Source: Acidimicrobiales bacterium (GTDB lineage: Bacteria > Actinomycetota > Acidimicrobiia > Acidimicrobiales > JAHWLA01). Taken from it: a stretch of 64,000 nucleotides of DNA. The first letter of the stretch is position 1; every line of letters begins with the position of its first letter. The position numbers were made by a program, and so were the translations under genes. The stretch spans positions 1 to 64,000 of the forward strand of contig DATLNE010000041.1 in assembly GCA_035536915.1 (NCBI GenBank). Reading direction: 5' to 3'. Positions 1-64,000 of this stretch are shown piece by piece. The notes beneath the pieces were generated by a model. The model saw only the letters and a list, made by a program, of their open reading frames with translations, searched no databases and was not told where the DNA came from.

Positions 1-28
1 ACCCACGGCCCAGAACGAGGGGAGGCGG

Positions 29-910
29 TCATCGGCGGCGGCGCCTTCGGTCGGCGACGAAGCGCACCACGTCGAGCAGCCAGTCGCGGTCGGTGGCGAG
101 CACGAGGTGCGACGCGCCCGCCGCCCGCACGGCCCGGCCGCGCTGGGCCAACTGGTCGGCCGCGGCGGCGGCGAAGCGTTCGCGGGTGCGGCGGTTGGCC
201 GTCTGCACCTCCACCCGTCGCCCGGTCTCCGGGTCGACGAGCATGAGCACGCCGACCTCGGGCAACTCAGCCTCGCGGGGGTCGCGCACCTCGGCCACCA
301 CCACGGCGTGGCGGGCCGACAGCGCCCGCAGCTCGCGCTCCCACGGGCTGCTGTCGAGCAGGTCGGTGACCACGACGACCAGCCCGCGTCGGCGGGCGGT
401 GAGGCGCAACCGACGCAGCGCGTCGGCCAACGAGGCTTCCCCTTCGGCGGCCCGTTCGCGTCGCTCCAGCCGGTGCAACGTGGCGATCACCGCGGCCCGG
501 CCACCACGGGGCGGCACGATGGAGAAGCCCGCGGGGCCGAAGAGCACAGCACCTAACCGGTTGCCTGCACGAGCGGTGAGGAAGCCGAAGGCGGCCGCGG
601 CGGCCAAAGCCACGTCGCGTTTCTCGCATGAAGCGGTGCCGAAGTCGAGGCTGGCCGAGCAGTCCATCACCAACCACGTCTCCAACTCGCGGTCGGCGAT
701 GGGATTGCGCACGTGCGGCGAGCCCGCCCGGGCCGTGAGGTTCCAGTCCATGCGGCGCACGTCGTCGCCCGGTTCGTAGAGGCGGCCGTCACCGGGCTCG
801 CTGCCGCCGCCGGGCACCAGCCCTTGGTAGTCACCCTGCAGGAGCCCGTCGAGCTTGCGCGTCACCAACAGCTCCAAGTGGCGCAGGCGCGACTCGGCCG
901 AGGCGATCAC
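29..910 (-). CDS. DUF58 domain protein (MoxR partner)
   Basis: 293 aa ORF with a DUF58-like core (RRMDWNLTAR...LVMDCSASL); its ATG overlaps the stop of the upstream MoxR gene (ATGA at 907-910). Confidence 0.7.
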   Translation of the reverse strand: MIASAESRLRHLELLVTRKLDGLLQGDYQGLVPGGGSEPGDGRLYEPGDDVRRMDWNLTARAGSPHVRNPIADRELETWLVMDCSASLDFGTASCEKRDVALAAAAAFGFLTARAGNRLGAVLFGPAGFSIVPPRGGRAAVIATLHRLERRERAAEGEASLADALRRLRLTARRRGLVVVVTDLLDSSPWERELRALSARHAVVVAEVRDPREAELPEVGVLMLVDPETGRRVEVQTANRRTRERFAAAAADQLAQRGRAVRAAGASHLVLATDRDWLLDVVRFVADRRRRRR

Positions 911-1950
911 GACGCCTCGGCCTCCTCTACCTGCGGCCTGCCGTCCTGCCCGGGCGAGATGCGGGGGGCGATCACGGTGCGCACCACTCGTTCCACCACG
1001 TGTTCGGCGTCGACGCCGTCGGCCAGCGCCTCGTACGACAGCAGCACCCGGTGGCGCAGGATGTCGCGGCTGACGTCGTAGACGTCCTGGGGCAACAGGT
1101 AGTCGCGGCGGCGCAGCAGTGCCAAAGCTCGGCCCGCGGCAACGAGCCCGAGGGTGGCGCGGGGGCTGGCGCCGTGGGCAATCAGTGGGGCGATGTCGTC
1201 GAGCTTGTGCTTGGCGGGCTCCCGCGTGGCGAGCACCAGGCGCACGGCGTAGTCGAGCACGGCGTCGTGCACGAACACCTGCGAGGCGACGGCCTGCAGC
1301 TCGCGCAGCTGGTCGGCGTCGAGCACGGCGACCGGTGTGGGCGGGTCGACGCTCATGCGCCGCACGATCTCGGTCTCCTCGCGGGCGTTGGGGTACTCCA
1401 CGAGCACCTTCATGAGGAAGCGGTCGCGTTGGGCCTCAGGCAGCGGGTAGACGCCCTCGCTCTCGATGGGGTTTTGGGTGGCGAGCACGAGGAAGGGATC
1501 GGGCACGTTGTGGGTGATGCCGCCGATCGACACATGCCGTTCGGCCATCACCTCCAACAGGGCCGACTGCACCTTGGCGGGCGCCCGGTTGATCTCGTCG
1601 GCCAGCACCACGTTGGCGAACACCGGGCCGAGCTCGACGTCGAACGCTTCCTGCGACGGCCGGTAGATGCGGGTGCCCACAAGGTCGGCGGGCACCAGGT
1701 CGGGGGTGAACTGGAGGCGGGCGAACGACCCGCCCACCACCCGGGCCATGGTCTCGGCGGCCAAGGTCTTGGCCAGCCCGGGCGCACCCTCCAACAAGCA
1801 GTGCCCCCGGGCCAGCAGGCAGACGAAGAGCCGCTCGATCATGCGGTCCTGGCCCACGACGATGCGCTTGACCTCGAACAGCGCCTGCTCCAGGACCTCG
1901 CCCGGCGGGCGGCTCTCCGTCTTCACGTCAGTTGGTTCCTCTCTTTTCAC
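907..1950 (-). CDS. moxR: MoxR-family AAA+ ATPase
   Basis: 347 aa; Walker A LLEGAPGLAKT, Walker B VVLADEINRAPAKVQSALLEVM; typical MoxR length and order with DUF58. Confidence 0.85.
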   Translation of the reverse strand: MKREEPTDVKTESRPPGEVLEQALFEVKRIVVGQDRMIERLFVCLLARGHCLLEGAPGLAKTLAAETMARVVGGSFARLQFTPDLVPADLVGTRIYRPSQEAFDVELGPVFANVVLADEINRAPAKVQSALLEVMAERHVSIGGITHNVPDPFLVLATQNPIESEGVYPLPEAQRDRFLMKVLVEYPNAREETEIVRRMSVDPPTPVAVLDADQLRELQAVASQVFVHDAVLDYAVRLVLATREPAKHKLDDIAPLIAHGASPRATLGLVAAGRALALLRRRDYLLPQDVYDVSRDILRHRVLLSYEALADGVDAEHVVERVVRTVIAPRISPGQDGRPQVEEAEAS

Positions 1951-2428
1951 GCGGCGGCGCCCAGCGCCCTCGCAACTCCTTGGCCTGCGTGCCGTCGTGG
2001 ACGTCGACGGCGCGGGCCTTGCCGTCGGCCACGATGGCCTTTACGTGTACTCGGTCCCCCACCTTCACGTCGGCGATGCCGTTGTTGCCTGCGTTCACCA
2101 TGGTGCCGTCGTCGACGGCATACGTGCGGCTGAAGCCGTCCTCGCTCTTGACGATGATCGAGGTGGCACTCACCTCGGTGGCTTCACCGACCTGGGTGGC
2201 AAGCGTCTGGTAGCCGCCCGCCGGTGCCTTGGTGGTGAACTCGCCGTGCAGTGCCCCCATGCCCATCCCCTTGTGCCCACCTCGGCCTTGCTTCATAGCG
2301 GCGGCGGGCGGGTCGTCGGCCGGCGCCTGTTCGGTCTGGGCGCCCGCCACGCCGAGCCCGGCCAGGGTAAGCCCGACAGCGGCTCCGGTGGCCACCAGGC
2401 CTGCCTTCCAGTTACGGGGGGTCTGCAT
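1928..2428 (-). CDS. hypothetical secreted protein (N-terminal signal peptide)
   Basis: 166 aa; N-terminal hydrophobic signal-like segment (LVATGAAVGLTLAGLGVAGAQT); no recognisable catalytic motif. Confidence 0.4.
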   Translation of the reverse strand: MQTPRNWKAGLVATGAAVGLTLAGLGVAGAQTEQAPADDPPAAAMKQGRGGHKGMGMGALHGEFTTKAPAGGYQTLATQVGEATEVSATSIIVKSEDGFSRTYAVDDGTMVNAGNNGIADVKVGDRVHVKAIVADGKARAVDVHDGTQAKELRGRWAPPREKRGTN

Positions 2429-2462
2429 TGCTTTCTCCTTTGTTCAGCGGGTGCGGTTTTGT

Positions 2463-3623
2463 TCAGCGGGGTGCGGTGGTGAGGGTGACGGTGACCGTGC
2501 GTTCGGCGCCGTCGCGCACGACGACGACGGGAACCTGTTCGCCTGGGCGATGGGAGCGGACGGCAGAGCCCAAGGCAGCGGCGCCGTCGACGGCCTTGTC
2601 GCCGACCTTGACGATGAGGTCGCCCTGCTGGAGCCCGGCTTGGGCGGCGGGCGAACCGGGCTCGACGCTGACCACCACGGCGCCCCGGCTGCCGTCGGTG
2701 GGGTCGCCGCTGCTGATGCCCATGTAGCCGCGTTCGGCGGCGGGCTGGTTGCCCCGCAGCCGTTCGACCACGGGCATGGCCTGGTCGACGGCGATGGCGA
2801 AGCCGATGTTCTCGGCGGCCGTGCCGCCGCCGCCGCTGGCCACTGCGGTGTTAATGCCGATGACCTGTCCGAGGGCGTTGACCAGCGGCCCGCCCGAGTT
2901 GCCCGAGCTGATCGAGGCGTCGGTCTGGATGAGGCCGGTCATGCTGCCGTTTTCGGTCTCGAGCGTACGGTCGAGGGCGGAGACGATGCCCCGGGTGACG
3001 GTGGGGCCGCCGCGCAGGGCGAGGGCGTTGCCGATGGCGACCACGTCGTCGCCCACTCGCACGTCGGCCGAACGGCCGAGCTCCGCCACCGGCAGCCCTC
3101 CTGCGCCTGGGATACGCAGGAGGGCCAGGTCGGCGGCGGCGTCGAGGCCCACCACTTCGGCGTCGCGGGCTTGGGACTCGCCGGCGAGGGTGACCCGCAC
3201 CGTGCTCGCGGTACCGACCACGTGGGCGTTGGTGAGGATCTCGCCCTCGGCGGTGAGCACGACGCCGGTGCCCGCACCGGTGCGACGACCGCCCATCGAC
3301 GAGGTCGACACGCTGACCACCGCGGGGCCTGCCTTGGCCACCACCCCGGCCACGTCGAGGGCGGTGCCACCCAGTTGCAGCGGGCGAGACGCTGTCGTCG
3401 GCCCGACGGCCGCCGCAAGGGCGCCGCCGTCGTCGTCGAAGGCCCGGGTCACCGCCGCCCCGGTCACGCCGGACAGTAGGGCGACGGCGACAAGGGCGGC
3501 AGCCACGCGACTGCGGGGGGAACGAGCCGCCGGAGGCGGGGGGACCTCCCGCGGCTCGTGGGTGGGGGGAACCTCGTCGGCCGCGGTGGGCGGCCTGTCG
3601 AGCAGGGCGAGCGGCGTCTCCAT
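2463..3623 (-). CDS. trypsin-like serine protease with PDZ domain (HtrA/PepD family)
   Basis: 386 aa; S1C protease motifs (TNAHVV, GNSGGPLVNALGQVIGINTA) and a C-terminal PDZ-like region; N-terminal membrane anchor; sits downstream of the two-component pair as in mprAB-pepD. Confidence 0.85.
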   Translation of the reverse strand: METPLALLDRPPTAADEVPPTHEPREVPPPPAARSPRSRVAAALVAVALLSGVTGAAVTRAFDDDGGALAAAVGPTTASRPLQLGGTALDVAGVVAKAGPAVVSVSTSSMGGRRTGAGTGVVLTAEGEILTNAHVVGTASTVRVTLAGESQARDAEVVGLDAAADLALLRIPGAGGLPVAELGRSADVRVGDDVVAIGNALALRGGPTVTRGIVSALDRTLETENGSMTGLIQTDASISSGNSGGPLVNALGQVIGINTAVASGGGGTAAENIGFAIAVDQAMPVVERLRGNQPAAERGYMGISSGDPTDGSRGAVVVSVEPGSPAAQAGLQQGDLIVKVGDKAVDGAAALGSAVRSHRPGEQVPVVVVRDGAERTVTVTLTTAPR

Positions 3624-3668
3624 GCCCCTCAGGATGCGACACCAACCTGGGAATCGGCTGTGGATCGC

Positions 3669-5060
3669 CTACGGAGTTGTTGGGTGTCCGTTCCGGCCGA
3701 GCGGCAGGTCCACCACGAAGCGGCTGCCCTGGCCGGCCTCGGACTCCACCCGCACCGAGCCAGAGTGGGCCTCCACCACGGCAGCCACGATGGCCAGCCC
3801 CAGTCCGGTGCCGCCCGCGGCGCGAGAGCGCGACGCGTCTGCGCGGTAGAACCGCTCGAACACCCGGTCCGCCACCTCGGGCGCCATGCCCGGGCCTTGG
3901 TCGGCCACTTGGAGGCGGGCCACGCCGTCGCGGGCGGCGAGCGAGACGGCCACCGGCGTGCCCGGCGGCGTGTGCACACGGGCGTTGGCCAAGAGGTTGC
4001 CGACCACCTGGCGCAGGCGCTGTTCGTCGCCTTCGACCACCACGGGGGCGATGTCGAAGGTGACGGGGCGGTCGGGTTCGACGGCCTGCGCGTCGCGCAC
4101 GCTGTCGGCCACCACGGCGTCGAGTTGCACCGGTGCGCGCTCCAACGGTCGGCGCTGGTCGATGCGGGCCAGCAGCAGCAGGTCTTCGACCAAGGCGCCC
4201 ATGCGCTTGGCCTCGTCCTCCATTCGGCGCATGGCGTCGGCCAACTCGTCCTTCGACTGCAAGCCGCCCGCCCGCCACAACTCGGTGTAGCCCTGGATCG
4301 ACGTGAGCGGCGTGCGCAGTTCGTGCGAGGCGTCGGCGGCGAAACGACGCACGCGTGCCTCCGATTCCTCCCGCTCCTGGAAGGCCTCCTCGATGCGGCC
4401 GAGCATGGCGTTGAGGGCCGCGCCCAGGCGGCCCGCCTCGGTGCGTTCGTCGACGTGATCGATCCGTCGCGACAGTTCGCCTTCGGCGATCTCGTCGGCC
4501 GTCTTGGCCATCGACACCAGGGGGTCGATGCCGAGGCGGAGCATCCACCACGCCACCGTGGCCAAGGCCGCGAGCACGGCCAGGGTGCCCACTGCCTGCA
4601 CCCACCGCACCTGGGCCAGGGTGGCCTCCAATTCGCTGAGGCTCAGGCCCACCACCGCGGTGCGGCCGTCGGGCCCGGCTACGCCGACTAAGCGCCACTT
4701 GCCGTCGCCCGACGCGGCGGGGACGGTGAAGGGCCGGCGTGCTTGGCCGGCGCCGGTGACGTTGGCCGCCAGTTGCGACAGGTCGATCACCGGCGGCGGG
4801 CGTTCGTCGGCCTGGAGGACGGAGGCCACTGTGAAGATGCCGCCGCCTTCGATGACGGCGATGTAGTACTCGGTGAGCGCCTCGTTAGGGCGGCCGAGCA
4901 ACCCGCGGCGCCCCTGCACGGTCTCGCTGGCGGCGATGAGCTGCTTGTCGAGGCGGTCGTGGAGGAACGACGAGAACGTGCTGGAGATCGCCACGTTGGT
5001 GGCCACCAGCACGAGGGCGATGGCAGCCACGCCGATGATCACCCGGCGGCGGAGCGACAT
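3669..5060 (-). CDS. sensor histidine kinase (MprB/MtrB-like, HAMP + HisKA + HATPase)
   Basis: H-box HELRTPLTSIQGY, ATPase G-boxes (DQGPGM, GGTGLGLAIV), two TM segments; start MSLRRR chosen because its ATG overlaps the response regulator stop (ATGA at 5058-5062). Confidence 0.85.
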   Translation of the reverse strand: MSLRRRVIIGVAAIALVLVATNVAISSTFSSFLHDRLDKQLIAASETVQGRRGLLGRPNEALTEYYIAVIEGGGIFTVASVLQADERPPPVIDLSQLAANVTGAGQARRPFTVPAASGDGKWRLVGVAGPDGRTAVVGLSLSELEATLAQVRWVQAVGTLAVLAALATVAWWMLRLGIDPLVSMAKTADEIAEGELSRRIDHVDERTEAGRLGAALNAMLGRIEEAFQEREESEARVRRFAADASHELRTPLTSIQGYTELWRAGGLQSKDELADAMRRMEDEAKRMGALVEDLLLLARIDQRRPLERAPVQLDAVVADSVRDAQAVEPDRPVTFDIAPVVVEGDEQRLRQVVGNLLANARVHTPPGTPVAVSLAARDGVARLQVADQGPGMAPEVADRVFERFYRADASRSRAAGGTGLGLAIVAAVVEAHSGSVRVESEAGQGSRFVVDLPLGRNGHPTTP

Positions 5061-5737
5061 CAGGAGACCCGCAAGGAGTAGCCGACGCCGCGGACCGTGT
5101 GGATCAACGGCGGGCCCAGGCGGTCGACCTTCTTGCGCAGGTAGCTGATGTAGGTCTCGACCACCGTGGCGTGGCCGTCGAAGTCGTACTGCCACACGTG
5201 GTCGAGGATCTGGTTGCGCGACAGCACGCGGCCTGCGTTCACCAACAGGAAGCGGAGCAGCTTGTACTCGGTCGGAGACAGGTCGACGACGTGGCCCGCG
5301 CGGCGCACCACGTGGGCGTCGTCGTCCATCTCCAGGTCGGCAAGGGCGAGCTTGGCGCTGCCCGCGCTGACGCCTTGGCGGCGCAACAGCACGTGGATGC
5401 GGGCCACCACCTCTTCCAGGCTGAACGGCTTGGTGACGTAGTCGTCTCCGCCCAGAGTGAGGCCCCGCACCTTGTCGTCGACCGCGTCGCGGGCGGTGAG
5501 GAAGAGGACGGGAACCTGGACGCCGTCGAGGCGGAGGCGGCGGAGGATCTCGAAGCCGTCGAGGTCGGGCAGCATGACGTCGAGGAGGAGGACGTCGGGG
5601 GCGAACTGGGCCACCTCTTTGAGGGCGCCGCGCCCGTCTGAGGCCACCCGCACCTCGAAGCCGAAGTGGCGCAGTGCGGTGTCGAGGAGGAAGGTGATGT
5701 TGTCTTCGTCGTCGACCACGAGGACGCGGGCGGCCAT
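5060..5737 (-). CDS. OmpR-family response regulator (MprA/MtrA-like)
   Basis: MAARVLVVDDEDNI...DVMLPDLDGF receiver domain plus a C-terminal winged-helix (trans_reg_C); ATG verified at 5735-5737. Confidence 0.9.
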   Translation of the reverse strand: MAARVLVVDDEDNITFLLDTALRHFGFEVRVASDGRGALKEVAQFAPDVLLLDVMLPDLDGFEILRRLRLDGVQVPVLFLTARDAVDDKVRGLTLGGDDYVTKPFSLEEVVARIHVLLRRQGVSAGSAKLALADLEMDDDAHVVRRAGHVVDLSPTEYKLLRFLLVNAGRVLSRNQILDHVWQYDFDGHATVVETYISYLRKKVDRLGPPLIHTVRGVGYSLRVS

Positions 5738-5814
5738 CGCTGTCGATTCTGGCACCGGTTCCTGTGAACTTCCTGGGAACGCGGTGGGAGGTACCCGTGG
5801 GCTAAGACAGGGGG

Positions 5815-6234
5815 ATGGACATCCTCTACACCGCCGACGCCACGGCATGGGGCGGCCGCGACGGGCGCGTGGCGTCCTCCGACGGCGTGCTCGACGTACA
5901 ACTGGCAGTGCCCAAGGCGCTGGGCGGGCCGGGCGGCGAGGCCACCAACCCCGAGCAGTTGTTCGCCGCCGGGTATGCCGCCTGCTTCCACAGCGCGCTG
6001 AAGCTGGTGGCGTCGAAGGCGGGCATCGACGTGAGCGAGTCGGCCATCACCGCACGGGTGGGGATCGGCGCCACCGAGGGCGGGGCGTTCGGGCTGCAGG
6101 TCCACCTCGACGCCGAGTTGCCCGACGTGGAACGTGAGACCGCCGAGAAGCTGGTGGCCCGGGCGCACGAGGTGTGCCCATACTCCAACGCCACCCGCAA
6201 CAACGTCGAGGTTGTGCTGAGCGTCGTGGGGTAG
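5815..6234 (+). CDS. OsmC/Ohr family peroxiredoxin-like protein
   Basis: 139 aa; Ohr/OsmC signature (AAGYAACFHSAL...EVCPYSNATRNN); divergent from the response regulator. Confidence 0.85.
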   Translation: MDILYTADATAWGGRDGRVASSDGVLDVQLAVPKALGGPGGEATNPEQLFAAGYAACFHSALKLVASKAGIDVSESAITARVGIGATEGGAFGLQVHLDAELPDVERETAEKLVARAHEVCPYSNATRNNVEVVLSVVG

Positions 6235-6244
6235 CACGAGGCCG

Positions 6245-6697
6245 ATGGCCGCCGTCCCCGACCCGGATCACCAGCGTCCCGAGGGGGTCGACGACGTGGT
6301 GGTCGAGGCGGCAGGCAAGGTGTCGGAGGCCTTCGAGTGGCTGGAACGGGCACGAGGGCGGCTCTACGACTTCCATCACCTGATCGGCCGGGCCGACTTC
6401 GTCATGGAGGACGCCGCCGAACTGCTCGAACGGTGCGGTGCATGCGAGCTCGCCACCCTCTTGCGAGAAGAGGTGATCGGCCGCAACGTGCTCGACGGGC
6501 GGTGGACGTTCCAGGTGGTCGAGGAGTTCGACGCCGTCTACTTCCAAGCGGCCGCCGACGCCGAGCGCCGGGTGCGCGACGAACTCCTGGGCGGACGACG
6601 GCACGTGTTCGAGGCGGAGCTGAAGGAAAAGCGCCGCACGCCGAAGCGGCCAGGCCACGAGAGCCTGCCGCCGTCCCGCCACCTCGACGACGGGTAG
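6245..6697 (+). CDS. hypothetical protein ('gene A'; a partial, diverged copy of its 3' end lies at 8100-8445)
   Basis: 150 aa ORF with plausible composition; its 3' 340 nt recur at about 95% identity downstream. Confidence 0.5.
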   Translation: MAAVPDPDHQRPEGVDDVVVEAAGKVSEAFEWLERARGRLYDFHHLIGRADFVMEDAAELLERCGACELATLLREEVIGRNVLDGRWTFQVVEEFDAVYFQAAADAERRVRDELLGGRRHVFEAELKEKRRTPKRPGHESLPPSRHLDDG

Positions 6698-6702
6698 ATC
6701 GG

Positions 6703-6726
6703 TGTAAGCGTATACGCTTACACCGA
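6703..6726. promoter_or_regulatory. perfect 24-bp palindrome GGTGTAAGCGTATACGCTTACACC (candidate operator or terminator)
   Basis: read directly from the sequence, between the gene A stop and the HTH-XRE gene start. Confidence 0.45.
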
Positions 6727-7286
6727 TGCGGACCGATGCGCTTGTCGTCTCGCTGCGGCGCGACAGTCGGCTCTCCGTGCGCGCGCTGGCCGCCGCTGCG
6801 GGCGTGGCCGCCAGCACCGTCCACCGGATCGAACGAGGCGACCTGCACCCCACGGTGGAGCTGCTGGAGCGGATCACCAAAGCGGCCGGCATGCGCCTTC
6901 GCCTCGACACCGAGGTCGATTACGCAGCCAGCCTTGTCGGGCTGGCTCGATGCCTGGGTGACGGCGAGCCCATCCGCATGGCTGCCGAGCTCGCGCACCG
7001 CTACCGGGCCGCCGACAGCATCACCCGAGCGCGCATGATCACCGCGGAGCCTGCACCCACGGGTGACGAGCGGTGGGACGCCTTCCTGGGTGGGCTGGCC
7101 GAATGGTTGGCCGTGACCACCGACGAGGCTGCGCCGGGCTGGGTGCACGACGACAGCCGCTTCCTGGCTCGCGGGTGGTGGGTGACGCCGATGAGGTCGA
7201 TGCGGGCGTGGGAGTACGCGGGGACGCCTGCGGCGTTCAAGATTCGCGGCGTCTTCCTCCACCGCGACTCGTTGAGGAACGTGTAG
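6726..7286 (+). CDS. XRE-family helix-turn-helix transcriptional regulator (antitoxin-like)
   Basis: 186 aa; N-terminal HTH_XRE-like segment (LRRDSRLSVRALAAAAGVAASTVHRIERGD); translationally coupled to the next gene. Confidence 0.6.
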   Translation: MRTDALVVSLRRDSRLSVRALAAAAGVAASTVHRIERGDLHPTVELLERITKAAGMRLRLDTEVDYAASLVGLARCLGDGEPIRMAAELAHRYRAADSITRARMITAEPAPTGDERWDAFLGGLAEWLAVTTDEAAPGWVHDDSRFLARGWWVTPMRSMRAWEYAGTPAAFKIRGVFLHRDSLRNV

Positions 7287-7801
7287 TGCTCAGTCGGGAG
7301 CGGATACTCCGGCTGTTCGCCGAGCTCGACCAAGAGCTTCGACGCATCGACGTGCGCGGCGACGTGTTCGTCGTCGGGGGCGCGGCCATGACCGTGGCCT
7401 ACGACGCCCGCCCCGCCACCCGTGACGTCGATGCCATCTGGCACCCGTCGACCGAGGTTCGGGAGGCAGCGGCCGCTATTGCGGGGCGCCATGACGACCT
7501 CGAACCGGACTGGCTCAACGATGCCGTGAAGGGCTTCCTGCCCGGGCCCGACCCTGCGCCGCGGGTGGTCTACGACGGGGACTTCTTGAGCGTGTCGGCC
7601 GCGTCGCCCGAGTACCTCCTGGCCACCAAGCTCTTGGCCAGCCGGGTGAGTCGTGACGAGGCCGACATCGTGCTGCTCTACGACGTGTGCGGCCTGACAT
7701 CGGTCGACGAAGGGCTCGAGGTCGTCGAGCGCTACTACCCCGGGCGCCCGATCGAAGCCAAGGTGCGCTTCTTCCTCGAAGAACTCATCGGCGACGAGTG
7801 A
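7286..7801 (+). CDS. nucleotidyltransferase-like protein (DUF6036/AbiEii/MNT-like fold), partner of the XRE regulator
   Basis: GTG at 7286 overlaps the TAG of the upstream gene; 171 aa; NTase-like core (VFVVGGAAMTVAY...RDVDA); the start codon is inferred. Confidence 0.5.
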   Translation: MLSRERILRLFAELDQELRRIDVRGDVFVVGGAAMTVAYDARPATRDVDAIWHPSTEVREAAAAIAGRHDDLEPDWLNDAVKGFLPGPDPAPRVVYDGDFLSVSAASPEYLLATKLLASRVSRDEADIVLLYDVCGLTSVDEGLEVVERYYPGRPIEAKVRFFLEELIGDE

Positions 7802-7805
7802 CGCC

Positions 7806-8085
7806 TTACAACTTGGGCGCGGGGCCGAGGCGGGGGCGGGCGAAGCGGCCGATGCCTCGCGGCAGGTCGCCGGTGACGGTTGGCGCGGGGACCGACGGCG
7901 CCACCGGCGCGCGCCGGAACGGGCCGAGCAGTTGCGGCACGTGGCCGGGCGCCTGGAGCAGCCCGAGGTACATGAGGATCAGCCCGACCAGCACCATCGC
8001 CGAGACCACCTGCGGCGTGCGCTCGGTCGAGGCCCGTCGGCCCCCGGGCGGCAGTGTCGACGGCGGTGCCCACATCGAAGCTTTC
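7806..8085 (-). pseudogene. truncated, diverged copy of the 3' end of gene B (9195-10202); retains the C-terminal TM segment
   Basis: about 280 nt, roughly 95% identical to 9195-9475; carries an internal deletion relative to the full copy. Confidence 0.55.
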
Positions 8086-8099
8086 GAAGTCCTCGAGCC

Positions 8100-8445
8100 C
8101 GGTGGGCGGCTCGTACGACCTCCATCACCTGATCGGCCGGGCCGACTTCGTCATGGAGGACGCCGCCGAACTGCTCGAACGATCGGTGCATGCGAGCTCG
8201 CCACCCTCTTGCGAGAAGAGGTGATCGGCCGCAACGTGCTCGACGGCCGGTGGACGTTCCAGGTGGTCGAGGAGTTCGACGCCGTCTACTTCCAAGCCGC
8301 CGCCGACGCCGAGCGCCGGGTGCGCGACGAACTCCTGGGCGGACGACGGCACGGGTTCGAGGCGGAGCTGAAACAGAAGCGCCGTACCCCGAGGCGGCCA
8401 GGCCACGAAAGCCTGCCGCCGTCCCGCCACCTCGACGACGGGTAG
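8100..8445 (+). pseudogene. partial, frameshifted copy of the gene A 3' end
   Basis: about 95% identical to 6360-6697, with a 1-nt indel (cggtgcggtgcatg versus cgatcggtgcatg) that breaks the frame. Confidence 0.55.
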
Positions 8446-8509
8446 GACTCGCCGCTACCGCATGGCTCGTGGTGGTGGTCAAGGCGGCCCACCGCGACAC
8501 TTCCAGGTC

Positions 8510-8953
8510 TCATGCCGCTGGGGCTGTCCCCCCATGCGGAGTTGCGTGTCGCGGTTCAATGGCCTCACGGACGGTCACGGCGACAGCAAGGGTTCCCGGA
8601 AGGTAAGCCAAGCTGTCGGCACCTAGCGCCCCCATCACAGTGAAGGTTCCTGTCAGCGCCAAGGCAGCAACCAACAGGACACGCTCCCGACGCCGTAGAT
8701 AACGCTGCAGACAGAGGGCCATTGCTTCGGGCGGCAGCACCAGGAGCGCCGCCACCAGAGGACCATGCTTCGTCGTCAGCGACACTCGATGCGGCGCTGG
8801 CGTCACCTGTGAGCTTCGTCCGTTCTCGATCTTGGCTGTCGCTATGGCAAGGCGGGGCGACGAGTGCACTGACTGCGTAGGAAACGATGCGAGATAGGCC
8901 GATGCTCCCAGGGTCAAGAGAACGCTCGCGATGACGAATCGACGCAACTCCAC
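8510..8953 (-). CDS. hypothetical membrane protein (lower-GC cassette)
   Basis: 147 aa with several hydrophobic segments; local GC lower than the flanks; no recognisable family motif. Confidence 0.35.
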   Translation of the reverse strand: MELRRFVIASVLLTLGASAYLASFPTQSVHSSPRLAIATAKIENGRSSQVTPAPHRVSLTTKHGPLVAALLVLPPEAMALCLQRYLRRRERVLLVAALALTGTFTVMGALGADSLAYLPGTLAVAVTVREAIEPRHATPHGGTAPAA

Positions 8954-9045
8954 GCGCTCAGGGTAGTCCGTAGTCCGCCCGGCACACTTGGCTAGCTTCG
9001 GTGATCTATAACGTCCGCCTTGACGACGACCGAGAGAGCGTCGAC

Positions 9046-9085
9046 TGCTTCTCTGGTATGCGTATAGAGGTTCTCTGATATGCGT
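9046..9085. repeat. tandem direct repeat TATGCGTATAGAGG x2 in an AT-rich intergenic region
   Basis: ctggTATGCGTATAGAGGttctctgaTATGCGTATAGAGGcc read from the sequence. Confidence 0.5.
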
Positions 9086-9194
9086 ATAGAGGCCTTTGCT
9101 CGGGTTCGATTGGGAGGCGCCAAAGCACCCGCTAACAATGCCTACTGCTGGTACGGATAGAGCTTGCGTACCGCAATAGCTTCGTGGGGCAACG

Positions 9195-10202
9195 TCAGAG
9201 CTTGGGCGCAGGTCCGAGCCGGGGACGGGCGAAGCGGCCGATGCCTCGCGGCAGGTCGCCGGTGACGGTGGGCGCGGGGACCGACGGCGCCACCGGGGCG
9301 CGCCGAAATGGGCCGAGCAGTTGCGGCACGTGACCGGGCGCCTGGAGCAGCCCGAGGTACATGAGGATGAGCCCTACCAGCACCATGGCGGAGACCACCT
9401 GCGGCGTGCGCTCGGTCGAGGCCCGTCGGCCCCCGGGCGGCAGTGTCGACGCGGGCACTGCGGCCGACGGCCCGCTGGCCGGCCCGCTGGGTGCCACCGT
9501 CGCCTGGGTCGTCGGCAACGGCACCCCGTCCACCAGCAACGGCGGTGAGAACGTCTCGGTCGGCACCCCGAAGGCGGTGCCCGCATCGAAGCCCTCGAAG
9601 TCCTCGAACCCGGCGGGCGGCTCGTCGCCGTCGGACTGGCCCGGATACGTCGTCACGGTGATGGCGTCGGCGCCCGGCTTTTCGAACGCCACCTGGAACA
9701 CCTTGCCCGCCGTGGGTTGGAGCACGATGTTCAGCATTCCGTTGCGCACCAGTCCGCCTACGGGAAAGCGGACCTTGCCCGCGATCACCGAGCCGTAGGC
9801 CAACGCGCCGACCTCGCACGCGGGTGCCCGGTTCAGCGGCCCGCCCTCCTCGGGCGCCCACACCCGATTGGCGATGCACGCTTCCACGGCGATGTCGCCC
9901 TGCGCCTTGGGCTGGCCGGTCGTCTCGTCGGTGTCGATTGCCAGCACCAATTCGCCCACCGCTTGGTTGTCGTCGACCGGCAACCGCAGCGCGGACTTGC
10001 CGGCCGGCGCTGTGGGCTCGCCCGCCACGTAGAGCCCGCCCGGGTCGACGGGGCTGGGCGGCGAGGCGGGCAGGCCCAACGCTTCGCCCGACGCCGCCCA
10101 CCACCACGCCGTCGCCTCCGGCGCATCGGCACCCACCGGCAGCGGGCCGACGACCATGACGAACCCCGCCACCAACGCCACGACGCCCAGCAGCCGCCTC
10201 AC
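9195..10202 (-). CDS. secreted/membrane-anchored hypothetical protein ('gene B'), last gene of the Liv-like ABC operon
   Basis: GTG start overlaps the TGA of the upstream ATPase gene (GTGA at 10199-10202); N-terminal signal-like segment (RRLLGVVALVAGFVMVV) and a C-terminal TM (VVSAMVLVGLILMYLGLL). Confidence 0.5.
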   Translation of the reverse strand: MRRLLGVVALVAGFVMVVGPLPVGADAPEATAWWWAASGEALGLPASPPSPVDPGGLYVAGEPTAPAGKSALRLPVDDNQAVGELVLAIDTDETTGQPKAQGDIAVEACIANRVWAPEEGGPLNRAPACEVGALAYGSVIAGKVRFPVGGLVRNGMLNIVLQPTAGKVFQVAFEKPGADAITVTTYPGQSDGDEPPAGFEDFEGFDAGTAFGVPTETFSPPLLVDGVPLPTTQATVAPSGPASGPSAAVPASTLPPGGRRASTERTPQVVSAMVLVGLILMYLGLLQAPGHVPQLLGPFRRAPVAPSVPAPTVTGDLPRGIGRFARPRLGPAPKL

Positions 10203-13126
10203 GTGGCCACCCGCCGCCGGCGGCGTCCGCCGTGCCCGTTGCCGTTGCCGTTGACCGTGCCCGACCGGTTGACGGCAGCCACGTCGCCGCCCAGGTACGA
10301 CTCCACCACCCGCGGGTTGCTGATGACCTCGGCGGGCGTGCCCTCGGCGATCACCGCGCCCAGCTCCAGGGCCAGCATGCGGTCGGAGATCTCGGTGATG
10401 AGGGGCATGTCGTGCTCGATGACGAGCATGGCGCACCCGGTCTCGGCCCGGATGCGGCGCAGCAACGGTGCCAGCGCCTCGGTCTCCCGCTGGGCGATGC
10501 CCGACGACGGCTCGTCGAGGATCAGCACCGAGGGGTCGTGGGCGATCGCCATGGCCAGGTCGACGATGCGGCGGCTGCCGGTCGACAGTTCCCCCACGAA
10601 CTTGTCGCGGAAGGCGCCGAGGTTCATCAGTTCGACCAGGTCCTCGACGGTCCACGCGATGTCGTCCTCTTGGGCCTTGGCCTCCGGCAAGCCCAGCGCC
10701 GAGGCGATGTGGTCACGCACCTCGAGGTGGCGCTCCAGCCCCATGGCCAGGTTCTCGGCCACGGTGAGGCTGGGGAAGATGCGGGCGTCCTGGAACGAGC
10801 GCCCCAGGCCGGCCCGGGCCCTTCGGTCGGGCGACCATGAACTGACCTCGACGCCTTCGAAATAGATGCGGCCGCCGTCGGGAGCCGTGAAGCCCGACAC
10901 CAGGTCGAACACCGACGTCTTGCCCGCGCCGTTGGGGCCGATGAGGCCGAGGATCTCCCCGCGCCACAAGTCGAAGGTCACGTCGTCGACGGCACGGATG
11001 CCGCCGAAGCGCTTGGAGATGCCGTTCACGGCCAGGATGGGCTCGTCGGCGCGGTCGATGTCGCCCTCGGTCGGCGCCGCACGGCGCGCCACCCGGCCGC
11101 CCGCCCCTTCGAGGAACACCGAGCGCAGGATGTCGCCCCGCTCGAGCAGTTCTTCGGTCGGCCCCGAGAAACGCACCTCGCCTTTCTCCAGGAAGTACGC
11201 CCGCTGGGCCAGCGTCAACGCCACGTTCACCGACTGCTCCACCACGATCACCGTGGCGCCCTGCTGGTTGATGTGGCGCACCATGTCGAGTAGCTGTTCG
11301 ACGATGGTGGGCGCCAAGCCCAACGACAGCTCGTCGATCATCAGCAGCTTGGGCCGGGCGATGAACGACATGCCCAACGCCAGCATCTGCTGCTCCCCGC
11401 CCGACAAGTTGCCGGCGAGCTGGTCCCACCGCTCGCGCAGGCGCGGGAACCGTTCGAGCACCTCGTCGGTCGCCTGCCGCACCCGCTCCTGCTCGTCGGC
11501 GAACAACCACGCCGCCACCCGGAAGTGCTCGGCCACGCTCAGCGTGGGGAACACGCCGCGGCCGCCCGGCATCTGGACGATGCCGAGCTTGGTCGACTGC
11601 ACGGCGTCGGCGTGGGTGATGTCGCGCCCCGCGAAGAAGACGGCCCCGCCGATGGGGTCGACGACGCCGCTGATGGCTTTCAGCAAGGTTGACTTGCCCG
11701 CGCCGTTGGTGCCCAGCAGGGCCACGATCTCGCCCTCACGGATCTCCAGGTCGACGCCGAAGAGCACTTGGACGGAGTCGTAGGCGACATCGACGCCCCG
11801 GCACGTGAGCAGCGCCTGCTGGCCGCTCTCCGCCAACTCCTCGCGCAGCCGCACCGCCGTGGCCAAGGTGGCGGCTGCTTGCGCGGCGTCGCGGGCGACG
11901 AAGCGGTAGGCGGAGTAGGCCAGCGCGCCACCCAGCACCAGCAGGGCCGACAAGACGCTGACGGCGACCCGGTAGCCCGCGTCGGAGTCGCCGATGGAGG
12001 CGATCAGCGGCGACAGCAAGCCGCCGAGGCCGAGGTAGAGGATGGCCCAGGCAAAGCCCTGCGAGCGCACCCGCGGCGGCGACACCAGGCCGACCAGCGG
12101 GAAGTAGTTGGGCTGGTACGCCCCGATGCCGATGCCCGCCACGAAGTTGAAGAACAACGACAGGCCCGACCAAGGCGAGACCGCCATGGCCAGCAACCCG
12201 CCGCCGATGAGCATGTACGACAGGCCGTTGTAGCGGGCCAGCTTGGGCAGGTCGCCCGCGGTCAACGCCCGGCCTGCCAACCGCTGTCCGTACAACAGGC
12301 CGACGACGGTGCCGAGGCCGGAGGCGAACACCACCATGCCCCGTCCCTGGGCCTCGAAGCCGTACTCCTGCTCGAAGAACAGCACCACGAGCTGCGTGAG
12401 GGTCAGCGCCCCGATGCCGAGTAGGAAGATGCCCGCCCACAACCGGCGCAGGGTGCGCACGGCGAACAGTTGGCGGCGGGCTTCACCGAACGGGACGGGC
12501 TCCAGCAGCGCGGCCTCGGCCGCCACGCCCGCGTCGACGCTCTCGCCCCGTAAGGGTTCGCGCAGCTTCACCAACATGGCGACGAGCACGAACGTGGGCA
12601 CCGCCAGGACGACGAACACGAAGCGCCAGTCCCACATCGAACCCAGCGCGCCGATGACGACGGCCGAGCCGAGCCCGATGGGGTTGGCCATGCGGTGGAA
12701 GGCGAAGACCTGCGGGTGGGTCGACGGGGCGTAGTAGTCGGAGAGCAGGCTGGCGTGCACCGGCTCGTTGATGATGCGCCCGACGGCGGCACCCATGCGG
12801 GCCACGATGAGCACGCCGATCACCGGGGCCAAGCCGGTGAGGATGGCCATGGTGCCCCACAGGAAGGCGGCGATGGCCGACAGGCGCACGCGCTTCACCC
12901 GGTCGGCGGTGAACCCGATGGGCAGGGCGGCCAACAGCGCCGTCACCGCGGCCAGCGAACCGACGGCGACGATGCCTTCGTCGGACAGGTTGAAGGCGTC
13001 GCGGATTTCCGGGGTCAGCACGCCGAAGGCGACCCGGTCGAACTCGTCGACCAGGTTGAGCCCGAAGAGGACGAGCAGCGGCAGCGCCGAGCCGCCGCCG
13101 GTAATGCGGTCGAGGCGCTCCTTCAC
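10199..13126 (-). CDS. fusion protein: N-terminal MFS-like 12-TM domain + LivG-like + LivF-like ABC ATPase domains
   Basis: 975 aa; roughly 430 aa polytopic N-terminus, then two Walker A sites (GTNGAGKST, GPNGAGKTS) and ABC signature LSGGEQQ / LSTGSRR. Confidence 0.8.
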   Translation of the reverse strand: MKERLDRITGGGSALPLLVLFGLNLVDEFDRVAFGVLTPEIRDAFNLSDEGIVAVGSLAAVTALLAALPIGFTADRVKRVRLSAIAAFLWGTMAILTGLAPVIGVLIVARMGAAVGRIINEPVHASLLSDYYAPSTHPQVFAFHRMANPIGLGSAVVIGALGSMWDWRFVFVVLAVPTFVLVAMLVKLREPLRGESVDAGVAAEAALLEPVPFGEARRQLFAVRTLRRLWAGIFLLGIGALTLTQLVVLFFEQEYGFEAQGRGMVVFASGLGTVVGLLYGQRLAGRALTAGDLPKLARYNGLSYMLIGGGLLAMAVSPWSGLSLFFNFVAGIGIGAYQPNYFPLVGLVSPPRVRSQGFAWAILYLGLGGLLSPLIASIGDSDAGYRVAVSVLSALLVLGGALAYSAYRFVARDAAQAAATLATAVRLREELAESGQQALLTCRGVDVAYDSVQVLFGVDLEIREGEIVALLGTNGAGKSTLLKAISGVVDPIGGAVFFAGRDITHADAVQSTKLGIVQMPGGRGVFPTLSVAEHFRVAAWLFADEQERVRQATDEVLERFPRLRERWDQLAGNLSGGEQQMLALGMSFIARPKLLMIDELSLGLAPTIVEQLLDMVRHINQQGATVIVVEQSVNVALTLAQRAYFLEKGEVRFSGPTEELLERGDILRSVFLEGAGGRVARRAAPTEGDIDRADEPILAVNGISKRFGGIRAVDDVTFDLWRGEILGLIGPNGAGKTSVFDLVSGFTAPDGGRIYFEGVEVSSWSPDRRARAGLGRSFQDARIFPSLTVAENLAMGLERHLEVRDHIASALGLPEAKAQEDDIAWTVEDLVELMNLGAFRDKFVGELSTGSRRIVDLAMAIAHDPSVLILDEPSSGIAQRETEALAPLLRRIRAETGCAMLVIEHDMPLITEISDRMLALELGAVIAEGTPAEVISNPRVVESYLGGDVAAVNRSGTVNGNGNGHGGRRRRRVAT

Positions 13127-15486
13127 CGGCGCACCTCCTCGATCACCAAGTCGTCCTCGGCGGCCACCGCCCGCACCCGATGCCGAGACCGACGAGCCCG
13201 GAGGCGAGCCGCTTCAGGGCGGAAGTGCTCGTGCGTCGCCACCCGTTCGACGGGCACGTGCTCCTCGCACGCCGGGCAGATGATCACCGAGTCGGGCAGT
13301 TCCAACAGTGCACGGCCCGCGCCCACTTCTTCGCCGACCTCGGTGAGCAAGTCGGGATCGGTGCCCGACACCGGCCGGCCCTGTTCTTCCAGCGAGTCGG
13401 CCACCAGGCTGGGCACGTGGATGCCGCGACGAGCCGCCACCCAGCGCAGGAAGCTGTCGCGCGCCCGGTAGCCAAGTTCGGCCAGGCCCCCGGGGAAGAA
13501 CAGCAACAGGACCATCAAGCCGACGCCGGTCGTCAGCAGGTCGAAGAACTCGATGGTGCGGAAGAACGGGAAGCGCTGGAACACGATCAAGTAGGCCGCC
13601 CCAGCGACCGCGCCACCGACCGAGGTGAGCCCGCCCACCACGGTCATGGCGAAGACCTTGATGGAGTCGACGGGCGGATAGGCGTTCACGTCCAACGCCC
13701 CCTGCTGGTACACGAACAACGCGCCCGCCACCGCGGCCATGAAGCCGGAGATGGCGAAGGCGGCCAGACGGGTGCGTGACAGGTTCACGCCGTACGACTG
13801 CGCGGCACGGGGGTTGGCCCGCACGGCGATCATCACCCGCCCCGAGCGACTCGACCTGATCTGCCGGGCCATCACGATCATCAGCACCAGGAAGACAAGG
13901 CACACGTAGTAGAAGACCAAGTCGTTGCCGGTGTCGATGCGGCCGTAGATCTTGGGGCGGTAGACAATGCCGCCCTCCGGCGGGAGCATCCAGCCGAAGA
14001 AACGCCGGTCGAGCAGGAAGGCCTGCGTGGTCCCGGCAAACGCCAAGGTGGTGACGGCCAAGAACAAGCCCTGCACGCGCAGCGCAGGCAGGCCCACCAG
14101 CACAGCGACGACGGCGCCCACCATGCCCGCCACGATGATGGTGACGAAGAAGTCGGCCTGGTGGTTGGCCGCCAGGCCCCCTGCCACCCCGGCGCCGACG
14201 CCGACGAAGGCGAATTGGCCGAGGCTGATCTGCCCTGCCCATCCCGTCAGTACCACCAGCGACACGCCGACCATCGCGTAGATCAACAACAGCGAGGCGT
14301 CGTTGCGATAGAGGCGTCCCACCAGGAACGGCAGGCCCACTGCGAGTCCGGCGGCCAGCGCCAGAACGAGCGTCCGCGCGCCCAGTACCTCGCGCACGTT
14401 GCGCAACTCCGAGGGGATGGGACGGAACTCTTTCACCGTGCGCCACGTCGTCACGCCCGTGTCGTGCGCCCGCCCCGCGCTCTGCCGCTGCAGCAACAGG
14501 GCCACGAGGATGATCGGCAGCATCATCGCCTGGCTCAGCACCGAGTTGCGGGTGCTGTAGTACATGGCGAAGTCCATGCCGCCGATGGCCATGCCCGCCA
14601 CGAAGGCCACGGGCAGGCTCTGCATGCGGGCGACCATGGCGGCGGCCAGTGCATAGAGCAGCACGCTCGGCCCGATGATGGTGCCGAACGACAGCCCGAC
14701 GAGCGGCGCCCGCAGGAAGATGCCGACTGCCGACAGCAGCGCCGCGAGCATCCACACCAGCGTCGACACTCGACGCACAGGGACGCCCAGCAACGACGCT
14801 CGCTCGGCGTTTTCCGCCGACGCTCGCACGGCGATGCCGATGCGGGTGAGGCGGAAGAACAACCCGAGGGCCACCACGATCACGCCGACGACGAGCAAGG
14901 CCACGACGTGGTCGCCCTTGAGCACGGTCCCGCCGAAGGTGAACCGCCAACTGCTGAACGGGGTCGGGAAGTCGGCGGGCGGCAGCGCGTCACCGGTGAT
15001 CCACCCGGGGATGTTGAACTCCACGTAGGCGAGCAGTTGCCCGATGCCGATGGTGACGACAGCGAGGATCAGGCGGGGCGCTTGCGTGAAGCGGCGCACG
15101 ACGAGGAAGTCGACCAACCCGCCGAGCACCAGCGACCCCACCACCACGAGCAAGAGCGCGGCCCAATACGGCCACCCCTTGGTGGTGACCAGGACGACGC
15201 CGAGGGTGGCAGGTGCGGCACCGAGTCCGGCCTGGGCGAAGTTCACCACCTGGTTGGCCCGGTACACCAGGATCAGGCCCATGGCGATGAGGCCGTAGAG
15301 AGCACCGATCACGACGCCGTACGCCACGATGCCGGTCGGCATGCGGCCGGGCAGGGCCAGGTTCAACAGGTTCGGGTAGACGACGATGGCGGCGAGCCAG
15401 ATGAAGACCCACGCCGCGGCCGCGCTCGCCCCGCCGCCGCGCAGGAAGCGCGTGGTCGCCGCGCCCGCGTCGCGGACGGCTGTCAC
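13123..15486 (-). CDS. branched-chain amino-acid type ABC permease, fused LivH-LivM domains
   Basis: 787 aa polytopic protein with two BPD_transp_2-like halves; ATGA overlaps on both sides. Confidence 0.8.
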   Translation of the reverse strand: MTAVRDAGAATTRFLRGGGASAAAAWVFIWLAAIVVYPNLLNLALPGRMPTGIVAYGVVIGALYGLIAMGLILVYRANQVVNFAQAGLGAAPATLGVVLVTTKGWPYWAALLLVVVGSLVLGGLVDFLVVRRFTQAPRLILAVVTIGIGQLLAYVEFNIPGWITGDALPPADFPTPFSSWRFTFGGTVLKGDHVVALLVVGVIVVALGLFFRLTRIGIAVRASAENAERASLLGVPVRRVSTLVWMLAALLSAVGIFLRAPLVGLSFGTIIGPSVLLYALAAAMVARMQSLPVAFVAGMAIGGMDFAMYYSTRNSVLSQAMMLPIILVALLLQRQSAGRAHDTGVTTWRTVKEFRPIPSELRNVREVLGARTLVLALAAGLAVGLPFLVGRLYRNDASLLLIYAMVGVSLVVLTGWAGQISLGQFAFVGVGAGVAGGLAANHQADFFVTIIVAGMVGAVVAVLVGLPALRVQGLFLAVTTLAFAGTTQAFLLDRRFFGWMLPPEGGIVYRPKIYGRIDTGNDLVFYYVCLVFLVLMIVMARQIRSSRSGRVMIAVRANPRAAQSYGVNLSRTRLAAFAISGFMAAVAGALFVYQQGALDVNAYPPVDSIKVFAMTVVGGLTSVGGAVAGAAYLIVFQRFPFFRTIEFFDLLTTGVGLMVLLLFFPGGLAELGYRARDSFLRWVAARRGIHVPSLVADSLEEQGRPVSGTDPDLLTEVGEEVGAGRALLELPDSVIICPACEEHVPVERVATHEHFRPEAARLRARRSRHRVRAVAAEDDLVIEEVRR

Positions 15487-17213
15487 TCGGGTGCCCGAGG
15501 CTCGCCCGCCCCCCAGCTACCGAGCTCCCAGCGACGGCCCCCCTCGACGGCGATGTACGCACCGGTCCCGCCGTCGATCTTCGACTTGGCTGCCGGGTCC
15601 CAGTAGGTGTGCCGAGAGTCCTGGATGGCCGTGTAATCGCCTGGGCCGAACTTCACCATGACCGACGCCGGGTCGCGCGTGCGCTCCCACCCGCCGCTCG
15701 ACGGCAGGCTGAGCATGCCCCGCTCCACGTTCGTCGGGGTCAGGTTCGGCCCCGCCATCTGGATCTGGCTCGACACCAGCGACATGTAGGCGTACAGGAG
15801 GTTGGCGCCGGAGTAGAGGCCGGTGACGCCCACGTCGGCGGCGGCTCGGGCGGCATCGCTGTCGTTGAACGGGATGGGGTCGGCCAAGTGTCCTGGCCCG
15901 AAGGCATTGCGCCACTGCGACGTCTCGTACAGCCGCCCCAGCACGTCGTAGTCGATGAGCCCGGACCCGGCGAGCAGGTGCTCGGGGTACCAGCCTTGAG
16001 CCGTCGCTGCGTTGGTGAAGAACCGGGGGCCGATGGGGTCGGACAGGAAGACGACGGTCGTCGCCCCGTCGTCCTTCAGCTTCTGCATGGCTGTGGCCGC
16101 CGTCTCCTGTGCCTTGGTGATGTCGGAGGGCGTGGTAACGGGCTCGACGGCATCGCCTGGGCGACCGCACATGCCTCCTGTCACCAGGTTCACCAGGTCG
16201 ACGGCGTTCTTCTGGGTGTACTCGTACCTTTGGGTTACGACGCCGAGCACCCGCCGCTTGGCCCGGATGTCGGGGGTGCCCGCCAAGGTGGCGTTCTTGC
16301 CAGACATCTTCTTGCACCAGTAGCTGGCCAGGTGCTGCACGGTGCGGGTGCCGTCGACGAACACGTCCCAGTGGTAGGGCCGGTTCCGTGTGACGAAGTC
16401 GTTGTGGAAGTGCCAGCCCCCGATGTTGACGACGCCCAGCGCCGTCCACTGCTCGAAGACTTCGCCCTGCACCGTCGAGTTCGTCCAGAACACGGCGAAC
16501 GGTGTGTGCTCCTGGTTGAGGCGCTTTGCCTCATCCCGGAAGCAGGCGACATCTGGAGGCGTGATCTCGCACTTCCCCTGGACGAAGATCCAGTTGATCT
16601 TGCGGCCGTAGAACTCGTAGTGCTTGTCGAAGAACTTGGCGAAGGCCTCGCGGGCCTTCTTCTCTTCTTCGGGGGACGACGCCAGGCCCTGGGTGCGCAG
16701 GATGGCGTCGACCTGCTCGTTCGACTTGGGCCGGTAGTGGATGACCTTGACGGCCTCGGCGGACACGCCGCGGTAGGTGGCGCCGCCGTTGTCGCCTGTC
16801 CACCGGGGGACGCAGGGCGGCGATGTGCGGGTCACGTCCTGCTGGCGCACGCCGTCCTTGGCGCACTTGCTCTTGTCGGTGGAGAGCTTGCCGGTGGCAG
16901 TGCCGGAGCGCGTGCCCCCTCCCGTCGCGCCTGACCCGGTGCCGCCCGTGGCGCTCGTACCGCCTGGCCCGCCGCCCGCAGCACCGCCGCCCGCGGCGAC
17001 ATCGTCAGCCGTGCCTGCGATGCCGTCGGCGCCGAGGCCTGCCTCCGGGTCGAAGGCGCCGGGGCCGGCCGTCAGTTCGTCGCCACGGGAGCCGGGGCCG
17101 CCCGTCGACGGCACGAGCGCCACCAACAGGACTTGGACCCCCGCCAGGATCAGGAATGGCGCATACCGCCGCGCCAGGGAGCCGGGAACCGCCAACGTAC
17201 TGCCCCTTCCCAT
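15483..17213 (-). CDS. ABC transporter substrate-binding protein (Liv/periplasmic binding protein type I-like) with a G/T/A-rich low-complexity linker
   Basis: 576 aa; N-terminal TM/signal segment, long low-complexity linker, then a PBP1-like domain; first gene of the operon. Confidence 0.7.
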   Translation of the reverse strand: MGRGSTLAVPGSLARRYAPFLILAGVQVLLVALVPSTGGPGSRGDELTAGPGAFDPEAGLGADGIAGTADDVAAGGGAAGGGPGGTSATGGTGSGATGGGTRSGTATGKLSTDKSKCAKDGVRQQDVTRTSPPCVPRWTGDNGGATYRGVSAEAVKVIHYRPKSNEQVDAILRTQGLASSPEEEKKAREAFAKFFDKHYEFYGRKINWIFVQGKCEITPPDVACFRDEAKRLNQEHTPFAVFWTNSTVQGEVFEQWTALGVVNIGGWHFHNDFVTRNRPYHWDVFVDGTRTVQHLASYWCKKMSGKNATLAGTPDIRAKRRVLGVVTQRYEYTQKNAVDLVNLVTGGMCGRPGDAVEPVTTPSDITKAQETAATAMQKLKDDGATTVVFLSDPIGPRFFTNAATAQGWYPEHLLAGSGLIDYDVLGRLYETSQWRNAFGPGHLADPIPFNDSDAARAAADVGVTGLYSGANLLYAYMSLVSSQIQMAGPNLTPTNVERGMLSLPSSGGWERTRDPASVMVKFGPGDYTAIQDSRHTYWDPAAKSKIDGGTGAYIAVEGGRRWELGSWGAGEPRAPE

Positions 17214-17285
17214 AAAGGTTCAGTGACAGTGCAAATAATATGACGTCGGTCACATCTATACCTGTCGCGAGGGGCGGTTCAATCC

Positions 17286-17789
17286 TCAGGCAGGCGTCAG
17301 CGGCGTCTCCAACTCCCACTCGCCGTGGTCCAGGCGGGTCGAGGTCTCGGGTGCGAGGCGGCGGGCGATGGCCATCATGCGGCGGTTCTCGCCCATCACG
17401 GTGGCGGTGAGGGCCTTGACGCCGTGGCGCTTGGCGTCGCCGGCCAAAGTGTTGAGCAGCACCTTGCCCAGGCCGCGACCCTGCCAGGCGTCCTCCACCA
17501 CAATCGCCACCTCGGCCCGGTCGGGGGCGTCGCGGAAGCGGTCGTAGCGGGCCACGCCGACGATCTCGCCGTCGACCTCGGCGGCCAGGGCCTGGCGCTT
17601 GTCGTGGTCGACGTCGGCCAGGTAGTGCAGCACCCGGGGCGAGGGCTCGCTCACCGACTGCAGGAAGCGGAGCCGCACGGTCTCGGGCGAGAGGCGGAAG
17701 AACAGGCGCCGGAGGCCGTCCACGTCGGAAGCGTCGAGCTCACGGAGGACGACCGCCGTGCCGTCGGGGAGGGTGCGGTTCTTTTGCAC
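17286..17789 (-). CDS. GNAT family N-acetyltransferase
   Basis: 167 aa; acetyl-CoA binding motif (WQGRGLGKVLLNTLAGDAKRHG). Confidence 0.8.
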   Translation of the reverse strand: MQKNRTLPDGTAVVLRELDASDVDGLRRLFFRLSPETVRLRFLQSVSEPSPRVLHYLADVDHDKRQALAAEVDGEIVGVARYDRFRDAPDRAEVAIVVEDAWQGRGLGKVLLNTLAGDAKRHGVKALTATVMGENRRMMAIARRLAPETSTRLDHGEWELETPLTPA

Positions 17790-17935
17790 GACCGGTTCAA
17801 CCCCGGCGCGCCCCCGAACCTGCCGTGTCGTTGGTCACTGGCCCGAGCGGCCGGCGTCCGGGCTGCGGACTAGTCCCGTGGCTACGGGCAAATGACGCGT
17901 TCGCGCCATTCTTCCTACCTCCCGTGGCGCCGAAG

Positions 17936-18817
17936 ATGATGGAGGAGGGCCGAAAGGAGGCCGAGGTGTCGATCCTGCACATGCGGCGAGCGAGGCGGCA
18001 CAAGCCGCGCACGGTGTTCGTCTTGGGGGGCGGCGGGAACCTGGGCGCCATCCAGGTCGGCATGCTCCAAGCCGTCTTCGAACGAGGCATCCTGCCCGAC
18101 GCCCTGGTGGGCTGCTCGGTGGGGGCCATCAACGCCGCCGCCGTGGCTGCCGACCCCACCGTCGAGGGCGTGCGCCGCATGTCGGAGGTCTGGGCCTCGC
18201 TCAACGACGACGCCATCTGCCCGGCCGGGCGCCTGTCGTCGATCCGCCTGCTGGCCACACGTAGCCGGTCGCTCCAACCCAACGACGGCCTGCGCCGCCT
18301 GCTGGAGACGTGGCTGCCGTTCCGCACCTTCGAAGAAGCCGAACTCCCCTTCCACGTAGTGGCCGCCTCGCTGGAGACCGGCGACGCCCGGTGGTTCTCG
18401 TCAGGACCTGTCATCGAGCCGATCCTCGCCTCGGCCGCCCTGCCCGGCGTGTTCCCGCCGGTGCCGATCGCCGACGAGCTGTTCATCGACGGCGGCGTCA
18501 TCGACAACGTGCCGATCTCCCGAGCCGTCGAGCTGGGCGCCGAGCGCATCGTCGTGCTCCACGTCGGCAACTTCGAACGCAAGCGGCCTGCCCCTAAGCG
18601 GCCCATCGACGTGTTGGTGCAGTCGTTCTCCATCGCCCGCAGCCACCGCTTCCTCAGGGAGATAGCGACACCGCCCGAAGGCGTGGAGCTCATCGTGGTG
18701 CCGAGCATCGACCCGGGGCAGCTGCGCTACGACGACTTCCGCCACTCCCGCCGCCTCATCGCCGGCGGCCACGCCGCCGCGGCAGCCCACCTCGACCGGG
18801 TGGCGGCCACGGCTTAG
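17936..18817 (+). CDS. patatin-like phospholipase
   Basis: GGGxxG (VLGGGGNLGA), GxSxG nucleophile motif (GCSVGA), DGG motif (FIDGGVIDNVP); the start at MMEEG is inferred. Confidence 0.8.
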   Translation: MMEEGRKEAEVSILHMRRARRHKPRTVFVLGGGGNLGAIQVGMLQAVFERGILPDALVGCSVGAINAAAVAADPTVEGVRRMSEVWASLNDDAICPAGRLSSIRLLATRSRSLQPNDGLRRLLETWLPFRTFEEAELPFHVVAASLETGDARWFSSGPVIEPILASAALPGVFPPVPIADELFIDGGVIDNVPISRAVELGAERIVVLHVGNFERKRPAPKRPIDVLVQSFSIARSHRFLREIATPPEGVELIVVPSIDPGQLRYDDFRHSRRLIAGGHAAAAAHLDRVAATA

Positions 18818-18933
18818 GAGCCGAGCCGATAGGCGAGGCGACCAATGAGCACAGTGCCTGTCTCGGCGGCCTCAGGCCGCCGAGAAGCCCTACGGCGCGT
18901 GGCGGGTGACCTGTCCGCGCAACTCCTCAGGCG

Positions 18934-19311
18934 CTACGCGGCGCCCGTCGTCTCCCACTCGACGCGGGGGGCGTCGGACCACAGGCGCTCGAGGTCGTAG
19001 TAGCGGCGCACCTCGTCGAGGAACACGTGGACGACGAAGTCGCCGTAGTCCATGAGCACCCAACGGGCGTCGTCGAGGCCTTCCACCCGCAGCGGTTTGT
19101 GGCCGCCCGCCTCGTCGACCTTGCGCTCGACCTCCTCGGCGATGGTGCGCACCTGCCGGGCGTTGGCGCCGCTGGTGATGACGAAGGCGTCGGTGATGGC
19201 GAGCACCGCCCCCACTTCGAGGACGACCGTGTCCTCGCCCTTCTTGTCGGATGCGGCCTTGGCCGCAGTCACCAACAGTTCTCGAATGTCGTCCCGGCTG
19301 GTTGCTGCCAC
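18934..19311 (-). CDS. rsfS: ribosome silencing factor RsfS (iojap)
   Basis: 125 aa; RsfS-like sequence and the conserved nadD-rsfS neighbourhood. Confidence 0.9.
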   Translation of the reverse strand: MAATSRDDIRELLVTAAKAASDKKGEDTVVLEVGAVLAITDAFVITSGANARQVRTIAEEVERKVDEAGGHKPLRVEGLDDARWVLMDYGDFVVHVFLDEVRRYYDLERLWSDAPRVEWETTGAA

Positions 19312-19316
19312 GTCGC

Positions 19317-20522
19317 CTACTTGAAGTCCTTTCCGACGATGATCGTCACGTCCACCACATCCAGCGGATTGCGGCTGAACACAAGCTTGCCCACGCCCAG
19401 CGCGTCGCGAACCCGTTGCGCATCCGCCTGCTTGGCCCGGTCGTAGAAGACCACCTGGGTCTCGGTGTAGTCGAACCGGGCGGCGTTGCCGGTCAGCTTG
19501 ACCTCCACGGCCGTGCCCAACTTGTCGGCCACCCGCTGCGCCAACTGCACGGCGCCGGTGCCGTTGAGGATCTGCACGATCGGACGGCCGCCCGTCGCCG
19601 CCTGGCCGCCCGGGAACAACGCGCTTCGCAGCTGGGCGAGTTCGGCCCGGTCGACTTGGTAGAGCTGGCCGTCAGCACCCGTGCCCAGGGGGTCGACGGG
19701 CAGGCTGCGGGTGCGGACGGGGCCCGCGGCCAGGTCGCGCAGCAGCTTGGCCAGCGCCGGGGGCTGCTCGGGCACGGCTTTGGGGTCCTTGAGCTTGGCC
19801 AGCCAGGCGTCCCAGAAGGCTTGGTGGCGAGCCAGGCGACTGAGGTCGGTGGACCGGCCCCGCTCGGCCAGGAGGCGGGGGACGTCGGCGGCGGCCACAT
19901 CGTTGGGCCCCGACTCGAACAGCACCTTGACCGTGCCCCGGGCGTCGACCTGTTCGACCCGCTCGGGGATGTCGACCTTGATCGGCGCCGCCGGGGTGAC
20001 GAGGGCGGTGATCGCCGCATCGTCGAGCACGTGGACCTCGCCGATGGTGGCGCCCAGCAGGTTCTGCACCGTGGCCTGGAGGCGGGCGGGGCCGCCCAGG
20101 CTCAGCACTTGGCCCAGAGGCTGGAGGTCGAGGGAGGCCACTTCGGCCATGGCGCCCGGCGGGAGCAGGACGATGGTGCCGCCCTTGCCGCCGGCATCGG
20201 GGGCGACGACGAACAACGAGATCGCCTGGCCCGCGGCGTCGCGCTGGGCCAAGAGGACGGCGGGGGGCGGCGGCGCGGCCGCGGCCGCTCCGGGCTTGGT
20301 GTCGTCGCCCTTGTCGGAGGTGGCGTCGGAGACGAAGAGGCCGACGGCGGCCAGCACCACGAGGACGGCGACGGCCACCGCGGCGGTGAAGCGCAGGCTG
20401 CGCGTGCGGCGCTGCTTGCGGCGGCGCAGGTCCCGACGCGACCGGCCGGTACGGCGGGTCTCGGGCAGCGGGATGGTGGCGACGTCGTCGTGCAGGTCGG
20501 GCGGGGCCACCGGGCTGTTCAT
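19317..20522 (-). CDS. membrane-anchored LytR_C-domain-like protein
   Basis: 401 aa; Arg-rich N-terminus, one TM, Ala/Pro-rich linker; sits in the usual slot between nadD and rsfS in actinobacteria; domain assignment is tentative. Confidence 0.5.
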   Translation of the reverse strand: MNSPVAPPDLHDDVATIPLPETRRTGRSRRDLRRRKQRRTRSLRFTAAVAVAVLVVLAAVGLFVSDATSDKGDDTKPGAAAAAPPPPAVLLAQRDAAGQAISLFVVAPDAGGKGGTIVLLPPGAMAEVASLDLQPLGQVLSLGGPARLQATVQNLLGATIGEVHVLDDAAITALVTPAAPIKVDIPERVEQVDARGTVKVLFESGPNDVAAADVPRLLAERGRSTDLSRLARHQAFWDAWLAKLKDPKAVPEQPPALAKLLRDLAAGPVRTRSLPVDPLGTGADGQLYQVDRAELAQLRSALFPGGQAATGGRPIVQILNGTGAVQLAQRVADKLGTAVEVKLTGNAARFDYTETQVVFYDRAKQADAQRVRDALGVGKLVFSRNPLDVVDVTIIVGKDFK

Positions 20523-20526
20523 CCGA

Positions 20527-21078
20527 CTAGTCAGCGTACAGACCGCGCTCCCTGATCACGCGGAGCGCGGCGGGCGGCACGAGCACGTCGACGGGGCGCC
20601 CTTCGGCCATGCGGGCCCGCAGCTCGGTGCTGGTGACGTCGAGGCGGGGCACGTCGAGGGTGCGCAGGCCCGGCGGGTTGGCGACACCCGGGCGGGGCAC
20701 CACAACAAGTTCGGCCAACGTGGGCACCTCGTCGGCCCGCACCCAGGTGTGCAGGTTGGCCGCCGCCTCGGCGCCGAGCACGAGGAACACGTCATTGCCC
20801 GCCAGGGCCTCCAGCGTCTCCACCGTGTAGGAGGGGCCCCCGCGGTCGATCTCCATGCGGCTGGCCTCGACGCCGTCGATGTCGGCCGCCGCTGCAGCGA
20901 CCATGGCGAACCGGTCCTCCGCCGGCGTGATGGCGCGGGTGTCCGCCTTCTGCCACGGGATGTTGGCCACCATCAGCAGCACGCGGTCGAGCGCCAACTC
21001 GTGGCGGGCGGCCACCGCCACGGCAAGGTGGCCGATGTGGACGGGGTCGAACGTCCCGCCGACGACGCCGACTCTCAT
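20527..21078 (-). CDS. nadD: nicotinate-nucleotide adenylyltransferase NadD
   Basis: GGTFDPVHIGH (H/T)IGH motif; ATG verified at 21076-21078; 183 aa. Confidence 0.9.
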   Translation of the reverse strand: MRVGVVGGTFDPVHIGHLAVAVAARHELALDRVLLMVANIPWQKADTRAITPAEDRFAMVAAAAADIDGVEASRMEIDRGGPSYTVETLEALAGNDVFLVLGAEAAANLHTWVRADEVPTLAELVVVPRPGVANPPGLRTLDVPRLDVTSTELRARMAEGRPVDVLVPPAALRVIRERGLYAD

Positions 21079-21080
21079 CC

Positions 21081-22013
21081 TCAGGTGCCGGCGAGGCGAG
21101 CCACGACCTCGCCGAAGGCTTCCATCTCGGCCTCGTGCACCACGACGTAGCTGAGGCCGTACTCCTCGCGCCGGCGCTGCAACGTCTCGCAGATTGTGTC
21201 GACGCTGCCCACGAGGGCGAGGGGGATCTCCAACGCTGCTTCGGGCTCGATGCCGAACAGCGGGGCGATGTTGGCGGCGGCCTCGTTGGGGTCGACGCCG
21301 ATCTGGACGAGGAAGGTGAGCACTTGCAGTTCGATGTCGTCGATGCGGTCGCCCGCCGCCTCGCGCACCCAGCCGATGCGCTCCCGATAGCGGTCGGCCA
21401 GCGCCGAGGCCGCCGTCTCCGGGCCGACGTAGCCCGACTTGAGGTTGGGGTTGACGCCCACGATGTCGGCCTCGCGAGCAGCGATCGACAGCACCTTCTT
21501 GCCGCCGCCGCCGATGACGATCTTGGGGTGCGGCTGCGAATACGGTCGGGGCAGCCCCTGGGCGTTGGTGATCGTGTAGTGCTCGCCCGAGAACGAGAAT
21601 GTGGGCTGCGACCACAGCCCCTTCATGACGGCCAGCCCTTCGACCATGCGGTCGATGCGGGTGCCCGGCGAGTCGTAGGGCATGCCCGACTCGTCGTAGT
21701 CGGTCTTCATCCACCCGGCGCCGAGTCCCGCCTCCAGGCGGCCTTCGCAGAAGAGGTCGAGGGTGGCCAGCTCCTTGGCCAGCACCAGCGGGTGGCGATA
21801 GTCGTTGTCGAGCACCAGCGCCCCCACGTTGAGCCGCTCGGTCGCTTCGGCTGCCGCCGTCAGCGCCACCAGCGGCCCGAACTGCTCGCCGAAGTGGTCG
21901 GGGATGTAGAGGGTCGAATAACCCAACGCCTCGACCTGCCGGGCCCGTTCCCGCCACGACTTGCCGTCAGGAGCGAACGCCGTCTGCACCGCGAAGCGAA
22001 AGGGCTTGGTCAT
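21081..22013 (-). CDS. LLM-class (luciferase-like) F420-dependent oxidoreductase
   Basis: 310 aa; luciferase-like TIM-barrel motifs; 2-nt gap to nadD. Confidence 0.75.
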   Translation of the reverse strand: MTKPFRFAVQTAFAPDGKSWRERARQVEALGYSTLYIPDHFGEQFGPLVALTAAAEATERLNVGALVLDNDYRHPLVLAKELATLDLFCEGRLEAGLGAGWMKTDYDESGMPYDSPGTRIDRMVEGLAVMKGLWSQPTFSFSGEHYTITNAQGLPRPYSQPHPKIVIGGGGKKVLSIAAREADIVGVNPNLKSGYVGPETAASALADRYRERIGWVREAAGDRIDDIELQVLTFLVQIGVDPNEAAANIAPLFGIEPEAALEIPLALVGSVDTICETLQRRREEYGLSYVVVHEAEMEAFGEVVARLAGT

Positions 22014-22087
22014 GCCCGGAACTCTACGGCGGACGACACGAGTACGGGCTGCCCGGAATCCGGGCAGCCCGTACTCGAACTACGACG

Positions 22088-24103
22088 TCAGGCCGCTTCG
22101 ACCTCCACCTCCACCTCCGGCTCCACCTCCGGCGCCGGCTCCAACGCCGGAACGGGCACTGGCTCCCCGCCCGAAGGCTGGAGGTAGCGCATCAGCGTCG
22201 CCGCCAGGCCGTCGAGGCTGGAGCCGCCGCCCGTCACCAGCACCTCGGGCATGATGTCGACGCCGCCCTCGGCCACCGCGTTGGCCACCGCCACCAAGGC
22301 CGTGGCACCGCCGCCGATGGCGTCGCGCTGGGCCTCGAAGCCCGCAGCCCGCGCCAAGCCCAACGCCTCGGTCGCCGCTGCTTCGGCCACGCCGATGGCC
22401 CGGGTGCGGTCAGCCTCGGCCTCACCGGTCAGCCGCACGTAGGCGGCCTCGCCTTCGGCTTCGGCCCGCCGTGCCTCGGCCTGGTTGCGCTGGATGTCGA
22501 CCGACACCTGGGCGACGGCCAGGTCGGCCTGCATATCGGCCGTGCCTCGGGCCCGCTCCACTTCGATGCGAGCGGTCTCGGCCCGCTGCTGCTCCTGGTA
22601 CGTGGCCCGCTCCTGGTTGGCGATCTCCCGGCGGGTCAGTACCTCGACCAAGGCGGCGGGGAAGATCACGTCCTGGATGTAGACGCCCCGCGTCTCCACC
22701 TCGTAGGTCGAGAGGTACTCGCGCACCGCCTCGTAGGCAGCCCGCTGTACCTCCTCGCGGGTCTCGATGAACCGCACCGCTTCGAGGTTCTGCAGCGTGT
22801 TGCGGAAGTGGTTGCCCACCGCGCTCTGCAGCACCTCGTTGACCAGGTTGACCATGGTGCCGACCATCGAGATCACCTTGGGCGCCCGCGTGTCGCTCAC
22901 GTGGATCTGCACTTGCAGGTCGATGGTGAACACGAAGCCCTCGCGGCTCTTGCCGATGATCGGCTCGAGGCGGGCGTCGAGGTTGTGGGCCATCGACGTG
23001 GCGTTGGCCCAGTTCAAGGTGAGGATGAACGTCGGCACGATCTCGGCCGCGTAGATGCGCGGGTTGATGGCGTACTTGCCGGTGCGCAGCGGCTCCTGCC
23101 AGATGCCGCGGTGGCCGGGTCGCACGATCGACCCGAACTTGAACTCCACCCCCGACGTGTCGAGCGTGGGCAGCCCGACGAAGCCCTTGATGACCGCCAC
23201 CTCGCCCTGGTTCACGACGAGCATGGGAACGAGTTGCACCTGCACCAGGAACGGGTTGAGCAGGTAGGCGCCGTAGAGCAACGGGTCGTGCTGCAAACCG
23301 ATGCGCCCGCCGTTGTCGAGGAACGCCTGGAAGTCCTGGTAGTTGTTGTGGAGGTCGTTCTTCGAGCCCAGCAGCGTGTCGATGAGCTCGGCGTCGGTGG
23401 TCTCCGGCGACTGCTCCATGGCAGCCACATCGGCGAAGCCGCCCAGCCTGCTGGCGATGTCGCCCGAGTCGAGCGGACCGCCTTCCAGGGTGGTCACCAG
23501 CCCCACCACGTCGACGTCGCCCTGCGGCGCGATCACCACTACCCGCAGCTGCTCAGGGCGTAGCCCGAAGGAGTGCGGGGCGAGCCCGTCGTCGGCCAGG
23601 AAGGCAAGCTCCGGCGCCACCGGCAGGCCGAACACCTCGCGGGCGGTGATGACGATGAACCCGACCGGGTGGATGGGAACGGTGGTGCCCGGCGGCAGGA
23701 CGGGGCGCTGCACGCCCTTCTGGCCGCCCGCCCGCAAGAACGTCTCCAGGTCGGAGAAGTTGCCCGCCCGCGGGAAGTAGTGCGCGCTCTTGGCGCCGAT
23801 GGGCAACGGCGCGCCGACCTGGGCGATGACGACGCCGATCTCCCCCGCAGGCACCTGCACCCACGGGAACTTCGACACCGAGAACACCGGCCAGAACTTG
23901 AAGCGCAACCCCGGCATGAGCAGCTCGGCCTGGTAACCCGCCTCGCCGCCGAAGGCGATGGGGTCGTCGCCCTCAAGCTTCTTGAAGCCGAGCTTCTTGT
24001 TGACCAGGCCCACCTCGGCGGCGCCGATGAAGTGGACCGACTTGAGCAGGAGGACGACCGCGAGCAACGCCACCGGCGCTCCCGCGATCAGCGTGGTGTT
24101 CAT
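22088..24103 (-). CDS. flotillin-like SPFH/band-7 domain protein
   Basis: 672 aa; N-terminal TM, SPFH domain, long Ala/Glu/Arg-rich coiled-coil (flotillin-type) C-terminus. Confidence 0.75.
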   Translation of the reverse strand: MNTTLIAGAPVALLAVVLLLKSVHFIGAAEVGLVNKKLGFKKLEGDDPIAFGGEAGYQAELLMPGLRFKFWPVFSVSKFPWVQVPAGEIGVVIAQVGAPLPIGAKSAHYFPRAGNFSDLETFLRAGGQKGVQRPVLPPGTTVPIHPVGFIVITAREVFGLPVAPELAFLADDGLAPHSFGLRPEQLRVVVIAPQGDVDVVGLVTTLEGGPLDSGDIASRLGGFADVAAMEQSPETTDAELIDTLLGSKNDLHNNYQDFQAFLDNGGRIGLQHDPLLYGAYLLNPFLVQVQLVPMLVVNQGEVAVIKGFVGLPTLDTSGVEFKFGSIVRPGHRGIWQEPLRTGKYAINPRIYAAEIVPTFILTLNWANATSMAHNLDARLEPIIGKSREGFVFTIDLQVQIHVSDTRAPKVISMVGTMVNLVNEVLQSAVGNHFRNTLQNLEAVRFIETREEVQRAAYEAVREYLSTYEVETRGVYIQDVIFPAALVEVLTRREIANQERATYQEQQRAETARIEVERARGTADMQADLAVAQVSVDIQRNQAEARRAEAEGEAAYVRLTGEAEADRTRAIGVAEAAATEALGLARAAGFEAQRDAIGGGATALVAVANAVAEGGVDIMPEVLVTGGGSSLDGLAATLMRYLQPSGGEPVPVPALEPAPEVEPEVEVEVEAA

Positions 24104-24204
24104 CTCTTCCTTTCGACCCGAGCGACACGCCGGGTCTCGTCGGTATAAGCGTATCAAGACGTCTCGATGAGCGGAAGAGGTTTTCTGGCGATATCCTGGC
24201 GGCT

Positions 24205-24678
24205 GTGCCTCCCCCTCCCCTGGTCCCTGCCGACGACGGCTGGTTCGAGTGGACCGCCGCCCCGGCCAGCGCAGGACGGGTGCTCGTGCGCGTCGACCGC
24301 GCCGACGACGGACGCCACCAGATCACCGCTATCCGCATCGAGGGCGCGGTCTCGGCCGACCTGCTGCGGTCGATCCCGGTGGGGCGCATCGAGGCCGCGG
24401 CCAACGCCGTCCTCCACCCCGGCCCGGCCGCACCGCCCCGCCGCCGGGCCTCGGCTCGCATCGCCGACGCACTGCGGGCCAACGCCGTGCAGGGGTACCC
24501 CGACACCTTCTACGACGCCGTAGCTGCGGCCTACCGCATGCTCGTGGGCACCAGCTCCCGGCCCATCGGCGACCTGGCCGAAGCCAACGACGTGCCCGTC
24601 ACCACCGCGCAGCGATGGGTGAAGGAGGCGCGCCGTCGGGGCAAGCTCCCGCCGGGCCGCAGCGGCAAAGCAGGCTGA
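24205..24678 (+). CDS. hypothetical protein with a C-terminal HTH-like segment
   Basis: 157 aa ORF with non-degenerate composition; ends in AQRWVKEARRRGKLP; weak support. Confidence 0.35.
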   Translation: MPPPPLVPADDGWFEWTAAPASAGRVLVRVDRADDGRHQITAIRIEGAVSADLLRSIPVGRIEAAANAVLHPGPAAPPRRRASARIADALRANAVQGYPDTFYDAVAAAYRMLVGTSSRPIGDLAEANDVPVTTAQRWVKEARRRGKLPPGRSGKAG

Positions 24679-24684
24679 AGGCCT

Positions 24685-26061
24685 TTGCGCAACACCACAG
24701 GAGCCGCGACGCTGGTGGACATGTCGCAGTGGACGCCGAGCAGCTGGCGCGACCTTCCCGCCGACCAGCAGCCCGACTGGCCCGACGAGGCCGCGCTCGA
24801 CCGCGCCCTCAAGCAGTTGGCGTCGCTGCCCCCGCTCGTCTTCGCAGGCGAGGCCCGCCAGCTCACCGACGCCTTGGCCGACGTGGCTGCGGGCAAGGCG
24901 TTCCTGCTGCAGGCGGGCGACTGCGCCGAGTCGTTCGCCGACTTCACCGCCGACGCCATCCGCGACAAGTTGAAGGTCGTCCTCCAGATGGCCGTCGTCC
25001 TCACCTACGGCTCGGGCGTGCCCACGGTGAAGGTCGGACGGATCGCCGGGCAGTTCGCCAAGCCCCGCTCCTCCCCCACGGAAATGGTGGGCGGCCTGGA
25101 ACTGCCGTCGTTCCGAGGCCACATGGTCAACGACGACGCCCCCACCGTGGCCGCCCGCACCCCCGACCCCGAGCGGCTGGTGGCGGCGTACCACCAGGCG
25201 GCGTCCACCCTGAACCTGCTGCGGGCCTTCACCAAGGGCGGCTTTGCCGACCTGAGCCAGGTCCACGTCTGGAACCAGCAGTTCGTGGCCACCTCCAACG
25301 AGGGCCGGCGTTACGAAGCCATCGCCGGCGAGATCGACCGAGCCATGCGGTTCATGCGGGCCTGCGGCATCGACCTGGCCCGCGAGGCCAACCTCCACCA
25401 GGTCGACTTCTTCACCAGCCACGAGGCCCTCCTGCTCGGCTACGAGGAAGCGCTGACCCGCAAGGACTCGCTGACCGGCGATTGGTACGACTGCTCCGCC
25501 CACATGCTCTGGATCGGCGAGCGCACCCGACGCCTCGACGGCGCCCACGTGGAGTTCTTGGCCGGGGTGCGCAACCCCCTCGGCTGCAAGGTCGGCCCCA
25601 CGGCGACGGCCGACGAGGTGCTGGCCCTGTGCGAGCGGCTCAACCCGGAGCGGGTGCCGGGCCGGCTCACCCTCATCTCCCGCATGGGCGTCGACAAGGT
25701 GGCCGCCGCCCTGCCGCCGCTGCTGGCTGCCGTGCGGGAGGCGGGCCACCCTGTGGTGTGGGCGTGCGACCCCATGCACGGCAACACCTATACGAGCCCG
25801 GGCGGGCGCAAGACCCGGCACTTCGACGCGGTGATCGACGAGGTGCGCCGGTTCTTCATCGCCTGCCACGACGAGGGCGTGTGGCCCGGCGGCCTCCACA
25901 TCGAGCTCACCGGCGACGACGTCACCGAGTGCCTGGGCGGCGCCGAGGAGATCCTCGAGGACCACCTGGAGTCGCGCTACACCACCACCTGCGACCCCCG
26001 GCTCAACGCCCGCCAGTCGCTCGACCTGGCCTACCTCGTCGCGGAACGCCTCCGCGCCTGA
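24685..26061 (+). CDS. aroG: class II 3-deoxy-7-phosphoheptulonate (DAHP) synthase
   Basis: 458 aa; class II AroA-type N-terminus (WTPSSWRDLPADQQPDWPD) and length; the true start may be the internal MSQW. Confidence 0.85.
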   Translation: MRNTTGAATLVDMSQWTPSSWRDLPADQQPDWPDEAALDRALKQLASLPPLVFAGEARQLTDALADVAAGKAFLLQAGDCAESFADFTADAIRDKLKVVLQMAVVLTYGSGVPTVKVGRIAGQFAKPRSSPTEMVGGLELPSFRGHMVNDDAPTVAARTPDPERLVAAYHQAASTLNLLRAFTKGGFADLSQVHVWNQQFVATSNEGRRYEAIAGEIDRAMRFMRACGIDLAREANLHQVDFFTSHEALLLGYEEALTRKDSLTGDWYDCSAHMLWIGERTRRLDGAHVEFLAGVRNPLGCKVGPTATADEVLALCERLNPERVPGRLTLISRMGVDKVAAALPPLLAAVREAGHPVVWACDPMHGNTYTSPGGRKTRHFDAVIDEVRRFFIACHDEGVWPGGLHIELTGDDVTECLGGAEEILEDHLESRYTTTCDPRLNARQSLDLAYLVAERLRA

Positions 26062-26094
26062 CCTCTGGAGTACATAGCCGGCGAAAATCGCCGG

Positions 26095-27903
26095 CTATGT
26101 ACTCGGGACCGAGCGGCGGCGGCGGGTTGTGGCGAGGCGGACGCCGACGGCCGACAGCAGCAGCACGGCGCCCAGTTCCATCGGCGTGTCCTCACCGGTG
26201 GCGGCCAGCGATCCGACCGACCGTTCTTGCTCGGCGCCTGCCACCCGCGTGCGGGCATTGGCGTTGGCGTTGTCGTTCGGGCCACCGGCCCGGCCCGTCG
26301 GCATCCAGTTGGGCTCGGCCGTGAACGACACCACGTCGATGCCCCGCCCGATGTCGGACGACATCAGGAAGTAGGTCCGCGTGCCGTCGTCGTTGTCGGC
26401 GATCTTGAACGGCTCGATCGTCCACGTCTGCGCACCGGGGAGGGTCAGCGCACCCACCTCGGTGAACGACCAGCGGCCCTCGGCGTCGATCTCGTAGTCG
26501 ATGACCTTGAACCCCTGGCTGTACCAGGCGGCGATGATCCGCTGCTCGTCGGGGATGTGCTCGATGACGTGGATGTTGCAGAACGTCGGCGCGGGCAGCA
26601 GGTTCTTCGAAATGAAGACGGCCTTCTTGCCGTCATTGGTCTGGGCGTACGTGGGGTTGGCGGGGTCCGAGATGTCGAACACGTGCATGCCGCCGTTGCC
26701 CACCGGGTTGGCCACCGTCGGCGCACACGTCGACCCCGGCGGCACCACGCCGCCGCCGCGCTCGTCGGTGACCAGCAGCCACTTGCCGTCGGGCGTGGGG
26801 TCGGCCTCGTGCGAGATCGACACGCCTTCGTTCGACGGCACCGCGGTGTTGCCGTTGGTGGCGTCACGCCCGGGGTGGTTGACGTGGCCCACGTGCGAGA
26901 ACCCGGTGGCCGCGGGCTTGCCCGCCGCCGCCCACTGCGCGGCAGTGACGCGGCAGTCGCTGACCTTGGCCGCCGTGTTGGTGCCGTCGACGACCGTGCA
27001 CGACAGCGGCGTGCCCCGCACGTCGCCGTTGCCCGCCGTCAGCCCGCTGACATCGATGATCGCCGTGCCGTTGATGCCGGCGCAGTACAGGCGTCCGGGT
27101 CGGGCCGTGATGTCGTGACAGCCGTGGGGCGCCGTTCCCTTGTCGTTCGTCGTCCACGACGGATCGAACGGCATTCGGTACACGGCCGGGCGGCAGGCGG
27201 CGCGCTTGGCCTCCAGCGACCCCGTCAGCCCGAGGCACGAGCGGATGTCGACCACGTCGATCCACGGACGGTCCTGGTCGGAGTTGGAGTTGTAGACGAT
27301 CCACGGGCGGGTGGCGTCGAGGGTGGCGGTGTGCGAGGTGCCGTCGAAGCGCAGAAGGTGCACCTCCTTCACCGGCGCCCCGCCCTCGCGGCCGACGCCC
27401 GAGATGTCGAGGATCTCCATGCCGCCTGCCCCCGGGTCGTGGCAGCGGTCGTTGGCGTCGGTGGTGTCGACGGCCAGCTCGGCGTCGTCGGGCGGCGTCA
27501 CCACTGTGTCGTGCTGCAGGCCGGTCACGCCCCGCGACGGGTTGCAATGGGCCGAGCCGTGGTCGGCCACCCACTCGGGGGCGACGGCGCCGTCGGCGCC
27601 GGTCAGGCGTACCACCCGCTGGCCTGCGTACTGGCCGTTGCCCTGGCCCAGGCTGCCGGCGATGCCGTAGATCGCCTCGCCCCGGGAGAAGAACTTGAGG
27701 TCGGTGCCCGGGTTGGGCGGGAAGTTCTTGAGAAACTCCCACTGCCCGACCTGCTGGATCGGTGTGCTCGGCAAGGCGGGTGACAGGACCGCCAAGGGCT
27801 CGTTGGACTCGGTGTGATCAGCGGCCGCCGGGACGGCGGTGAGGCCGAGAACGGCCGCCGCCGTGAGCGCCGGCAGGCCGAGCAATGCTCGGTGCGCGCG
27901 CAT
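26095..27903 (-). CDS. secreted beta-propeller-like (LVIVD-repeat-like) surface protein with a C-terminal LAxTG sortase sorting signal
   Basis: signal peptide (MRAHRALLGLPALTAAAVLGLTAVPAAA); C-terminal LAATGED + hydrophobic stretch + RRRR; repeated GxxxDIS/V motifs. Confidence 0.55.
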   Translation of the reverse strand: MRAHRALLGLPALTAAAVLGLTAVPAAADHTESNEPLAVLSPALPSTPIQQVGQWEFLKNFPPNPGTDLKFFSRGEAIYGIAGSLGQGNGQYAGQRVVRLTGADGAVAPEWVADHGSAHCNPSRGVTGLQHDTVVTPPDDAELAVDTTDANDRCHDPGAGGMEILDISGVGREGGAPVKEVHLLRFDGTSHTATLDATRPWIVYNSNSDQDRPWIDVVDIRSCLGLTGSLEAKRAACRPAVYRMPFDPSWTTNDKGTAPHGCHDITARPGRLYCAGINGTAIIDVSGLTAGNGDVRGTPLSCTVVDGTNTAAKVSDCRVTAAQWAAAGKPAATGFSHVGHVNHPGRDATNGNTAVPSNEGVSISHEADPTPDGKWLLVTDERGGGVVPPGSTCAPTVANPVGNGGMHVFDISDPANPTYAQTNDGKKAVFISKNLLPAPTFCNIHVIEHIPDEQRIIAAWYSQGFKVIDYEIDAEGRWSFTEVGALTLPGAQTWTIEPFKIADNDDGTRTYFLMSSDIGRGIDVVSFTAEPNWMPTGRAGGPNDNANANARTRVAGAEQERSVGSLAATGEDTPMELGAVLLLSAVGVRLATTRRRRSVPST

Positions 27904-28136
27904 GTCCGGTACGTACCACTTGCACGGTCTGCGCAACCATTGAACTAAAACTTGATCGGTTTACTCATATTTCGTACTCTTGACTTCATGCAGGGGTTGA
28001 CGACCACCGTGTTGCGCCGCCGTGGCGCCCCGTCGGTCGCCATGGGCCGCACCCCCCACCAGGCCCACGACACCCGCTGTATGCCCCTCCGCTGACCCGA
28101 CCCTGACCTCGTCCGCGTCGTCCCGGAGGCTCCTCC

Positions 28137-28913
28137 TTGCAGCTTGACCTTGCCATCGCCCTCGCCGGATTGCTCGTCGGTTTCACCGTCGGCCTCACCG
28201 GCATGGGCGGCGGCGCACTCATGACCCCGATCATGGTGCTGTTCTTCAAGGTCTCTCCCCTCGCAGCCGTCTCCAGCGACCTCGTCGTGTCCCTGATCAT
28301 GAAGCCCGTCGGCGGCGGCGTGCACCTGAAGCGGGGCACCGTCCGCAAGGACATCGCCCTGTGGCTGTGCGTCGGCTCCGTCCCCGCTGCCTTCGCCGGC
28401 GTCCTCATCCTCAACGCCCTCGGCGCCCACAACGTCGACGACCTGCTGAAGCGGGCACTCGGCCTGGCCCTGCTCGCCTCCGCGGGCTCTATCCTCCTGC
28501 GCCGCATGATCGACCGCCGTCGGGCCGAGGGCTACGAGCCCCGCCCCGCCGTGCTCAACCGCCCCCTCACCGTGCTCGTCGGCGTCATCGGCGGCCTCGT
28601 CGTCGGCCTCACCAGCGTGGGCTCGGGCTCGCTCATCATCGTGATGCTGCTGTTCCTGTACCCGGGCCTGAAGTCCAACGAGCTGGTCGGCACCGACTTG
28701 GTGCAGGCCATCCCCTTGGTCGGCGCCGCCGCCATCGGCCACATGTTCTTCGGCGCCGTGCAACTGGCCCTCACCGCCAGCCTGCTGGTGGGCGCCCTCC
28801 CCGGCGTCTACATCGGCGCCCGCCTCTCGGCCCACGCCCCCGACAAGGTCGTGCGCCCCGCTCTGTTCGTTGTGCTCCTGACGTCGGGCCTCAAGCTCGT
28901 CCAGGTCATCTGA
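28137..28913 (+). CDS. TauE/SafE family sulfite/anion exporter
   Basis: 258 aa polytopic protein; TauE signature (GLTGMGGGALMTPIMVL). Confidence 0.85.
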   Translation: MQLDLAIALAGLLVGFTVGLTGMGGGALMTPIMVLFFKVSPLAAVSSDLVVSLIMKPVGGGVHLKRGTVRKDIALWLCVGSVPAAFAGVLILNALGAHNVDDLLKRALGLALLASAGSILLRRMIDRRRAEGYEPRPAVLNRPLTVLVGVIGGLVVGLTSVGSGSLIIVMLLFLYPGLKSNELVGTDLVQAIPLVGAAAIGHMFFGAVQLALTASLLVGALPGVYIGARLSAHAPDKVVRPALFVVLLTSGLKLVQVI

Positions 28914-28923
28914 GGAGGATTCG

Positions 28924-30696
28924 ATGGCCATCACCCATGAGATCGACCCCGCTGCCCTTCGGGACATCGAGAAGTTCGAGACGCAGCTCGCCCTGTACCT
29001 GAAGGGCGAGCTCGACGAGGACGTCTTCCGTGTCTTCCGACTGAACAACGGGATCTACGGCCAGCGCCAAGGCGGCCACAACCAGATGGTGCGGGTGAAG
29101 CTGCCGTACGGCTCGGCCACGCCCGAGCAACTGGAGATGATGGCCCACGTGGCCGACACCTACTCCCGCGGCTGGGGCCACATCACCACCCGGCAGAACA
29201 TCCAGTTCCACTTCGTGCAGTTGGAGCAGATCCCCGACGTCATGCGCGACCTGGCCTCGGTGGGGCTGACCACCCGCGAGGCGTGCGGCGACACCGTGCG
29301 CAACGTCACCGGCTGCCACCTGGCGGGCGCTTGCCCGTTCGAGGTGCTCGACATCAGCCCCTGGGCCGAGGCCGCCTTCCGCCACTTCCTGCGCTCGCCC
29401 ATCGCCCAGCGCCTGCCCCGCAAGTTCAAGATCAACTTCTCGGGCTGCTCCACCGACTGCGGCCAGGCCATGTTCAACGACGTGGGCGTGATCGGCGTCG
29501 GCCGCCCCCGGCCCGACGGCACCATCGAGCCCGGCTTCCGGGTGTTCTTCGCCGGCGGCCTGGGCGCCAACCCGCACCCGGCCGCCGCGCTCGAGGAGTT
29601 CACCGCCCGCGAAGACCTCATGCCCACCATCGAAGCGATCCTGCGGGTCTTCGACCACTACGGCAACCGCGACAACAAGCTGCGCGCCCGCATGAAGTGG
29701 CTGCTCGACACCATGGGCGTCGACGAGCTGCGAGAGCGGATCATCAAGGAGCGCAAGTTCCTGCGGGCGTCGGCCACCTGGCCCGGCGGCATCCCCGAGT
29801 ACGTGGCCGAACACGGCGACGCCCCCGCGGGCGTGTCGACGGCCATCACCCCCACCCCCGTCGGCGTGCCCGTGACCCTCAAGCTGCCCGAGCGCGACGC
29901 CTACACCAAGTGGGAGACCGCCAACGTGGTGCGGGGCGTGGCCAAGGGCACGGTCAGCGCCTACGCCTTCGCCAAGCTGGGCGACATCACGTCCGACCAG
30001 TTCCGGGCGCTGGCGTCGATCCAGCGGGAACTGCGGGCCGAGGTGCGGGTCACCAACCGCCAGAACCTGGTGTTCCGGGAACTGACCGAGGAGCAGGTCA
30101 AGACCCTCTACGACCGCCTCGCCGTTCTCGGCATGGCCGAGCCGGGGGCCGAGCTGGCCCGCGACGTGGTGAGCTGCCCGGGCGCCGATACCTGCAACCT
30201 GGCCGTCACCCAGAGCCGCGGCCTGGCCGACGAGATCGGCCGTGCCCTGGAGGAAGCGGGCCTGGCCGAGGTCGGTGGCATCCGGGTCAACATCTCCGGC
30301 TGCACCAACTCGTGCGGCCAGCACCACATCAGCGACATCGGCTTCATGGGTGTCGAGCGCCGCGCGCACGGCAAGGCAGCGCCCGGGTACCAGATGCTGC
30401 TGGGCGGCTACGTGGGCCAGACACAGATCGAGTTCGGCGAGAAGGCACTGCGCCTGCCGGCCAAGCGGGCGGGCGAGGCGACGGTGCGAGTGGTGGCCAA
30501 GTTCGTGGCCGAACGAGACGGCGGCGAGTCGTTCCAGTCGTGGCTGTCGCGCACCGGCGGCGCCGTGGCCGTGGCCCCTCTGCTCAAGGACCTCGACGAG
30601 TTCCCCACGCCGGAAGAGGCGCCCGACTTCTACGTCGACTACGGCGAGACCGGTCCGTACGTAAAGGAGATCGGGGAGTCAGAGTGCGCAACGTAG
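28924..30696 (+). CDS. sirA: ferredoxin-dependent sulfite (nitrite/sulfite) reductase hemoprotein
   Basis: 590 aa; two NIR_SIR ferredoxin-like/sirohaem halves; Cys cluster (CGDTVRNVTGC...CTNSCGQHH). Confidence 0.85.
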   Translation: MAITHEIDPAALRDIEKFETQLALYLKGELDEDVFRVFRLNNGIYGQRQGGHNQMVRVKLPYGSATPEQLEMMAHVADTYSRGWGHITTRQNIQFHFVQLEQIPDVMRDLASVGLTTREACGDTVRNVTGCHLAGACPFEVLDISPWAEAAFRHFLRSPIAQRLPRKFKINFSGCSTDCGQAMFNDVGVIGVGRPRPDGTIEPGFRVFFAGGLGANPHPAAALEEFTAREDLMPTIEAILRVFDHYGNRDNKLRARMKWLLDTMGVDELRERIIKERKFLRASATWPGGIPEYVAEHGDAPAGVSTAITPTPVGVPVTLKLPERDAYTKWETANVVRGVAKGTVSAYAFAKLGDITSDQFRALASIQRELRAEVRVTNRQNLVFRELTEEQVKTLYDRLAVLGMAEPGAELARDVVSCPGADTCNLAVTQSRGLADEIGRALEEAGLAEVGGIRVNISGCTNSCGQHHISDIGFMGVERRAHGKAAPGYQMLLGGYVGQTQIEFGEKALRLPAKRAGEATVRVVAKFVAERDGGESFQSWLSRTGGAVAVAPLLKDLDEFPTPEEAPDFYVDYGETGPYVKEIGESECAT

Positions 30697-31376
30697 TGGA
30701 GCACTCCAAAGAAGCAGTGCGCGACAGGACGGCACTCACCGAGGTCTCGCAGAAGCTTGAGACTTTGCCGCCTAGTGCTGCAATCAAGTGGGCGGTCGAG
30801 GAGTTCGGCGACAGCGTGATCGTCGCCGCGTCGTTCGAGGACGCCGTGCTGATCGACATCGCCGTCAATGTGAAGCCCGACATCGAGTTCCTGTTCCTCG
30901 ACACCCAGTACCACTTCGCCGAGACCCTCTGGTACGTCGAGCAACTGCGGGCTCGCTACGGGCTCAACATCACCACCGTGCACCCCGAGGTCGGGCCCGA
31001 CAGCCTGTGGGCCACCGGCGACCTGCAGGGCTGCTGCGCCGTGCGCAAAGTCGAGCCGCTGGCTCGGGGCTTGAAGGGCAAGCAGGCGTGGGTCACCGGC
31101 CTGCGCCGGGTCGATGCGCCCACCCGGGCCAACGCGCCCGTCGTCGACTGGGACGCGGCGCGCGACATGGTCAAGGTCAACCCGCTGGCGACCTGGACCG
31201 ACCTCGACATGGCCGGCTACATCGCCGACCACGACCTGCCCCAGCACCCGTTGTGGGAGCGGGGCTTCGCATCCATCGGGTGCTGGCCGTGCACGCGGCC
31301 GGTGGCCGAGGGCGAAGACCGACGAGCCGGCCGCTGGTCCGGCGCCGACAAGATCGAATGCGGGCTCCACCAATGA
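30684..31376 (+). CDS. cysH: phosphoadenosine/adenosine phosphosulfate reductase CysH (APS reductase type, CC...CxxC)
   Basis: C-terminal 230 aa of a long ORF; motifs QGCCAVRKVEPL and SIGCWPCT; GTG start inferred. Confidence 0.85.
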   Translation: MRNVVEHSKEAVRDRTALTEVSQKLETLPPSAAIKWAVEEFGDSVIVAASFEDAVLIDIAVNVKPDIEFLFLDTQYHFAETLWYVEQLRARYGLNITTVHPEVGPDSLWATGDLQGCCAVRKVEPLARGLKGKQAWVTGLRRVDAPTRANAPVVDWDAARDMVKVNPLATWTDLDMAGYIADHDLPQHPLWERGFASIGCWPCTRPVAEGEDRRAGRWSGADKIECGLHQ

Positions 31377-32299
31377 CGCTGACCCTTGATCCGCCCCGGT
31401 ACGAGCTGTCCGACCTCGACGCCCTCGAGGCCGAGGCCATCTTCATCATGCGAGAGGTGGCCGCCGAGCTGGAACGGCCCGTGCTGCTGTTCAGCGGCGG
31501 CAAGGACTCCATCGTCCTGCTGCGGCTGGCCGAGAAGGCGTTCCGCCCCGGGCGGTTCCCCTTCCCGATCATGCACATCGACACCGGCCACAACTTCTCC
31601 GAGGCCGTCGAGTTCCGCGACCGGCGGGTGGCCGAGCTGGGCGAGCGGTTGATCGTCGGCTACGTGCAGGACGACATCGATGCGGGCCGCTCCCGCGAGG
31701 AGACCGGGCCGCGGGCGTCGCGCAACCGACTGCAGACCACGACGCTCCTGCGCATGATCGACGAGCACGGCTTCGACGCCGCCTTCGGTGGCGCCCGGCG
31801 CGACGAGGAGAAGGCTCGCGCCAAGGAGCGGGTCCTCTCGTTCCGCGACGACTTCGGCCAGTGGGACCCCAAGAACCAGCGGCCCGAGCTGTGGTCGCTC
31901 TACAACGGGCGCATCCGCAAGGGCGAGCACATCCGCGCCTTCCCCATCTCCAACTGGACCGAGATGGACGTGTGGCAGTACATCCAGCGCGAGGAGCTCG
32001 AAGTCCCGTCGATCTACTTCGCCCACCACCGCAAGGTGTTCCGGCGCGACGGCATGCTGCTCGGCGTCGGTCCCGTCACCGAGCCGAAGGACGGCGAAGA
32101 GGTGTTCGAGGAACTGGTGCGCTACCGCACCGTCGGTGACATGAGCTGCACCGGTGCCGTGGTGTCGTCGGCGGCCACCATCGACGAGATCATCACCGAG
32201 GTGGCGGCCACCCGGATCACCGAGCGGGGCGCCACCCGGGCCGACGACAAGTTCTCCGAGGCCGCCATGGAGGACCGCAAGCGCGAGGGCTACTTCTAG
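31373..32299 (+). CDS. cysD: sulfate adenylyltransferase subunit 2 CysD
   Basis: 309 aa; PAPS-reductase-fold motif LFSGGKDSIVLL; ATGA overlap with cysH. Confidence 0.9.
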   Translation: MTLTLDPPRYELSDLDALEAEAIFIMREVAAELERPVLLFSGGKDSIVLLRLAEKAFRPGRFPFPIMHIDTGHNFSEAVEFRDRRVAELGERLIVGYVQDDIDAGRSREETGPRASRNRLQTTTLLRMIDEHGFDAAFGGARRDEEKARAKERVLSFRDDFGQWDPKNQRPELWSLYNGRIRKGEHIRAFPISNWTEMDVWQYIQREELEVPSIYFAHHRKVFRRDGMLLGVGPVTEPKDGEEVFEELVRYRTVGDMSCTGAVVSSAATIDEIITEVAATRITERGATRADDKFSEAAMEDRKREGYF

Positions 32300-32304
32300 A
32301 TCCC

Positions 32305-33549
32305 ATGGAGCTCCTGCGGTTTGCCACGGCCGGGTCCGTGGACGACGGAAAATCAACGCTCATCGGGCGGCTCCTCCACGACTCGAAGTCGATCTTCGAG
32401 GACCAGTTGGAGGCGGTCGAACGCTCGTCGCAACAGCGCGGCCACGACTACGTGAACCTGGCGCTGCTGACCGACGGCCTGCGGGCCGAGCGGGAGCAGG
32501 GCATCACCATCGACGTCGCCTACCGGTACTTCGCCACGCCCCAGCGAAAGTTCATCATCGCCGACACCCCCGGGCATGTGCAGTACACGCGCAACATGGT
32601 CACCGGTGCGTCGACGGCCGACCTGGCCATCGTGCTGGTGGATGCACGAAAGGGGCTGCTCGAACAGTCGCGGCGCCATGCCTACATCGCCACCCTGCTC
32701 GGCATCCCCCACTTGGTGGTAGCGATCAACAAGATGGACCTGGTCGAGTGGGACGAGGTGGTCTTCAAGGACATCGCCTCGCACTTCGAAGGCTTCGCCG
32801 CCGGGCTGCACCCGCACGAGGTCACGTTCATCCCCCTCTCCGCGCTGGAGGGCGACAACGTCGTCGACCGGTCCACCAACATGGCGTGGTACGACGGGCC
32901 GACGTTGCTGGAGCACCTGGAGACCGTCGAGGTGGCCTCCAGCTTCAACCACGACAAGGGCCGTTTCCCGGTGCAGTACGTGATCCGGCCGCTGACCGCC
33001 GAGCACCACGACTACCGGGGTTATGCGGGCACGGTGGCGGGTGGCGTCTTCCGTCCCGGCGACGAGGTCGTCGTGTTGCCCTCGGGGCGACGTTCGACCG
33101 TTGCGGGCATCGACACGCTCGACGGCGAGGTGCCCGAGGCGTTCGCGCCGATGTCGGTCACCGTGCGCCTGGCCGACGAGATCGACATCTCACGCGGCGA
33201 CATGCTGGTGCGGGCCGACGACCCCGAGCCTCGGGTGACCCAAGAGCTCGACGCCATGTTGTGCTGGTTTTCCGAGCAGCCCATGCACGTGGGCACCAAG
33301 TACGCCATCAAGCACACCACCCGATCGGCCAAGGCCGTCGTGCGTGAGTTGCAGCACCGGGTCGACATCGACTCGCTGCAGCCCGAGACCCGGGCCAGCG
33401 AGCTCGACATCAACGACATCGGTCGAGTCTCGATCAAGGTCAGCGCCCCGCTGATGGTCGACCCCTACTCGGTGAACCGCCTGACCGGCAGCTTCATCCT
33501 CATCGACGAGGCAACCAACGCCACCGTGGCCGCCGGAATGGTGCTCTGA
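32305..33549 (+). CDS. cysN: sulfate adenylyltransferase subunit 1 CysN (GTPase, no CysC fusion)
   Basis: 414 aa; G1 GSVDDGKST, DTPGH, NKMD motifs. Confidence 0.9.
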   Translation: MELLRFATAGSVDDGKSTLIGRLLHDSKSIFEDQLEAVERSSQQRGHDYVNLALLTDGLRAEREQGITIDVAYRYFATPQRKFIIADTPGHVQYTRNMVTGASTADLAIVLVDARKGLLEQSRRHAYIATLLGIPHLVVAINKMDLVEWDEVVFKDIASHFEGFAAGLHPHEVTFIPLSALEGDNVVDRSTNMAWYDGPTLLEHLETVEVASSFNHDKGRFPVQYVIRPLTAEHHDYRGYAGTVAGGVFRPGDEVVVLPSGRRSTVAGIDTLDGEVPEAFAPMSVTVRLADEIDISRGDMLVRADDPEPRVTQELDAMLCWFSEQPMHVGTKYAIKHTTRSAKAVVRELQHRVDIDSLQPETRASELDINDIGRVSIKVSAPLMVDPYSVNRLTGSFILIDEATNATVAAGMVL

Positions 33550-33564
33550 CTATCGTCCGCGGCT

Positions 33565-34002
33565 GTGGGTGATCACAACGGGGCAATCGCGGCGGCGGCC
33601 ATCACGACGGTCGGCGGGATCATCGTCGCCCTGATCACGACCGGCGCCATCGGCGGCGACGACAAGGACAGCGGCCCGCCCTCCCAGTCGCAACCCACCA
33701 TGACGTTCCCGTCGATCCCGGTCGGCACCCGCACATCGTTGTTCTCCAACCGAGACAGCGGGCCGGGCGGCACCCGGGTGGTGCTCAGCGGCGAGGGGTT
33801 CGCACCCAACGAGAAGGTCACGTTCCGGCTGCACGTCCAGGAGATCGGCCGCACCACCGCCAACGCCGAGGGCCGCTTCTCCAACGTCACCGTCAGCATT
33901 CCCACCACCTACTCCAAATTCGCCCCGCAGCAATTCGACTTGGTGGCCGATGGCGAAAGCCCGGCCAACCACGCCACCACGCCGTTCACCGTCACCGGCT
34001 GA
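33565..34002 (+). CDS. hypothetical membrane-anchored protein
   Basis: 145 aa; N-terminal hydrophobic segment; no family motif. Confidence 0.35.
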   Translation: MGDHNGAIAAAAITTVGGIIVALITTGAIGGDDKDSGPPSQSQPTMTFPSIPVGTRTSLFSNRDSGPGGTRVVLSGEGFAPNEKVTFRLHVQEIGRTTANAEGRFSNVTVSIPTTYSKFAPQQFDLVADGESPANHATTPFTVTG

Positions 34003-34432
34003 GCAGTACCCGCAACGCCGCCAGCGACTTCTTCTGCATGGCCGCAACACGCCGCCGCATGACCCAGCGCTCCAGCCGGCTGAGCGGGCCGCCGGGGAAG
34101 TCGACCGTCATGCAGTGCCGCACCACCGTGCCGCCGTCGGCAGCGGGCACCAGTTCCCACTCGCTCAAGAACCGCGCGCCCACGTGGATCTCCTCGGCCA
34201 AGGCGTGGCCGGGCTCGGCCCGCACCACCTCGCTGTGGCCCACCAAGTGGTGGAGCAGCATCGACGGCTGGGCCGAAAAGCGGGTGCCCACCTCGACCGG
34301 CCCCGGCGGCGGTTCAACCTTGCGCAGCTCTGTCAGCCACTCCGGCCTGCGGGCGATGTCGGCGATGACGGCGTAGACCTCCTCCGGCGACGCCGCCACC
34401 GCGGCGGACTGCTCGATGCGGTCGCTCATCAA
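33992..34432 (-). CDS. SRPBCC (Bet v1-like/polyketide cyclase-like) family protein
   Basis: 146 aa; START/SRPBCC-like signature (PEEVYAVIADIARRPEW). Confidence 0.7.
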   Translation of the reverse strand: MMSDRIEQSAAVAASPEEVYAVIADIARRPEWLTELRKVEPPPGPVEVGTRFSAQPSMLLHHLVGHSEVVRAEPGHALAEEIHVGARFLSEWELVPAADGGTVVRHCMTVDFPGGPLSRLERWVMRRRVAAMQKKSLAALRVLLSR

Positions 34433-35199
34433 CGGTGGTCGAGCAGCAGCGACTGGGCGCTGCGGCCCACGTGGCCCTCACAGTCGTACAGCGCCGACTC
34501 GGCCAACCCTGTGCCCGTCGGGCCGTGGTGGGTGCGGCTCTGCAGGCACATCCACTCCCCCACGGGCTGGCGGTAGGCGTACACCGTCAGGTCGGGGTTG
34601 ATGAAGAGGAACCGGTTCATGGGCAGCACATGGCTGATGCCGTTGCCGAAGTCGGCGGCCGCCACCAGCCGTTGGATGCCCGACGGCTCCTCCCCTTCTA
34701 CCACCGGAACCCGCAGGCGGATCCACGACGTGCAGGGGCCGGGCGCGTCGAAGCTGCCCTCGACGTAGCGCATCTCCACCCCTTCGTTGTGGAACGCCTG
34801 CCACGGCCATTCGGCGTCCATCTTCGATGTTGTGCTGGGCAAGGCCGGAGCACCGATCTGCTCCACGTCGTCGGTCAGTTCCACCTCCGCCTCGCGGATG
34901 CGCCACGCCGTGGCCCGGCACAATTCGTGCTCGTCGTCGGACAGCACCGCCTCCAACTGCTCCACCCGCTTGCCCGGTCGCACCGTGCGCACCGCCACCT
35001 GCAACGGCGCCACCGGCACGGGTCGCAGGATTTCCACGGTCACCCGGGCGACGAGCTTGGGGTCACCGACCTCGTGCTGCTCGAAGGCGCGGGCCAGCAG
35101 GGCGGCGGGTGGCCCGCCGTGGAGGGAGTCGGGGCTCCACGGTCCGCGGGCGTAATCGGTGGGCACGAAACGGTCGCCGTCGGCGATGAAGAGGGCCAC
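34429..35199 (-). CDS. acyl-CoA thioesterase (TesB-like double hotdog)
   Basis: 256 aa; thioesterase-II-like N-terminus (PTDYARGPWSPDSLHGGPPAALLARA). Confidence 0.7.
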   Translation of the reverse strand: MALFIADGDRFVPTDYARGPWSPDSLHGGPPAALLARAFEQHEVGDPKLVARVTVEILRPVPVAPLQVAVRTVRPGKRVEQLEAVLSDDEHELCRATAWRIREAEVELTDDVEQIGAPALPSTTSKMDAEWPWQAFHNEGVEMRYVEGSFDAPGPCTSWIRLRVPVVEGEEPSGIQRLVAAADFGNGISHVLPMNRFLFINPDLTVYAYRQPVGEWMCLQSRTHHGPTGTGLAESALYDCEGHVGRSAQSLLLDHR

Positions 35200-35227
35200 G
35201 GATCGACCGTAGTTCGTGCTGTTGCCT

Positions 35228-35866
35228 TCAGCGCTCGACGCCGACGAGGTGCGCGGTGTCGTTGTGGCGCACCAGCCGCCAGCGCCGGTCGTCCTGGCGC
35301 GACCACTCGGTCAGCGCCGTGTTCTCCGTCCAGATGCTGACGGGAATGGCCGATTCGAGCGGCAGCCCGAAGAAGGTGTGGAACGACCCCGCCACCACGC
35401 CGCCGTGGCACACCAGCACCACGGTGCGGCCCGCGTGCTCGTCGGCGATACGCAGCAGCGTCTTCGACACCCGCCCGTGGAAGTCGGCCAGGCTTTCACC
35501 GCCCGGGGCGATGGGGGCCAGCGGGTCGGCGGCCATGTCGACGTTGTAGCGGCGGCCGTACTCCTCCCACGACAGCCCGTCGCTCTCGCCGGGATGGATC
35601 TCGCACAGGTCGCAGTCCTGGGCCACGGCGAGCCCGCCCAAGGCGGGGGCGACGATCTCAGCGGTCTCGACTGCTCGGGGCAGGATGCTGGTGAGCACCA
35701 AGTCGGCCGCCACCTCGCCGGTGGCCGCCAGCCGGTCACGCAGCGCCTCAGCCTGGCGACGGCCCAGCGGCGACAGGCCGGTACAGCCGTCGTGGCCGCC
35801 CACAACCTGGTCGACCGTCGCCATCGACTCGCCGTGACGGACCAAAACCAGTCGGGTAACGCTCAT
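35228..35866 (-). CDS. histidine phosphatase family protein (phosphoglycerate mutase-like)
   Basis: RHG motif (LVLVRHGES) near the N-terminus; 212 aa. Confidence 0.75.
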   Translation of the reverse strand: MSVTRLVLVRHGESMATVDQVVGGHDGCTGLSPLGRRQAEALRDRLAATGEVAADLVLTSILPRAVETAEIVAPALGGLAVAQDCDLCEIHPGESDGLSWEEYGRRYNVDMAADPLAPIAPGGESLADFHGRVSKTLLRIADEHAGRTVVLVCHGGVVAGSFHTFFGLPLESAIPVSIWTENTALTEWSRQDDRRWRLVRHNDTAHLVGVER

Positions 35867-35954
35867 CCGCCCATCCTGCCCGCTCCGAAACGTTTGAACG
35901 GACACGTCCGCCGGCAATCACGGCAGACACGACCTGCCCAAGGAGGCAACGAAA

Positions 35955-36410
35955 ATGGCGGCTGACACACGGAGGAACGACTACCACTGGGTCCAATGGC
36001 TCGCACTTGCCGTAGGCGCCACCTACACCCTCGTCGGGCTTGTGGGCTTTGCCATCACGGGCTTCGACCGCTTCGCCGAGCACACCGGCGACACACTGGT
36101 CGGCTTCGAGATCAACCCGCTGCACAACATCGTGCACCTGGTCATCGGTCTCCTCGGGCTTGCCATGTGGCGGCGCTTCGACACTGCCCGCACCTACGGG
36201 TGGATGCTGGCCGTCGGCTACGGCGCGGCGTTCGTGCTCGGCTTGGTCATCATCGGCGACGAGGACAAGAACTTCCTGTCGCTGAACGTGGCCGACCAGT
36301 TCCTGCACATCGGCAGCGCCCTTGTCGGCCTCGCCATGGCCTTGGCCAAGCCGGGACAAGGCGCCGGCCGCACCAGCGACAGCCCTCGTCGCACCCGCGC
36401 CGCCCGGTGA
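35955..36410 (+). CDS. DUF4383-like small membrane protein
   Basis: 151 aa, four predicted TM segments, DUF4383-like pattern. Confidence 0.6.
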   Translation: MAADTRRNDYHWVQWLALAVGATYTLVGLVGFAITGFDRFAEHTGDTLVGFEINPLHNIVHLVIGLLGLAMWRRFDTARTYGWMLAVGYGAAFVLGLVIIGDEDKNFLSLNVADQFLHIGSALVGLAMALAKPGQGAGRTSDSPRRTRAAR

Positions 36411-36456
36411 CGTTCGAAGGGTGCGGAGCCCGCCGGCTCCGCACCCTTCGCCGTAC

Positions 36457-37887
36457 TCAGCTCAGGTGCTCGACGAAGCGTTCGAGCTGCTTGAGGTTGC
36501 GGCACTCGAACACGCCGTCGCAGTGGGTGCCGTACTCGCTCACGATCGAGTCGCCGGTGTCCCAGTACGACTTGGGCTCGGGGTTCAGCCAGAAGACGTG
36601 GCGGGCCCGCTTGCGCATCTCCTGCACCACCCACGCTTGTGAGGCGTGGTAGTTGTTCCGGGCGTCGCCCAACAGGATCACGCTCGTCTTCGTGGTGATC
36701 TCCTTGCCCCACCGCTCCCAGAACACGTCGAAGGCGTGGCCGTAGTCGGAGTGGCCGTCGACCCACACCACGTCGGCTTCGGTGTTGACCCGGTGCACCG
36801 CCTCGGTGATGTCCTCCACGCCTTCGAAGTAGCGGGTCACCTCGTCGATGCCGTCGATGAAGACGAACGAGCGGACCTTGGAGAACTGCGACGAGATGGC
36901 ATACACCAGGTGCAAGGTGAACCGGGCGAAGGCAGCCACCGAGCCTGAGATGTCGGCGATGACCATGATCTCGGGCTTCGACGGGCGCGGGTAGCGGAAC
37001 TTGGGCTCGGCGGGCACGCCGCCGTAGCTCAGCGAGTGGCGCACGGTATTGCGGAAGTCGAGCGGCCCCTTACGGCCGTGGCGGCGCTTGCGGGCCAGCC
37101 GCACCGCCAGCTTGCGGGTCAGCGGGTAGATGGCCCGGCGCAGGGCGGCCAACTCATCCTTGGACGCGTGCATGAAGTCGATGTCTTCAGGCAACGGCTT
37201 GCGCAGCGTCTTGGCCATGGCCTCGGCGCCCCGGTCGGCCACCAGCCGCCGGCGGATCTCCGCTTCGATCTCCTTGCGCAGCTTGTCGATGCGGGACTCG
37301 AACTCGTCCTTGGCCAACCGCTCTTCCAGCGGCGTGATGGCGTCGGCCTGCTCCCGCTCGGCCTCCATGAGGCGGTCGAGCACCCCGTCGAGGTCGAGGT
37401 TCCGCAGGGTGCGGTAGAGGTAGTAGGTGCCGCCCACGGGCCGGCCCGGCTCCATGCCGCTGAAGCGCTGCACTGCTTGGCGGGCCAGCGCCTTGAGCAT
37501 GGCCTCGTCGCCTTCCATCAGCGCCTTGTAGAGCATCTCGGCCAGCTCTTCAGGCGTCATGGCCTCCATGCCGCCGCCCTTGCCCGCCTCGCGGTCGGCC
37601 ATCATCGACTGGAGCAACTCGGCCAGGTCGGCACCCGAGTCGTCGCCGTCCTCGCTGATGCGGTACTCCGAGCCCCGCATGGAGAAGTACACCTCGAAGA
37701 CGGTCTCGAACGCCTTCCAGTGGGCGTTCGACTTCACCAGGGTGGCGGCCAGCGCGTACTTGAAGGCGTCGCGATCCTCCAGCGGGATGTGCTTGACCGC
37801 CTCCATGGCGTCGAGGTTCTCGGTCAGGCTGACCGGCAGCCCGGCGGCCCGAAGTTCCTGGATGAACCCGGCGAGGAGGTCGAGCAT
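36457..37887 (-). CDS. VWA domain-containing CoxE-like protein
   Basis: 476 aa; C-terminal VWA with MIDAS-like motif (DISGSV); CoxE-like organisation downstream of a CoxD/MoxR ATPase. Confidence 0.8.
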   Translation of the reverse strand: MLDLLAGFIQELRAAGLPVSLTENLDAMEAVKHIPLEDRDAFKYALAATLVKSNAHWKAFETVFEVYFSMRGSEYRISEDGDDSGADLAELLQSMMADREAGKGGGMEAMTPEELAEMLYKALMEGDEAMLKALARQAVQRFSGMEPGRPVGGTYYLYRTLRNLDLDGVLDRLMEAEREQADAITPLEERLAKDEFESRIDKLRKEIEAEIRRRLVADRGAEAMAKTLRKPLPEDIDFMHASKDELAALRRAIYPLTRKLAVRLARKRRHGRKGPLDFRNTVRHSLSYGGVPAEPKFRYPRPSKPEIMVIADISGSVAAFARFTLHLVYAISSQFSKVRSFVFIDGIDEVTRYFEGVEDITEAVHRVNTEADVVWVDGHSDYGHAFDVFWERWGKEITTKTSVILLGDARNNYHASQAWVVQEMRKRARHVFWLNPEPKSYWDTGDSIVSEYGTHCDGVFECRNLKQLERFVEHLS

Positions 37888-37890
37888 CCC

Positions 37891-38814
37891 TTAGGCCCCG
37901 TTGACTGACAGTTCCTTGGACGCCTTGGCGATGTCGCTCTGGTACTTGAGCAGGATGTGCAGCGTCTCTTTGGCCTGCTCGGCGTCGACGTTCTCGATGC
38001 CCAGCAGCACCAGCGTGCGGGCCCAGTCGAGGGTCTCGCTCACCGACGGGTGCTTCTTCAGCTCCAACTGCCGGATCGAGCGCACGATGCGCACGACCTG
38101 GTCGGCCAGGTGCTCGGAGATGTCGGGCACGCGGGTGAGGACGATCTCCTTCTCGCGGTCGAGGTGCGGGTAGTCAACGTGCAGGTACAGGCAGCGCCGC
38201 TTCAACGCCTCCGACAGCTCACGGGTGTTGTTGGAGGTGAGGAACACCAGCGGGATCTGCTTGGCCACCACCGTGCCCAGCTCCGGCACCGACACCTGGT
38301 AGTCGGAGAGGATCTCCAGCAAGAGGGCCTCGGTCTCGACCTCGACCCGGTCGACCTCGTCGATGAGGAGGACGACGGGTTCGTCGGCCCGGATGGCCTC
38401 GAGCAGCGGGCGGGTGAGGAGGAAGTCCTCGGTGAAGATGTCGTCCTCGATCTCCTGCCACGTGGCCGAGTTGCGCTCGACCTGGATGCGCAGGAGCTGC
38501 TTCTTGTAGTTCCACTCGTACAGGGCCTTGGACTCGTCGAGCCCCTCGTAGCACTGGAGGCGGATGAGGCGGGCGCCCGTCATCTCGGCCACCGACTTGG
38601 CCAGCTGGGTCTTGCCGGTGCCGGCCGGGCCCTCGACGAGCACGGGCTTGCCGAGGCGGTCGGCCAGGTAGACGACGCCGGCGATGCCCTCGTCGGCCAG
38701 GTAGGCGACGTCACGCAGCCCCTCGCGCACTGCGCCTACGGATTCGAAGCGTTCACCCATTGGTGCAGCGTACTCCCGTACTTGACCGTGCGGTCTAGTT
38801 GATACGCTGCTCAA
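37891..38814 (-). CDS. MoxR/CoxD-like AAA+ ATPase (AAA_5/CbbQ-like)
   Basis: Walker A GPAGTGKT, Walker B VLLIDEVDR; its ATG overlaps the fic stop (ATGA at 38811-38814). Confidence 0.85.
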   Translation of the reverse strand: MSSVSTRPHGQVREYAAPMGERFESVGAVREGLRDVAYLADEGIAGVVYLADRLGKPVLVEGPAGTGKTQLAKSVAEMTGARLIRLQCYEGLDESKALYEWNYKKQLLRIQVERNSATWQEIEDDIFTEDFLLTRPLLEAIRADEPVVLLIDEVDRVEVETEALLLEILSDYQVSVPELGTVVAKQIPLVFLTSNNTRELSEALKRRCLYLHVDYPHLDREKEIVLTRVPDISEHLADQVVRIVRSIRQLELKKHPSVSETLDWARTLVLLGIENVDAEQAKETLHILLKYQSDIAKASKELSVNGA

Positions 38815-40025
38815 CTCTGATCCGCTGTCGCAGAAGGTCCAAATGGCAGCTGGGGCTCGCTGGTCAAGTCGGGGGTCTTTGAAGAAGGCGTGAAGAGGTC
38901 AGAGGTGTCGATGGGCTGACGGCCGTGGCGAAGTCGAGCACGAATTTCGAGCAAAGGCCCTGTGGCGACATAGAAGGTTCCCCGTTTCTTCCCTCGTTGC
39001 TCCAAAAGCCCGGCGTTCACCATCGACCGTAAGTCCGTCGTGGCTACCTGGTTGGAGATCTCTTCGCCCCAACTCTTCATAACCGCTCGGTAGCCCGAGT
39101 TGCGTATCCGCAGGCCGAGAGTCGCGTCGAACAGCCCTCCAATCGAGCGCTGGGGTAGGCCGCGGGCGCCGATCAACTCCTCCAGTTCGCCCCAGATTCG
39201 TTCAGACTCACGTACGCGACGGAGGACACTGCGGGCTTGCACGTAATGAGCCTGGAGACAGAAGCGCACCCACGGCCGGGCATCGTTCTGCGGATTCCAC
39301 CGGCCCATCCCGACCTGCGCTAACACGCCGTAGTAGGCGTCGGTATTGGCGCCGAGATACTCCTCGATGCTGCAGAACTCGGGGACGAGGATGCCTTCTC
39401 GGGCTAGTACCAGCGTTTGGAGGCAACGAGCCATTCGGCCGTTGCCGTCGCGGAACGGGTGGATCATCGCAAGGTTCAGATGCGCCATGGCGCCACGGAT
39501 GGTCGCTGGTACCTCAGCATGAATCGTCAGCTGCTTCACGAGTTCTTCCATCAAGCCCGGGACGAGGTCAGGGTCTGGGCCCTCGTACACGACGTCGCCC
39601 GACGCGTTGTTCCTGATCCAGATCGCTCCTGGTCGCCACAGTCCCGGACCTGCCGCCAGTGCGTACTCCGTCATCATGAAATGCAAGCTGCGGATGATGG
39701 CGGCGGTGTACTCGAAGTGTCGGTCCTGCGCGAGTTGGAGGACGTAGGTCATGGCGCGGCGGTAACCCATGACGGCATGCCAGTCCTCGTCGCGCGCCTC
39801 CGCGGGGTCGTCACCTTCGATGGCTGCGACGGCATCCTCAACGGAGACGTTGTAACCCTCGATGCTGTTCGAGCCTTGAATGGCACGAGCGGACAGGACA
39901 CGCCGAACAGAGCCAACCCACCGCCGGGGTTCGGCGACGTAGTAGCGCAACTCTCGACGTACTGCTTCGATACGGTCGAGCGCCGCCTGCTCCTCGGGAC
40001 CGATGGTCGGAATCTCGTAGATCAC
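38811..40025 (-). CDS. Fic family protein (Fic_N + Fic + C-terminal winged helix)
   Basis: canonical Fic motif HPFRDGNGRMAR; GC visibly lower (about 60%) than the flanks; AT-rich region immediately upstream. Confidence 0.85.
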   Translation of the reverse strand: MIYEIPTIGPEEQAALDRIEAVRRELRYYVAEPRRWVGSVRRVLSARAIQGSNSIEGYNVSVEDAVAAIEGDDPAEARDEDWHAVMGYRRAMTYVLQLAQDRHFEYTAAIIRSLHFMMTEYALAAGPGLWRPGAIWIRNNASGDVVYEGPDPDLVPGLMEELVKQLTIHAEVPATIRGAMAHLNLAMIHPFRDGNGRMARCLQTLVLAREGILVPEFCSIEEYLGANTDAYYGVLAQVGMGRWNPQNDARPWVRFCLQAHYVQARSVLRRVRESERIWGELEELIGARGLPQRSIGGLFDATLGLRIRNSGYRAVMKSWGEEISNQVATTDLRSMVNAGLLEQRGKKRGTFYVATGPLLEIRARLRHGRQPIDTSDLFTPSSKTPDLTSEPQLPFGPSATADQS

Positions 40026-40140
40026 GTGGCAACCTCCGCCCTTGCGAAATTACACTGTGTGCAACCTTTCTACGCATTGATAGTATCAGTTTAAGCAATT
40101 GATTCAAACAAAAATCACCGCGCTGCAGCCGCCAGCGTTC
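40026..40140. promoter_or_regulatory. AT-rich putative promoter region upstream of the fic operon
   Basis: sequence tacactgtgtgcaacctttctacgcattgatagtatcagtttaagcaattgattcaaacaaaaatcacc is strongly AT-rich in a 70% GC genome. Confidence 0.4.
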
Positions 40141-40167
40141 GGGCGGGCGACCTCAAGGGCGTGCGAT

Positions 40168-42453
40168 CTAGTTGAAACGGCGGCGTGCGGTCCGCAGTGC
40201 CACGCCTACCGCGACCGCCGCGCTGGTGGCGACAAGCGGGCCGAAGGTGCGGCCCAGCGGCGGGTACACCACCCAGTGCGTGAGGTAGATGGCCAGCGAC
40301 GCGCCGGCCACGGCGGCGACCGCCCGGTTGAGCGGCGCAGGCACCGGAATCGACGCCACCCAGATGAGCACCAGCAGGAAGGCAAGGACGACGACCTCGC
40401 GGCGCAGGGTGAAGAAGAACCCCGCCGTGCCCGCCACCGCCACGGCCGACAGCGCCAGCCGCTGGCGCCACGTGGTGGCGACCGCCGCCACCCACCCCAA
40501 GGCGAACAGCCAGGCCACGTAATGCGGACGGTAGATGCGCATCCCCATGTGCGGCAGCAGGCGTGCCGCCAGCGTGACGGCCAGCACCACCCACGCCACC
40601 TCGACCGGCCGGGCCCGCGCCAGGGCTCGCACCCGGGGCACGGCGAACACGGCGGCGGCGACCAGCAGGATCTGCACCAGCGCCTCGATGTACCAGAAGG
40701 CCCAATGCACCCTCGGGTTGCCGAAGTAGCCGTTGACGAGCAGCACATCGGGCAGGTCGAACTTGTCGCTGGCGCTCGCCAGGACGGCGATCCACGCCAC
40801 GCTGGGCACAACGATGCGGACGATGCTGCGCAGCATGCGGCCGGACTCGAGCTGGAAGCGGGCAAAGTTGAAGCCCGCCACCGCCAACAGGGCGTGCGCG
40901 CCCCCCTCCAGCGAGAACAGGCGGGCGTGGCTCCCCACGATGAAGACGATGGCCACGGCCCGCACCACCACGTTGGCTTCGACCCTCGGCGTGCGGCGGG
41001 GAGGGCCGGCCCGCAGCCGGTTCACAGGCGTGATGTGCCAGTGAGGCGGCAACCCGCCGAGCAGCTCCTCCAAGGCCACGCTGGCCTCGACGTACGACAG
41101 CGAGTCACCCCCCAACGACACGAAGGTGTCGTCTTCGTGCACCTCGTCGCAGCCGAGCACGGCGGCGAACAAGTCGGCCACCGTCGTCGGCCGGGCCGCG
41201 GCGACCGAGGTCGCCAGCATGGCGGCGTAGTCGGGCTTGCCGTTGGCCAGCCGGGGCACGTCGTCGACCACGTGCACGGCCGACAGCGGCAGCCCCGTGC
41301 GCTCGCACACCGCGGCGGCGTCACCCGCAAGGACCAAGCGCTCGTCGTTGCCTGCGCACACGACACCGAGCGTCCGCTCCAAGTGGTCGAGGTCGATGCG
41401 CAGCCCGAACAGCTTCACGAACCGGCCTCGTCGGCCCACGACTTGGTACAGCCCCTCAGGAGTGCGCCGGGCCAGGTCGCCGGTGTGCAACGCATCGACG
41501 GTGGCGCCCAGCGCCAAGTCAGCGGGCTGCGACGCGTAACCCATCATCACGTTGGGGCCGCGGTAGACGAGCTCGCCGTCGGCCGCGATCTCGAAGCTCC
41601 CGCCGGGGACGGGCACGCCGATGCAGTCGGGGTACGACGTCGCCAGCTCGGGCGGCAAGTAGGCCATACGCGCCGTCGCCTCCGCCTGGCCGTACATGAC
41701 GAAGAACCGCCAGCCCTTGCGCTCGCCCAAGGCGGCGAAACGCTGCACCCGTTCGGGGGCCAGTCGCCCGCCCGCTTGCGTCACCACCCGTAGGGAAGGC
41801 AGGTGCATGCCGTCGAAGCCCACCCGGTCGAGCATCTCGAACGTGTACGGCACGCCCGCCAACGAGGTCGCCTCGTGCGCACGGAAGGTGTCCCAGAAGC
41901 AGCGGTCGACCACCGACAGGCCGGTGAGCACCAGCCCGGCCCCCGCGGCAAGGTGGCTGTTGATGACCGACAGCCCGTAGCAGTAGTGCATGGGCAGCGA
42001 GGTGATCGCTCGATCGTCGGCACCCAACTCGAGGTACTCCGCGATGGCCGCGGCATTGGCGTCGAGGTTGCGGTGCGAGAGCCGCACCAGCTTGGGCGAA
42101 CCCGTCGACCCCGACGTCGACAGCAGCAGTGCCAAGTCGGGGTGCAGGTCGTGCGCAGTGCCGGAGCGACGCTCGGCGATATGGCCGCCGTCGATCACCA
42201 CGTCCGGGTCGTACTGCTCGTCGTCGCCCACCAGCACCACGTGGCCTGCCCGCAGCGCGCCCAGGTAGGCGACCAGCGAGTCAACATCGTTGCGAGCCCG
42301 CAAGAGGACCAGCCGTCGCTCGGTGCCGAGGGCGGCGCCGACGTCGTCGGCCCGTTGTGCAAGCTGGCGGTAGGTGAGCTGCCCCGCCACCGCGACCCGA
42401 TCCCCGTGCGAGTCGAGCCCGGCGGCGAACCCGGCATGTAAGGCTGACCGCAC
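40168..42453 (-). CDS. tridomain protein: AMP-dependent adenylation domain + phosphopantetheine-binding carrier + C-terminal polytopic acyltransferase-3-like membrane domain
   Basis: 761 aa; adenylation core LLSTSGSTGSPKLV; carrier Ser motif LGGDSLSYVEA; about 290 aa C-terminus with at least 8 TM and an AT3-like start (RAVAIVFIVGSH). Confidence 0.7.
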   Translation of the reverse strand: MRSALHAGFAAGLDSHGDRVAVAGQLTYRQLAQRADDVGAALGTERRLVLLRARNDVDSLVAYLGALRAGHVVLVGDDEQYDPDVVIDGGHIAERRSGTAHDLHPDLALLLSTSGSTGSPKLVRLSHRNLDANAAAIAEYLELGADDRAITSLPMHYCYGLSVINSHLAAGAGLVLTGLSVVDRCFWDTFRAHEATSLAGVPYTFEMLDRVGFDGMHLPSLRVVTQAGGRLAPERVQRFAALGERKGWRFFVMYGQAEATARMAYLPPELATSYPDCIGVPVPGGSFEIAADGELVYRGPNVMMGYASQPADLALGATVDALHTGDLARRTPEGLYQVVGRRGRFVKLFGLRIDLDHLERTLGVVCAGNDERLVLAGDAAAVCERTGLPLSAVHVVDDVPRLANGKPDYAAMLATSVAAARPTTVADLFAAVLGCDEVHEDDTFVSLGGDSLSYVEASVALEELLGGLPPHWHITPVNRLRAGPPRRTPRVEANVVVRAVAIVFIVGSHARLFSLEGGAHALLAVAGFNFARFQLESGRMLRSIVRIVVPSVAWIAVLASASDKFDLPDVLLVNGYFGNPRVHWAFWYIEALVQILLVAAAVFAVPRVRALARARPVEVAWVVLAVTLAARLLPHMGMRIYRPHYVAWLFALGWVAAVATTWRQRLALSAVAVAGTAGFFFTLRREVVVLAFLLVLIWVASIPVPAPLNRAVAAVAGASLAIYLTHWVVYPPLGRTFGPLVATSAAVAVGVALRTARRRFN

Positions 42454-42486
42454 CCTTAAAAGTTAGGCGTACCTAATACAGAGGCG

Positions 42487-43785
42487 TCAAGCCCGAACGT
42501 GGCCCTCGCCTTCGACGATGTACTTCACCGTCGTGAGCTCGCGCAGGCCCATGGGGCCGCGGGCGTGCAGCTTCTGGGTGGAGATGCCGATCTCGGCGCC
42601 GAAGCCGAACTGCTCGCCGTCGGTGAAACGGGTGGAGGCGTTGACCACCACGGCGGCGGCGTCGACCTGCTGGGTGAAGCGGGTGGCCGCAGCCATGTCG
42701 CGGGTGAGGATGGCCTCGGTGTGGCCCGACCCGAACCGGCTGATGTGCTCCATGGCGGCGTCGAGCGACGGCACCACGGCCACCGACATCTTGAGGTCGA
42801 GGAACTCGCGGCCGTAGTCATCGTCGGTGGCGGCGCCGATGCGGTCGACGAGGGCGCGGCTGGCTTTGTCGCCGACCAGCTCCACATCGGCCAACGCTTC
42901 GGCGGCCCGGGGCAGGAACTCGGCGGCCACCGACTCGTGCACGAGCAGCGACTCCGCCGCGTTACACACGGACGGCCGCTGCGTCTTGGCGTTCACCACG
43001 ATGTCGACGGCGGCATCGAGATCCGCCGTCGCATCGACATAGATGTGGCAGTTGCCGTCGCCGTCGATGACGTAGGGGACGGTGGCGTTCTCGAGGATCG
43101 ACTGGATGAGCGACGGCCCACCGCGCGGGATGAGGCAGTCGACGTAGTCGCGCAGCCGCATGAACTCGACGGCCGCTTCCCGCGAGGTGTCCTCCACCAG
43201 GATCAGCGAGTCCTCGGGCAGGCCTGCCTTGGCGAAGGCTTCACGCAAGACAGCCGCGATGGCCGTGTTGGAGCTGATGGCGGCCGACGAGCCCCGCAGG
43301 AAGGCAGCGTTGCCCGACTTGAGGCACAGGCCCGCGGCGTCGCTGGTGACGTTGGGCCGGTTCTCGTAGATGATCGCAACGACGCCGAGGGGCACGCGCA
43401 CCCGGCGGATGCGCAAGCCGTTGGGCCGCACCCAACCGTCGACCACTTCGCCCACGGGGTCGGCCAACGCTGCTACTTGGCGCAGCCCGTCGGCCATGCC
43501 TTCGACGCGTCGGGGGTCGAGGCGGAGGCGGTCGACCACCGTGGCCGTGGTGCCCGCCGCCTCGGCCCGGGCCACGTCGTCGGCGTTGGCCCGCAGGATG
43601 TCGTCGGTGCGTTCCACCAACAGGTCGGCCCCGGTGCGCAGCGCCTCGTCCTTGGCCGCCGTGGAGGTCGTCGCCAGGACGCGCGAGGCCGCTTTGGCGC
43701 GTTGTCCCAGTTCGGTCAAAGGCGTCGAGGCCACGCACGAAAGTCTACGGCAGACTGGCCCGATGACGGCCGTGCGCAAAGCCAC
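42487..43785 (-). CDS. proA: gamma-glutamyl phosphate reductase ProA
   Basis: ProA/aldehyde dehydrogenase-like motifs; start slightly uncertain. Confidence 0.85.
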
Positions 43786-44365
43786 CTATGCCGACGTCCC
43801 CGCCTTGAGCGCAGCGCTGGCGCGGGCCTTCGAGGACGACCCCATCTTCGAGTGGCTGCTGCCGCCGGGGCGCACCAAGCGGCGCATGGACCGGCTCACC
43901 AAGTCGATGGAGGTCGCACTCCGAGTCCTGCACCTGTCGCACGACTCGACGTGGACCACGCCCGACCTCGCAGGCGCGGCAGTGTGGGACCCGCCCGACA
44001 AGTGGAAGACAGGGCCACGCGACATGCTGCGCGGCGTGCCCGCCATGGCGTGGGTGCTGCGGGGCCGGTTGCTGCCCGGCATACGCGCCCTGTCGGCCGT
44101 GGAGCGCAAGCACCCGCCGGGCTCACACTGGTACCTCGCCATCCTGGGCACCGAGCCCGCCGCGCAGGGCAAAGGGGTGGGCACCGCCCTGCTGGAGCCG
44201 GTGCTCCGGCAGTGCGACGAGCGCGGCGAGGAGGCGTTCCTCGAGTCGTCGAAGGAGCGCAACGTGCCGTACTACGCCCGCTTCGGCTTCGAGGTGGTCG
44301 GTGAGGTGCAGTTCCCCGACGGGGGGCCGACCGTGTGGCAGATGCTGCGTCAGCCGCGGTCCTGA
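43763..44365 (+). CDS. GNAT family N-acetyltransferase
   Basis: 200 aa; motif [22 protein letters not shown]. Confidence 0.75.
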
Positions 44366-45117
44366 GCCTGGCTGTCGAAGAACCGCAGCAACTCGATCGG
44401 CACCGGGAACACCAGCGTGGAGTTTCGTTCGGACGCCACTTCGACCATGGTCGACAGCACGCGGAGCTGCATGGCCGCCGGTGACGCGTGGAGGATGGCG
44501 GCGGCTTCGCCCAACGACACGGCCGCTTCCTTTTCGCCCTCGGCGTGGATGATCTTGGCTCGCCGCTCGCGCTCGGCTTCGGCCTGGCGGGCCATGGCGC
44601 GGCGCATCGACTCGGGCAGCTCCACGTCCTTGAGCTCGACCAGGGTGACCTTGATGCCCCAGGGGTCGGTGAGCTGGTCGATGATCTGCTGGAGGTCCTG
44701 GTTGATGCGGTCGCGTTCGATGAGCAGGTCGTCGAGGTCGACCTGGCCGAGCACGCTGCGCAAGGTGGTCTGGGCCACCTGCGAGGTGGCGTAGAGGTAG
44801 TCCTGCACGGCGACGATGGCCCGCACCGGGTCGACCACCTGGAAGTAGGTGACGGCGTTGACCCGCACCGTCACGTTGTCCTTGGTGATGACGTCCTGGG
44901 GCGGGATGTCGTAGGTGACCGTCTGCAGGTTCACCTTCACCATGCGGTCGATGATCGGGATGATGAAGAACAGGCCCGGGCCTTTGGCACCCATGACCCG
45001 GCCCAGCCGGAAGATCACGCCGCGCTCGTACTCGGCCACGATGCGCACGGCCGAGGCGACGATCACCACGACAAGGAACAGCAGGAACCCGAGCCCGATC
45101 AGCACGCCTTCGTTCAT
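44350..45117 (-). CDS. stomatin/SPFH (slipin) family protein
   Basis: N-terminal TM then SPFH domain ([16 protein letters not shown]); ATGA overlap with nfeD. Confidence 0.8.
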
Positions 45118-46418
45118 GTCTCGCTCTCCTGTTCTACGACGAGCACCAGCCCGTCGACGTCGACCACTCGCGCCGTGGCGCCTTCGTGGAGTTCGGTGGT
45201 GCTGCGAAGTTGCCACCAGGCGCCGTCCACGAAGGCCTGCCCTCGCGGCCCGACGGTCACCTGCTGGCCGAGGAAGCGCTCGGCGCCGGTCATGGTCGAC
45301 GGCGCGGTGATGGAGCGGCGGGCGAAGCGGCCCGCGACGACCACGCCGCCGCCGACGACGGCGGCCACGGGCACGAACACGGCAGCGCTCAGTTCCAAGC
45401 CGGGCGCGTCGTCGAACAAGAAGACGCCGCTGAGGGCGAGCGCGACGGAACCACCGGCGGCGGCTACGCCTATGCCCGGGGCAAACAGTTCGAGGGCGAA
45501 CAGCACGACGGCGGCCAGCAGGAGCAGCAGGCCCACGACGTTGACGGGCAGCACGGCCACGCCGAAGAAGCCCAGCAGCATGAAGATGACCCCGACGGTG
45601 CCTGCTCCCATGATCCCGGGCGAGGCCAGTTCGTACATGAGGGCGAGGGTGCCGATCGACAGGAAGAGGAAGGTGAGGTTGGGGTCGGCCAGCCGTTGCT
45701 GGATGCGGCGGAACAGGCCCATCTCGCGCTCGTCGGTCGTTGCTCCGGCGGTGCGCGCGGTCACGGTCGACTGGTCGCCCAGTTTCACCTGGCGGCCGTC
45801 GGCTTGGCGCAGCACGTCGTCAAGGGTCGCCGCCAGAAAGTCGACGGCCCGGATGCGCACGGCGTCATCGGCCGAGACCGAGCGGCCTTCCAGCACGATG
45901 TCGCGGGCGAAGCCGATATCGCGACCACGCAAGCGGGCCAGCGACTCGGTGTAGGCGGCGGCGTCGTTCACCACCTTGCGCTCGAGGTCGCCGCCTTCCA
46001 GGTCGATGGGCGTGGCGGCGCCGATGGCCGTGCCGGGCGCCACGGCGGAGACGTGGGCGGCGAGGGCGATCACCGCACCTGCCGAGGCCGCTCGCGCGCC
46101 CTGGGGGCTGACGTAGACGACCACGGGGACGCTGGCAGAAAGGATGCGCTGCACGATCTTGCGCATCGAACTGTCGAGCCCGCCCGGGGTGTCGAGGTGC
46201 ACGAGGTAGGCGGCATAGCCGCCCCGCTCGGCCCGCCCGATGCCGTCGGCGATGTGGTCGGCGATGACGGGGGTGATGGCGTCGTCGACGGTGGTGACGA
46301 GCACCTTGGGAGCGGGCTGCGCCGCGGCCGCGGGCCAGGCTCCGAGGACCAGCGTCATCATCAGCCCAGCGATCACCCGCGCCACTGCCGCGGACTGTAA
46401 CTGAGACGCATGACACAT
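45114..46418 (-). CDS. NfeD family membrane protein (ClpP-class serine protease domain + C-terminal OB-fold)
   Basis: 434 aa; ClpP-like N-terminus, central TMs; classic nfeD-stomatin operon. Confidence 0.8.
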
Positions 46419-46453
46419 TCCCTTCAGGGCAGTGCGTCCGTACCATCGGCCTC

Positions 46454-47125
46454 ATGCTCGGACTTCTGCGGCGGATGGGTCGGTACAGCTCGGCAGCGTT
46501 GTCGGAAGCCTTCGACGAACGAGCCGACCCGAAGGTGCAACTGGAGCAGGCCATGGCCGAGGCACAGGCCCAACACCGGCGTTTGCGGGAGCAGGCGGCC
46601 ACGGTCGTGGCCAACCAGAAGCACACCGAGATCCGGCTCAACCGTGCCATGGAGGAGTTGGCGGAGGTGAGCGACTCGGCCCGCCACGCCCTTCGCATCG
46701 GCGACGAACGAGCCGCCTTGTCGTACGCGGCCCGCATGGTCACCATCGAGGCGGATGTCGACGGGTTGAAGGCGTTCCACCTACACGCCAGCGGCGCTGC
46801 CGAGCAGGCCAAACGAGCCGTCGACGAGAACGCTTTAGCGCTGCAGAAGACCTTGGGCGAGCGGCAGAAGCTGCTGAGCCAGCTTGACCAAGCGCGCATG
46901 CAGGAGCAGATCAACGGCGCGCTGGCGATGCTGTCGGAGTCGGTGGGCGCCGACGTGCCCACGTTGGCCGAGGTGCGCGACAAGATCGAGCGTCGCTACG
47001 CCCGGGCGCTCGGGGTGGCCGAGTTACAAGGGCGGCTGCCCGCAGCATCGACCGGGGACTTCGAGCAGTCGCAGTTGGAGCGTCGAGCCGCCGAACGACT
47101 CGACCGCCTCCGCCTCACCCCCTGA
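46454..47125 (+). CDS. pspA: PspA/IM30 (phage-shock protein A/Vipp1) family protein
   Basis: 223 aa all-helical; PspA N-terminus (FDERADPKVQLEQAMAEAQ). Confidence 0.85.
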   Translation: MLGLLRRMGRYSSAALSEAFDERADPKVQLEQAMAEAQAQHRRLREQAATVVANQKHTEIRLNRAMEELAEVSDSARHALRIGDERAALSYAARMVTIEADVDGLKAFHLHASGAAEQAKRAVDENALALQKTLGERQKLLSQLDQARMQEQINGALAMLSESVGADVPTLAEVRDKIERRYARALGVAELQGRLPAASTGDFEQSQLERRAAERLDRLRLTP

Positions 47126-47137
47126 CGCAACCGACGA

Positions 47138-48294
47138 TCACGCCGCCGACGCTGATCGCGAGTGCGCGCCACTGCACGCTGCGAGTGCGCCAGGTGGTCG
47201 GGTCGTGCGGGTGCGGCCGCGTGGATCGGTGATGACCAGGGTGCCGTCGGGCTTCAGCTTCTCCGACCAGCCCGGTTGATGGCCGAGGTGGTGGTGGCGG
47301 CTGCACTTGAGCACCAGGTTGTCGAGGCTCGTGGTACCGCCGTCGTGCCACGGCATCACGTGATGCGCCTCGCACCAGTGCGACGGCCGGTCGCAGCCCT
47401 CGAACCGGCAGTGCCGGTCGCGCAGCACCAGCGCCGACCACAATGGGGCCGGGATGGTCCGGGTGGAGGTGCCGTAGTCGAGGATCGTGCTGCGGCCATC
47501 GGTGACCACCCGGTGGATCGCCGCATCGCACGCCAGCGCCTGCACCGACGCACCGTCGAGCAGCCCGCCGCCCACGAAGCTGCCGCCCTTGCCGGCACGT
47601 AGGGCTTCGTAGTCGACCACCACGTTCAGGTGCGGGCGATGCCGTCCGCCACGACGACCGCTCTGGTGGTCGAGGAAGAACCTGCAGACATCGACCAGTG
47701 CATCGGCCCTGCGCTGCGACGGCAGCACGTCGGGGTCGTCGACCATCGCCAACCGCAACGCGGTGGCCACGGTCTCGCCGCCCAGCGGGTCGAGCGAGCC
47801 GGTCAGTTCCCATTGGCCGTCCAAGGTCTGCGACAGGTGGACGCCCCTCTCGAGCTTCGGCTCGATGTCGAGCATCGCCTTCCACTGCTGCATGGCCAAC
47901 GCGGTGTCGGCCACCGATAGGTCGACCAGCGCGGGCACGACCGCCGCTTCGTGTTCCGCGAACTCGGCGTCGCATTGCGCACGATGGCCTGCACCTGTCC
48001 GCCCGTGAGGCTTCCCGACAACCAACACGCCGCCGTCATCGGCAGGGTGCGCAGCTTCTTCGCCGTGGACGCCACCGTCTTCGCGGTGCTCGCCGTCATG
48101 CCTGCGTGGTGCCGCAGCCAGGCCGTCATCGACGTCGCCCCGTCGAGCTCCCACAGGGCCTCGGCGTCGAACTCGCCGACCGCCGCCGCCAGCTTGGCGT
48201 TGAGCAGGTCCGCCACCTTCAAGACCTCTGCCAGGGCGTCGCCGTCGAGCGGAACTTCCAGCTTTTCGACGACGTCCCGCAGTTCTCCAACCAC
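47138..48294 (-). pseudogene. DUF222 + HNH endonuclease (REP13E12-like), frameshifted
   Basis: DUF222-like N-terminus in one frame (47803-48294) and the HNH C-terminus (HWCEAHHVMPW...LVLKCSRHH) in another (47138-48154); the frame switch lies near 47960-48010. Confidence 0.6.
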
Positions 48295-48361
48295 GCTCTA
48301 ATCGTACACATGTTCGATCCGAAGATCAAGCAAAAACCCTTGTATTTAAAGGGCTTTTGGC

Positions 48362-49453
48362 TTATGGAAGCACGACGAGGTCGTCGCGGTGGACGACTTC
48401 GTGGGGCAGGTCGGGAGGCAGGTCGGCCGTGCGCCGGCCCGCCCACTCCTTGACCCGCGCCGCCGAGTGACGCACGAGGCCCTTGGCGAACACCCGGCCC
48501 GCAGCATCCGCGATCTCAACGGCGTCTTCGGCCTCGAAGCTGCCCTGCACCCCGACGACCCCAGCGGGCAACAACGACGTGCCCCGCTCCGTCAGCGCTC
48601 GCCTCGCGCCGTCGTCGACGACGACCGTGCCCGACGCGCCGACGGCGAAGGCGATCCACAGCTTCCGTGCAGGGAGGCGCCGGTCGTGCGGTCGCACCAC
48701 CGTGCCGATGCCGACATCGCCCGCCACCGCACCGGCCACCACGCCGGGACGGTCGGCAGCCGCGATCACGGCCCGCACGCCCGACCACGCGGCGATCTTG
48801 GCGGCCGCCAACTTCGACGCCATGCCGCCGCTCCCCCGCACCGAGCCCGCGCCGCCCGCCACCCGTTCGAGTTCGTGGTCGACCTCCACGATTTCCTCGA
48901 TGAGCGAGGCGTCCTCGTGGAACCGGGGATCCGCGGTCAACACGCCGGGCATGTCGGTGAGGATCACCAGCACGTCGGCCGTCACCAGATGGGCGACCAG
49001 CGCGGCCAGTCGGTCGTTGTCGCCGAAGCGGATCTCGTCGTCGGCCACCGCGTCGTTCTCGTTGACGATGGGCACGACGCCGAGCTCCAGCAGGCGGATG
49101 AGGGTCTGGCGGGCGTGCAGGTACTGCTGGCGGTGCACGAAGTCGAGCGGAGCCAGGAGAACCTGGCCCGCCACCAGGTTGTGGCGTGCGAGCACGTCGT
49201 CGTAGACGCGGATGAGCCTGCCCTGCCCGACTGCTGAGACGGCTTGGAGGGTCGGCAGGTCGGTGGGCCGGGCGCCGCCGAGGCCGAGGGGCGGCAGCCC
49301 GGCGGCGATGGCGCCCGAGGTCACGACGATGACCTTGTGACCCTGGCCCCGCAGGCCCGCCACCTCCGAGCACAGCTTCTCGATGGCGAGCAGCTCGATC
49401 TCACCGTGCTCGTCGGTGAGCGACGACGTCCCGATCTTGACGACGACCTTCAT
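48362..49453 (-). CDS. proB: glutamate 5-kinase ProB (with PUA domain)
   Basis: MKVVVKIGTSSL start; 363 aa. Confidence 0.9.
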   Translation of the reverse strand: MKVVVKIGTSSLTDEHGEIELLAIEKLCSEVAGLRGQGHKVIVVTSGAIAAGLPPLGLGGARPTDLPTLQAVSAVGQGRLIRVYDDVLARHNLVAGQVLLAPLDFVHRQQYLHARQTLIRLLELGVVPIVNENDAVADDEIRFGDNDRLAALVAHLVTADVLVILTDMPGVLTADPRFHEDASLIEEIVEVDHELERVAGGAGSVRGSGGMASKLAAAKIAAWSGVRAVIAAADRPGVVAGAVAGDVGIGTVVRPHDRRLPARKLWIAFAVGASGTVVVDDGARRALTERGTSLLPAGVVGVQGSFEAEDAVEIADAAGRVFAKGLVRHSAARVKEWAGRRTADLPPDLPHEVVHRDDLVVLP

Positions 49454-49577
49454 TACGGCAGCACCGGCCGAAGGCCGGTTCCTCTCTGCGCTCCAGCGAC
49501 GGGTGGCAGGCGCGGAGGGGTCCCCGCCCGAGGGACGAGGGCGGGGAGGTGCCGAGCCTGACGGAACCCGGAGCGCA

Positions 49578-50804
49578 TTACGGCTCGTACTCGAAGCTGA
49601 AGCCGCCGATGTGCACGATGTCGCCCTCGCGCGCGCCCGCCCGCGCCAGCGCCCGGTCGACGCCGAGGCGCTTGAGCCGGCCCTGCACGTAGGCGAGGGC
49701 TTGGGCATTGGTGATGTCGGACACCGCCACGGCCCGCTCGGCCGCCTTGCCCCGCACAACGAACGCGCCGTCGTCGCCCCGTTCGATGAGCAGCCCTTCG
49801 GCCTCGGGCCGGTGCACCACGAAGCCCACCGCCTCGGGCAGTTCCTTGCGCGCCTCTTCGACGAGCACGGCCAATTGGCCCAGCAGTGCGGGGATGCCCG
49901 CCCCCGTCACGGATGAGATGAGATTCCCATCCCACATGCTGAACGCGACATCGGCCTTGGTCCCGACGGTGACGCGAGGGCGCTCCAGCAGCTCAGGGCG
50001 GTACTGGCCCAGCTCCTGCAGAAGGATGCGCTCCTGTTCTTCCGGCGGCGTGCCGTCGGCGGCGGCCAGGTCGAGCAGCACCACGAGCACGCGCGCCCGC
50101 TCGACGTGACGAAGGAACCGGTGCCCCAGCCCCTTGCCCTCGCTGGCCCCTTCGATGAGCCCGGGGATGTCGGCCACCACGAACTCGTGCTCGTCGTAAC
50201 GCACGACGCCGAGGTTGGGCACCAGGGTGGTGAACGGGTAGTCGGCGATCTTGGGCTTGGCCGCCGAGATGCGGGAGATGAGCGTCGACTTGCCGGCGTT
50301 GGGGAAGCCGACGAGGGCGACGTCGGCCATGAGCTTGAGCTCGAGGTTGTACCAATGCTCCTCACCGACCTCGCCCTGCTCGGCGAAGCTCGGCGCCCGG
50401 CGGCTGTTGGAGAGGAAGGTGGCGTTGCCTCGCCCGCCCCGTCCGCCGGCCCCGGCCATCCAGCGGTCGCCGTCGTTGGAGAGGTCGGCCGCCACGTTGC
50501 CTTCGAGGTCCTTGACCACCGTGCCGATGGGGACTTTGACGATGGTGTCGGCGCCGTTGGCACCGTGCTTGGCGCGGCCCGCGCCGTGCCCGCCGTTGCC
50601 CGCCCGCCGGTGCGGGTGGTCACGGAACTGGAGGAGCGAGGCCACGTCGTGGTCGGCCACCAGCCACACGTCGCCGCCCTTGCCGCCGCTGCCGCCGTCG
50701 GGCCCGCCCTTGGGCGTGTGGGCCTCACGACGGAACGACACCGAGCCCGCGCCGCCGTCGCCCGCCTTCACGTGCAGCTGGGCCTCGTCGACGAACCCGG
50801 CCAT
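49578..50804 (-). CDS. obg: GTPase Obg/CgtA
   Basis: Obg fold N-terminus (FVDEAQLHVKAGDGGAG), G-domain motifs (GFPNAGKST, DIPGLIEGAS). Confidence 0.9.
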   Translation of the reverse strand: MAGFVDEAQLHVKAGDGGAGSVSFRREAHTPKGGPDGGSGGKGGDVWLVADHDVASLLQFRDHPHRRAGNGGHGAGRAKHGANGADTIVKVPIGTVVKDLEGNVAADLSNDGDRWMAGAGGRGGRGNATFLSNSRRAPSFAEQGEVGEEHWYNLELKLMADVALVGFPNAGKSTLISRISAAKPKIADYPFTTLVPNLGVVRYDEHEFVVADIPGLIEGASEGKGLGHRFLRHVERARVLVVLLDLAAADGTPPEEQERILLQELGQYRPELLERPRVTVGTKADVAFSMWDGNLISSVTGAGIPALLGQLAVLVEEARKELPEAVGFVVHRPEAEGLLIERGDDGAFVVRGKAAERAVAVSDITNAQALAYVQGRLKRLGVDRALARAGAREGDIVHIGGFSFEYEP

Positions 50805-50937
50805 CAGGCGGCCCCCATGGCGCGGGACATTACGCTGGCGCAGGCCTGCAGCGGGGAGTGGAGGAAGGGGGACATAAGGGGAGACGCGTCAGCGCCGGGC
50901 CTCGAAGGCCCGGCGCCGCAGAAATCGTGAGGGCAGA

Positions 50938-51195
50938 TCAGCCGTCGGCAGGGAGGATGTCGACCAGCTTCCGGCCCTTGCGGGCGCCGAACTTCACCTT
51001 GCCCGGAGCGAGGGCGAACAGCGTGTCGTCGCCGCCGCGGCCCACGTTGATGCCCGGGTGGAACTTGGTGCCGCGCTGGCGGACGATGATGGCGCCGGCG
51101 TTGACGGCCGTGCCGTCGAACACCTTGACGCCGAGGCGCTGGGCGGCTGAATCACGCCCGTTCCTGGTGGAACCTCCACCTTTGGTCTTCGACAT
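50938..51195 (-). CDS. rpmA: 50S ribosomal protein L27
   Basis: 85 aa; L27 sequence ([15 protein letters not shown]). Confidence 0.95.
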
Positions 51196-51201
51196 GGCTC
51201 G

Positions 51202-51510
51202 TTAACCCCTGGAGATCCCGGTGATCTCGATCATGGTGTACTTCTGGCGGTGACCCCAGCGCTTCCGCTGGTTGGTCTTGTTCTTGTAGGTGAAGCCCCG
51301 GACCTTCGGGCCCTTCTCCTCGCCGACCACTCGGGCCGACACGGTGGCCGCAGCCAGGTCGCCACCGGTCACGACGTTCTCGCCGTCGACCAGGAGCAGG
51401 GGTGTGAACGTGACGTCGTCACCCTCGTCCTTGCCGAGCAGCTCGACGAGGACGCGCTCGCCTTCGGCTACGCGCTCCTGCTTGCCACCGGTCTTGATCA
51501 CTGCGTACAT
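51202..51510 (-). CDS. rplU: 50S ribosomal protein L21
   Basis: 102 aa; MYAVIKTGGKQ L21 N-terminus. Confidence 0.95.
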   Translation of the reverse strand: MYAVIKTGGKQERVAEGERVLVELLGKDEGDDVTFTPLLLVDGENVVTGGDLAAATVSARVVGEEKGPKVRGFTYKNKTNQRKRWGHRQKYTMIEITGISRG

Positions 51511-51648
51511 AGGCGGTCCAGTGTAGGCGAAGCCGTGCGAAGCCGTTAATCCGGCGTAGGTCCTCCGGCGGGGCGGCGTGCCCTACCACTGGCAGGCAAT
51601 GTGGCTACACTGATGTGCAGCAAGTGGCGTCATGGTGGAGGTCGAGGA

Positions 51649-51903
51649 ATGGAAGTAGGCGTCCGAGAACTCAGGGACAACCTCAGCCGGTACCTGGACC
51701 GAGTCCGAGGAGGCGAGGAGGTCGTCGTCACTGATCGCGGGCACGCCATCGCCCGAGTGCTGCCGATGGGCGTTGAGCGGGCACTGGACAGGCTCGTTGC
51801 CGAGGGAGTCGTCACTCCTGCTCGACAGCCGAAACAGCCTCCTGGAAAGCCGATCAAGACGAAGGGGACTGTCTCGGATCTCGTTCGCGAACAGCGGCGG
51901 TGA
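51649..51903 (+). CDS. type II antitoxin, Phd/YefM family
   Basis: 84 aa from MEVGVRELRDNLSRYLDRV; overlaps the PIN gene by 4 nt. Confidence 0.7.
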   Translation: MEVGVRELRDNLSRYLDRVRGGEEVVVTDRGHAIARVLPMGVERALDRLVAEGVVTPARQPKQPPGKPIKTKGTVSDLVREQRR

Positions 51904-52319
51904 TCGCCTACTTCGACACGTCGGCACTGGTTCCGCTGCTGATCGAGGAAGCGGGCTCGGAACCAGCGGCCAGGCTTTGGGACGCCGCCAATCGTGTTGC
52001 GAGCGTACGGCTGGTCTACCCCGAGGCTCGCACAGCGCTTGCGCAGGCGCATCGGATGGAGCGCATGACGGCCGGGGAGTTGCGATCCGCGGCCGCCGCC
52101 CTCGAGGCGCGATGCGCGCAACTCGAGATGCTGGAAATCGACGAGGCGCTCACCTACCACGCCGGCGACCTCGCCGAACAGCACGCGCTGCGAGGGTACG
52201 ACGCCGTGCACTTGGCGGCGGCGCACCGGGTCAGCGACGCCGAGCTCGTAGTCGTTGCCGGCGATCGTCTGTTGCTGGCCGCCGCAGCGGCAGATGGGCT
52301 CGCAACAGCCGCCATCTGA
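51900..52319 (+). CDS. vapC: PIN-domain toxin VapC
   Basis: MIAYFDTSALVPLL PIN N-terminus, 139 aa, conserved acidic residues. Confidence 0.8.
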   Translation: MIAYFDTSALVPLLIEEAGSEPAARLWDAANRVASVRLVYPEARTALAQAHRMERMTAGELRSAAAALEARCAQLEMLEIDEALTYHAGDLAEQHALRGYDAVHLAAAHRVSDAELVVVAGDRLLLAAAAADGLATAAI

Positions 52320-52326
52320 GCATCAG

Positions 52327-54174
52327 CTACAGGAGCGAATCGTCGAACACGATTCCGCGGCCCCCGCAGTGCGGACAGGTCTGGGAGAACGATTCCACCA
52401 GGCCCTCCGACACCCGCTTGCGGGTCATCTCCACCAAGCCCAGCTCGGAGATGTCGAACACCTGGGTGCGGGTCTTGTCGCGCGACAGGGCGCCTCGGAA
52501 GGCCTTCATCACCTCGTCACGGTTCTTGCGGATCTCCATGTCGATGAAGTCGATGACGATGATGCCACCGATGTCGCGGAGCCGAAGCTGGCGGGCGACC
52601 TCTTCAGCCGCCTCCAGGTTGTTGCGGTAGACGGTCTCCTCCAGGTTGGAGGTGCCCACGTTCTTGCCGGTGTTGACATCGATCACGGTCAGCGCCTCGG
52701 TGCGCTCGATGATGAGCGACCCACCCGACGGCAGCCACACCTTGCGGTCGAGCGCCTTGTGCAGCTGCTCGTGCACGTGGAAGCGTTCGAAGATCGGCAG
52801 CGCCTCGGCCTCGGGGTCGTAGAACTCCACCCGGTCGGCCAACTCAGGGCTGATGGAGGCCACGTAGTCGCGCACGTCTTCGTACAGCGCCCGGTCGTCG
52901 ATGACCACGGCGCGGTAGTCGCGGTTGAACTCCTCGCGGATGACCCGCACCGCCATGTCGGGCTCCCGGTAGAGCAGCGACGGCGCCTTCGACCGCTTGG
53001 CCAGCCCGTCGATGTCGTTCCACTGCTTGAGCAGGCGGGCCACGTCGCGCCGCAGTTCGTCGGGCGTGGCGTCTTCCGCCGCGGTGCGCACGATGAGGCC
53101 GTGCCCCTCGGGCCGCACCTCGTCGAGGATGCGCCGCAGGCGCTTGCGCTCGTCGTCGGCCAGCCGCTTGGAGATGCCGTAGGTGTCGCTGTTGGGGATC
53201 AGGACGACGAACCGGCCGGGGAGCGACACCTCCTGGGTGAGGCGGGCGCCCTTGGTGCCGATGGGGTTCTTGGTGACCTGGCACAGGATGGTCTGGCCCG
53301 CCCGCAGCAGTTGCTCGATGCGGGCGCTGCCCTTGCTGCCGCCGCCTTCCACGTCGTCGCGGTCGTAGTGGACGTCGCCCCGGTACAACACGGCGTTCTT
53401 GGGCGTGCCGATGTCGACGAAGGCGGCCTCCATGCCGGGCAAGACGTTCTGCACCCGGCCGAGGTAGATGTTGCCGTCGATCTGGTTGACGTCGTCCTGC
53501 GGACGCGACACGTAGTGCTCGATGAGCGAACGCCCTTCCAGCACGGCGATCTGCGTGGCCCCCGGCCGCAGGTGCACGCACATCTGGTAGCGGCCCACCG
53601 GCCGCCCCTTGCGCTCCCGCCCCCGGCGCTTCTCCATCGTCTCCTCGTCGAGCTCCACGGGCTCGTCGAGCTCGGCAGCGGCGACAGCTTCCTGGCGCTT
53701 GGCACCGCTGCGACCGCGCCCACCACGGCGGCGGCGCTTCCGGCTGCTGCCGCCCTCCTTCGGCTCCGGCGCATCGGCGGCAGGGGTGTCCGGCTTGCCG
53801 GCCTCGCCGGCCACCACGGGCGGCGGCACCTTCGGCGTCAGGAAGGGCTTGGGCGGGAAGATGCCGGGCTCGCCGGGCATGATCGTGGCCTTGGCTGCGG
53901 CCTCAGGCGAGGGGCGTCCCTCGTTGGGGCGGTCGGGCAGGTCGTCGGGACGACGATCAACCTCGGCCTCGTCGCCCGCCGCGCCGTTGCCGTTGCGATC
54001 ACCACCGCCCCCGCCGCCACCTGAGCGGTTGCGGTTGCGCCCGCCTCGGGAGCCCCGGCGGCGGCGCTTGGCCGCTCCGGTGCCGCCGGACGGCGTCGCC
54101 CCGCCCTCAGCGGCTGCGGGCTGTTCCTGATGCTCCTGCGGTTCTCCGGCAGGGATCGGGGTTGCGTCGGACAT
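52327..54174 (-). CDS. rne: ribonuclease E/G family endoribonuclease with Arg/Gly-rich N-terminal extension
   Basis: S1 + RNase E/G catalytic core and C-terminal Zn-link (CPHCGGRG); conserved position upstream of rplU. Confidence 0.85.
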   Translation of the reverse strand: MSDATPIPAGEPQEHQEQPAAAEGGATPSGGTGAAKRRRRGSRGGRNRNRSGGGGGGGDRNGNGAAGDEAEVDRRPDDLPDRPNEGRPSPEAAAKATIMPGEPGIFPPKPFLTPKVPPPVVAGEAGKPDTPAADAPEPKEGGSSRKRRRRGGRGRSGAKRQEAVAAAELDEPVELDEETMEKRRGRERKGRPVGRYQMCVHLRPGATQIAVLEGRSLIEHYVSRPQDDVNQIDGNIYLGRVQNVLPGMEAAFVDIGTPKNAVLYRGDVHYDRDDVEGGGSKGSARIEQLLRAGQTILCQVTKNPIGTKGARLTQEVSLPGRFVVLIPNSDTYGISKRLADDERKRLRRILDEVRPEGHGLIVRTAAEDATPDELRRDVARLLKQWNDIDGLAKRSKAPSLLYREPDMAVRVIREEFNRDYRAVVIDDRALYEDVRDYVASISPELADRVEFYDPEAEALPIFERFHVHEQLHKALDRKVWLPSGGSLIIERTEALTVIDVNTGKNVGTSNLEETVYRNNLEAAEEVARQLRLRDIGGIIVIDFIDMEIRKNRDEVMKAFRGALSRDKTRTQVFDISELGLVEMTRKRVSEGLVESFSQTCPHCGGRGIVFDDSLL

Positions 54175-54189
54175 GGAGTACGTCCCTTC

Positions 54190-54912
54190 TCATGACGCAC
54201 GCTCCAGGCTTGGAGCGGGCGGCGCGTCCGTCGCGTCGAGCGGGGCCGGCAAAGGCTCCGATCGCGCGCCGTCGCGCAGAATCCATTGGGCAGTTCGTCG
54301 CACGCTCGCTGCCTCGATGCTGCCGTCGGGCGACAGTGCCCGCAGCAACTCCGTAGGCCGCAAGGCACGCGGCGCGGCGGCAAGCTCGCACTCGAGCACC
54401 ACCGGGTCGCCAGGGGCGACGGTGACGGACAGGAGGCCGGGTCGGATGTCGTCTTCCGACAGGCGGCCTTTGCGTTCCCGCGAGACGACGAGCGAATCGG
54501 CGGCCAGCGCGTCGGCGACAAGGCGTTCCATCTTGTCGGCCGGAGCGCCCACCACCTCGACCCGCCACGAACACGAGCTGACCTCGTGCTGGAGCGAGTC
54601 GGCCCGGTCGTCGATTGCCGCCGCGGCCGAAACGTCGACCCCGGCGGGGAGCACCGGCGTGAGCAGCGCCGGCAACGAGTCGACGTCGACGGTGGCGCCG
54701 GGCGCCAACTCGATGTCGAGGTACTCGGCCACCGACTCGGCGCCGGTGGGCAGGGCGAGCCCGAAGCTCACCTTGGGGCGAGGCGAGAACCCCTGGGTGT
54801 AGGCCAACGGCAACTGCACCCGCCGGAAGCCCCGCTCCCACATGCGGGCGAGGTCGCGGTGGCTCGTCCACCGGATCTTGCCCACCTTGGAGAAACGGAG
54901 CCGGACGCGCAC
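54190..54912 (-). CDS. DUF2344 (TIGR03936-like) radical-SAM-associated protein
   Basis: RLRFSKVGKIRWTSHRDLARMWERGFRRVQLPLAYTQGFSPRPK; GTG start inferred just after the radical SAM gene stop. Confidence 0.7.
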   Translation of the reverse strand: MRVRLRFSKVGKIRWTSHRDLARMWERGFRRVQLPLAYTQGFSPRPKVSFGLALPTGAESVAEYLDIELAPGATVDVDSLPALLTPVLPAGVDVSAAAAIDDRADSLQHEVSSCSWRVEVVGAPADKMERLVADALAADSLVVSRERKGRLSEDDIRPGLLSVTVAPGDPVVLECELAAAPRALRPTELLRALSPDGSIEAASVRRTAQWILRDGARSEPLPAPLDATDAPPAPSLERAS

Positions 54913-54914
54913 GG

Positions 54915-56855
54915 CTAGCTCGGCCGCCCGGCGAGGAGTTGCACGGGGACGAACCCGCCCGTGCTCAGGTCTTGCCCGGTGCCCTGGCTGCCGCCCGCGG
55001 GCGGCATTGGTGATGCCACGACGTGCTCGATGCCGTAGCCCGTGCAGGCGCCGCAGTCGTAACAGGGGGTCCACCGGCAGTCCTCGACGCCCGACGCAGC
55101 CAGCGCGTCCTGCCAGTCCTGCCAGAGGAAGTCCTTGTGGAGCCCGGCCGAGATGTGGTCCCAGGGCAGGACCTCGTCCTCGTCGCGGTGGCGGTACACG
55201 TACCAGTCGACCGACAGGCCGTGCTTGGCCATGGCGTCCTCCCACAGCGAGAGGTCGAAGAACTCCGACCACTCCTGGAAGATGCCGCCGTTGCGCCACA
55301 CCTCCTCGATCACCGCACCCAGCCGGCGGTCGCCGCGGCTGGCAATGCCCTCGGCCAACGTGGCCTTGGGGTCGTGCCACTTGAGCTGCACGCCTTGGAC
55401 CTTACGGGCTGTGTCCTTCAAGAGGTTGACCTTGCGGCGCAGCTCGTCGACCGTGTTCTGGCCGAACCACTGGAACGGCGTCTGCGCCTTGGGCACGAAG
55501 CCGCCGACCGACGCCGAGACGGTGACCCGGCCCGAGTGCTTGCGCCCGATGGCTGCACAGTTCTTGGCCAACTCGACGATGCCGAGGGTGTCCTCGTCGG
55601 CCTCGGTGGGCAGGCCGGTGAGGAAGTACAGCTTGATGCGCTGCCACCCCTGGCTGAAGGCCGACTCCGCCGCGCCGTACAGGTCCTCTTCGCGGATGAG
55701 CTTGTTGATGACCTGGCGCATGCGCCAGGTGCCGCCTTCGGGGGCGAACGTGAGGCCGGTGCGGCGCACCTTGGCGATCTCGGTGGCGATGCCCACCGTG
55801 TAGGCGTCGACCCGCAGGCTGGGCAGGCTCACGCCGACCGAGCCTTGGCACATGGGGTCGTTGATGATGCCGCCCACCACGTCTTCGATGCCGGAGTAGT
55901 CGGCCGTCGACAACGAGGTCAGCGCCACTTCGTCGTAGCCGGTGCGCTGCAGGCCGCCGGTGACCATCGAGCGCACCTGCTCGTTGGACCGCTCGCGCAC
56001 CGGGCGGGTGATCATGCCCGCCTGGCAGAAGCGGCAGCCCCGGGTGCAGCCCCGGAACACCTCGACGTTGAGGCGGTCGTGCACCACCTCGGTCATGGGC
56101 ACCAGTTGCTGCTTGGGGTACGGCCAGTCGTTGAGGTCGGAGATCGTGCGCTTCTCGACAACCGCGGGGACGTCTGCGTACTTCGGGGTGACCGAGCGCA
56201 GCGCCTCGCCGTCGTAGGCCACGTCGTACATCGAGGGCACGTAGACGCCCGGCACTGTGGCCAGCTCGCGCAGCACGCCTTCACGCGACGTGCGCCCGCT
56301 GTTCTTCCAGCCCCGCACGACGGCGGTGATGTCGGACACCACCTCCTCGCCGTCGCCGATGACGAAGAAGTCGACGAAGTCGGCCAGGGGCTCGGGATTG
56401 AAGGCGCAGTGGCCGCCTGCGGCGATCAACGGGTGTTCAGGCGAGCGGTCCGCCGTGCGAACCGGCACGCCCGCCAGGTCCACGCAGTTCAACAGGTTGG
56501 TGTAGACGAGCTCGGCCGACAGGTTGAAGGCGATGAGGTCGAAGTCGCCCGCCGCCCGGTGGGTGTCGACGCTGAAGAACGGCACGCCGCGGGCTCGCAT
56601 CAGCGCTTCCATGTCGACCCACGGCGCGTAGGACCGCTCGGCGACCGCATCGGGGCGCTCGTTGAGGATCTCGTAGAGGATCTGGAGCCCCTGGTTGGGC
56701 AGGCCGATCTCGTAAGCGTCGGGATAGACGAGGAGCCAGGCGACCTTGTGCGGGCTGTGCACGGGAGCCTGCGCGCCGTCTTCGCACCCGATGTAGCGAG
56801 CCGGCTTCTGCACCTTGGCCAGCAGGGGCTCGATCCGCGGCCAGAGCGACGTCAT
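54915..56855 (-). CDS. B12-binding-domain radical SAM protein (TIGR03960-like)
   Basis: 646 aa; CxxxCxxC (CTRGCRFCQAGM); conserved pairing with DUF2344 upstream of rne. Confidence 0.85.
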   Translation of the reverse strand: MTSLWPRIEPLLAKVQKPARYIGCEDGAQAPVHSPHKVAWLLVYPDAYEIGLPNQGLQILYEILNERPDAVAERSYAPWVDMEALMRARGVPFFSVDTHRAAGDFDLIAFNLSAELVYTNLLNCVDLAGVPVRTADRSPEHPLIAAGGHCAFNPEPLADFVDFFVIGDGEEVVSDITAVVRGWKNSGRTSREGVLRELATVPGVYVPSMYDVAYDGEALRSVTPKYADVPAVVEKRTISDLNDWPYPKQQLVPMTEVVHDRLNVEVFRGCTRGCRFCQAGMITRPVRERSNEQVRSMVTGGLQRTGYDEVALTSLSTADYSGIEDVVGGIINDPMCQGSVGVSLPSLRVDAYTVGIATEIAKVRRTGLTFAPEGGTWRMRQVINKLIREEDLYGAAESAFSQGWQRIKLYFLTGLPTEADEDTLGIVELAKNCAAIGRKHSGRVTVSASVGGFVPKAQTPFQWFGQNTVDELRRKVNLLKDTARKVQGVQLKWHDPKATLAEGIASRGDRRLGAVIEEVWRNGGIFQEWSEFFDLSLWEDAMAKHGLSVDWYVYRHRDEDEVLPWDHISAGLHKDFLWQDWQDALAASGVEDCRWTPCYDCGACTGYGIEHVVASPMPPAGGSQGTGQDLSTGGFVPVQLLAGRPS

Positions 56856-57122
56856 GTTCCGCGCCAGTGTAGACGGCTGCCCGCCTGCGCCCCCCTTCGG
56901 CCCGGACTATTGACACCTGGCCATGACAGTCACCGTTCGGACAAATGGCTCTCATGAGTGGCTGCTCCCCCGACGATGCAGCTTTTGCTCGTCTGAGCAC
57001 CGGGGGGAAGCAACAACCCCTCCGTACCGAATCGGCAAACCCGAGGCGACTCGGGGACGCAAAGCCACGGACCTGCACGACGCAGGCAGCCGGGTTACCG
57101 AAAACAGGAGGAACAACCGAAT

Positions 57123-57806
57123 ATGCAGTCAAACCGAATCAAGGTGCTCGCCACCTTGGGTGTACTGAGCGCGGCCGCGGCCGGGCTCGGTGGGATCGGG
57201 ACCTTCGCCGGCTTCACGGCCCAGGTGAAGAACGCCGACAATCTGTTCTCCAACGGCACGCTCGTGCTGTCGTCGACCAAGACCGGTGGCAGCGCCTGCC
57301 TGTCGACGGGCGGTGGGACCACCGACACCAACTCCAACACCTCGTGCGAGGCCCTCTTCAACGCCACCGTCCAGAAGCCCGGCGATTCCGCCACCCAGAC
57401 GGTGACCGTCAAGAACGAGGGCAGCTTGGCCGCCACCGCCTTCAAGGTGTTCTCGGCGGCCTGCACCAACGCCGACAACGCCGAGAGCTACCACGGCACC
57501 GGCAATCCCTGCTCCAAGGTGCAGCTTTACGTCCAGCAGTACTCGGACTCTGGCTTCACAACGCCGTCGGCATGCGTCTACGGCGGCACAACGACAGCGA
57601 ACACCTGCGACTTCTCCGACGCCGCCAAGACGTTGGCCGCCTTCCAGACGAGCTACAGCTCGTCGTCGAACGGCCTCGCCATCGGCAGCGGGCTCGACGC
57701 AGGCGGGTCGACCTACTTCAAGGTCGGCGTGAAGCTGCCGGCTGATGCCGACAACACCTTCCAGGGCCGCAAGGCGACCACGGACCTCACGTGGTACCTG
57801 GCCTGA
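57123..57806 (+). CDS. secreted protein with SipW-cognate (TasA/camelysin-type) signal peptide
   Basis: N-terminus MQSNRIKVLATLGVLSAAAAGLGGIGTFAGFTAQ...NLFSNGTLVL matches the GTFAxFTD/NxFxxGTLxL pattern; Thr/Ser/Gly-rich mature part. Confidence 0.6.
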   Translation: MQSNRIKVLATLGVLSAAAAGLGGIGTFAGFTAQVKNADNLFSNGTLVLSSTKTGGSACLSTGGGTTDTNSNTSCEALFNATVQKPGDSATQTVTVKNEGSLAATAFKVFSAACTNADNAESYHGTGNPCSKVQLYVQQYSDSGFTTPSACVYGGTTTANTCDFSDAAKTLAAFQTSYSSSSNGLAIGSGLDAGGSTYFKVGVKLPADADNTFQGRKATTDLTWYLA

Positions 57807-57811
57807 GCAGC

Positions 57812-58375
57812 ATGACGGCGTCGGGGCCTTCGGGCCCCGGCGCCGTGCTGTCCTTCGGACCGCCGCCCGTCGGTCGGCTGCGCGTCGTCGTGCGTGCGGT
57901 GGTCGTTGCCTTCGCCGCGCTGCTCGTCGTTTTCGTCGGGCTGGGGCTCGTCGTCGGGCCCCACGTGTTCGGCTACCGGGTGCTGTTCGTGCGCACCGCC
58001 AGCATGGAGCCGACCCTGCCGGTGGGCTCGCTGCTCGTCGTGCGCCAGGTCGATGCCGCCGATGTCGAGTCGGGCGACATCCTCACCTTTTCCCACCCTG
58101 ACAGCCCCGAGCGCCTCGTGACCCACCGTGTGGTGCGGCGCGACGGCGAAGGCTTCGTCACCCAAGGCGACGCCAGCACGGCCGCCGACCCATGGCGGAT
58201 CCCGGCGACGGGCTCGGGCTGGCGGTATGCGTTCTCGCTTCCCGGCGTCGGCTTCCTCCTCGGCTACCTGCGCTCGGGCATGGTCTCGACCGTGGCTTTG
58301 GCGTTGACGATCGTCGCCTGCTCCGCCCAGTTCCTCCGGCTCATCTGGCGCCCGGCGCCCGCCGTCAGCTGCTGA
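57812..58375 (+). CDS. sipW: signal peptidase I, SipW type (S26B)
   Basis: single TM followed by the catalytic Ser motif (RTASMEPTLPVGSLLVV); 187 aa. Confidence 0.8.
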   Translation: MTASGPSGPGAVLSFGPPPVGRLRVVVRAVVVAFAALLVVFVGLGLVVGPHVFGYRVLFVRTASMEPTLPVGSLLVVRQVDAADVESGDILTFSHPDSPERLVTHRVVRRDGEGFVTQGDASTAADPWRIPATGSGWRYAFSLPGVGFLLGYLRSGMVSTVALALTIVACSAQFLRLIWRPAPAVSC

Positions 58376-59157
58376 TGAAACGCCTCGTCGCCGTCGCCTT
58401 GGCCTTTGCCTTCGCGATCGCCGTGTCGTCGGCGACAGGCACCGACGCGACCTTCAGCGGGCGCACCCGCTCGACCCAGGCCTTTTCACTGCTGGCCGTG
58501 GGGACGCCGTCGCAGTTGACCGCCCAGCCGCTCGGCAACGACGTGTCGTTGTCGTGGAGTGCCGGGCAGCACGCCACCGCCTACCAGGTGCGCGCCGGCA
58601 ACACGTGCGTCGGCATGACGACGGTGGCGGAGCCGACGGCCACCTCGCACAGCGACACGCCCGACGTGGCCGCTGGTGAGTCACGCTGCTACGGCGTGCT
58701 CTCCACCCTCGACCAGTGGACGAGCGTGACCGGCAACCCCGCCGTCATCGTGCGCGTGGGTTTCGTGGCCACGTCGGTGGCGATCGTCGAAGGCGCGTGC
58801 GGGACCAATGGCTTCCTCGACTGCGGCGACCAGTTCGTGATCGAGCTCAACCAGCCCGCCAATGTCGTGACCCCTGATGCCGTGTGCGCCGAGTCGGGCG
58901 CCATCGTGCTCGGCTGCGAAGACAGCGTGGGCACGTTGTCGGGCGGCACCCTCGACGCCGATGCCCGCTACGCCGCCACCTCGTCGTGGTCGAACGGCAA
59001 CCGCATCCTCACCATCACCGTGGGAGCGCGCACGCAAGGCACCGTCGACCCCACCATGGCGGGCCCGTGGACGCTGACCCCGACCGGCCTCACCTCGGCC
59101 ACCGGCGACGTAGCGATCTGCGCCACCGCAGGGGACTGCCGGCCGACGACTAGCTGA
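58375..59157 (+). CDS. second secreted protein with probable SipW-cognate signal peptide
   Basis: MKRLVAVALAFAFAIAVSSATGTDATFSGRTRS; start overlaps the sipW stop (TGATG); Cys-rich mature domain. Confidence 0.5.
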   Translation: MKRLVAVALAFAFAIAVSSATGTDATFSGRTRSTQAFSLLAVGTPSQLTAQPLGNDVSLSWSAGQHATAYQVRAGNTCVGMTTVAEPTATSHSDTPDVAAGESRCYGVLSTLDQWTSVTGNPAVIVRVGFVATSVAIVEGACGTNGFLDCGDQFVIELNQPANVVTPDAVCAESGAIVLGCEDSVGTLSGGTLDADARYAATSSWSNGNRILTITVGARTQGTVDPTMAGPWTLTPTGLTSATGDVAICATAGDCRPTTS

Positions 59158-60304
59158 AGCGGCGCATGTGCACGTTGAGCACGAGGCCCACGGCCGCAAA
59201 ACCCGCCAAGGTTGCGGAGCCGCCATACGACATGAAGGGCAAGGGGATGCCGGTGATCGGCATGATGCCCATGGTCATGCCGACGTTCTCGAAGATCTGG
59301 AACACGAACATGGCCAGCACGCCGACGCACACCAGCGTGCCGCTCAGGTCGCGGGCCAAGGCGGCCGCTCGCCACGTGCGCCAGATGACGACGGCGAACA
59401 GGGCCAACAGCAGTCCTGACCCGGCCAGGCCGAGCTCCTCCCCCACCACGGTGAAGATGAAGTCGGTGTGCTGCTCGGGCACGTACGACAGGTTCGTCTG
59501 CGAGCCGTTGAACAACCCGGTGCCGGTCAGCCCGCCGTGGGCAATGGCGATCTTCGACTGGTTGAGGTTGTAGGCCGAACGCTGCGTGTCCTCGGTGGGG
59601 TCGAGGAACGCCGTCAGCCGCTCGCGCTGGTAGTCCTGCAGGATGCCGAGTTGGAGCACGACCACCACGACGGCCACGCCCATCAGGGCCAGCGCCCCGA
59701 GGTGCTGGGGCCGGGCGCCCGCCACCAGCAACATGCCGAGCAGGATGGCCAGGAACACCAGGGCGGTGCCGAGGTCGGGCTGCAGCATGATCAGCCCGAC
59801 GGGCACGGCGGTGAGCCCCACCACCACGGCAAGCCGCTGGGCGTCGAGGTCGCCGCGGTGCAGTGATGCGTACGCGGCCAGGCAGACGATCAGGGCGATC
59901 TTGGCCCACTCCGAGGGCTGGAACTGGAACGACGCCAGTTGGAACCACGCCTGCGAGCCCTTGCTGCTGGAGCCCAAAGGCGTGAGCACAGCGAACAGCA
60001 ACGCCACCGTGGCCGGGTAGATGAGCGCGGCGCGGTCGCGGAACACGCGGTAGTCGACCAGCGTCATGCCGATCATCACGGCGATCCCGAGCACCACGAA
60101 GACCAGTTGGCGATTGAGGAAGTACTCGGGGTCGACTCGTCCCTCGGCCTCCAGCCGCCGGCGGGTGGCGCTGTAGACCATCAACGTCCCCAGGGCCGAT
60201 ATGAGCACGACGGCGACGACGAGCACGAAGTCGACGTGCGCCCACGGGCCCGTGCTCGTGCGGCCCGTGCCCCGGGTGCGCGTGCGACTGGCTACAGCGG
60301 CCAT
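59150..60304 (-). CDS. rodA: rod shape-determining SEDS protein RodA
   Basis: FtsW/RodA motifs (PSEWAKIALIV, MSYGGSA); ATGA overlap with the PBP2 stop. Confidence 0.85.
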   Translation of the reverse strand: MAAVASRTRTRGTGRTSTGPWAHVDFVLVVAVVLISALGTLMVYSATRRRLEAEGRVDPEYFLNRQLVFVVLGIAVMIGMTLVDYRVFRDRAALIYPATVALLFAVLTPLGSSSKGSQAWFQLASFQFQPSEWAKIALIVCLAAYASLHRGDLDAQRLAVVVGLTAVPVGLIMLQPDLGTALVFLAILLGMLLVAGARPQHLGALALMGVAVVVVVLQLGILQDYQRERLTAFLDPTEDTQRSAYNLNQSKIAIAHGGLTGTGLFNGSQTNLSYVPEQHTDFIFTVVGEELGLAGSGLLLALFAVVIWRTWRAAALARDLSGTLVCVGVLAMFVFQIFENVGMTMGIMPITGIPLPFMSYGGSATLAGFAAVGLVLNVHMRRFS

Positions 60305-62202
60305 CAGTCGACCCCTCCGGCCAACTGCACGTCGCCCACCGGCTTGCCCGCCAGCCCGGCGAAGATACGCCGCGCCACCGGCGCCGCCACGGAACCGCCG
60401 AAGCCCGACTCCTCCATGATCACGGAGATGGCGTACTGCGGGGCGTTGGCGGGGCCGAAGCCCGCGAAGATGGCCGTGTCCTGCTTGCCGGTCACCTGGG
60501 CGGTGCCGGTCTTGCCCGCCACCGGGAAGCCGTCGAAGCCTGCGAAGGCGCCATGGGCGGTGCCCTTGGGATCGGTGATGGCACCGCGAAGGCCCGCCAC
60601 GATGGGGGTGCGCACGTTGGCCGGCAGGTCGACCTTGCGGGTGGTGACCGACGGGACTTCGCGCACGACCGTGCCGTCCTGGCGCAGGATGCGCGCCGCC
60701 ACCTTGGGTTGGTGCACCGTGCCGCCGTTGGCGAACGCCGCATAGGAGACGCCGAGTTGCAGGGGCGTCACCACGGTCTCGCCCTGGCCGATCGACAGGT
60801 TGACGTTGTCGCCCGCGAACCAGCGGCCCTCGGGGAAGGCGTCGGGCCGCGCCTCGTGCAACCGCTTGCGGCCCTCGGGATCGGAGATGCGGCCGCGGGC
60901 CTCCGACGCCAGCGGGATGCCCGTCTTCTCGCCCAGGCCGAACTCCTTGGCCGTGTCCTGAATGACCGTCTCGCCGTACTGGCTGCGCTGGTTCCAGAAC
61001 GACGCACCCAACGTGTAGAAGTAGACGTCGGACGACACGGCCAGCGCCCGGGTCACGTTGACCCGGCCCCACGGGTAGCTGCCCGCGTTGCGGAAGGTGC
61101 GGTTGCCGACCCGCAGTTCGCCGTGGTCGTCGAAGGTGGTGCGCTCGTTGACAAGGCCCTTGCGCATGGCGGCCGTCGCCGTCACCAGCTTGAAGGTGGA
61201 GCCCGGCGCGTACTGGCCCTGCACCACCCGGTTGTTGAGGGGGAAGTAGCTGGCCGGGTCCTGCATCGTGCGGAACACGTCGGGGCTGATGCCATTGACG
61301 AACGAGGCCGGGTCGTACGTCGGGTACGACGCCATGGCCAGCACCGAACCGTCGTTGGGGTCGAGCACCACGACGGAGCCCGCGGGCGCCACGAAGTTCT
61401 TCTTTGTCTCCCGGTCGGCGTCGCGCCGGGCCGCTTCGAGGCCGCGCACGAGAGACTCCTCGGCCAGGCGCTGCACGTCGAGGTCGATCGTCAGTTGTAC
61501 GTCGTGGCCTTGCACGGGGGCACGGCGGGCGAGCGTCTGCAATACCCGGTTGGACGAGTCGACTTGGAGCTTGGTGATGCCCTGCTCGCCGCGCAGGTCT
61601 TCCTCGTAGGACTGCTCGACGCCCGACTTCCCGATCGACTCGCCCAGCCGATAGCCCTTCTCGTCGCGGCTCTTGAGCTCGGTGTCGTTGATCTCACCGA
61701 CGTAGCCGAGCAGGTGGGCGGCCAGGGTGCCGTTGGGGTAGGAACGGCGGGCCAGCTTGGCCTCGTCGACGCCGGGGAAGTCGGCGCGGTGCTCCTTGAG
61801 GTAGACGATCTTCTCCTCGGGCACGTCCTCGGCCACCGGCACCGGCTTGTAGTGGCTGTAGCGAGGATCGGCGATGCGCTTGACCAGCTCGGCCTCGCTG
61901 ATGCCGAGCAGGGCGGCCAGGCGCGGGATCACCTCTTGTTCGTGGCCCTTGAGCTCGACCCGGTTGACGGTGATGGCCTCCGACACCCGGTTGTCGACAA
62001 GCACCCGGCCTTGCCGGTCGAGGATGCGGCCGCGCGGCGCTTCCTCGAAGACGAGCTTGGCCTCGTTCTGCTCGGCCTGCAGCTGGAACGTCTCGCTGTC
62101 GAGCACCTGGAGGTACCAGAGGCGGGCGAAGAGGGCGGCGAAGAGCGAGATGACGACGACGCCGAGCACGGCGAGTCGGAGGCGGCTGTTCTCTGTGGTC
62201 AT
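60304..62202 (-). CDS. mrdA: penicillin-binding protein 2 (class B PBP)
   Basis: N-terminal TM, dimerisation and transpeptidase domains (STFK, SSD/N, KTGT); 4-nt overlap with mreD. Confidence 0.85.
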   Translation of the reverse strand: MTTENSRLRLAVLGVVVISLFAALFARLWYLQVLDSETFQLQAEQNEAKLVFEEAPRGRILDRQGRVLVDNRVSEAITVNRVELKGHEQEVIPRLAALLGISEAELVKRIADPRYSHYKPVPVAEDVPEEKIVYLKEHRADFPGVDEAKLARRSYPNGTLAAHLLGYVGEINDTELKSRDEKGYRLGESIGKSGVEQSYEEDLRGEQGITKLQVDSSNRVLQTLARRAPVQGHDVQLTIDLDVQRLAEESLVRGLEAARRDADRETKKNFVAPAGSVVVLDPNDGSVLAMASYPTYDPASFVNGISPDVFRTMQDPASYFPLNNRVVQGQYAPGSTFKLVTATAAMRKGLVNERTTFDDHGELRVGNRTFRNAGSYPWGRVNVTRALAVSSDVYFYTLGASFWNQRSQYGETVIQDTAKEFGLGEKTGIPLASEARGRISDPEGRKRLHEARPDAFPEGRWFAGDNVNLSIGQGETVVTPLQLGVSYAAFANGGTVHQPKVAARILRQDGTVVREVPSVTTRKVDLPANVRTPIVAGLRGAITDPKGTAHGAFAGFDGFPVAGKTGTAQVTGKQDTAIFAGFGPANAPQYAISVIMEESGFGGSVAAPVARRIFAGLAGKPVGDVQLAGGVD

Positions 62203-62702
62203 CGGGCGTAGGAACGGTCGGGTTCGAGTCCCGCCATGGCCCACGAGGCCAGGCGCACGGCGGGCAGGGCGAGCACGGCGTTGCCGACGGCGACGACGGC
62301 AACGATGGCCGGCACGTCAGCGTCGAGCAGCTGGGTCTGGCCCAGCACGGCGCCGAGCACGACGAACAAGACGATGCCCGCAGCGCTGGCCACGAACGCC
62401 GTCACCGGGGTGATCCACCACGACGAGCGGATGAGCGTGGCCTGCAGGGCGCCCACGGCGAAGGCGACGAGGGCGAAGGTGAGGGCCGACAGGCCGAGCG
62501 GGGTCTGCACGAACAAGTCGGCCAACAGGCCTACGCCGAAGCCGACAACCGCGCCCGACTCGCTGCCCGCCACGATGGCCACCGCGATGGCGAACAGCAG
62601 GAGGGCGTCGGGATGGACGCCGCGGATGCGCACGTCCTGGAAGGCCGAGTACTGCAGCGTGAGGACGAGCAGTACGGCAATCGGCAGGCGGGCCCGGTTC
62701 AT
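62199..62702 (-). CDS. mreD: rod shape-determining protein MreD
   Basis: 167 aa polytopic; position between mreC and PBP2. Confidence 0.7.
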   Translation of the reverse strand: MNRARLPIAVLLVLTLQYSAFQDVRIRGVHPDALLLFAIAVAIVAGSESGAVVGFGVGLLADLFVQTPLGLSALTFALVAFAVGALQATLIRSSWWITPVTAFVASAAGIVLFVVLGAVLGQTQLLDADVPAIVAVVAVGNAVLALPAVRLASWAMAGLEPDRSYAR

Positions 62703-63532
62703 GCGGCCCGGGGGCTCCACTGGAGGACCTTGACGAAGGTGAGGCGGCTGAGGTCGACGACCGGGTCGACGGTGACCTCCTGCTGCAGTTCCCCGGGGCG
62801 AGCCGTGGCCGAGCGCACCTTGCCCACCGGGATCCCCGGCGGGAACACGCTCTGCTGCAAGCCGCTGGTGACCACCACTTCGTCGGGCGGCACCACCGTG
62901 GCGGGGTCGATCAGGTCGACGCCGAGGGGCGAGCGTTCGCCTTGGCCGTTGGCCACGCCGATGTCGCCCGACGACACCAGCCGCACGCCGACGCTCGACT
63001 CCGCGTCGGTGATCAGCAGCACCGTCGAACGGGTGCGGCTGGCCTCGACCACTCGGCCCACCAGCCCGGCGCCCGACACCACCGGCATGCCTTGGACCAC
63101 GCCGTCACCAGTGCCGCGGTCGATCTCCAGCGTCAGCTCGAAGTTGTTGGGCGAGAGGGTCACCACGCGGGCGGCCACGGTGGGAATGTCGCCGATGTAG
63201 GCGAGCTCCTGCTGGTCGAGCAGCGCCTTCAGCTCGCGCTGGGCGTCCTGGGCCTTCAGCTGTTCGCCGTCGCGACTGGCCAGCTGTTCGCGCAGGCGGG
63301 CGTTTTCCGCCTCCAGGTCGCCGTAGTGGACGATGCCCTGCACCACGTCGCCCACCGGTTCGAACACGGCGTCGGCCGCCGAGGTGATCGGCGCGAAGGC
63401 GTCGCGGGCGGCACCGCGCACGCTGTCGACCACCCGGGCCCCGCGCTCGTCGAGGGTCAGCAGGGTGACAGCGGTGACGACGAGCAGCAGGAGGGTGAAC
63501 CGAGGACGAGCAGAGCGTCGATAGACGGCCAC
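62699..63532 (-). CDS. mreC: rod shape-determining protein MreC
   Basis: N-terminal TM, coiled coil, MreC beta domains; 277 aa. Confidence 0.85.
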   Translation of the reverse strand: MAVYRRSARPRFTLLLLVVTAVTLLTLDERGARVVDSVRGAARDAFAPITSAADAVFEPVGDVVQGIVHYGDLEAENARLREQLASRDGEQLKAQDAQRELKALLDQQELAYIGDIPTVAARVVTLSPNNFELTLEIDRGTGDGVVQGMPVVSGAGLVGRVVEASRTRSTVLLITDAESSVGVRLVSSGDIGVANGQGERSPLGVDLIDPATVVPPDEVVVTSGLQQSVFPPGIPVGKVRSATARPGELQQEVTVDPVVDLSRLTFVKVLQWSPRAA

Positions 63533-63545
63533 GCAGGCCGGCTCC

Positions 63546-64000
63546 TTAGTGGCCGCTCGAGGAGATGAGGACCTGCTTCAGGGCCTCGAACTCCTCGAGG
63601 CACTGGCCGCTCCCGATGGCGACCGAGTGCAAGGGGTTCTTGGCGATGACGATCGGCATGCCGGTCTCGGCCGAGAGGCGGGCGTCGAGGCCGTGGAGCA
63701 GCGCGCCGCCCCCGGTGAGGACGATGCCCTGTTCCATGATGTCGGCGGCGAGCTCGGGCGGCGTCTTGTCGAGGGTCACCTTCACAGCATCGACGATGGC
63801 CGACAACGGCTCTTCGATGGCCTCACGGATTTCCTCGGTGGTGGTCACGATCGTCTTGGGCAAGCCGGTGATGAGGTCGCGGCCTCGGATCTCGGCGTGC
63901 AGCTCCTCTTCCAGGGGGCACGCGGAACCGAGGGCGATCTTGATCTCCTCGGCCGTGCGCTCGCCGAGGGCGAGGCTGTACTCCTTCTTGATGAACTGGA
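63546..64000 (-). CDS. mreB: rod shape-determining protein MreB (3' part; 5' end lies beyond the window)
   Basis: actin-like C-terminus (GIVLTGGGALLHGLDARLSAETGMPI); the reading frame continues to the window edge. Confidence 0.9.
   Translation of the reverse strand, partial: QFIKKEYSLALGERTAEEIKIALGSACPLEEELHAEIRGRDLITGLPKTIVTTTEEIREAIEEPLSAIVDAVKVTLDKTPPELAADIMEQGIVLTGGGALLHGLDARLSAETGMPIVIAKNPLHSVAIGSGQCLEEFEALKQVLISSSGH

What the first reader, a model, noticed from the sequence alone, without database searches (positions are those of the whole stretch)
6245..10202. Mosaic locus: diverged duplicate gene-end flanks bracketing two different cassettes, with a chimeric B/A junction
The 3' ends of gene A (6360-6697, + strand) and gene B (9195-9475, - strand) each recur as roughly 95%-identical partial copies (A' 8100-8445, B' 7806-8085). 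B' and A' are joined head-to-head at about 8086-8100. The join falls at the microhomology gggcggctcg, which occurs in both genes, and this is the signature of a tandem-duplication junction. The sequence enclosed by each flank pair differs: unit 1 holds an HTH-XRE + nucleotidyltransferase pair, and unit 2 holds a lower-GC membrane-protein gene plus an AT-rich repeat region. The two units look like one slot carrying alternative cargo. The roughly 5% divergence means this is old or was acquired by recombination with a related allele. A' is frameshifted and B' is truncated.
Basis: seen in the sequence. Interest (0 to 1): 0.65.

Follow-up and report, generated by a model that had tools for sequence, protein, structure and literature searches.

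The report
Two-allele tandem locus joined by microhomology
In an uncultivated Acidimicrobiales genome, two versions of the same variable gene slot, each with its own cargo and about 5% diverged flanks, sit in tandem and are joined at a 9-base microhomology; this looks like a preserved intermediate of cargo swapping between related strains, a clear example of a known process rather than a new kind of system.

Summary
A 3' end (6365-6697) recurs at 8114-8445 (about 96%, 1-nt frameshift). B 3' end (9195-9451) recurs at 7806-8062 (95%). After a 122-nt out-of-frame deletion, B 9569-9625 recurs at 8058-8114 (89%). These are the only repeats in the 64-kb window.

The single novel joint lies at 8104-8114, on GGGCGGCTC, which A and B share. 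Unit 1 carries an HTH-XRE + DUF6036 nucleotidyltransferase pair with a conserved palindrome. Unit 2 carries a rare, low-GC3 membrane-protein gene and a 22-nt tandem repeat.

The key new result is that all 15 differences between B' and B over the last 84 codons are synonymous. The copies therefore diverged as working genes in separate lineages, not by decay in place.

Relatives show the OsmC/A-to-B gap is hypervariable: Kelch gene, Panacea-domain gene, or nothing.

Best explanation: a diverged allele of the whole slot was imported and integrated by one homologous crossover plus one microhomology joint. That fits homology-facilitated illegitimate recombination or an equivalent route. The resulting merodiploid can resolve to either cargo. 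An assembly artefact is unlikely but was not excluded with reads.

Known kind, modest interest.

The parts
6245..6697 (+). Gene A, intact, 150 aa. Conserved helical protein of unknown function. Left flank of the slot.
   Evidence: ORF. 2785 homologs, identical to an Acidimicrobiales MAG protein. No Pfam, NCBIfam or PADLOC hit. AlphaFold2 pLDDT 87, helical, no PDB fold match.
6356..6364 (+). GGGCGGCTC in A: the microhomology used at the joint
6365..6697 (+). A 3' segment, the unit-1 copy of the left repeat
6698..6727 (.). 30-nt perfect palindrome ATCGGTGTAAGCGTATACGCTTACACCGAT, starting right after the A stop codon and overlapping the HTH ATG. Probable operator of the C1 module.
   Evidence: Sequence. 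DNA fold z-score -5.6. Core AGCGTATACGCTTAC is invariant upstream of HTH homologs in L012-L015.
6726..7286 (+). Cargo 1, gene 1: XRE-type HTH protein, 186 aa
   Evidence: PF13560 36.2 bits and PF01381 31.5 bits. Paired with the nucleotidyltransferase in 9 metagenome contigs.
7286..7801 (+). Cargo 1, gene 2: DUF6036 nucleotidyltransferase, 171 aa. Its start overlaps the HTH stop by 1 nt (TAGTG).
   Evidence: PF19502 31.3 bits, above the 23.6 cut-off. AbiEii gives only 15.8 bits, below the 22.5 cut-off. Homologs at 54-76% in L011-L021.
7806..8062 (-). B' part 1: copy of the last 84 codons plus stop of B. 16 nt differences: 15 in the 84 codons, all synonymous, and 1 in the stop codon (TAA vs TGA).
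8063..8113 (-). B' part 2: copy of B 9574-9624, reached across a 122-nt out-of-frame deletion. 5 differences, 4 of them non-synonymous, in a region that varies among homologs.
   Evidence: (D7)
8104..8114 (.). The novel joint GGGCGGCTCGT. Positions 8104-8112 are the microhomology, G8113 comes from B, and T8114 is shared.
8114..8445 (+). A': 5'-truncated copy of A codons 41-150, with a 1-nt deletion near 8182-8184
8510..8953 (-). Cargo 2: 147-aa membrane protein of a very rare family, with atypical composition
   Evidence: GC3 0.64. Three hydrophobic segments. Only 2 hits among 1.84 billion representatives, the best at 40% identity and E 3e-12. No hit in the word-index search.
9049..9092 (.). 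Two tandem 22-nt units TTCTCTG(G/A)TATGCGTATAGAGG in the GC 0.55 spacer upstream of the cargo-2 gene. Probable regulatory site.
   Evidence: (D19)
9195..10202 (-). Gene B, intact, 335 aa. Signal or N-terminal hydrophobic segment, a variable linker, and a conserved C-terminal membrane anchor and tail. Its start overlaps the stop of the upstream ABC gene. Right flank of the slot.
9615..9623 (+). GGGCGGCTC in B: the microhomology used at the joint

Best explanation
Two alleles of one hypervariable chromosomal slot are present side by side in one genome. The slot is the gap between the convergent genes A and B.

The most likely route is that DNA from a related lineage, about 5% diverged in the flanks (dS 0.1-0.2), carrying the same flanks but a different cargo, entered the cell. 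One end recombined homologously within a flank gene. The other end was joined illegitimately at the GC-rich 9-nt microhomology GGGCGGCTC, which A and B happen to share. This is homology-facilitated illegitimate recombination. A circularised fragment integrated by a single crossover would give an identical product.

The product is A5'-[A3'-C1-B'] | [A'-C2-B3']-B5'. A and B stay intact, and a dead B'/A' pair sits in the middle. Because A/A' (333 nt, 96%) and B'/B (257 nt, 95%) are direct repeats, RecA-type recombination can later delete either C1+B'+A' or B'+A'+C2. The structure is therefore an unresolved allelic-exchange intermediate.

Shown: the anatomy, the microhomology joint, the synonymous-only divergence, the variability of the slot in relatives, and the independence of cargo 1 from this slot.

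Inferred: the import, the route (one-step illegitimate joint rather than circle or two steps), which unit is the newcomer (weak hint: unit 2), and the future resolution.
For: Anatomy and uniqueness of the repeats.

The joint lies on one of only 11 shared 9-mers between A and B, which is 2.5e-5 of all breakpoint pairs.

B' versus B over the last 84 codons:
- 15 nt differences, 14 of them in codon position 3, and 84 of 84 amino acids identical; dS 0.21, dN about 0.
- With S = 77.8 and N = 174.2 sites, 15 of 15 synonymous has a probability of about 2e-8 under no constraint.
- It is about 1e-5 if only the intact copy were constrained. Both figures are my calculation.

A versus A': 7 synonymous to 4 non-synonymous changes, dN/dS 0.18.

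The non-synonymous differences in B' part 2 fall in the linker that also varies among homologs, while the C-terminal 84 aa are highly conserved.

The slot varies in relatives. L006 has A-Kelch-B, L007 has OsmC-SocA_Panacea-B, L005 has OsmC directly beside B, and L001 lacks B entirely.

Cargo 1 travels as a pair with its palindrome in unrelated contexts. Cargo 2 has foreign composition, GC3 0.64.

Outgroup polarisation: the unit-2 copies carry 15 derived states against 5 in the unit-1 copies, in both flanks, and 10 of these are GC>AT. This fits unit 2 as one coherent imported segment.

An independent Logan assembly of run SRR8544467 reproduces 6668-7866 at 100%. It ends exactly where the k=31 runs shared with A' and B begin, so both branch types are in the reads.

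The mechanism is documented experimentally. One homologous anchor plus a 3-10 bp microhomology is described in PMC6382021, which cites de Vries & Wackernagel 2002, Prudhomme 2002 and Meier & Wackernagel 2003. Merodiploids arising from transformation are described in PMC3784515.
Against: - No parental single-cargo allele with matching SNPs was found. The cluster of the A protein has one member, and the nearest A and B relatives are 86% and 81% identical.
- The joint 31-mer is absent from the JGI metagenome and GTDB genome collections, so the joint rests on one contig.
- The three routes (one-step illegitimate joint, circle plus single crossover, duplication then allelic replacement) give the same sequence and cannot be told apart.
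- Natural competence or any other DNA uptake route is unknown for this organism.
- The A/A' pattern alone does not reject neutral decay (p about 0.1).
- The polarisation signal is weak (15 against 5, outgroups 15-20% diverged), and GC3 differences between copies are small.
- The 122-nt deletion and the frameshift need extra events or a more complex joint.
Confidence: 0.6

Rival explanations
1. Two steps. An ordinary microhomology-mediated tandem duplication of A3'-cargo-B3' arose first. One unit was then replaced by homologous recombination with a diverged allele from a related strain that carried a different cargo.
For: The final sequence would be the same. The microhomology joint is typical of spontaneous duplications. 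The allelic origin of one unit is supported by the synonymous-only divergence.
Against: It needs two rare events. It also needs an unstable 1.5-kb perfect tandem duplication to survive long enough to be hit by the second event; that such duplications are lost quickly is established knowledge, not tested here. The replacement tract would have to end inside both short flank copies without removing the joint.
Confidence: 0.2
2. An old duplication in place. The copies diverged about 5% within this lineage and one cargo was exchanged later. The 89-aa B' ORF (7806-8075) is kept by selection as a small membrane protein, which would explain its synonymous-only differences.
For: B' retains an open 89-aa frame with an ATG and the conserved membrane anchor and tail. 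A' carries a frameshift and derived non-synonymous changes, as a decaying copy would.
Against: - A tandem duplication with long identical repeats is not expected to persist to dS about 0.1-0.2 (established knowledge, not tested here).
- At polarised synonymous sites the intact B 3' end is the more derived copy, 8 against 3 for B'. This is the opposite of what is expected if B' were the freer copy.
- An extra precise cargo replacement at both stop codons is still required.
- No stand-alone B' product is on record.
Confidence: 0.08
3. Assembly or library artefact. Two co-existing strains with different cargo were stitched together through a chimeric read or fragment.
For: The source is a metagenome-assembled genome. 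Both A-to-C1 and A'-to-C2 branch k-mers occur in one sequencing run, as two strains would also produce. The joint was not found in any other assembly.
Against: - Assemblers do not join on 9-11 nt, so the joint k-mers must be present in reads (inference).
- The sequences at the joint are not those of intact genes. B' has a 122-nt out-of-frame deletion and A' a frameshift within 70 nt of the joint. This is expected for dead remnants in a real tandem, not for a second strain's working genes.
- It is the only such structure in 64 kb.
Confidence: 0.08
4. A dedicated cassette system, integron-like or another site-specific recombinase hotspot, stacks cargo units separated by a B'/A' spacer.
For: Cargo boundaries fall exactly at the stop codons of A and B. 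Several different cargos occupy the slot in relatives.
Against: - There are no tRNA genes in the window and no Rfam hits in 5500-10800.
- The genes checked around the slot are a two-component system, OsmC, an ABC transporter and a GNAT. None has a recombinase domain.
- The two cargo units share no common end motifs or attC-like inverted repeats.
- The spacer is simply gene fragments joined at a microhomology.
Confidence: 0.03

Closest known systems
Homology-facilitated illegitimate recombination (HFIR) during natural transformation (Acinetobacter baylyi, Streptococcus pneumoniae, Pseudomonas stutzeri)
   Same: Foreign or diverged DNA is integrated with one end in a homologous anchor and the other at a short GC-rich microhomology. 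The reported range is 3-10 bp (PMC6382021); here it is 9 bp with 8 of 9 bases G/C. The result is added DNA next to the anchor.
   Different: - Here it is seen only as a footprint in a metagenome-assembled actinobacterial genome.
- The donor is an allele of the same locus, so the product mimics a tandem duplication.
- The anchor crossover cannot be located.
- The uptake route is unknown.
Merodiploid tandem duplications generated by transformation in S. pneumoniae (Johnston et al. 2013, PMC3784515)
   Same: A haploid bacterium ends up with a partial tandem duplication that can carry two different alleles, is expected to be unstable, and has one novel joint.
   Different: There the joint is a hybrid of two long IS861 repeats about 96% identical and the duplications span 100-900 kb. 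Here the joint is a 9-nt microhomology between two unrelated genes and the units are 1.5-1.7 kb.
Single-crossover (Campbell-type) cointegrate of laboratory allelic exchange
   Same: The topology is the same: flank-cargo1-flank' | flank''-cargo2-flank. It can resolve by a second crossover to either allele.
   Different: There is no vector backbone. The two inner flank ends are fused directly.
Replacement-type flexible genomic islets or horizontal-transfer hotspots between conserved flanking genes
   Same: Conserved flanks (OsmC/A and B-ABC) carry unrelated cargo in different relatives. Homology stops at the flank genes' stop codons.
   Different: Such slots normally hold one variant per genome. 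Here two variants are caught together with the joint that links them.
AbiE / MenAT-type nucleotidyltransferase toxin-antitoxin pairs (for cargo 1 only)
   Same: It is a two-gene operon with overlapping stop and start. A DNA-binding first gene with a palindromic operator at its start is followed by a small nucleotidyltransferase. The pair is found in many unrelated contexts.
   Different: The nucleotidyltransferase matches DUF6036, not AbiEii, which is below its cut-off. The partner is an XRE HTH, not an AbiEi-type winged helix. There was no PADLOC hit for the transferase. Toxicity is untested.

Membership tests
Simple microhomology-mediated tandem duplication | Two head-to-tail units with a single novel joint linking the distal end to the proximal start | tested here: met
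   Unit 1 is 6365-8113 and unit 2 is 8114-9625. There is one joint, at 8104-8114.
Simple microhomology-mediated tandem duplication | Short sequence identity of the two parental sites at the joint | tested here: met
   GGGCGGCTC at A 6356-6364 and B 9615-9623. Only 2.5e-5 of breakpoint pairs have a shared 9-mer.
Simple microhomology-mediated tandem duplication | The two units are copies of each other | tested here: not met
   The interiors, 6698-7805 and 8446-9194, are unrelated. The flanks differ by 4-6%, with a pattern of purifying selection.
Homology-facilitated illegitimate recombination product | Illegitimate joint at a 3-10 bp, usually GC-rich, microhomology | tested here: met
   9 bp, 8 of 9 G/C. 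The reported range is taken from PMC6382021.
Homology-facilitated illegitimate recombination product | Inserted DNA is of foreign or diverged origin | tested here: met
   Synonymous-only divergence of the flank copies. Unit-2 copies share an excess of derived states. Cargo 2 has GC3 0.64.
Homology-facilitated illegitimate recombination product | The other end is integrated by RecA-dependent homologous recombination in an anchor next to the joint | not testable with these tools
   The topology is compatible, with the anchor in B upstream of 9625 or in A upstream of 6365. No parental sequence exists to map a crossover.
Homology-facilitated illegitimate recombination product | DNA uptake by natural transformation | not tested
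   Competence genes were not looked for, and the organism is uncultivated.
Horizontal-transfer hotspot / replacement islet | Same conserved flanks with different cargo in related genomes | tested here: met
   L006 Kelch, L007 SocA_Panacea, L005 empty, the window C1 and C2.
Integron-type cassette array | Integrase, attI and attC-like imperfect inverted repeats at cassette ends | tested here: not met
   No recombinase domain in the checked genes around the slot. The two cargos share no end repeats. The whole window was not scanned gene by gene.
AbiE (type IV) toxin-antitoxin | Toxin belongs to the AbiEii / DUF1814 nucleotidyltransferase family (PF08843) | tested here: not met
   15.8 bits against a cut-off of 22.5. 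DUF6036 is met at 31.3 bits against 23.6. No PADLOC hit.
AbiE (type IV) toxin-antitoxin | Upstream autoregulating DNA-binding antitoxin, bicistronic | tested here: inconclusive
   An XRE HTH gene overlaps the transferase start by 1 nt and has a conserved palindrome at its own start. It is not an AbiEi-type domain, and regulation and neutralisation are untested.

The most novel reading that the evidence does not exclude
The locus is a naturally preserved heteroallelic merodiploid, the physical intermediate of cargo exchange at a hotspot. It was made in one step by homology-facilitated illegitimate recombination in an uncultivated actinobacterium. It may be held in this state because deleting unit 1 would remove an addictive HTH-nucleotidyltransferase pair. 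If so, the population can resolve it towards either cargo, or mostly towards loss of cargo 2.
Probability: 0.25. Interest if true: 0.5.

Novelty: new member of a known kind. Interest (0 to 1): 0.35.

Why it matters
Cargo turnover at chromosomal hotspots is normally inferred by comparing finished states in different genomes. Here both states and the joint that links them are present in one molecule. That gives a concrete, datable example of how a diverged allele with new cargo can enter through one homologous and one microhomology crossover, in a lineage with no genetics (Acidimicrobiales).

It also illustrates a general test. Synonymous-only divergence in a truncated gene copy distinguishes imported alleles from in-place decay.

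Practically, it warns annotators that the B'/A' fragments are remnants and that this region may be polymorphic in the population.

It does not reveal a new type of system.

Tried and rejected
- **Exact look-ups.** Gene A, its identical database entry P0001, the cargo-2 ORF and the B' ORF were looked up in the contig index. None is on record.
- **Joint 31-mer.** It was searched in JGI metagenome contigs and GTDB genome contigs, with no match. There is therefore no independent assembly of the joint, and the source genome is not in those sets.
- **B profile in GTDB genomes.** Only two distant loci were found, at 49% and 30%. They were of no use for the slot.
- **Cargo-2 ORF.** The word-index homolog search found nothing. 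The exhaustive search found only two weak relatives.
- **Annotation scans.** Rfam on 5500-10800 and a tRNA scan of the whole window found nothing. The promoter and terminator scan gave nothing above shuffles.
- **Gene A.** Its function was sought by AlphaFold2 plus Foldseek against PDB and by sequence against PDB. The model is confident and helical but has no meaningful match.
- **Nucleotidyltransferase against PDB by sequence.** Nothing found.
- **GC3 comparison.** Comparing repeat copies to identify the imported unit gave differences too small to use.
- **GCGTATA motif.** It is shared by the C1 palindrome and the C2 22-mers. There are four occurrences, all in this locus, but about 2.8 are expected from composition, so I treat it as probably chance.
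- **Inverted repeat around the cargo-2 ORF.** The 22-nt, 82% inverted repeat 8466-8487 / 9015-9036 (I19) is of the same quality as many chance pairs in this GC-rich DNA, so I did not read it as transposon ends.
- **Literature.** The de Vries & Wackernagel 2002 paper could not be read, and no paper mentions DUF6036.

Full report
**1. What is in the sequence**

Window 6245-10202 lies between a two-component system plus OsmC on the left (3669-6234) and a fused Liv-type ABC transporter operon on the right (10199-17213).

Gene A (6245-6697, +, 150 aa) and gene B (9195-10202, -, 335 aa) converge on the region.

Self-comparison of the whole 64-kb window finds only two repeated segments of 60 nt or more:
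- 6356-6697 = 8104-8445, 95.9% over 343 nt.
- 9201-9451 = 7812-8062, 94.8% over 251 nt.

A third, shorter match continues the B copy: 8058-8114 = 9569-9625 at 89% (family D7). The offsets, 1389 against 1511, show a 122-nt deletion in the copy, which is not a multiple of three.

The layout is therefore A5' (6245-6364), unit 1 [A3' 6365-6697, cargo 1 6698-7805, B' 7806-8113], unit 2 [A' 8114-8445, cargo 2 8446-9194, B3' 9195-9625], then B5' (9626-10202).

A' lacks the first 40 codons and has a 1-nt deletion near 8182-8184. B' lacks the first 192 codons or so and is out of frame across the 122-nt deletion.

**2. The joint**

The sequence at 8104-8119 is GGGCGGCTCGTACGAC. B reads GGGCGGCTCGTcgcc (9615-) and A reads GGGCGGCTC-TACGAC (6356-).

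The exact shared stretch is 9 nt. G8113 comes from B and T8114 is shared.

A and B share only eleven 9-mers on this strand, which is 2.5e-5 of all possible breakpoint pairs. A joint that lands on one of them is a microhomology joint, not a coincidence.

**3. The cargo**

*Cargo 1* is an XRE-type HTH gene (6726-7286; HTH_31 36 bits, HTH_3 31.5 bits) followed by a DUF6036 nucleotidyltransferase (7286-7801; 31.3 bits against a cut-off of 23.6). The AbiEii model is below its cut-off. The stop and start overlap by one base.
- A 30-nt perfect palindrome (6698-6727) begins at the base after the A stop codon and overlaps the HTH ATG. It folds far better than shuffles, z -5.6.
- Homologous HTH + transferase pairs occur in nine JGI metagenome contigs, with the transferase 54-76% identical and the HTH 54-61%.
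- Their neighbours there are unrelated: epimerase, aromatic-ring hydroxylase, thioesterase, STAND NTPase.
- The palindrome core AGCGTATACGCTTAC is invariant upstream of four of them.
- Cargo 1 is thus a self-contained, probably autoregulated, toxin-antitoxin-like module. It occurs in many contexts and is not tied to this slot.

*Cargo 2* is a 147-aa ORF (8510-8953, -) with three hydrophobic segments.
- Its GC3 is 0.64, against 0.87-0.95 for all neighbours.
- The word-index search gave no homologs. Among 1.84 billion representatives there were only two, the best at 40% identity and E 3e-12.
- Upstream lies a 241-nt spacer of GC about 0.55 with two tandem 22-mers, 9049-9070 and 9071-9092.

**4. 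Divergence pattern, the decisive result**

Over the last 84 codons, B and B' differ at 15 nucleotides. Fourteen are in codon position 3 and one is part of a Leu CTC/TTG pair. The encoded peptides are identical, 84 of 84; dS is 0.21 and dN effectively 0.

With 77.8 synonymous and 174.2 non-synonymous sites:
- 15 of 15 synonymous has a probability of about 2e-8 without constraint.
- It is about 1e-5 if only the intact copy had been constrained. Both are my arithmetic.

A truncated, out-of-frame fragment cannot have been under such constraint while it sat there. The divergence must therefore pre-date the truncation, so B' and B3' are alleles that evolved as working genes in separate lineages.

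A against A' gives 7 synonymous to 4 non-synonymous changes (dN/dS 0.18). This points the same way but is not significant on its own.

The four non-synonymous differences in B' part 2 lie in the linker that also varies among B homologs, whereas the C-terminal anchor and tail are strongly conserved.

Polarising the differences with outgroups (L001, L005-L007) assigns 15 derived states to the unit-2 copies and 5 to the unit-1 copies. This holds in both flanks, and ten of the unit-2 states are GC>AT. It is a weak hint that unit 2, including the low-GC3 cargo 2 and the 3' end of the intact B, is the imported block. GC3 differences between the copies are too small to add anything.

**5. The slot in relatives**

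The window is from an Acidimicrobiales metagenome-assembled genome. A is identical to a protein with locus tag VM938_11435.
- In L006 (B 81%, A 87%) the order is A, a Kelch-repeat gene, then B.
- In L007 (B 67%) it is OsmC, a SocA_Panacea gene, then B.
- In L005 (B 79%, ABC 95.5%) OsmC abuts B with 62 nt between and there is no A.
- In L001-L004 (A 86%) A is followed by a GNAT gene. The whole block corresponding to window 6698-17230 is missing.

Homology between the units ends at the stop codons of A and B.

**6. Mechanism**

Three routes give exactly this sequence:
- (a) One-step homology-facilitated illegitimate recombination. A linear fragment of a diverged allele anchors homologously in B upstream of 9625, or in A upstream of 6365. 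Its other end joins at the microhomology.
- (b) The fragment circularises at the microhomology and integrates by a single crossover.
- (c) A spontaneous tandem duplication arises and one unit is then replaced by an allele.

I favour (a) or (b) because each needs a single rare event. The joint also fits the 3-10 bp GC-rich microhomologies reported for this reaction (PMC6382021). Merodiploids formed during transformation are documented (PMC3784515), although there the joints are long IS repeats.

An old in-place duplication is disfavoured for three reasons:
- Long perfect tandem repeats are unstable (established knowledge, not tested here).
- The intact B 3' end, not B', is the more derived copy.
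- A second precise cargo replacement would still be needed.

That model survives only if the 89-aa B' ORF is itself a selected gene.

Because A/A' and B'/B are direct repeats, the present structure can collapse to A-C2-B or A-C1-B. It has the form of an allelic-exchange intermediate.

If cargo 1 is an addiction module, loss of unit 1 would be counter-selected. That could help explain why the structure persisted long enough to be sampled. This last point is speculation.

**7. Is it an artefact?**

An independent Logan assembly of run SRR8544467 contains window 6668-7866 at 100% identity. It breaks exactly where 31-mers become shared with A' (30-nt overlap at 6668-6697) and with B (after 7866). 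Both branch types are therefore in the reads. This is expected for the tandem, but also for two strains.

Against a chimera:
- No assembler joins on 9-11 nt.
- The fragments at the joint carry lesions, a 122-nt out-of-frame deletion and a frameshift, that a second strain's working genes would not have.

The joint itself could not be found in any other assembly, so read-level confirmation is still needed. I put the artefact at under 10%.

**8. Comparison and verdict**

The closest known phenomena are homology-facilitated illegitimate recombination products, transformation-generated merodiploids, laboratory single-crossover cointegrates, and replacement-type hotspots.

It fails the test for a simple tandem duplication because the units are not copies. 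It also fails the test for an integron-type array, since there is no recombinase and no common cassette ends.

It meets the testable features of an illegitimate-joint import at a hotspot. Cargo 1 resembles AbiE/MenAT-type pairs in organisation but fails family membership.

This is a well-resolved natural instance of known processes, not a new kind of element. Interest is modest.

Noticed in passing
window 6698-17230: The whole block from cargo 1 through B and the ABC transporter operon has no counterpart in the closest relative (L001). There A is followed directly by the GNAT gene that sits at 17286-17789 in the window. In L005 the same genes are arranged differently again. The neighbourhood is rearranged on a larger scale than the finding.
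   Followed up: partly
window 10199-13126 (-) and 13123-15486 (-): A 975-aa protein combines an MFS_1 membrane domain (residues 21-286) with two ABC ATPase domains and the branched-chain C-terminal motif. The next gene, 787 aa, has two BPD_transp_2 stretches. This is a fused Liv-type transporter with an MFS-like N-terminus, which is an unusual architecture.
   Followed up: no
window 9195-10202 vs L005: B evolves much faster than its neighbours. It is 79% identical in amino acids, against 95.5% for the adjacent ABC protein, 93% for the response regulator and 87% for OsmC. The change is concentrated in the linker, and the C-terminal anchor and tail are almost invariant.
   Followed up: partly
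window 6245-6697: Gene A belongs to a large family of 2785 homologs that is mostly found next to OsmC. It has no Pfam or NCBIfam model. The AlphaFold2 model is confident (pLDDT 87) and shows a long helical hairpin bundle with no PDB match.
   Followed up: partly
window 6708-6714, 9060-9066, 9082-9088: GCGTATA occurs in the 64-kb window only in the cargo-1 palindrome and in each of the two cargo-2 22-mers. About 2.8 occurrences are expected from composition, so it is probably chance. However, it would allow the cargo-1 HTH protein to bind in cargo 2.
   Followed up: partly
L007 2426-2965; L006 1242-2423: The cargo in the same slot of relatives is a SocA_Panacea antitoxin-domain gene in L007 and a Kelch-repeat gene in L006. 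Counting cargo 1, two of the four known cargos are toxin-antitoxin-like.
   Followed up: no
L008 (Logan SRR8544467_2270897) = window 6668-7866: The ends of the independent contig coincide to the base with the start of 31-mers shared between the repeat copies. This is a useful pointer to the sequencing run in which the joint can be checked.
   Followed up: yes
window 8466-8487 / 9015-9036: A 22-nt, 82% complementary inverted repeat brackets the cargo-2 ORF (I19). It is of the same quality as many chance pairs in this GC-rich DNA.
   Followed up: no

Follow-up and report, generated by a model that had tools for sequence, protein, structure and literature searches.

A putative autoregulated toxin–antitoxin-like module pairing an XRE-type HTH protein with a DUF6036 nucleotidyltransferase

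Results and Discussion

Anatomy of the module

A two-gene unit of approximately 1.1 kb, occupying positions 6698-7801 of the window (the whole 64,000-nucleotide stretch of DNA that was analyzed), consists of a palindrome, a gene encoding an HTH partner protein (gene 1) and a gene encoding a nucleotidyltransferase (gene 2), and it is probably a self-contained, autoregulated toxin–antitoxin-like module of the nucleotidyltransferase (AbiE/MenAT) kind. The initial annotation of this DNA had described an HTH and nucleotidyltransferase cassette here, and all of the features that it listed are present in the sequence, with only small corrections. DUF6036, the Pfam family of the enzyme, is not mentioned in any paper of the literature library searched, and the literature search found no description of an XRE and AbiEii-like pair of this kind. 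The features of the module are as follows.

6698-6727, no strand: perfect 30-bp palindrome ATCGGTGTAAGCGTATACGCTTACACCGAT, the longest palindrome in the window
6703-6722, no strand: 20-bp core TGTAAGCGTATACGCTTACA, conserved across loci with an HTH-fused partner; putative operator of an XRE HTH dimer
6713-6718, plus strand: TACGCT, a putative TANNNT-type -10-like hexamer in the right arm of the palindrome, 7 nt before the ATG
6726-7286, plus strand: gene 1, putative antitoxin-repressor, 186 aa (XRE HTH and C-terminal domain)
7274-7279, plus strand: GAGGAA within the 3' end of gene 1, resembling a Shine-Dalgarno site for gene 2, 6 nt before the GTG
7284-7288, plus strand: TAGTG stop/start overlap (TAG 7284-7286, GTG 7286-7288)
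7286-7801, plus strand: gene 2, DUF6036 nucleotidyltransferase and putative toxin, 171 aa, identified by Pfam match and motifs

The putative toxin

The protein encoded by gene 2 matches DUF6036 (PF19502) with 31.3 bits against a cut-off of 23.6 (E 2.2e-7, residues 8-129), a family that is also matched by 32/32 of its relatives, and an NCBI protein with the name 'DUF6036 family nucleotidyltransferase' shares 100% identity with it. The Pfam search that had been proposed as a check on this protein thus placed it above the cut-off in DUF6036 and in no unrelated family. Its score against AbiEii (PF08843) was 15.8 bits, under the 22.5-bit cut-off; AbiEii was matched at E <= 0.01 by 21 of the 32 relatives, and two relatives scanned singly scored above 22.5 bits (27.4 and 32.2 bits). 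DUF6036, AbiEii and DUF2204 were the only families matched by the enzyme family at E <= 0.01, no NCBIfam model matched the enzyme, and PADLOC contained no family for it at E <= 1.

The DUF1814/AbiEii enzymes are defined by the motifs hGG-x14-DhD with an Arg, K-L-x-A...R and +DxxD (PMC3985639), and all four motifs (I-IV) are present in protein 2. Motifs I and II correspond to V30-G31-G32, followed after 14 residues by D47-V48-D49, where R42 and R46 precede D47 and T45 completes the loop T45-R46-D47-V48-D49; motif III corresponds to K115-L-L-A-S-R120, and motif IV to R123-D124-E125-A126-D127. The nucleotidyltransferase-like core that had been read by eye as GG...RDVDA is therefore borne out as G31-G32...R46-D47-V48-D49-A50. 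Among the 32 relatives, which share 52-75% identity, residues G31, G32, T45, D47, D49, K115, R120, D124 and D127 are invariant, and conservation of the motif residues at this level of divergence indicates that the active site of gene 2 is under selection.

A profile search of the PDB with the enzyme returned nothing significant; MenT1 appeared at E = 0.28 through two colinear stretches, in which TRDVD aligned with T39-R40-D41-V-D43 of MenT1, K115 with K137 and D127 with D152. MenT1 was also the top Foldseek match of the enzyme in the PDB, although the match was weak.

The HTH partner

The ATG of gene 1 is the first start codon after an in-frame TAA, and homologues of both proteins begin at the same residues as the genes in the window. 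Protein 1 carries an XRE HTH at approximately residues 10-56 (nt 6753-6893) and a conserved C-terminal domain of 127 residues at approximately residues 60-186 (nt 6903-7283). Assignment of the first protein to the XRE-type HTH family, as proposed initially, agrees with its Pfam matches to HTH_31 at 36.2 bits, where the cut-off is 27, and to HTH_3 at 31.5 bits, where it is 23. The HTH has the five-helix XRE fold and resembles dimeric operator-binding repressors, and among 113 homologues there is little or no variation in the recognition-helix residues S30-T31-V32-H33-R34-I35-E36.

The large C-terminal domain was missed in the initial annotation, and it is this domain that constantly accompanies the enzyme, while the HTH does not. 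The domain is all-helical and comprises 670 clusters at 50% identity, occurring alone or fused to an XRE or AbiEi-type HTH; in one distant relative (P0308), an AbiEi_4-like winged HTH (24.2 bits, cut-off 25) replaces the XRE domain at the N-terminus. No Pfam family matched the C-terminal domain at E <= 10, including the AbiEi and HEPN families, and no relative of it was detected among solved structures. A profile search of the PDB with the whole partner returned nothing significant past the HTH and no MenA chain at E <= 10; in the NCBIfam and PADLOC scans the C-terminal domain was unmatched, and the partner hit only generic HTH models in PADLOC. Since the domain has no detectable structural or Pfam relative, its proposed antitoxin role is read from gene order and co-occurrence.

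Coupling, co-occurrence and distribution

The TAGTG overlap that had been noted at 7284-7288 can be read directly in the sequence, where it joins both genes, and overlapping genes are a common arrangement among related loci: the stop and start codons overlap in 44/77 loci, by 1 nt in 23 and by 4 nt in 21. A homologue of the C-terminal domain lies directly upstream of the enzyme gene on the same strand in 77 of 80 loci by tblastn and in 80 of 80 with an HMM of the domain. The partner lacks a DNA-binding domain in approximately three-quarters of the loci and still adjoins the enzyme, often with overlapping codons, and database proteins exist in which the C-terminal domain is fused to a DUF6036/AbiEii enzyme. 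No third gene family recurs around the pair in the related loci compared.

Homologues number in the thousands and occur in Frankia, in many metagenome-assembled genomes classified as Mycobacteriales, Acidimicrobiales and other Actinobacteria, and on plasmids of Mycobacterium and Rhodococcus, with relatives found on 32 actinobacterial plasmids. On a plasmid of M. intracellulare, the pair adjoins a RES/Xre pair and a PIN-domain gene that has a small ORF ahead of it. Neighboring genes differ between the genomes carrying the pair, and no relative was found among INPHARED phages or IMG/VR contigs, so that a role in defence is not directly supported. Carriage on plasmids, toxin–antitoxin-type neighbors and variable surroundings are the typical setting of toxin–antitoxin genes.

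The palindrome as a candidate operator and promoter

The initial annotation had reported a perfect 24-bp palindrome at 6703-6726. The palindrome exists and is perfect; however, the 24-mer GGTGTAAGCGTATACGCTTACACC lies at 6701-6724, and the complete palindrome extends over 30 bp (6698-6727), beginning with the base directly after the TAG stop codon (6695-6697) of the upstream gene A and containing the A and T of the gene 1 ATG (6726). The second-longest perfect palindrome in the window is 20 bp, and the longest palindromes in 30 first-order Markov simulations of the window measured 16-24 bp. An estimate from base composition gave approximately 5e-4 expected palindromes of at least 30 bp per window.

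When up to 3 mismatches were allowed, the window contained a single copy of the 20-bp core, compared to none in 100 shuffles, and this copy ends 3 nt ahead of the gene 1 ATG. When up to 6 mismatches were allowed, the core motif was present 0-4 nt ahead of the ATG or GTG in 18/18 related loci that have both an HTH-fused partner and upstream DNA, whereas it was not found at approximately 60 loci with an HTH-less partner. Conservation reaches 1.92 bits per column within the motif versus 0.12 in the 30 nt upstream, and the upstream DNA of the motif-bearing loci is otherwise unrelated. Because the motif tracks the HTH and keeps a fixed position between unrelated flanks, it resembles an operator site for the XRE HTH, which strengthens the earlier suggestion that the palindrome is an autoregulatory operator, and the conservation of the core sequence ahead of the HTH gene start argues against a role as a terminator only.

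Motif positions 11-16 read TAYGCT in 19/19 sequences, and the spacer of 0-4 nt between core and start codon is too short for a Shine-Dalgarno site. Known actinobacterial -10 elements, the spacing and a weak TANNNT match suggest that TACGCT may be a promoter element of a leaderless mRNA. A scan with the sigma-70 consensus found no promoter.

Proposed mechanism

Nucleotidyltransferase toxins such as MenT and AbiEii form a recently understood class whose members extend the 3' ends of tRNAs and block translation, with control by antitoxin-induced auto-phosphorylation. By analogy with MenT1, MenT3 and AbiEii, the gene 2 enzyme would most likely halt growth through nucleotide addition at the 3' end of an RNA, the target probably being the CCA end of tRNAs. 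The helical C-terminal domain of the partner probably binds and neutralizes the enzyme, which could occur by sequestration, by auto-phosphorylation of T45 in the way that MenA1 triggers it at T39 of MenT1, or by both.

At the level of transcription, we infer that the XRE HTH recognizes the 20-bp core, probably as a dimer, and that the partner bound there would repress its own operon. The mRNA is most likely leaderless and transcribed from a promoter overlapped by the operator, a prediction that follows from the core ending 3 nt before the ATG, from the lack of room for a ribosome-binding site and from the TANNNT-like hexamer. Gene 2 would be translated by coupling through the TAGTG overlap and the internal GAGGAA.

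Comparison with known systems

The closest characterized protein to the gene 2 product is MenT1, although sequence likeness is limited to the motifs. In MenAT1 of M. tuberculosis (Rv0078B–Rv0078A; 8AN4, 8AN5), as in the module described here, a small nucleotidyltransferase follows its antitoxin, the MenT1 chain having 196 residues compared to 171 for protein 2, and the two enzymes share an identical T-R-D-V-D loop together with an aligned catalytic Lys and last Asp of motif IV. MenT1 attaches CMP to the 3' ends of tRNAs, and antitoxin binding together with auto-phosphorylation of T39 turns it off (PMC10435456, PMC11375011), and the four aligned MenT1 residues have been mutated and assayed for phosphorylation, nucleotide binding and nucleotidyltransferase activity (PMC11375011). 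A Ser or Thr of the auto-phosphorylation type stands two residues before the first Asp in MenT1 (T39) and MenT3 (S78) (PMC11375011), and T45 has this position in protein 2. There are also clear differences between the two systems. MenA1 is a helical peptide of 68 aa that contains no DNA-binding domain, whereas the partner in the window is 186 aa long and combines an XRE HTH with an unrelated 127-residue domain; MenAT1 is reported not to be transcriptionally autoregulated (PMC11375011), whereas the module has a conserved putative operator; and Pfam assigns protein 2 to DUF6036, not to AbiEii.

The AbiE system of S. agalactiae, MenAT3/MenAT4 and the COG5340–DUF1814 systems are likewise bicistronic with the antitoxin gene first. 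AbiE-type antitoxins have an N-terminal DNA-binding domain that autorepresses at inverted repeats and a C-terminal domain responsible for antitoxicity (PMC3985639, PMC7319586), a two-domain layout that resembles the partner in the window, and the pol-beta/DUF1814 motifs I-IV are common to the AbiE-type toxins and protein 2. The DNA-binding domain, however, is a winged HTH in AbiE and of the XRE/Cro type here, the C-terminal domain matches none of the Pfam AbiEi families, and a single palindrome of 20-30 bp takes the place of the two 23-bp inverted repeats of AbiE. In addition, the enzyme falls short of the Pfam AbiEii model, which has 238 positions, by roughly 100 residues, and the PADLOC models miss it. 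The PF19502 entry describes DUF6036 as a 'nucleotidyltransferase of unknown function' and gives no function, partner or regulatory site; to this description the present analysis adds an obligate partner domain, a candidate operator and a MenT1-type active site.

Alternative explanations for the gene pair and the palindrome

There are several alternative explanations for these observations. It is possible that the roles of the two proteins are reversed, as in HEPN–MNT pairs (HepT–MntA), which also consist of two genes encoding a minimal pol-beta-fold nucleotidyltransferase and a helical partner and in which the minimal nucleotidyltransferase serves as the antitoxin (PMC7641770); the enzyme would then act on its partner by nucleotidylation, as antitoxin or modifier, and the toxic part would be the C-terminal domain of the partner. 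The small size of the enzyme, the all-helical, HEPN-like character of the C-terminal domain and an R-x4-H string in the partner (R174-G-V-F-L-H179) are compatible with such an arrangement. However, several close homologues have His in place of R174, and the HTH-less relatives do not keep H179, so the HEPN Rx4-6H motif is not conserved, and a HEPN-like partner was dropped as a candidate on the basis of this string (residues 174-179). Moreover, the C-terminal domain has no HEPN match in Pfam even at E <= 10, motifs III and IV of the enzyme are specific to DUF1814 and its matches are to DUF6036/AbiEii instead of the MNT families, and the HTH-bearing gene comes first, like the antitoxin genes of AbiE and MenAT. 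Gene order and HTH placement thus point to a polarity opposite to that of HEPN–MNT, and reversed roles are quite unlikely. Alternatively, the two genes may not form a toxin–antitoxin pair, the enzyme being a housekeeping nucleotidyltransferase or one acting on small molecules (an antibiotic or metabolite) and the partner a regulator with a ligand-sensing C-terminal domain. Many nucleotidyltransferases of the pol-beta fold modify small molecules, and XRE regulators with C-terminal sensor domains are common; the lack of any paper on DUF6036 in the library searched and a cassette GC equal to that of the host genome would also fit. It is difficult to reconcile this explanation with the restriction of the enzyme family's matches to DUF6036, AbiEii and DUF2204, with a partner that stays beside the enzyme when it lacks a DNA-binding domain, with the existence of C-domain–enzyme fusions, or with the placement of a plasmid-borne pair beside RES/Xre and PIN-domain genes and the unrelated genomic contexts overall, and we regard it as unlikely.

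The palindrome, for its part, could be purely structural, serving as a terminator or hairpin that insulates the module from gene A, or as a recombination hotspot, with no operator function. It begins right after the gene A stop codon, at the exact boundary of a duplicated flank (see below), and as RNA it would form a 13-bp hairpin, in a fold of -44.7 kcal/mol (z = -3.8), that would bury the A and U of the start codon. Complementarity extends 2-5 bp past the core, with differing sequences, in 5/19 loci, such extensions being more common than in mismatched-pair controls (binomial tails 0.003-0.016), and several core variants retain G-U pairing; the extended palindromes go beyond what simple operator binding would account for and hint at a role as hairpin or cruciform. 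Nevertheless, loci whose upstream genes are unrelated share the sequence itself, and not only its pairing: there is almost no variation in the right arm GCTTACA, whereas in several loci positions 5 and 8 of the left arm differ without compensation. In addition, the motif is confined to loci with an HTH-bearing partner, no T-tract follows the palindrome, and the terminator scan called no terminator-like site on the plus strand, such sites being found on the minus strand only, within gene A. An exclusively structural palindrome is therefore very unlikely, although a hairpin function could coexist with the operator function.

Implications

If the toxin–antitoxin reading is true, it would add a minimal and widespread branch to the MenT/AbiEii class, provide a function for a Pfam domain of unknown function and for its unnamed partner domain, and describe a module with an antitoxin domain that has no known relative and a regulatory layout that is unusually simple and fully predictable. 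A more specific version of this reading is possible but doubtful, namely that the partner C-terminal domain, alone or fused to XRE or AbiEi-type HTHs, is an unrecognized antitoxin class that would neutralize a minimal MenT1-like tRNA nucleotidyltransferase through induced auto-phosphorylation of T45 (type VII), that the whole control region would be one 20-bp operator placed over the -10 element of a leaderless mRNA, and that the module would represent a widespread fifth MenAT/AbiE branch in Actinobacteria, including Mycobacterium plasmids. The module overturns no concept. Because it specifies a single 20-bp site, an invariant Thr and four catalytic residues, the prediction is sharp and can be tested cheaply.

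Flanking duplications and genomic surroundings

The module is bordered by the following features.

6245-6697, plus strand: gene A, intact, 150 aa, matching no family; its 3' 333 nt recur at 8114-8445
7806-8113, minus strand: truncated copy of gene B, 3' end only, abutting the cassette
8114-8445, plus strand: truncated and frameshifted copy of the gene A 3' end, 96.5% identical to 6365-6697 with a 1-nt indel
8446-9194, no strand: second, different cargo between duplicated flanks, GC 58-62%

The initial annotation had placed the pair in a unit with duplicated flanks, and both duplications were recovered: 6365-6697 corresponds to 8114-8445, and 7812-8061 is 95% identical to 9201-9450, with a further match of 89% between 8058-8114 and 9569-9625. 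The gene B fragment lies only 4 nt past the stop codon of the enzyme gene and is in turn joined to the gene A copy at a 9-nt microhomology, GGGCGGCTC (8104-8112). An assembly artefact is an unlikely origin for the flank duplication, given that the copies differ by 3.5-5% and that the junction shares only 9 nt. The proposal that the module is mobile holds in part: variable context, plasmid carriage and the recombination scar are in keeping with it, but no transposon ends were found.

Homologues of gene A with 52-69% identity were present in 80 metagenome loci, and a search for empty sites found the cassette or gene B near a gene A homologue in 0 of the 37 longer loci. Scanning of 6000-9500 and 5000-11000 revealed neither Rfam families nor tRNAs. 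The second cargo contains an ORF of 147 aa on the minus strand (8510-8953) that had no match in Pfam, NCBIfam or PADLOC, and its GC content is lower than that of the cassette, which has approximately 70% GC.

Gene pair and partner domain

The cassette occupies the entire gap between two convergent genes, A and B, in a window with a GC content of 69.5%. A palindrome follows the stop codon of gene A with no base in between, and just 4 nt lie between the enzyme's stop codon and a truncated gene B copy. Both cassette proteins are 100% identical to NCBI proteins of an Acidimicrobiales metagenome-assembled genome, named 'helix-turn-helix domain-containing protein' (gene 1, the partner and putative antitoxin) and 'DUF6036 family nucleotidyltransferase' (gene 2, the enzyme and putative toxin). 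The features of the region are:

6245-6697, gene A
6698-7805, cassette
6698-6727, perfect 30-bp palindrome ATCGGTGTAAGCGTATACGCTTACACCGAT, from the base after the upstream stop codon to the AT of the ATG
6726-7286, gene 1 (186 aa)
7274-7279, GAGGAA, read from the sequence
7286-7801, gene 2 (171 aa)
7806-8113, 3' fragment of gene B
8104-8112, 9-nt microhomology GGGCGGCTC joining both fragments
8114-8445, 3' fragment of gene A, 96.5% identical with one indel
8446-9194, cargo 2, of lower GC
9195-10655, minus strand, intact gene B

As the initial annotation had observed, the two genes overlap at their stop/start junction, TAG (7284-7286) and GTG (7286-7288) having one base in common. Scanning one genome per species identified 80 loci with relatives of the cassette. 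The C-terminal domain of the partner (C-domain) was encoded directly upstream of the enzyme on the same strand in 77 of these by tblastn, and an HMM of the domain also found it in the remaining three, one of which is truncated where its contig ends and another broken by masked bases. Of the 77 loci, 21 have a 4-nt and 23 a 1-nt overlap between the stop codon of the partner and the start codon of the enzyme, and no recurrent third gene family was found around the pair among the loci examined. The pairing of the C-domain partner with the enzyme is thus obligate, often with overlapping codons.

The constant companion of the enzyme is the C-domain, not the helix-turn-helix (HTH) domain. The partner consists of HTH plus C-domain in the 18 closest loci with upstream DNA (a nineteenth, L017, is truncated where its contig ends), and of the C-domain alone (130-145 aa) in the others, which make up approximately three quarters of the loci. 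Among 1.84 billion cluster representatives searched, 670 clusters contain the C-domain, always at the C-terminus, in proteins of bimodal length (~121-150 aa and ~180-216 aa). When ten of the longer proteins were scanned against Pfam, six had an XRE HTH ahead of the C-domain, one (P0308, 329 aa) had an AbiEi_4-like winged HTH in its place (24.2 bits against a cut-off of 25), and one had no Pfam match. The other two (P0331 and P0361, 374 and 437 aa) are predicted from database gene calls to join the C-domain and a DUF6036/AbiEii enzyme in one protein, with an XRE HTH as well in one of the two.

Putative operator

The initial annotation had described a perfect 24-bp palindrome upstream of the pair as a plausible autoregulatory operator. 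The palindrome is present and perfect, but its length is 30 bp, the 24-mer spanning 6701-6724. It is the longest in the window, and 30 Markov simulations reached at most 24 bp; two other perfect palindromes, ACCTGGCGCATGCGCCAGGT (20 bp, 55711-55730) and TGCCGCCCGCGGGCGGCA (18 bp, 54989-55006), fall within the simulated range. The operator reading is strengthened by the 20-bp core, TGTAAGCGTATACGCTTACA. All 18 loci that encode an HTH-fused partner and for which upstream DNA is available contain it: L005 differs from it at 6 positions and the other 17 at 0-4, and the core stops 0-4 nt short of the ATG or GTG throughout. Conservation averages 1.92 bits per column in the core versus 0.12 in the 30 nt upstream, which are unrelated between loci. 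The core is single-copy in the window even when 3 mismatches are allowed (absent from 100 shuffles), and no copy was found upstream of HTH-less partners. The recognition helix (S30-T31-V32-H33-R34-I35-E36) is invariant or nearly so across 113 homologues, in agreement with the constancy of the core. Conservation tied in this way to the HTH is the pattern expected of a putative operator of this protein.

The spacing between core and start codon leaves no space for a ribosome-binding site. Motif positions 11-16 read TAYGCT in 19 of 19 sequences, fitting the form TANNNT, 6-8 nt before the start codon. Given what is known of actinobacterial promoters and leaderless mRNAs, such a hexamer is in keeping with leaderless transcription from a -10 element embedded in the operator, an arrangement in which binding would repress transcription. 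The right arm of the core is nearly invariant and left-arm positions 5 and 8 vary, consistent with double duty of the right arm.

Since the conserved core co-occurs with the HTH and its flanks are unrelated, the palindrome cannot be merely a terminator of the upstream gene. Nevertheless, it may have a secondary role as a hairpin, for example in silencing read-through transcripts from upstream, because complementarity extends 2-5 bp past the core, with differing sequences, in 5 of 19 loci (the window, L014, L010, L004 and L007), and because the predicted RNA of the window palindrome is a 13-bp hairpin burying the start codon. Such extension is commoner than in mismatched-pair controls (binomial tails 0.003-0.016), which points to a degree of selection for hairpin or cruciform formation besides the operator. 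In the window (6698-6702 / 6723-6727) and L014, the extension enters the start codon.

Strong palindromes (CAAATCTGCAGTGACTTCACTGCAGATTTG, GATCAGCGCGAGCTTGTCGCGCTGATC) also occur upstream of HTH-less partners in L037/L039 (-82 to -53 from the partner's start) and L049/L050/L058, and may be sites of a separate regulator. Two adjacent 21-bp direct repeats in the window, TCTCTGrTATGCGTATAGAGG (9050-9070 and 9072-9092), have the heptamer GCGTATA in common with the core; this may be chance, or the repeats may be another regulator's site.

Enzyme and proposed mechanism

The initial annotation's assignment of the second protein as nucleotidyltransferase-like was borne out. Gene 2 matches DUF6036 in Pfam (31.3 bits against a cut-off of 23.6) and scores 15.8 bits, under threshold, for AbiEii. 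All of 32 relatives at 52-75% identity match DUF6036, with 21 of the 32 also matching AbiEii at E <= 0.01, and two relatives scanned separately exceeded the AbiEii cut-off (27.4 and 32.2 bits). All four AbiEii/DUF1814 motifs defined by Dy et al. (PMC3985639) are present: V-G31-G32, a 14-residue gap and D47-V-D49 (motifs I-II, plus R42 and R46), then K115-L-L-A-S-R120 and R123-D124-E-A-D127. Residues G31, G32, T45, D47, D49, K115, R120, D124 and D127 are invariant across the 32 relatives. Together these features make the enzyme a compact AbiEii/MenT superfamily member whose active site is intact and under selection.

Its closest characterised relative is MenT1, the toxin of MenAT1 in Mycobacterium tuberculosis (8AN4), which was the second match when a profile of the relatives was searched against all PDB sequences (E = 0.28, not significant). 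Two colinear stretches align, placing TRDVD on MenT1 T39-R40-D41-V-D43, K115 on K137 and D127 on D152. The four aligned MenT1 residues were the targets of mutagenesis in PMC11375011, where the mutants were assayed for phosphorylation, nucleotide binding and nucleotidyltransferase activity; T39 is the auto-phosphorylation site. The predicted structure is of moderate confidence (pLDDT 78.9, below 50 across residues 44-50), and the structural evidence is therefore suggestive, not decisive.

In the proposed mechanism, an HTH dimer of the partner very probably binds the core and represses the operon, whose transcript we slightly favour as leaderless. The enzyme is likely to be catalytically active and, unopposed, would probably be toxic. 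By analogy with MenT1, MenT3 and MenT4, which act on the 3' end of tRNAs (PMC10435456, PMC7450476), the same target is conceivable, if somewhat doubtful. The balance tips narrowly towards the C-domain binding and neutralising the enzyme; it may do so by provoking auto-phosphorylation of T45, a mode demonstrated for MenA1/MenT1, MenA3/MenT3 and AbiEi/AbiEii (PMC11375011, bioRxiv 10.64898/2026.01.19.700257), although this is less likely than not.

The cassette resembles AbiE and MenAT in encoding a putative two-domain DNA-binding antitoxin first and a putative pol-beta-type toxin second. However, it falls outside AbiE as defined, since its putative antitoxin is not of the COG5340 type, its enzyme is below the AbiEii cut-off and PADLOC returned no match, and it falls outside MenAT1 too, the putative antitoxin being unrelated to that of MenAT1. 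The enzyme belongs by Pfam to DUF6036, a family without a described function, and a literature search found no paper mentioning DUF6036. While unsurprising to a toxin–antitoxin specialist, the cassette is clean, widespread and easily tested, and its putative antitoxin domain is unclassified.

Duplicated flanks and genomic context

The proposal that the cassette is the cargo of one duplicated-flank unit holds, fragments of genes A and B being repeated beside it: the A-B interval (6245-10655) is tandemly duplicated with two different cargoes, the copies being 95-96.5% identical. The duplication looks like what one crossover between two A-B alleles carrying different cargo would leave behind, or like the integration of a circularised donor fragment. 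Transposition is improbable, as there are no terminal repeats and the conserved unit elsewhere is bounded by the operator and a stop codon. Cargo 2 has a GC content of 58-62%, versus ~70% around it, and contains a 147-aa ORF (minus strand, 8510-8953) that has no match in Pfam, NCBIfam or PADLOC; scans of cargo 2 for Rfam families and tRNAs were likewise negative.

Homologues of gene A (52-69% identity) occur at 80 metagenome loci, with neither cassette nor gene B near them in any of the 37 longer loci examined, and none of the 80 cassette loci contains gene A or gene B. A Microthrixaceae genome (L003, 6413-8457) has nearby response-regulator and histidine-kinase genes in common with the window (3669-5848), at 58% and 42% identity, respectively; its cassette lies ~2 kb from both homologues, in a relative orientation opposite to that in the window. 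In both genomes, then, this neighbourhood looks like a variable region.

Relatives of the cassette are found in variable and plasmid contexts. No relatives were found in phage genomes or IMG/VR contigs. By contrast, 32 plasmids of Actinobacteria (Mycobacterium, Rhodococcus, Mycolicibacterium, Curtobacterium, Clavibacter and Tessaracoccus) encode relatives of the enzyme, at 35-49% identity. On a plasmid of M. intracellulare (L161, NZ_CP012886.2, 152791-158297), the pair lies in a cluster of toxin–antitoxin-type genes: a RES family NAD+ phosphorylase with an Xre/MbcA/ParS-type antitoxin, then a PIN domain nuclease with a small hypothetical-protein gene ahead of it, then the C-domain/DUF6036 pair, in which the 'hypothetical protein' upstream of the enzyme is a C-domain homologue.

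Follow-up and report, generated by a model that had tools for sequence, protein, structure and literature searches.

A protein family fusing adenylation, carrier and AT3-type membrane acyltransferase domains, linked by computation to iron-regulator operators and ferric-iron importers

Introduction

AT3 (TmAT) membrane acyltransferases modify O-antigen, peptidoglycan, capsules and antibiotics, and small-molecule glycosides such as macrolide sugars are also among their acceptors (PMC9558356). Acyl-CoA is taken to be the donor in all characterised cases, and none of the characterised enzymes uses a carrier protein (PMC9558356). Known members (OafA/OafB, OatA, Oac, WecH and human HGSNAT) either stand alone or have an SGNH or racemase domain at the C-terminus; the literature that was searched covered AT3-only and AT3-SGNH layouts, found in bacterial carbohydrate acetyltransferases, as well as alanine-racemase and eukaryotic fusions. 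The defining motif, absolutely conserved, is R-X10-H in the first transmembrane helix (TMH1), with the histidine at the outer face (PMC9833829). The protein described here, encoded in a 64-kb stretch of DNA from an Acidimicrobiales bacterium (the window), differs from these enzymes in its N-terminal adenylation-carrier module, in having R-X3-R in place of RXXR and in its predicted regulation by iron.

The DltABCD system resembles it in logic: an acid without a CoA pool is adenylated, loaded onto a carrier and passed to a polytopic membrane O-acyltransferase, and in both membrane acyltransferases the catalytic histidine is near the outer face. However, Dlt consists of separate proteins (DltA, DltC, the MBOAT protein DltB and DltD), whereas the window protein is a single fused chain with an AT3 rather than an MBOAT domain; its family lacks a DltD-like partner and the amine-binding aspartate, and is found in an iron context instead of one of surface-charge control. 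The epsilon-poly-L-lysine synthetase Pls and the delta-poly-L-ornithine synthetase PosA likewise combine one adenylation-thiolation (A-T) module with a membrane domain and lack canonical C and TE domains. They activate diamino acids, and three soluble condensation-like domains alternate with their six transmembrane helices. In the window protein, by contrast, the AT3 domain is compact and helical throughout, and the pocket is not of an amino-acid type.

In Mycobacterium tuberculosis, FadD33 (MbtM), MbtL and MbtK are an IdeR-repressed adenylating enzyme, carrier and acyltransferase serving iron acquisition. Here each function belongs to its own soluble protein, the transferase is of the GNAT type and the substrate is a fatty acyl group; unlike the fused membrane protein, the three act in the cytoplasm, on the siderophore core of mycobactin. 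The FbpABC/HitABC/SfuABC ferric-ion importers are not homologues; they are genetic partners, sharing iron boxes with the family and lying in operons or divergons with it.

Domain organization and distribution

The features of the locus are collected in Table 1. Residue numbers are those of the open reading frame and equal the alignment number plus one, the alignments and the full-length AlphaFold2 (AF2) model beginning at residue 2. An identical NCBI entry is named 'AMP-binding protein [Acidimicrobiales bacterium]'. All three domains score above their respective Pfam cut-offs: AMP-binding at 4e-42, PP-binding at 6e-7 (30.0 bits against a cut-off of 20.8, residues 424-466) and Acyl_transf_3 (PF01757) at 1.2e-9 (38.2 bits against 31, residues 496-748), the last alignment spanning positions 6-311 of the 326 in the profile. 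As shown by computation only, a single polypeptide carries ANL adenylation, carrier and AT3/TmAT domains, all three of them intact.

Table 1. Features of the tridomain locus and its flanks, numbered from the first letter of the window
Feature	Position (nt)	Strand	Remarks
Terminator-like GC hairpin	40117..40137	minus	followed by GATTTTTGTT; ~30 nt past the stop codon of the tridomain ORF
Tridomain ORF	40168..42453	minus	stop codon 40168-40170; GTG start; 761 aa
AT3/TmAT membrane acyltransferase domain	40171..40986	minus	residues 490-761
H509	40927-40929	minus	histidine of R498-X10-H509, TMH1
R498	40960-40962	minus	arginine of R498-X10-H509, TMH1
Carrier (PCP-like) domain	41014..41196	minus	residues 420-480
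Ser451	41101-41103	minus	predicted phosphopantetheine attachment site in GGDSL; modification itself inferred
Adenylation (ANL) domain	41206..42453	minus	residues 1-416
Lys406	41236-41238	minus	A10 lysine, adenylation domain
Arg262	41668-41670	minus	pocket; GrsA 331 / VinN Arg331 position
Cys158	41980-41982	minus	pocket; GrsA Asp235 position
IdeR/DtxR-type iron box	42458..42476	.	gene strand TTAGGTACGCCTAACTTTT; 4 nt before the GTG start
-10-like hexamer TAACTT	42460..42465	minus	-12 to -7 from the G of GTG; read from sequence
-35-like hexamer TTGACG	42485..42490	minus	overlaps the proA stop codon; inference
proA	42487..43785	minus	NF001221, 2e-177; directly upstream of the tridomain ORF

Thousands of homologues share all three domains, and because the layout recurs in this way the frame is regarded as a real gene, neither a chance frame nor a fused one. 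The AT3 subfamily is small and divergent, with 1,902 relatives among 1.84 billion representatives, and is distributed over Actinomycetota and Alphaproteobacteria; rhizobial orthologues carry the same three domains. A sequence-only reading had proposed that one frame combines adenylation, carrier and C-terminal polytopic domains, that LGGDSLSYV is the phosphopantetheine site and that the polytopic domain of some 290 residues resembles AT3 at its start. The first of these proposals held by Pfam, conservation and the recurring layout, the second by the serine motif being present on alignment, and the third by the PF01757 match and the AT3 fold, at about residues 490-761. Its possible refutation, a C-terminal domain belonging to a non-acyltransferase transporter, was not borne out.

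No split version (T-AT3 or AT3 alone) could be proven among ten matches inspected, mostly short, for three of which the contigs were read: the first was a fragment at the edge of its contig, the second an open frame that could not be resolved, and the third (P0131) a gene of full length in which the linker is long. Neither the architecture nor the gene itself is described in the AT3 literature that could be searched. The Actinoplanes protein AtsA was rejected as an AT3 protein that stands alone and lies outside the family, and DesG and the iron boxes of PMC5812494 are unrelated.

The full-length AF2 model has a pLDDT of 90.5 and a pTM of 0.59, so that docking of the carrier to the AT3 domain is not established. 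When this model was compared with the PDB using Foldseek, adenylation enzymes were the sole matches, the AT3 fold being visible only with a domain-only model.

The adenylation and carrier domains

The adenylation domain contains the motifs A3 (STSGSTGSPK), A5 (YGQAE), A7 (TGD), A8 (GRRGRFVKLFGLRIDL) and A10 (NGK). Neither the ANL core motifs nor Lys406 vary among 85 homologues or across Actinomycetota and Alphaproteobacteria. In Foldseek the fold matches MenE, PltF, AAE3 and LgrA at probability 1.0.

The equivalent of GrsA Asp235, which binds the alpha-amino group, is absent; the position is cysteine in 84 of the 85 homologues and serine in rhizobia. Cys158 is aligned with an aspartate of PltF and with Asp230 of VinN, while Arg262, at a position invariant in the family, is aligned with VinN Arg331, where the substrate carboxylate is bound (roles of the VinN pocket residues: PMC11253843, PMC7756342). 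Since Cys or Ser replaces the amine-binding aspartate and an invariant arginine occupies the VinN carboxylate position, the substrate is inferred, from sequence alone, to be a small carboxylic acid lacking an alpha-amino group, probably either anionic or dicarboxylic or a hydroxy-acid. The inference from Arg262 rests on a single aligned position at about 25% identity. The ten-residue specificity code, C-Y-S-(Y/H)-T-A-M-A-R-K, equals no known code; the dihydroxybenzoate code of DhbE has in common with it only positions 236 and 239 (Y and S). The earlier idea that a carboxylic or amino acid is loaded and transferred is supported as an interpretation, with the lack of the amine-binding aspartate speaking against an amino acid.

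In the carrier domain, the serine of LGGDSLSYV (residues 447-455) is conserved in 85 of 85 homologues and invariant across phyla. The GGDSL motif is followed by a conserved LPxxW linker containing Trp472.

The membrane domain

The C-terminal 272 residues form a continuous helical AT3 bundle without soluble inserts. The AF2 model of the membrane domain (pLDDT 93, pTM 0.89) contains about 10 helices and matches the core fold of ten transmembrane helices common to HGSNAT and GWT1, while a profile search of PDB sequences with the AT3 domain gave zero matches. The R-X10-H motif is conserved in all 85 homologues and invariant across the two phyla. In fact R498, H509, W587, E590, R631 and Y723 are all invariant, and H726 nearly so, across these phyla at 38-57% overall identity.

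The canonical RXXR motif, at the cytoplasmic face of TMH3, is only approximated, as R542-SIV-R546-IVVP, in which three residues instead of two separate the arginines. The R546 position is Arg or Lys in 83 of 85 homologues and the R542 position Arg in 45 of 85 (53%); an extra arginine, R532, is present in 84 of 85. R532 and R546 are located on the cytoplasmic side, in TMH2-3. The N-terminal linker, the turn between TMH2 and TMH3 and the C-terminal tail are arginine-rich, consistent with an N-in/C-in topology, and the two ends of the membrane domain are predicted to lie in the cytoplasm.

The fused A-T module may imply that the donor is an acyl-phosphopantetheinyl protein instead of acyl-CoA. 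This possibility is inferred from sequence, without any biochemistry.

Iron boxes and gene neighbourhood

Iron boxes were defined by at most three mismatches to the 19-bp reference TWAGGTWAGSCTWACCTWA. The box before the tridomain gene is the sole match in the 64 kb, with 0 expected in 100 shuffles. It is imperfect, with three mismatches and a weak right arm, and sits within the 33-bp gap between the proA stop codon and the GTG start, where it overlaps the -10-like hexamer. The position of this hexamer relative to the GTG suggests a leaderless transcript. Two related loci (L083 and L085) repeat the promoter layout of the window, TTGAC(A/G)-N19-TAACNN. A strict sigma-70 promoter scan of the window gave no match at the tridomain gene, the promoter-like hexamers being missed because the conserved spacer is 19 nt long. 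By computation, then, the gene owns a promoter region carrying an IdeR/DtxR-type iron box; binding of a repressor and a response to iron are inferred.

When each actinobacterial locus of about 18 kb is taken as a whole, its best iron box lies immediately before the gene in 60 of 75 cases. Most of the remaining loci have theirs about 3.6-3.9 kb upstream, where same-strand loci carry fbpA. Altogether 84 boxes were found in 1.24 Mb, 67 of them upstream of the tridomain gene and most of the other 17 at fbpA. At least part of an FbpABC-like transporter is adjacent, in operon or divergent orientation, in 45 of 76 loci. Thirteen of the FbpABC-linked loci are same-strand, several with coding sequences that overlap or nearly abut, and on Rhodococcus plasmids the operon order is A-T-AT3-fbpABC. 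The binding protein is genuinely homologous to FbpA/HitA/SfuA (E-value 5e-79 to PDB entry 7w3w). An adjacent FbpABC is absent from the window and from 30 other loci; within the 64-kb window no FbpABC was found, and the region at about 10.3-11.8 kb shows no more than a generic resemblance to ABC ATPases. In one locus (L084) the tridomain gene is divergent from bfd-bfr. Among the 76 loci, NRPS, NIS or PKS genes for siderophores are not recurring neighbours of the gene, and no DltD/SGNH partner is conserved nearby.

In rhizobia, RirA-type boxes (TGA-N9-TCA) are present 50-82 nt upstream in five of five orthologues, and in Pararhizobium an Fe(3+) ABC transporter is encoded divergently from the tridomain gene. 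Sinorhizobium meliloti SMc00592, taken as the orthologue by synteny (gene order) and not by sequence, is induced together with hmu, rhb and iron ABC genes (PMC2848241); looking up the cluster of the S. meliloti protein yielded no locus tag. Judged by box type, the operators of the family belong to two unrelated regulators, IdeR in Actinomycetota and RirA in Rhizobiaceae, and computation links the family in two phyla both to FbpABC-type ferric-iron importers and to the operator of the local iron regulator.

The adjacency to proA pointed out in the sequence-only reading is real in the window but coincidental, since proA neighbours the gene in 0 of 76 related loci. Downstream, the terminator-like hairpin is weak evidence, the count of such sites not being above chance.

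Proposed function and alternative explanations

On balance we lean, with moderate confidence, towards an iron-starvation-induced, carrier-fed acyl transfer across the membrane that aids Fe(III) acquisition. There are no biochemical or genetic data on any member, and the substrate, the acceptor, the direction and the link to iron capture are hypothetical. In this view, iron limitation would take the repressor off its box and the gene would be transcribed. The adenylation domain would adenylate a small carboxylic acid without an alpha-amino group, probably an anionic or dicarboxylic acid or a hydroxy-acid, which would then be thioesterified onto the phosphopantetheine arm at Ser451. The carrier would dock at the cytoplasmic face of the AT3 domain, where the acyl-pantetheine arm would enter the pore in place of acyl-CoA. 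The product, a group or compound able to bind Fe(III), would help bring Fe(III) to the FbpA binding protein.

Several other explanations can be considered. An unlikely one is siderophore tailoring, in which a siderophore, or a glycosylated precursor, would receive its acyl group from the enzyme while being exported or afterwards. The boxes do predict that the gene belongs to the iron regulon, AT3 enzymes do acylate small-molecule glycosides, and the logic of adenylation, carrier and acyltransferase is known for mycobactin. Against it, siderophore biosynthesis genes are not recurrent near the gene in the 76 loci, the linked importer is of the free-Fe(III) FbpA class and not a siderophore-binding one, and the pocket arginine and compact adenylation domain speak against a fatty-acyl substrate. 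Still harder to sustain is Dlt-like aminoacylation, in which an AT3 counterpart of DltA/DltC/DltB would esterify an amino acid (such as D-Ala or Lys) onto teichoic or other wall polymers and so alter surface charge, without a specific role in iron. The sequence of steps is identical to that of Dlt, and the DltA structures 7vhv and 7r27 are among the PDB matches; however, the Asp235 equivalent is Cys or Ser, a conserved DltD/SGNH partner is lacking nearby, iron boxes and FbpABC linkage are family-wide, and the family is also present in diderm Alphaproteobacteria.

There is similarly little in favour of a homopolymer or oligo-ester synthetase, joining hydroxy-acids iteratively into an extruded polyanionic and possibly iron-binding chain. 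A single A-T module is fused to a membrane domain without C or TE domains, as in Pls and PosA (PMC10522769), but the membrane part is a 270-residue AT3 fold without the soluble C1-C3 condensation-like domains, and to our knowledge no AT3 enzyme polymerises. Finally, the AT3 domain might be a catalytically dead anchor, with the A-T didomain loading substrate for an unlinked partner enzyme. The modest Pfam score (38 bits in the window, with the rhizobial and Rhodococcus orthologues below the PF01757 cut-off) and the degenerate RXXR motif fit this idea. It is nevertheless very improbable: the membrane-domain residues listed above are invariant or nearly so across two phyla, the AT3 fold is intact at high pLDDT, and, among the ten relatives inspected, the three short ones whose contigs were read are fragments or ambiguous, not proven stand-alone genes.

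A bolder form of the preferred reading, carrier-fed acyl transfer in iron acquisition, is no more than a possibility: the family might be the missing 'front end' by which Actinomycetota and Rhizobiaceae take up ferric iron independently of siderophores. Upon iron starvation, a common Fe(III)-chelating di- or hydroxy-carboxylate would be esterified or released on the outer side of the membrane, forming a surface capture layer that would pass Fe(III) to FbpA. If true, this would be the first AT3 enzyme shown to have a phosphopantetheinyl carrier, and not acyl-CoA, as its acyl source. The built-in adenylation-carrier loader in a widespread family predicts a second type of AT3 donor and a counterpart of the Dlt pathway built on AT3, while the iron operators of two regulators and the repeated membership of FbpABC operons point to an undescribed component of iron acquisition. 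A possible bearing is on how free Fe(III) is supplied to FbpA-type proteins in bacteria without transferrin receptors. The family is present in tractable hosts, namely Arthrobacter, Rhodococcus and S. meliloti (SMc00592).

Architecture and predicted topology of the A-T-AT3 protein

The 761-codon gene encodes an adenylation domain (A), a carrier domain (T) and a membrane-embedded acyltransferase-3 domain (AT3), each scoring above the curated Pfam cut-off (see the table of features). The tridomain layout proposed in the sequence-only reading thus held, as did its LGGDSLSYV phosphopantetheine attachment site; the peptide is present and Ser451 is the attachment serine. That reading would have been refuted by loss of the carrier serine on alignment, or by a C-terminal domain matching a transporter family instead. 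Neither is the case, and its load-and-transfer interpretation is supported overall. Residue numbers follow the ORF; alignments A1 and A2 and the full-length model began at residue 2. The source DNA has a GC content of about 70%, and an identical protein at NCBI is named 'AMP-binding protein [Acidimicrobiales bacterium]'.

Features of the analysed DNA and domains of the encoded A-T-AT3 protein
Feature	Location	Strand	Remarks
A-T-AT3 ORF	40168-42453	-	761 codons, GTG start
AMP-binding domain		-	Pfam, 4e-42, above curated cut-off
PP-binding domain	residues 424-466	-	Pfam, 30.0 bits (cut-off 20.8)
Acyl_transf_3 domain	residues 496-748	-	Pfam, 38.2 bits (cut-off 31)
Putative iron box	42458-42476		within the 33-bp gap from proA stop to GTG start
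proA	42487-43785	-	33 bp upstream of A-T-AT3 gene; NF001221, 2e-177
SPFH/Band 7	44350-45216		pair with NfeD, between proB and proA
NfeD	45114-46418		pair with SPFH/Band 7, between proB and proA
PspA	46454-47125	+	between proB and proA
HNH/DUF222 endonuclease	47138-48154		between proB and proA
proB	48362-49759
Fic-domain gene	38811-40025	-	directly 3' of A-T-AT3 gene
MoxR/CoxD-like AAA ATPase	37891-38814	-	tight pair with CoxE-type VWA gene
CoxE-type VWA protein	36457-37887	-	tight pair with MoxR/CoxD-like gene
TesB-like acyl-CoA thioesterase	34429-35199	-	about 5 kb downstream of A-T-AT3 gene
SRPBCC/polyketide-cyclase-like protein	33992-34432	-	about 5 kb downstream of A-T-AT3 gene

The layout is common to thousands of homologues, the top 120 of which (52-87% identity) come exclusively from Actinomycetota. 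Across an alignment of 85 sequences, the ANL motifs STSGSTGSPK, YGQ(T/A)E, TGD and GRxxRxxKxxGxR are invariant, as are the A10 lysine (Lys406), the carrier serine Ser451, Arg498 and His509. The last two form the R-X10-H motif of TMH1, described as absolutely conserved in AT3 proteins, with its histidine at the outer face of the membrane, beside the donor thioester (PMC9833829). The RXXR motif of TMH3 is merely approximated by R542-X3-R546 (conserved in 53% and 95% of homologues, respectively), with R532 as an additional conserved arginine. The AT3 domain belongs to a small divergent subfamily: out of 1.84 billion representatives, 1,902 match it at E <= 1e-3. Arginine-rich stretches lie in the linker between the carrier and TMH1, the TMH2-3 turn, the 'PRVRALARAR' segment and the C-terminal tail; as inferred from sequence alone, they agree with an N-in/C-in topology, which would therefore place the ATP-dependent A-T module in the cytoplasm. 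Very likely, the chain combines an intact loader, a carrier and a transmembrane acyltransferase. The A-T linker tolerates big expansions: in some family members, such as the 990-aa P0131 and the relative at locus L082 (1-256; repeat unit GTAGSRADREHST), long insertions of repeats or low-complexity sequence separate the A10 motif from the carrier domain.

Adenylation pocket

The A domain is a compact, divergent ANL enzyme, whose top NCBIfam and PDB matches fall far under family cut-offs; the best include VinN, oxalyl-CoA and malonyl-CoA synthetases, MenE and PltF. Pocket residues were assigned from pairwise HMMER alignments to PltF and VinN. Cys158 (84 of 85 homologues; serine in the rhizobial orthologues) aligns with the amine-binding aspartate (GrsA Asp235, VinN Asp230), and Arg262, invariant in both phyla, with GrsA position 331 (VinN Arg331). 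In VinN, Asp230 contacts the substrate amino group, while Ser299 and Arg331 contact the free carboxylate (PMC11253843, PMC7756342). From these aligned residues we infer, with moderate to low confidence, a substrate that probably bears an anionic group and is no canonical alpha-amino acid. The sequence-only reading had suggested a carboxylic or amino acid; with the aspartate replaced by Cys158, an alpha-amino acid is unlikely. The approximate 10-residue code C-Y-S-(Y/H)-T-A-M-A-R-K is not known to match any substrate code. Since no biosynthetic genes recur beside the gene among the flanking ORFs of 76 related loci, the acid is likely, by inference, a common metabolite without a cellular CoA-thioester pool, which would account for a loader dedicated to it.

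Linkage to the FbpABC importer in Actinomycetota

A scan with one genome per species gave at least 579 loci. The best 80 are all from Actinomycetota and cover Arthrobacter, Kocuria, Micromonospora, Streptomyces, Nocardioides, Rhodococcus, Nocardia, Saccharothrix and Actinomadura, as well as Acidimicrobiia. Clustering the flanking ORFs of 76 loci revealed three recurring neighbours: a solute-binding protein (40/76), a fused double permease (31/76) and an ABC ATPase (16/76). Of these, the binding protein is a genuine ferric-ion-binding protein of the FbpA/HitA/SfuA type (E 5e-79 to PDB 7w3w; 1e-51 to 1e-62 to the FbpA structures of Thermus, Haemophilus, Serratia and Neisseria). In 13 of the 76 loci the transporter genes are on the same strand with the A-T-AT3 gene last, several with overlapping or near-abutting coding sequences; in 24 the gene is divergent from fbpA, 8 have a partial or other transporter arrangement, and 31, ours included, lack a transporter next to the gene. 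Rhodococcus plasmids carry A-T-AT3 first, followed by 'iron ABC transporter substrate-binding protein', then permease and ATPase, the first two genes overlapping by 4 bp in R. fascians D188. The operon on the D188 plasmid (L087, 1-16000) sits within a metal-homeostasis island, which also holds an Nramp transporter, an ArsR/SmtB regulator, a P-type ATPase and a cadmium-resistance transporter.

Iron boxes upstream of the gene

Because the transporter link pointed to iron, upstream regions were searched for the actinobacterial IdeR/DmdR/DtxR iron box TWAGGTWAGSCTWACCTWA. The 64-kb window contains a single match at <=3 mismatches (0.00 expected from 100 shuffles), the next-best site having 6 mismatches. 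The box overlaps a TAACTT hexamer at -12 to -7, with TTGACG 19 nt farther upstream; the transcript is possibly leaderless, with the operator covering the -10 element, as read from sequence alone. The same TTGACA-N19-TAACNN layout, with the box between, is present in two relatives (L083, 87% identical, and L085, 61% identical). Our box is imperfect, with a weak right arm, and its function is likely, not certain.

In 60 of 75 loci the best box of the entire ~18-kb locus is directly upstream of the A-T-AT3 gene, usually 12-13 nt ahead of the predicted start. For the majority of the other 15 it lies about 3.6-3.9 kb upstream, which in same-strand loci matches the position of fbpA. Over 1.24 Mb, 67 of 84 boxes at <=3 mismatches lie within 350 nt upstream of the A-T-AT3 gene, 50 are also upstream of fbpA, and most of the remaining 17 are at fbpA. 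The box is not borrowed from fbpA, because loci without a transporter neighbour still carry it. One metagenomic relative (L084; alignment identity 64%) has bfd-bfr in divergent orientation to the gene and two boxes between them. The family likely belongs to the iron regulon, repressor binding and iron response being inferred. At L084 (7178-7856 and 7895-7986), where the divergent genes are bfd (Fer2_BFD) and that for bacterioferritin, both intergenic boxes are degenerate, and the A-T-AT3 gene shares 4 bp at its 3' end with a cytochrome P450 gene.

Orthologues in Alphaproteobacteria

A tblastn search of a plasmid and chromid collection yielded full-length orthologues (38-40% alignment identity to our protein) in Sinorhizobium, Rhizobium, Pararhizobium, Leisingera and Paracoccus. 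Pocket and catalytic residues are still invariant in the alignment of all seven plasmid and chromid orthologues; the S. meliloti copy has all three Pfam domains, AT3 and PP-binding at or below cut-offs. The gene of Pararhizobium sp. A13 diverges from an operon 'ABC ATPase - Fe(3+) ABC transporter substrate-binding protein - iron ABC permease', so the FbpABC link recurs in a different phylum.

Rhizobiaceae regulate iron with RirA, not IdeR. A TGA-N9-TCA (RirA/IRO-type) motif is found 50-82 nt upstream of the start in all five Rhizobiaceae orthologues examined (background: 23 motifs in 55.9 kb). It sits inside (A/G)(C/T)TTGAC; since the TTGAC might also serve as a -35 element, the support here is weaker than that for IdeR. 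Neither type of box was found at the Rhodobacterales orthologues from Leisingera (L090) and Paracoccus (L091). Upstream of the Leisingera gene (L090, about 5950-5994) there is an AT-rich TTGACAAAATTAGTAAATTATC stretch, possibly a different iron operator.

The S. meliloti orthologue is assigned, by gene order only, as SMc00592 ('hypothetical, transmembrane protein'), with the signal-peptide protein gene SMc00591 upstream and a DinB-family gene, a glutathione S-transferase gene and ndk (SMc00595) downstream. SMc00592 is within the 36-gene subset S36 (Table 2 of PMC2848241), co-induced under the same conditions, in which 17 of 36 are iron-uptake genes (hmu, rhb, fhuF, iron ABC).

Proposed mechanism and alternatives

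The connection to the iron regulon and FbpABC in two phyla makes an orphan domain fusion the basis of a testable hypothesis on ferric-iron acquisition. Low iron would de-repress the gene; the A domain would adenylate a small, probably anionic, non-amino acid and transfer it onto Ser451. The acyl-pantetheine arm would then enter the AT3 pore from the cytoplasm, replacing that of acyl-CoA, and His509, at the outer end of TMH1, would catalyse transfer to an extracytoplasmic acceptor. The product may raise the Fe(III) supply to FbpA, for instance as envelope-polymer carboxylate esters able to bind Fe(III), or as a released chelator; this is preferred because the partner importer takes free Fe(III), not ferric siderophores. 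The three intact domains in one chain, the cytoplasmic A-T topology, the iron operator in the promoter and the FbpABC linkage are shown by computation, while loading, transfer and iron supply are inferred, and we favour the chain as a whole by a modest margin. The logic is that of DltA/DltC/DltB, with an AT3 fold instead of the MBOAT fold of Dlt.

Siderophore tailoring, analogous to MbtM/MbtL/MbtK, is unlikely, given that the partner importer is of the FbpA class and no conserved siderophore genes lie near the A-T-AT3 gene in the 76 loci. Three other explanations are very unlikely. Dlt-like aminoacylation unrelated to iron is disfavoured by a pocket without the amine-binding aspartate and by an iron context spanning the whole family; a Pls-like polymer synthetase is disfavoured by the lack of C-like soluble domains; and an AT3 domain serving as an inactive anchor is at odds with the invariance of R498, H509, W587, E590, R631 and Y723 across phyla.

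The AT3 literature (review, AT3-fold, TmAT and OafA/OafB work) describes stand-alone proteins and fusions to SGNH, alanine racemase and eukaryotic domains, with acyl-CoA as donor and ACP discounted; adenylation or carrier fusions are unmentioned in the papers searched. Full-text searches found no account of the A-T-AT3 architecture or its iron link, and database names are solely 'AMP-binding protein' or 'non-ribosomal peptide synthetase'. Each part is known already; what is new is how they are combined, the type of donor this implies and the physiological setting.

Other genes of the neighbourhood

The adjacency to proA, by which the sequence-only reading had framed the gene, is real but irrelevant; it is unique to the window, occurring in 0 of 76 related loci. 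About 4.5 kb of unrelated genes separate proB from proA. The TesB-like thioesterase was rejected as part of the system, since just one other locus (L034) has a relative of it close to the gene. The Fic gene, the MoxR-VWA and SPFH-NfeD pairs, PspA and the HNH endonuclease give no functional clue. The Fic gene has a third-position GC content of 0.73, versus about 0.92 in its neighbours, lies in the lowest-GC stretch of the window (38-40 kb, 0.641) and overlaps the next gene by 4 bp; possibly, it was recently inserted, with the A-T-AT3 gene on one side and the MoxR-VWA pair on the other.
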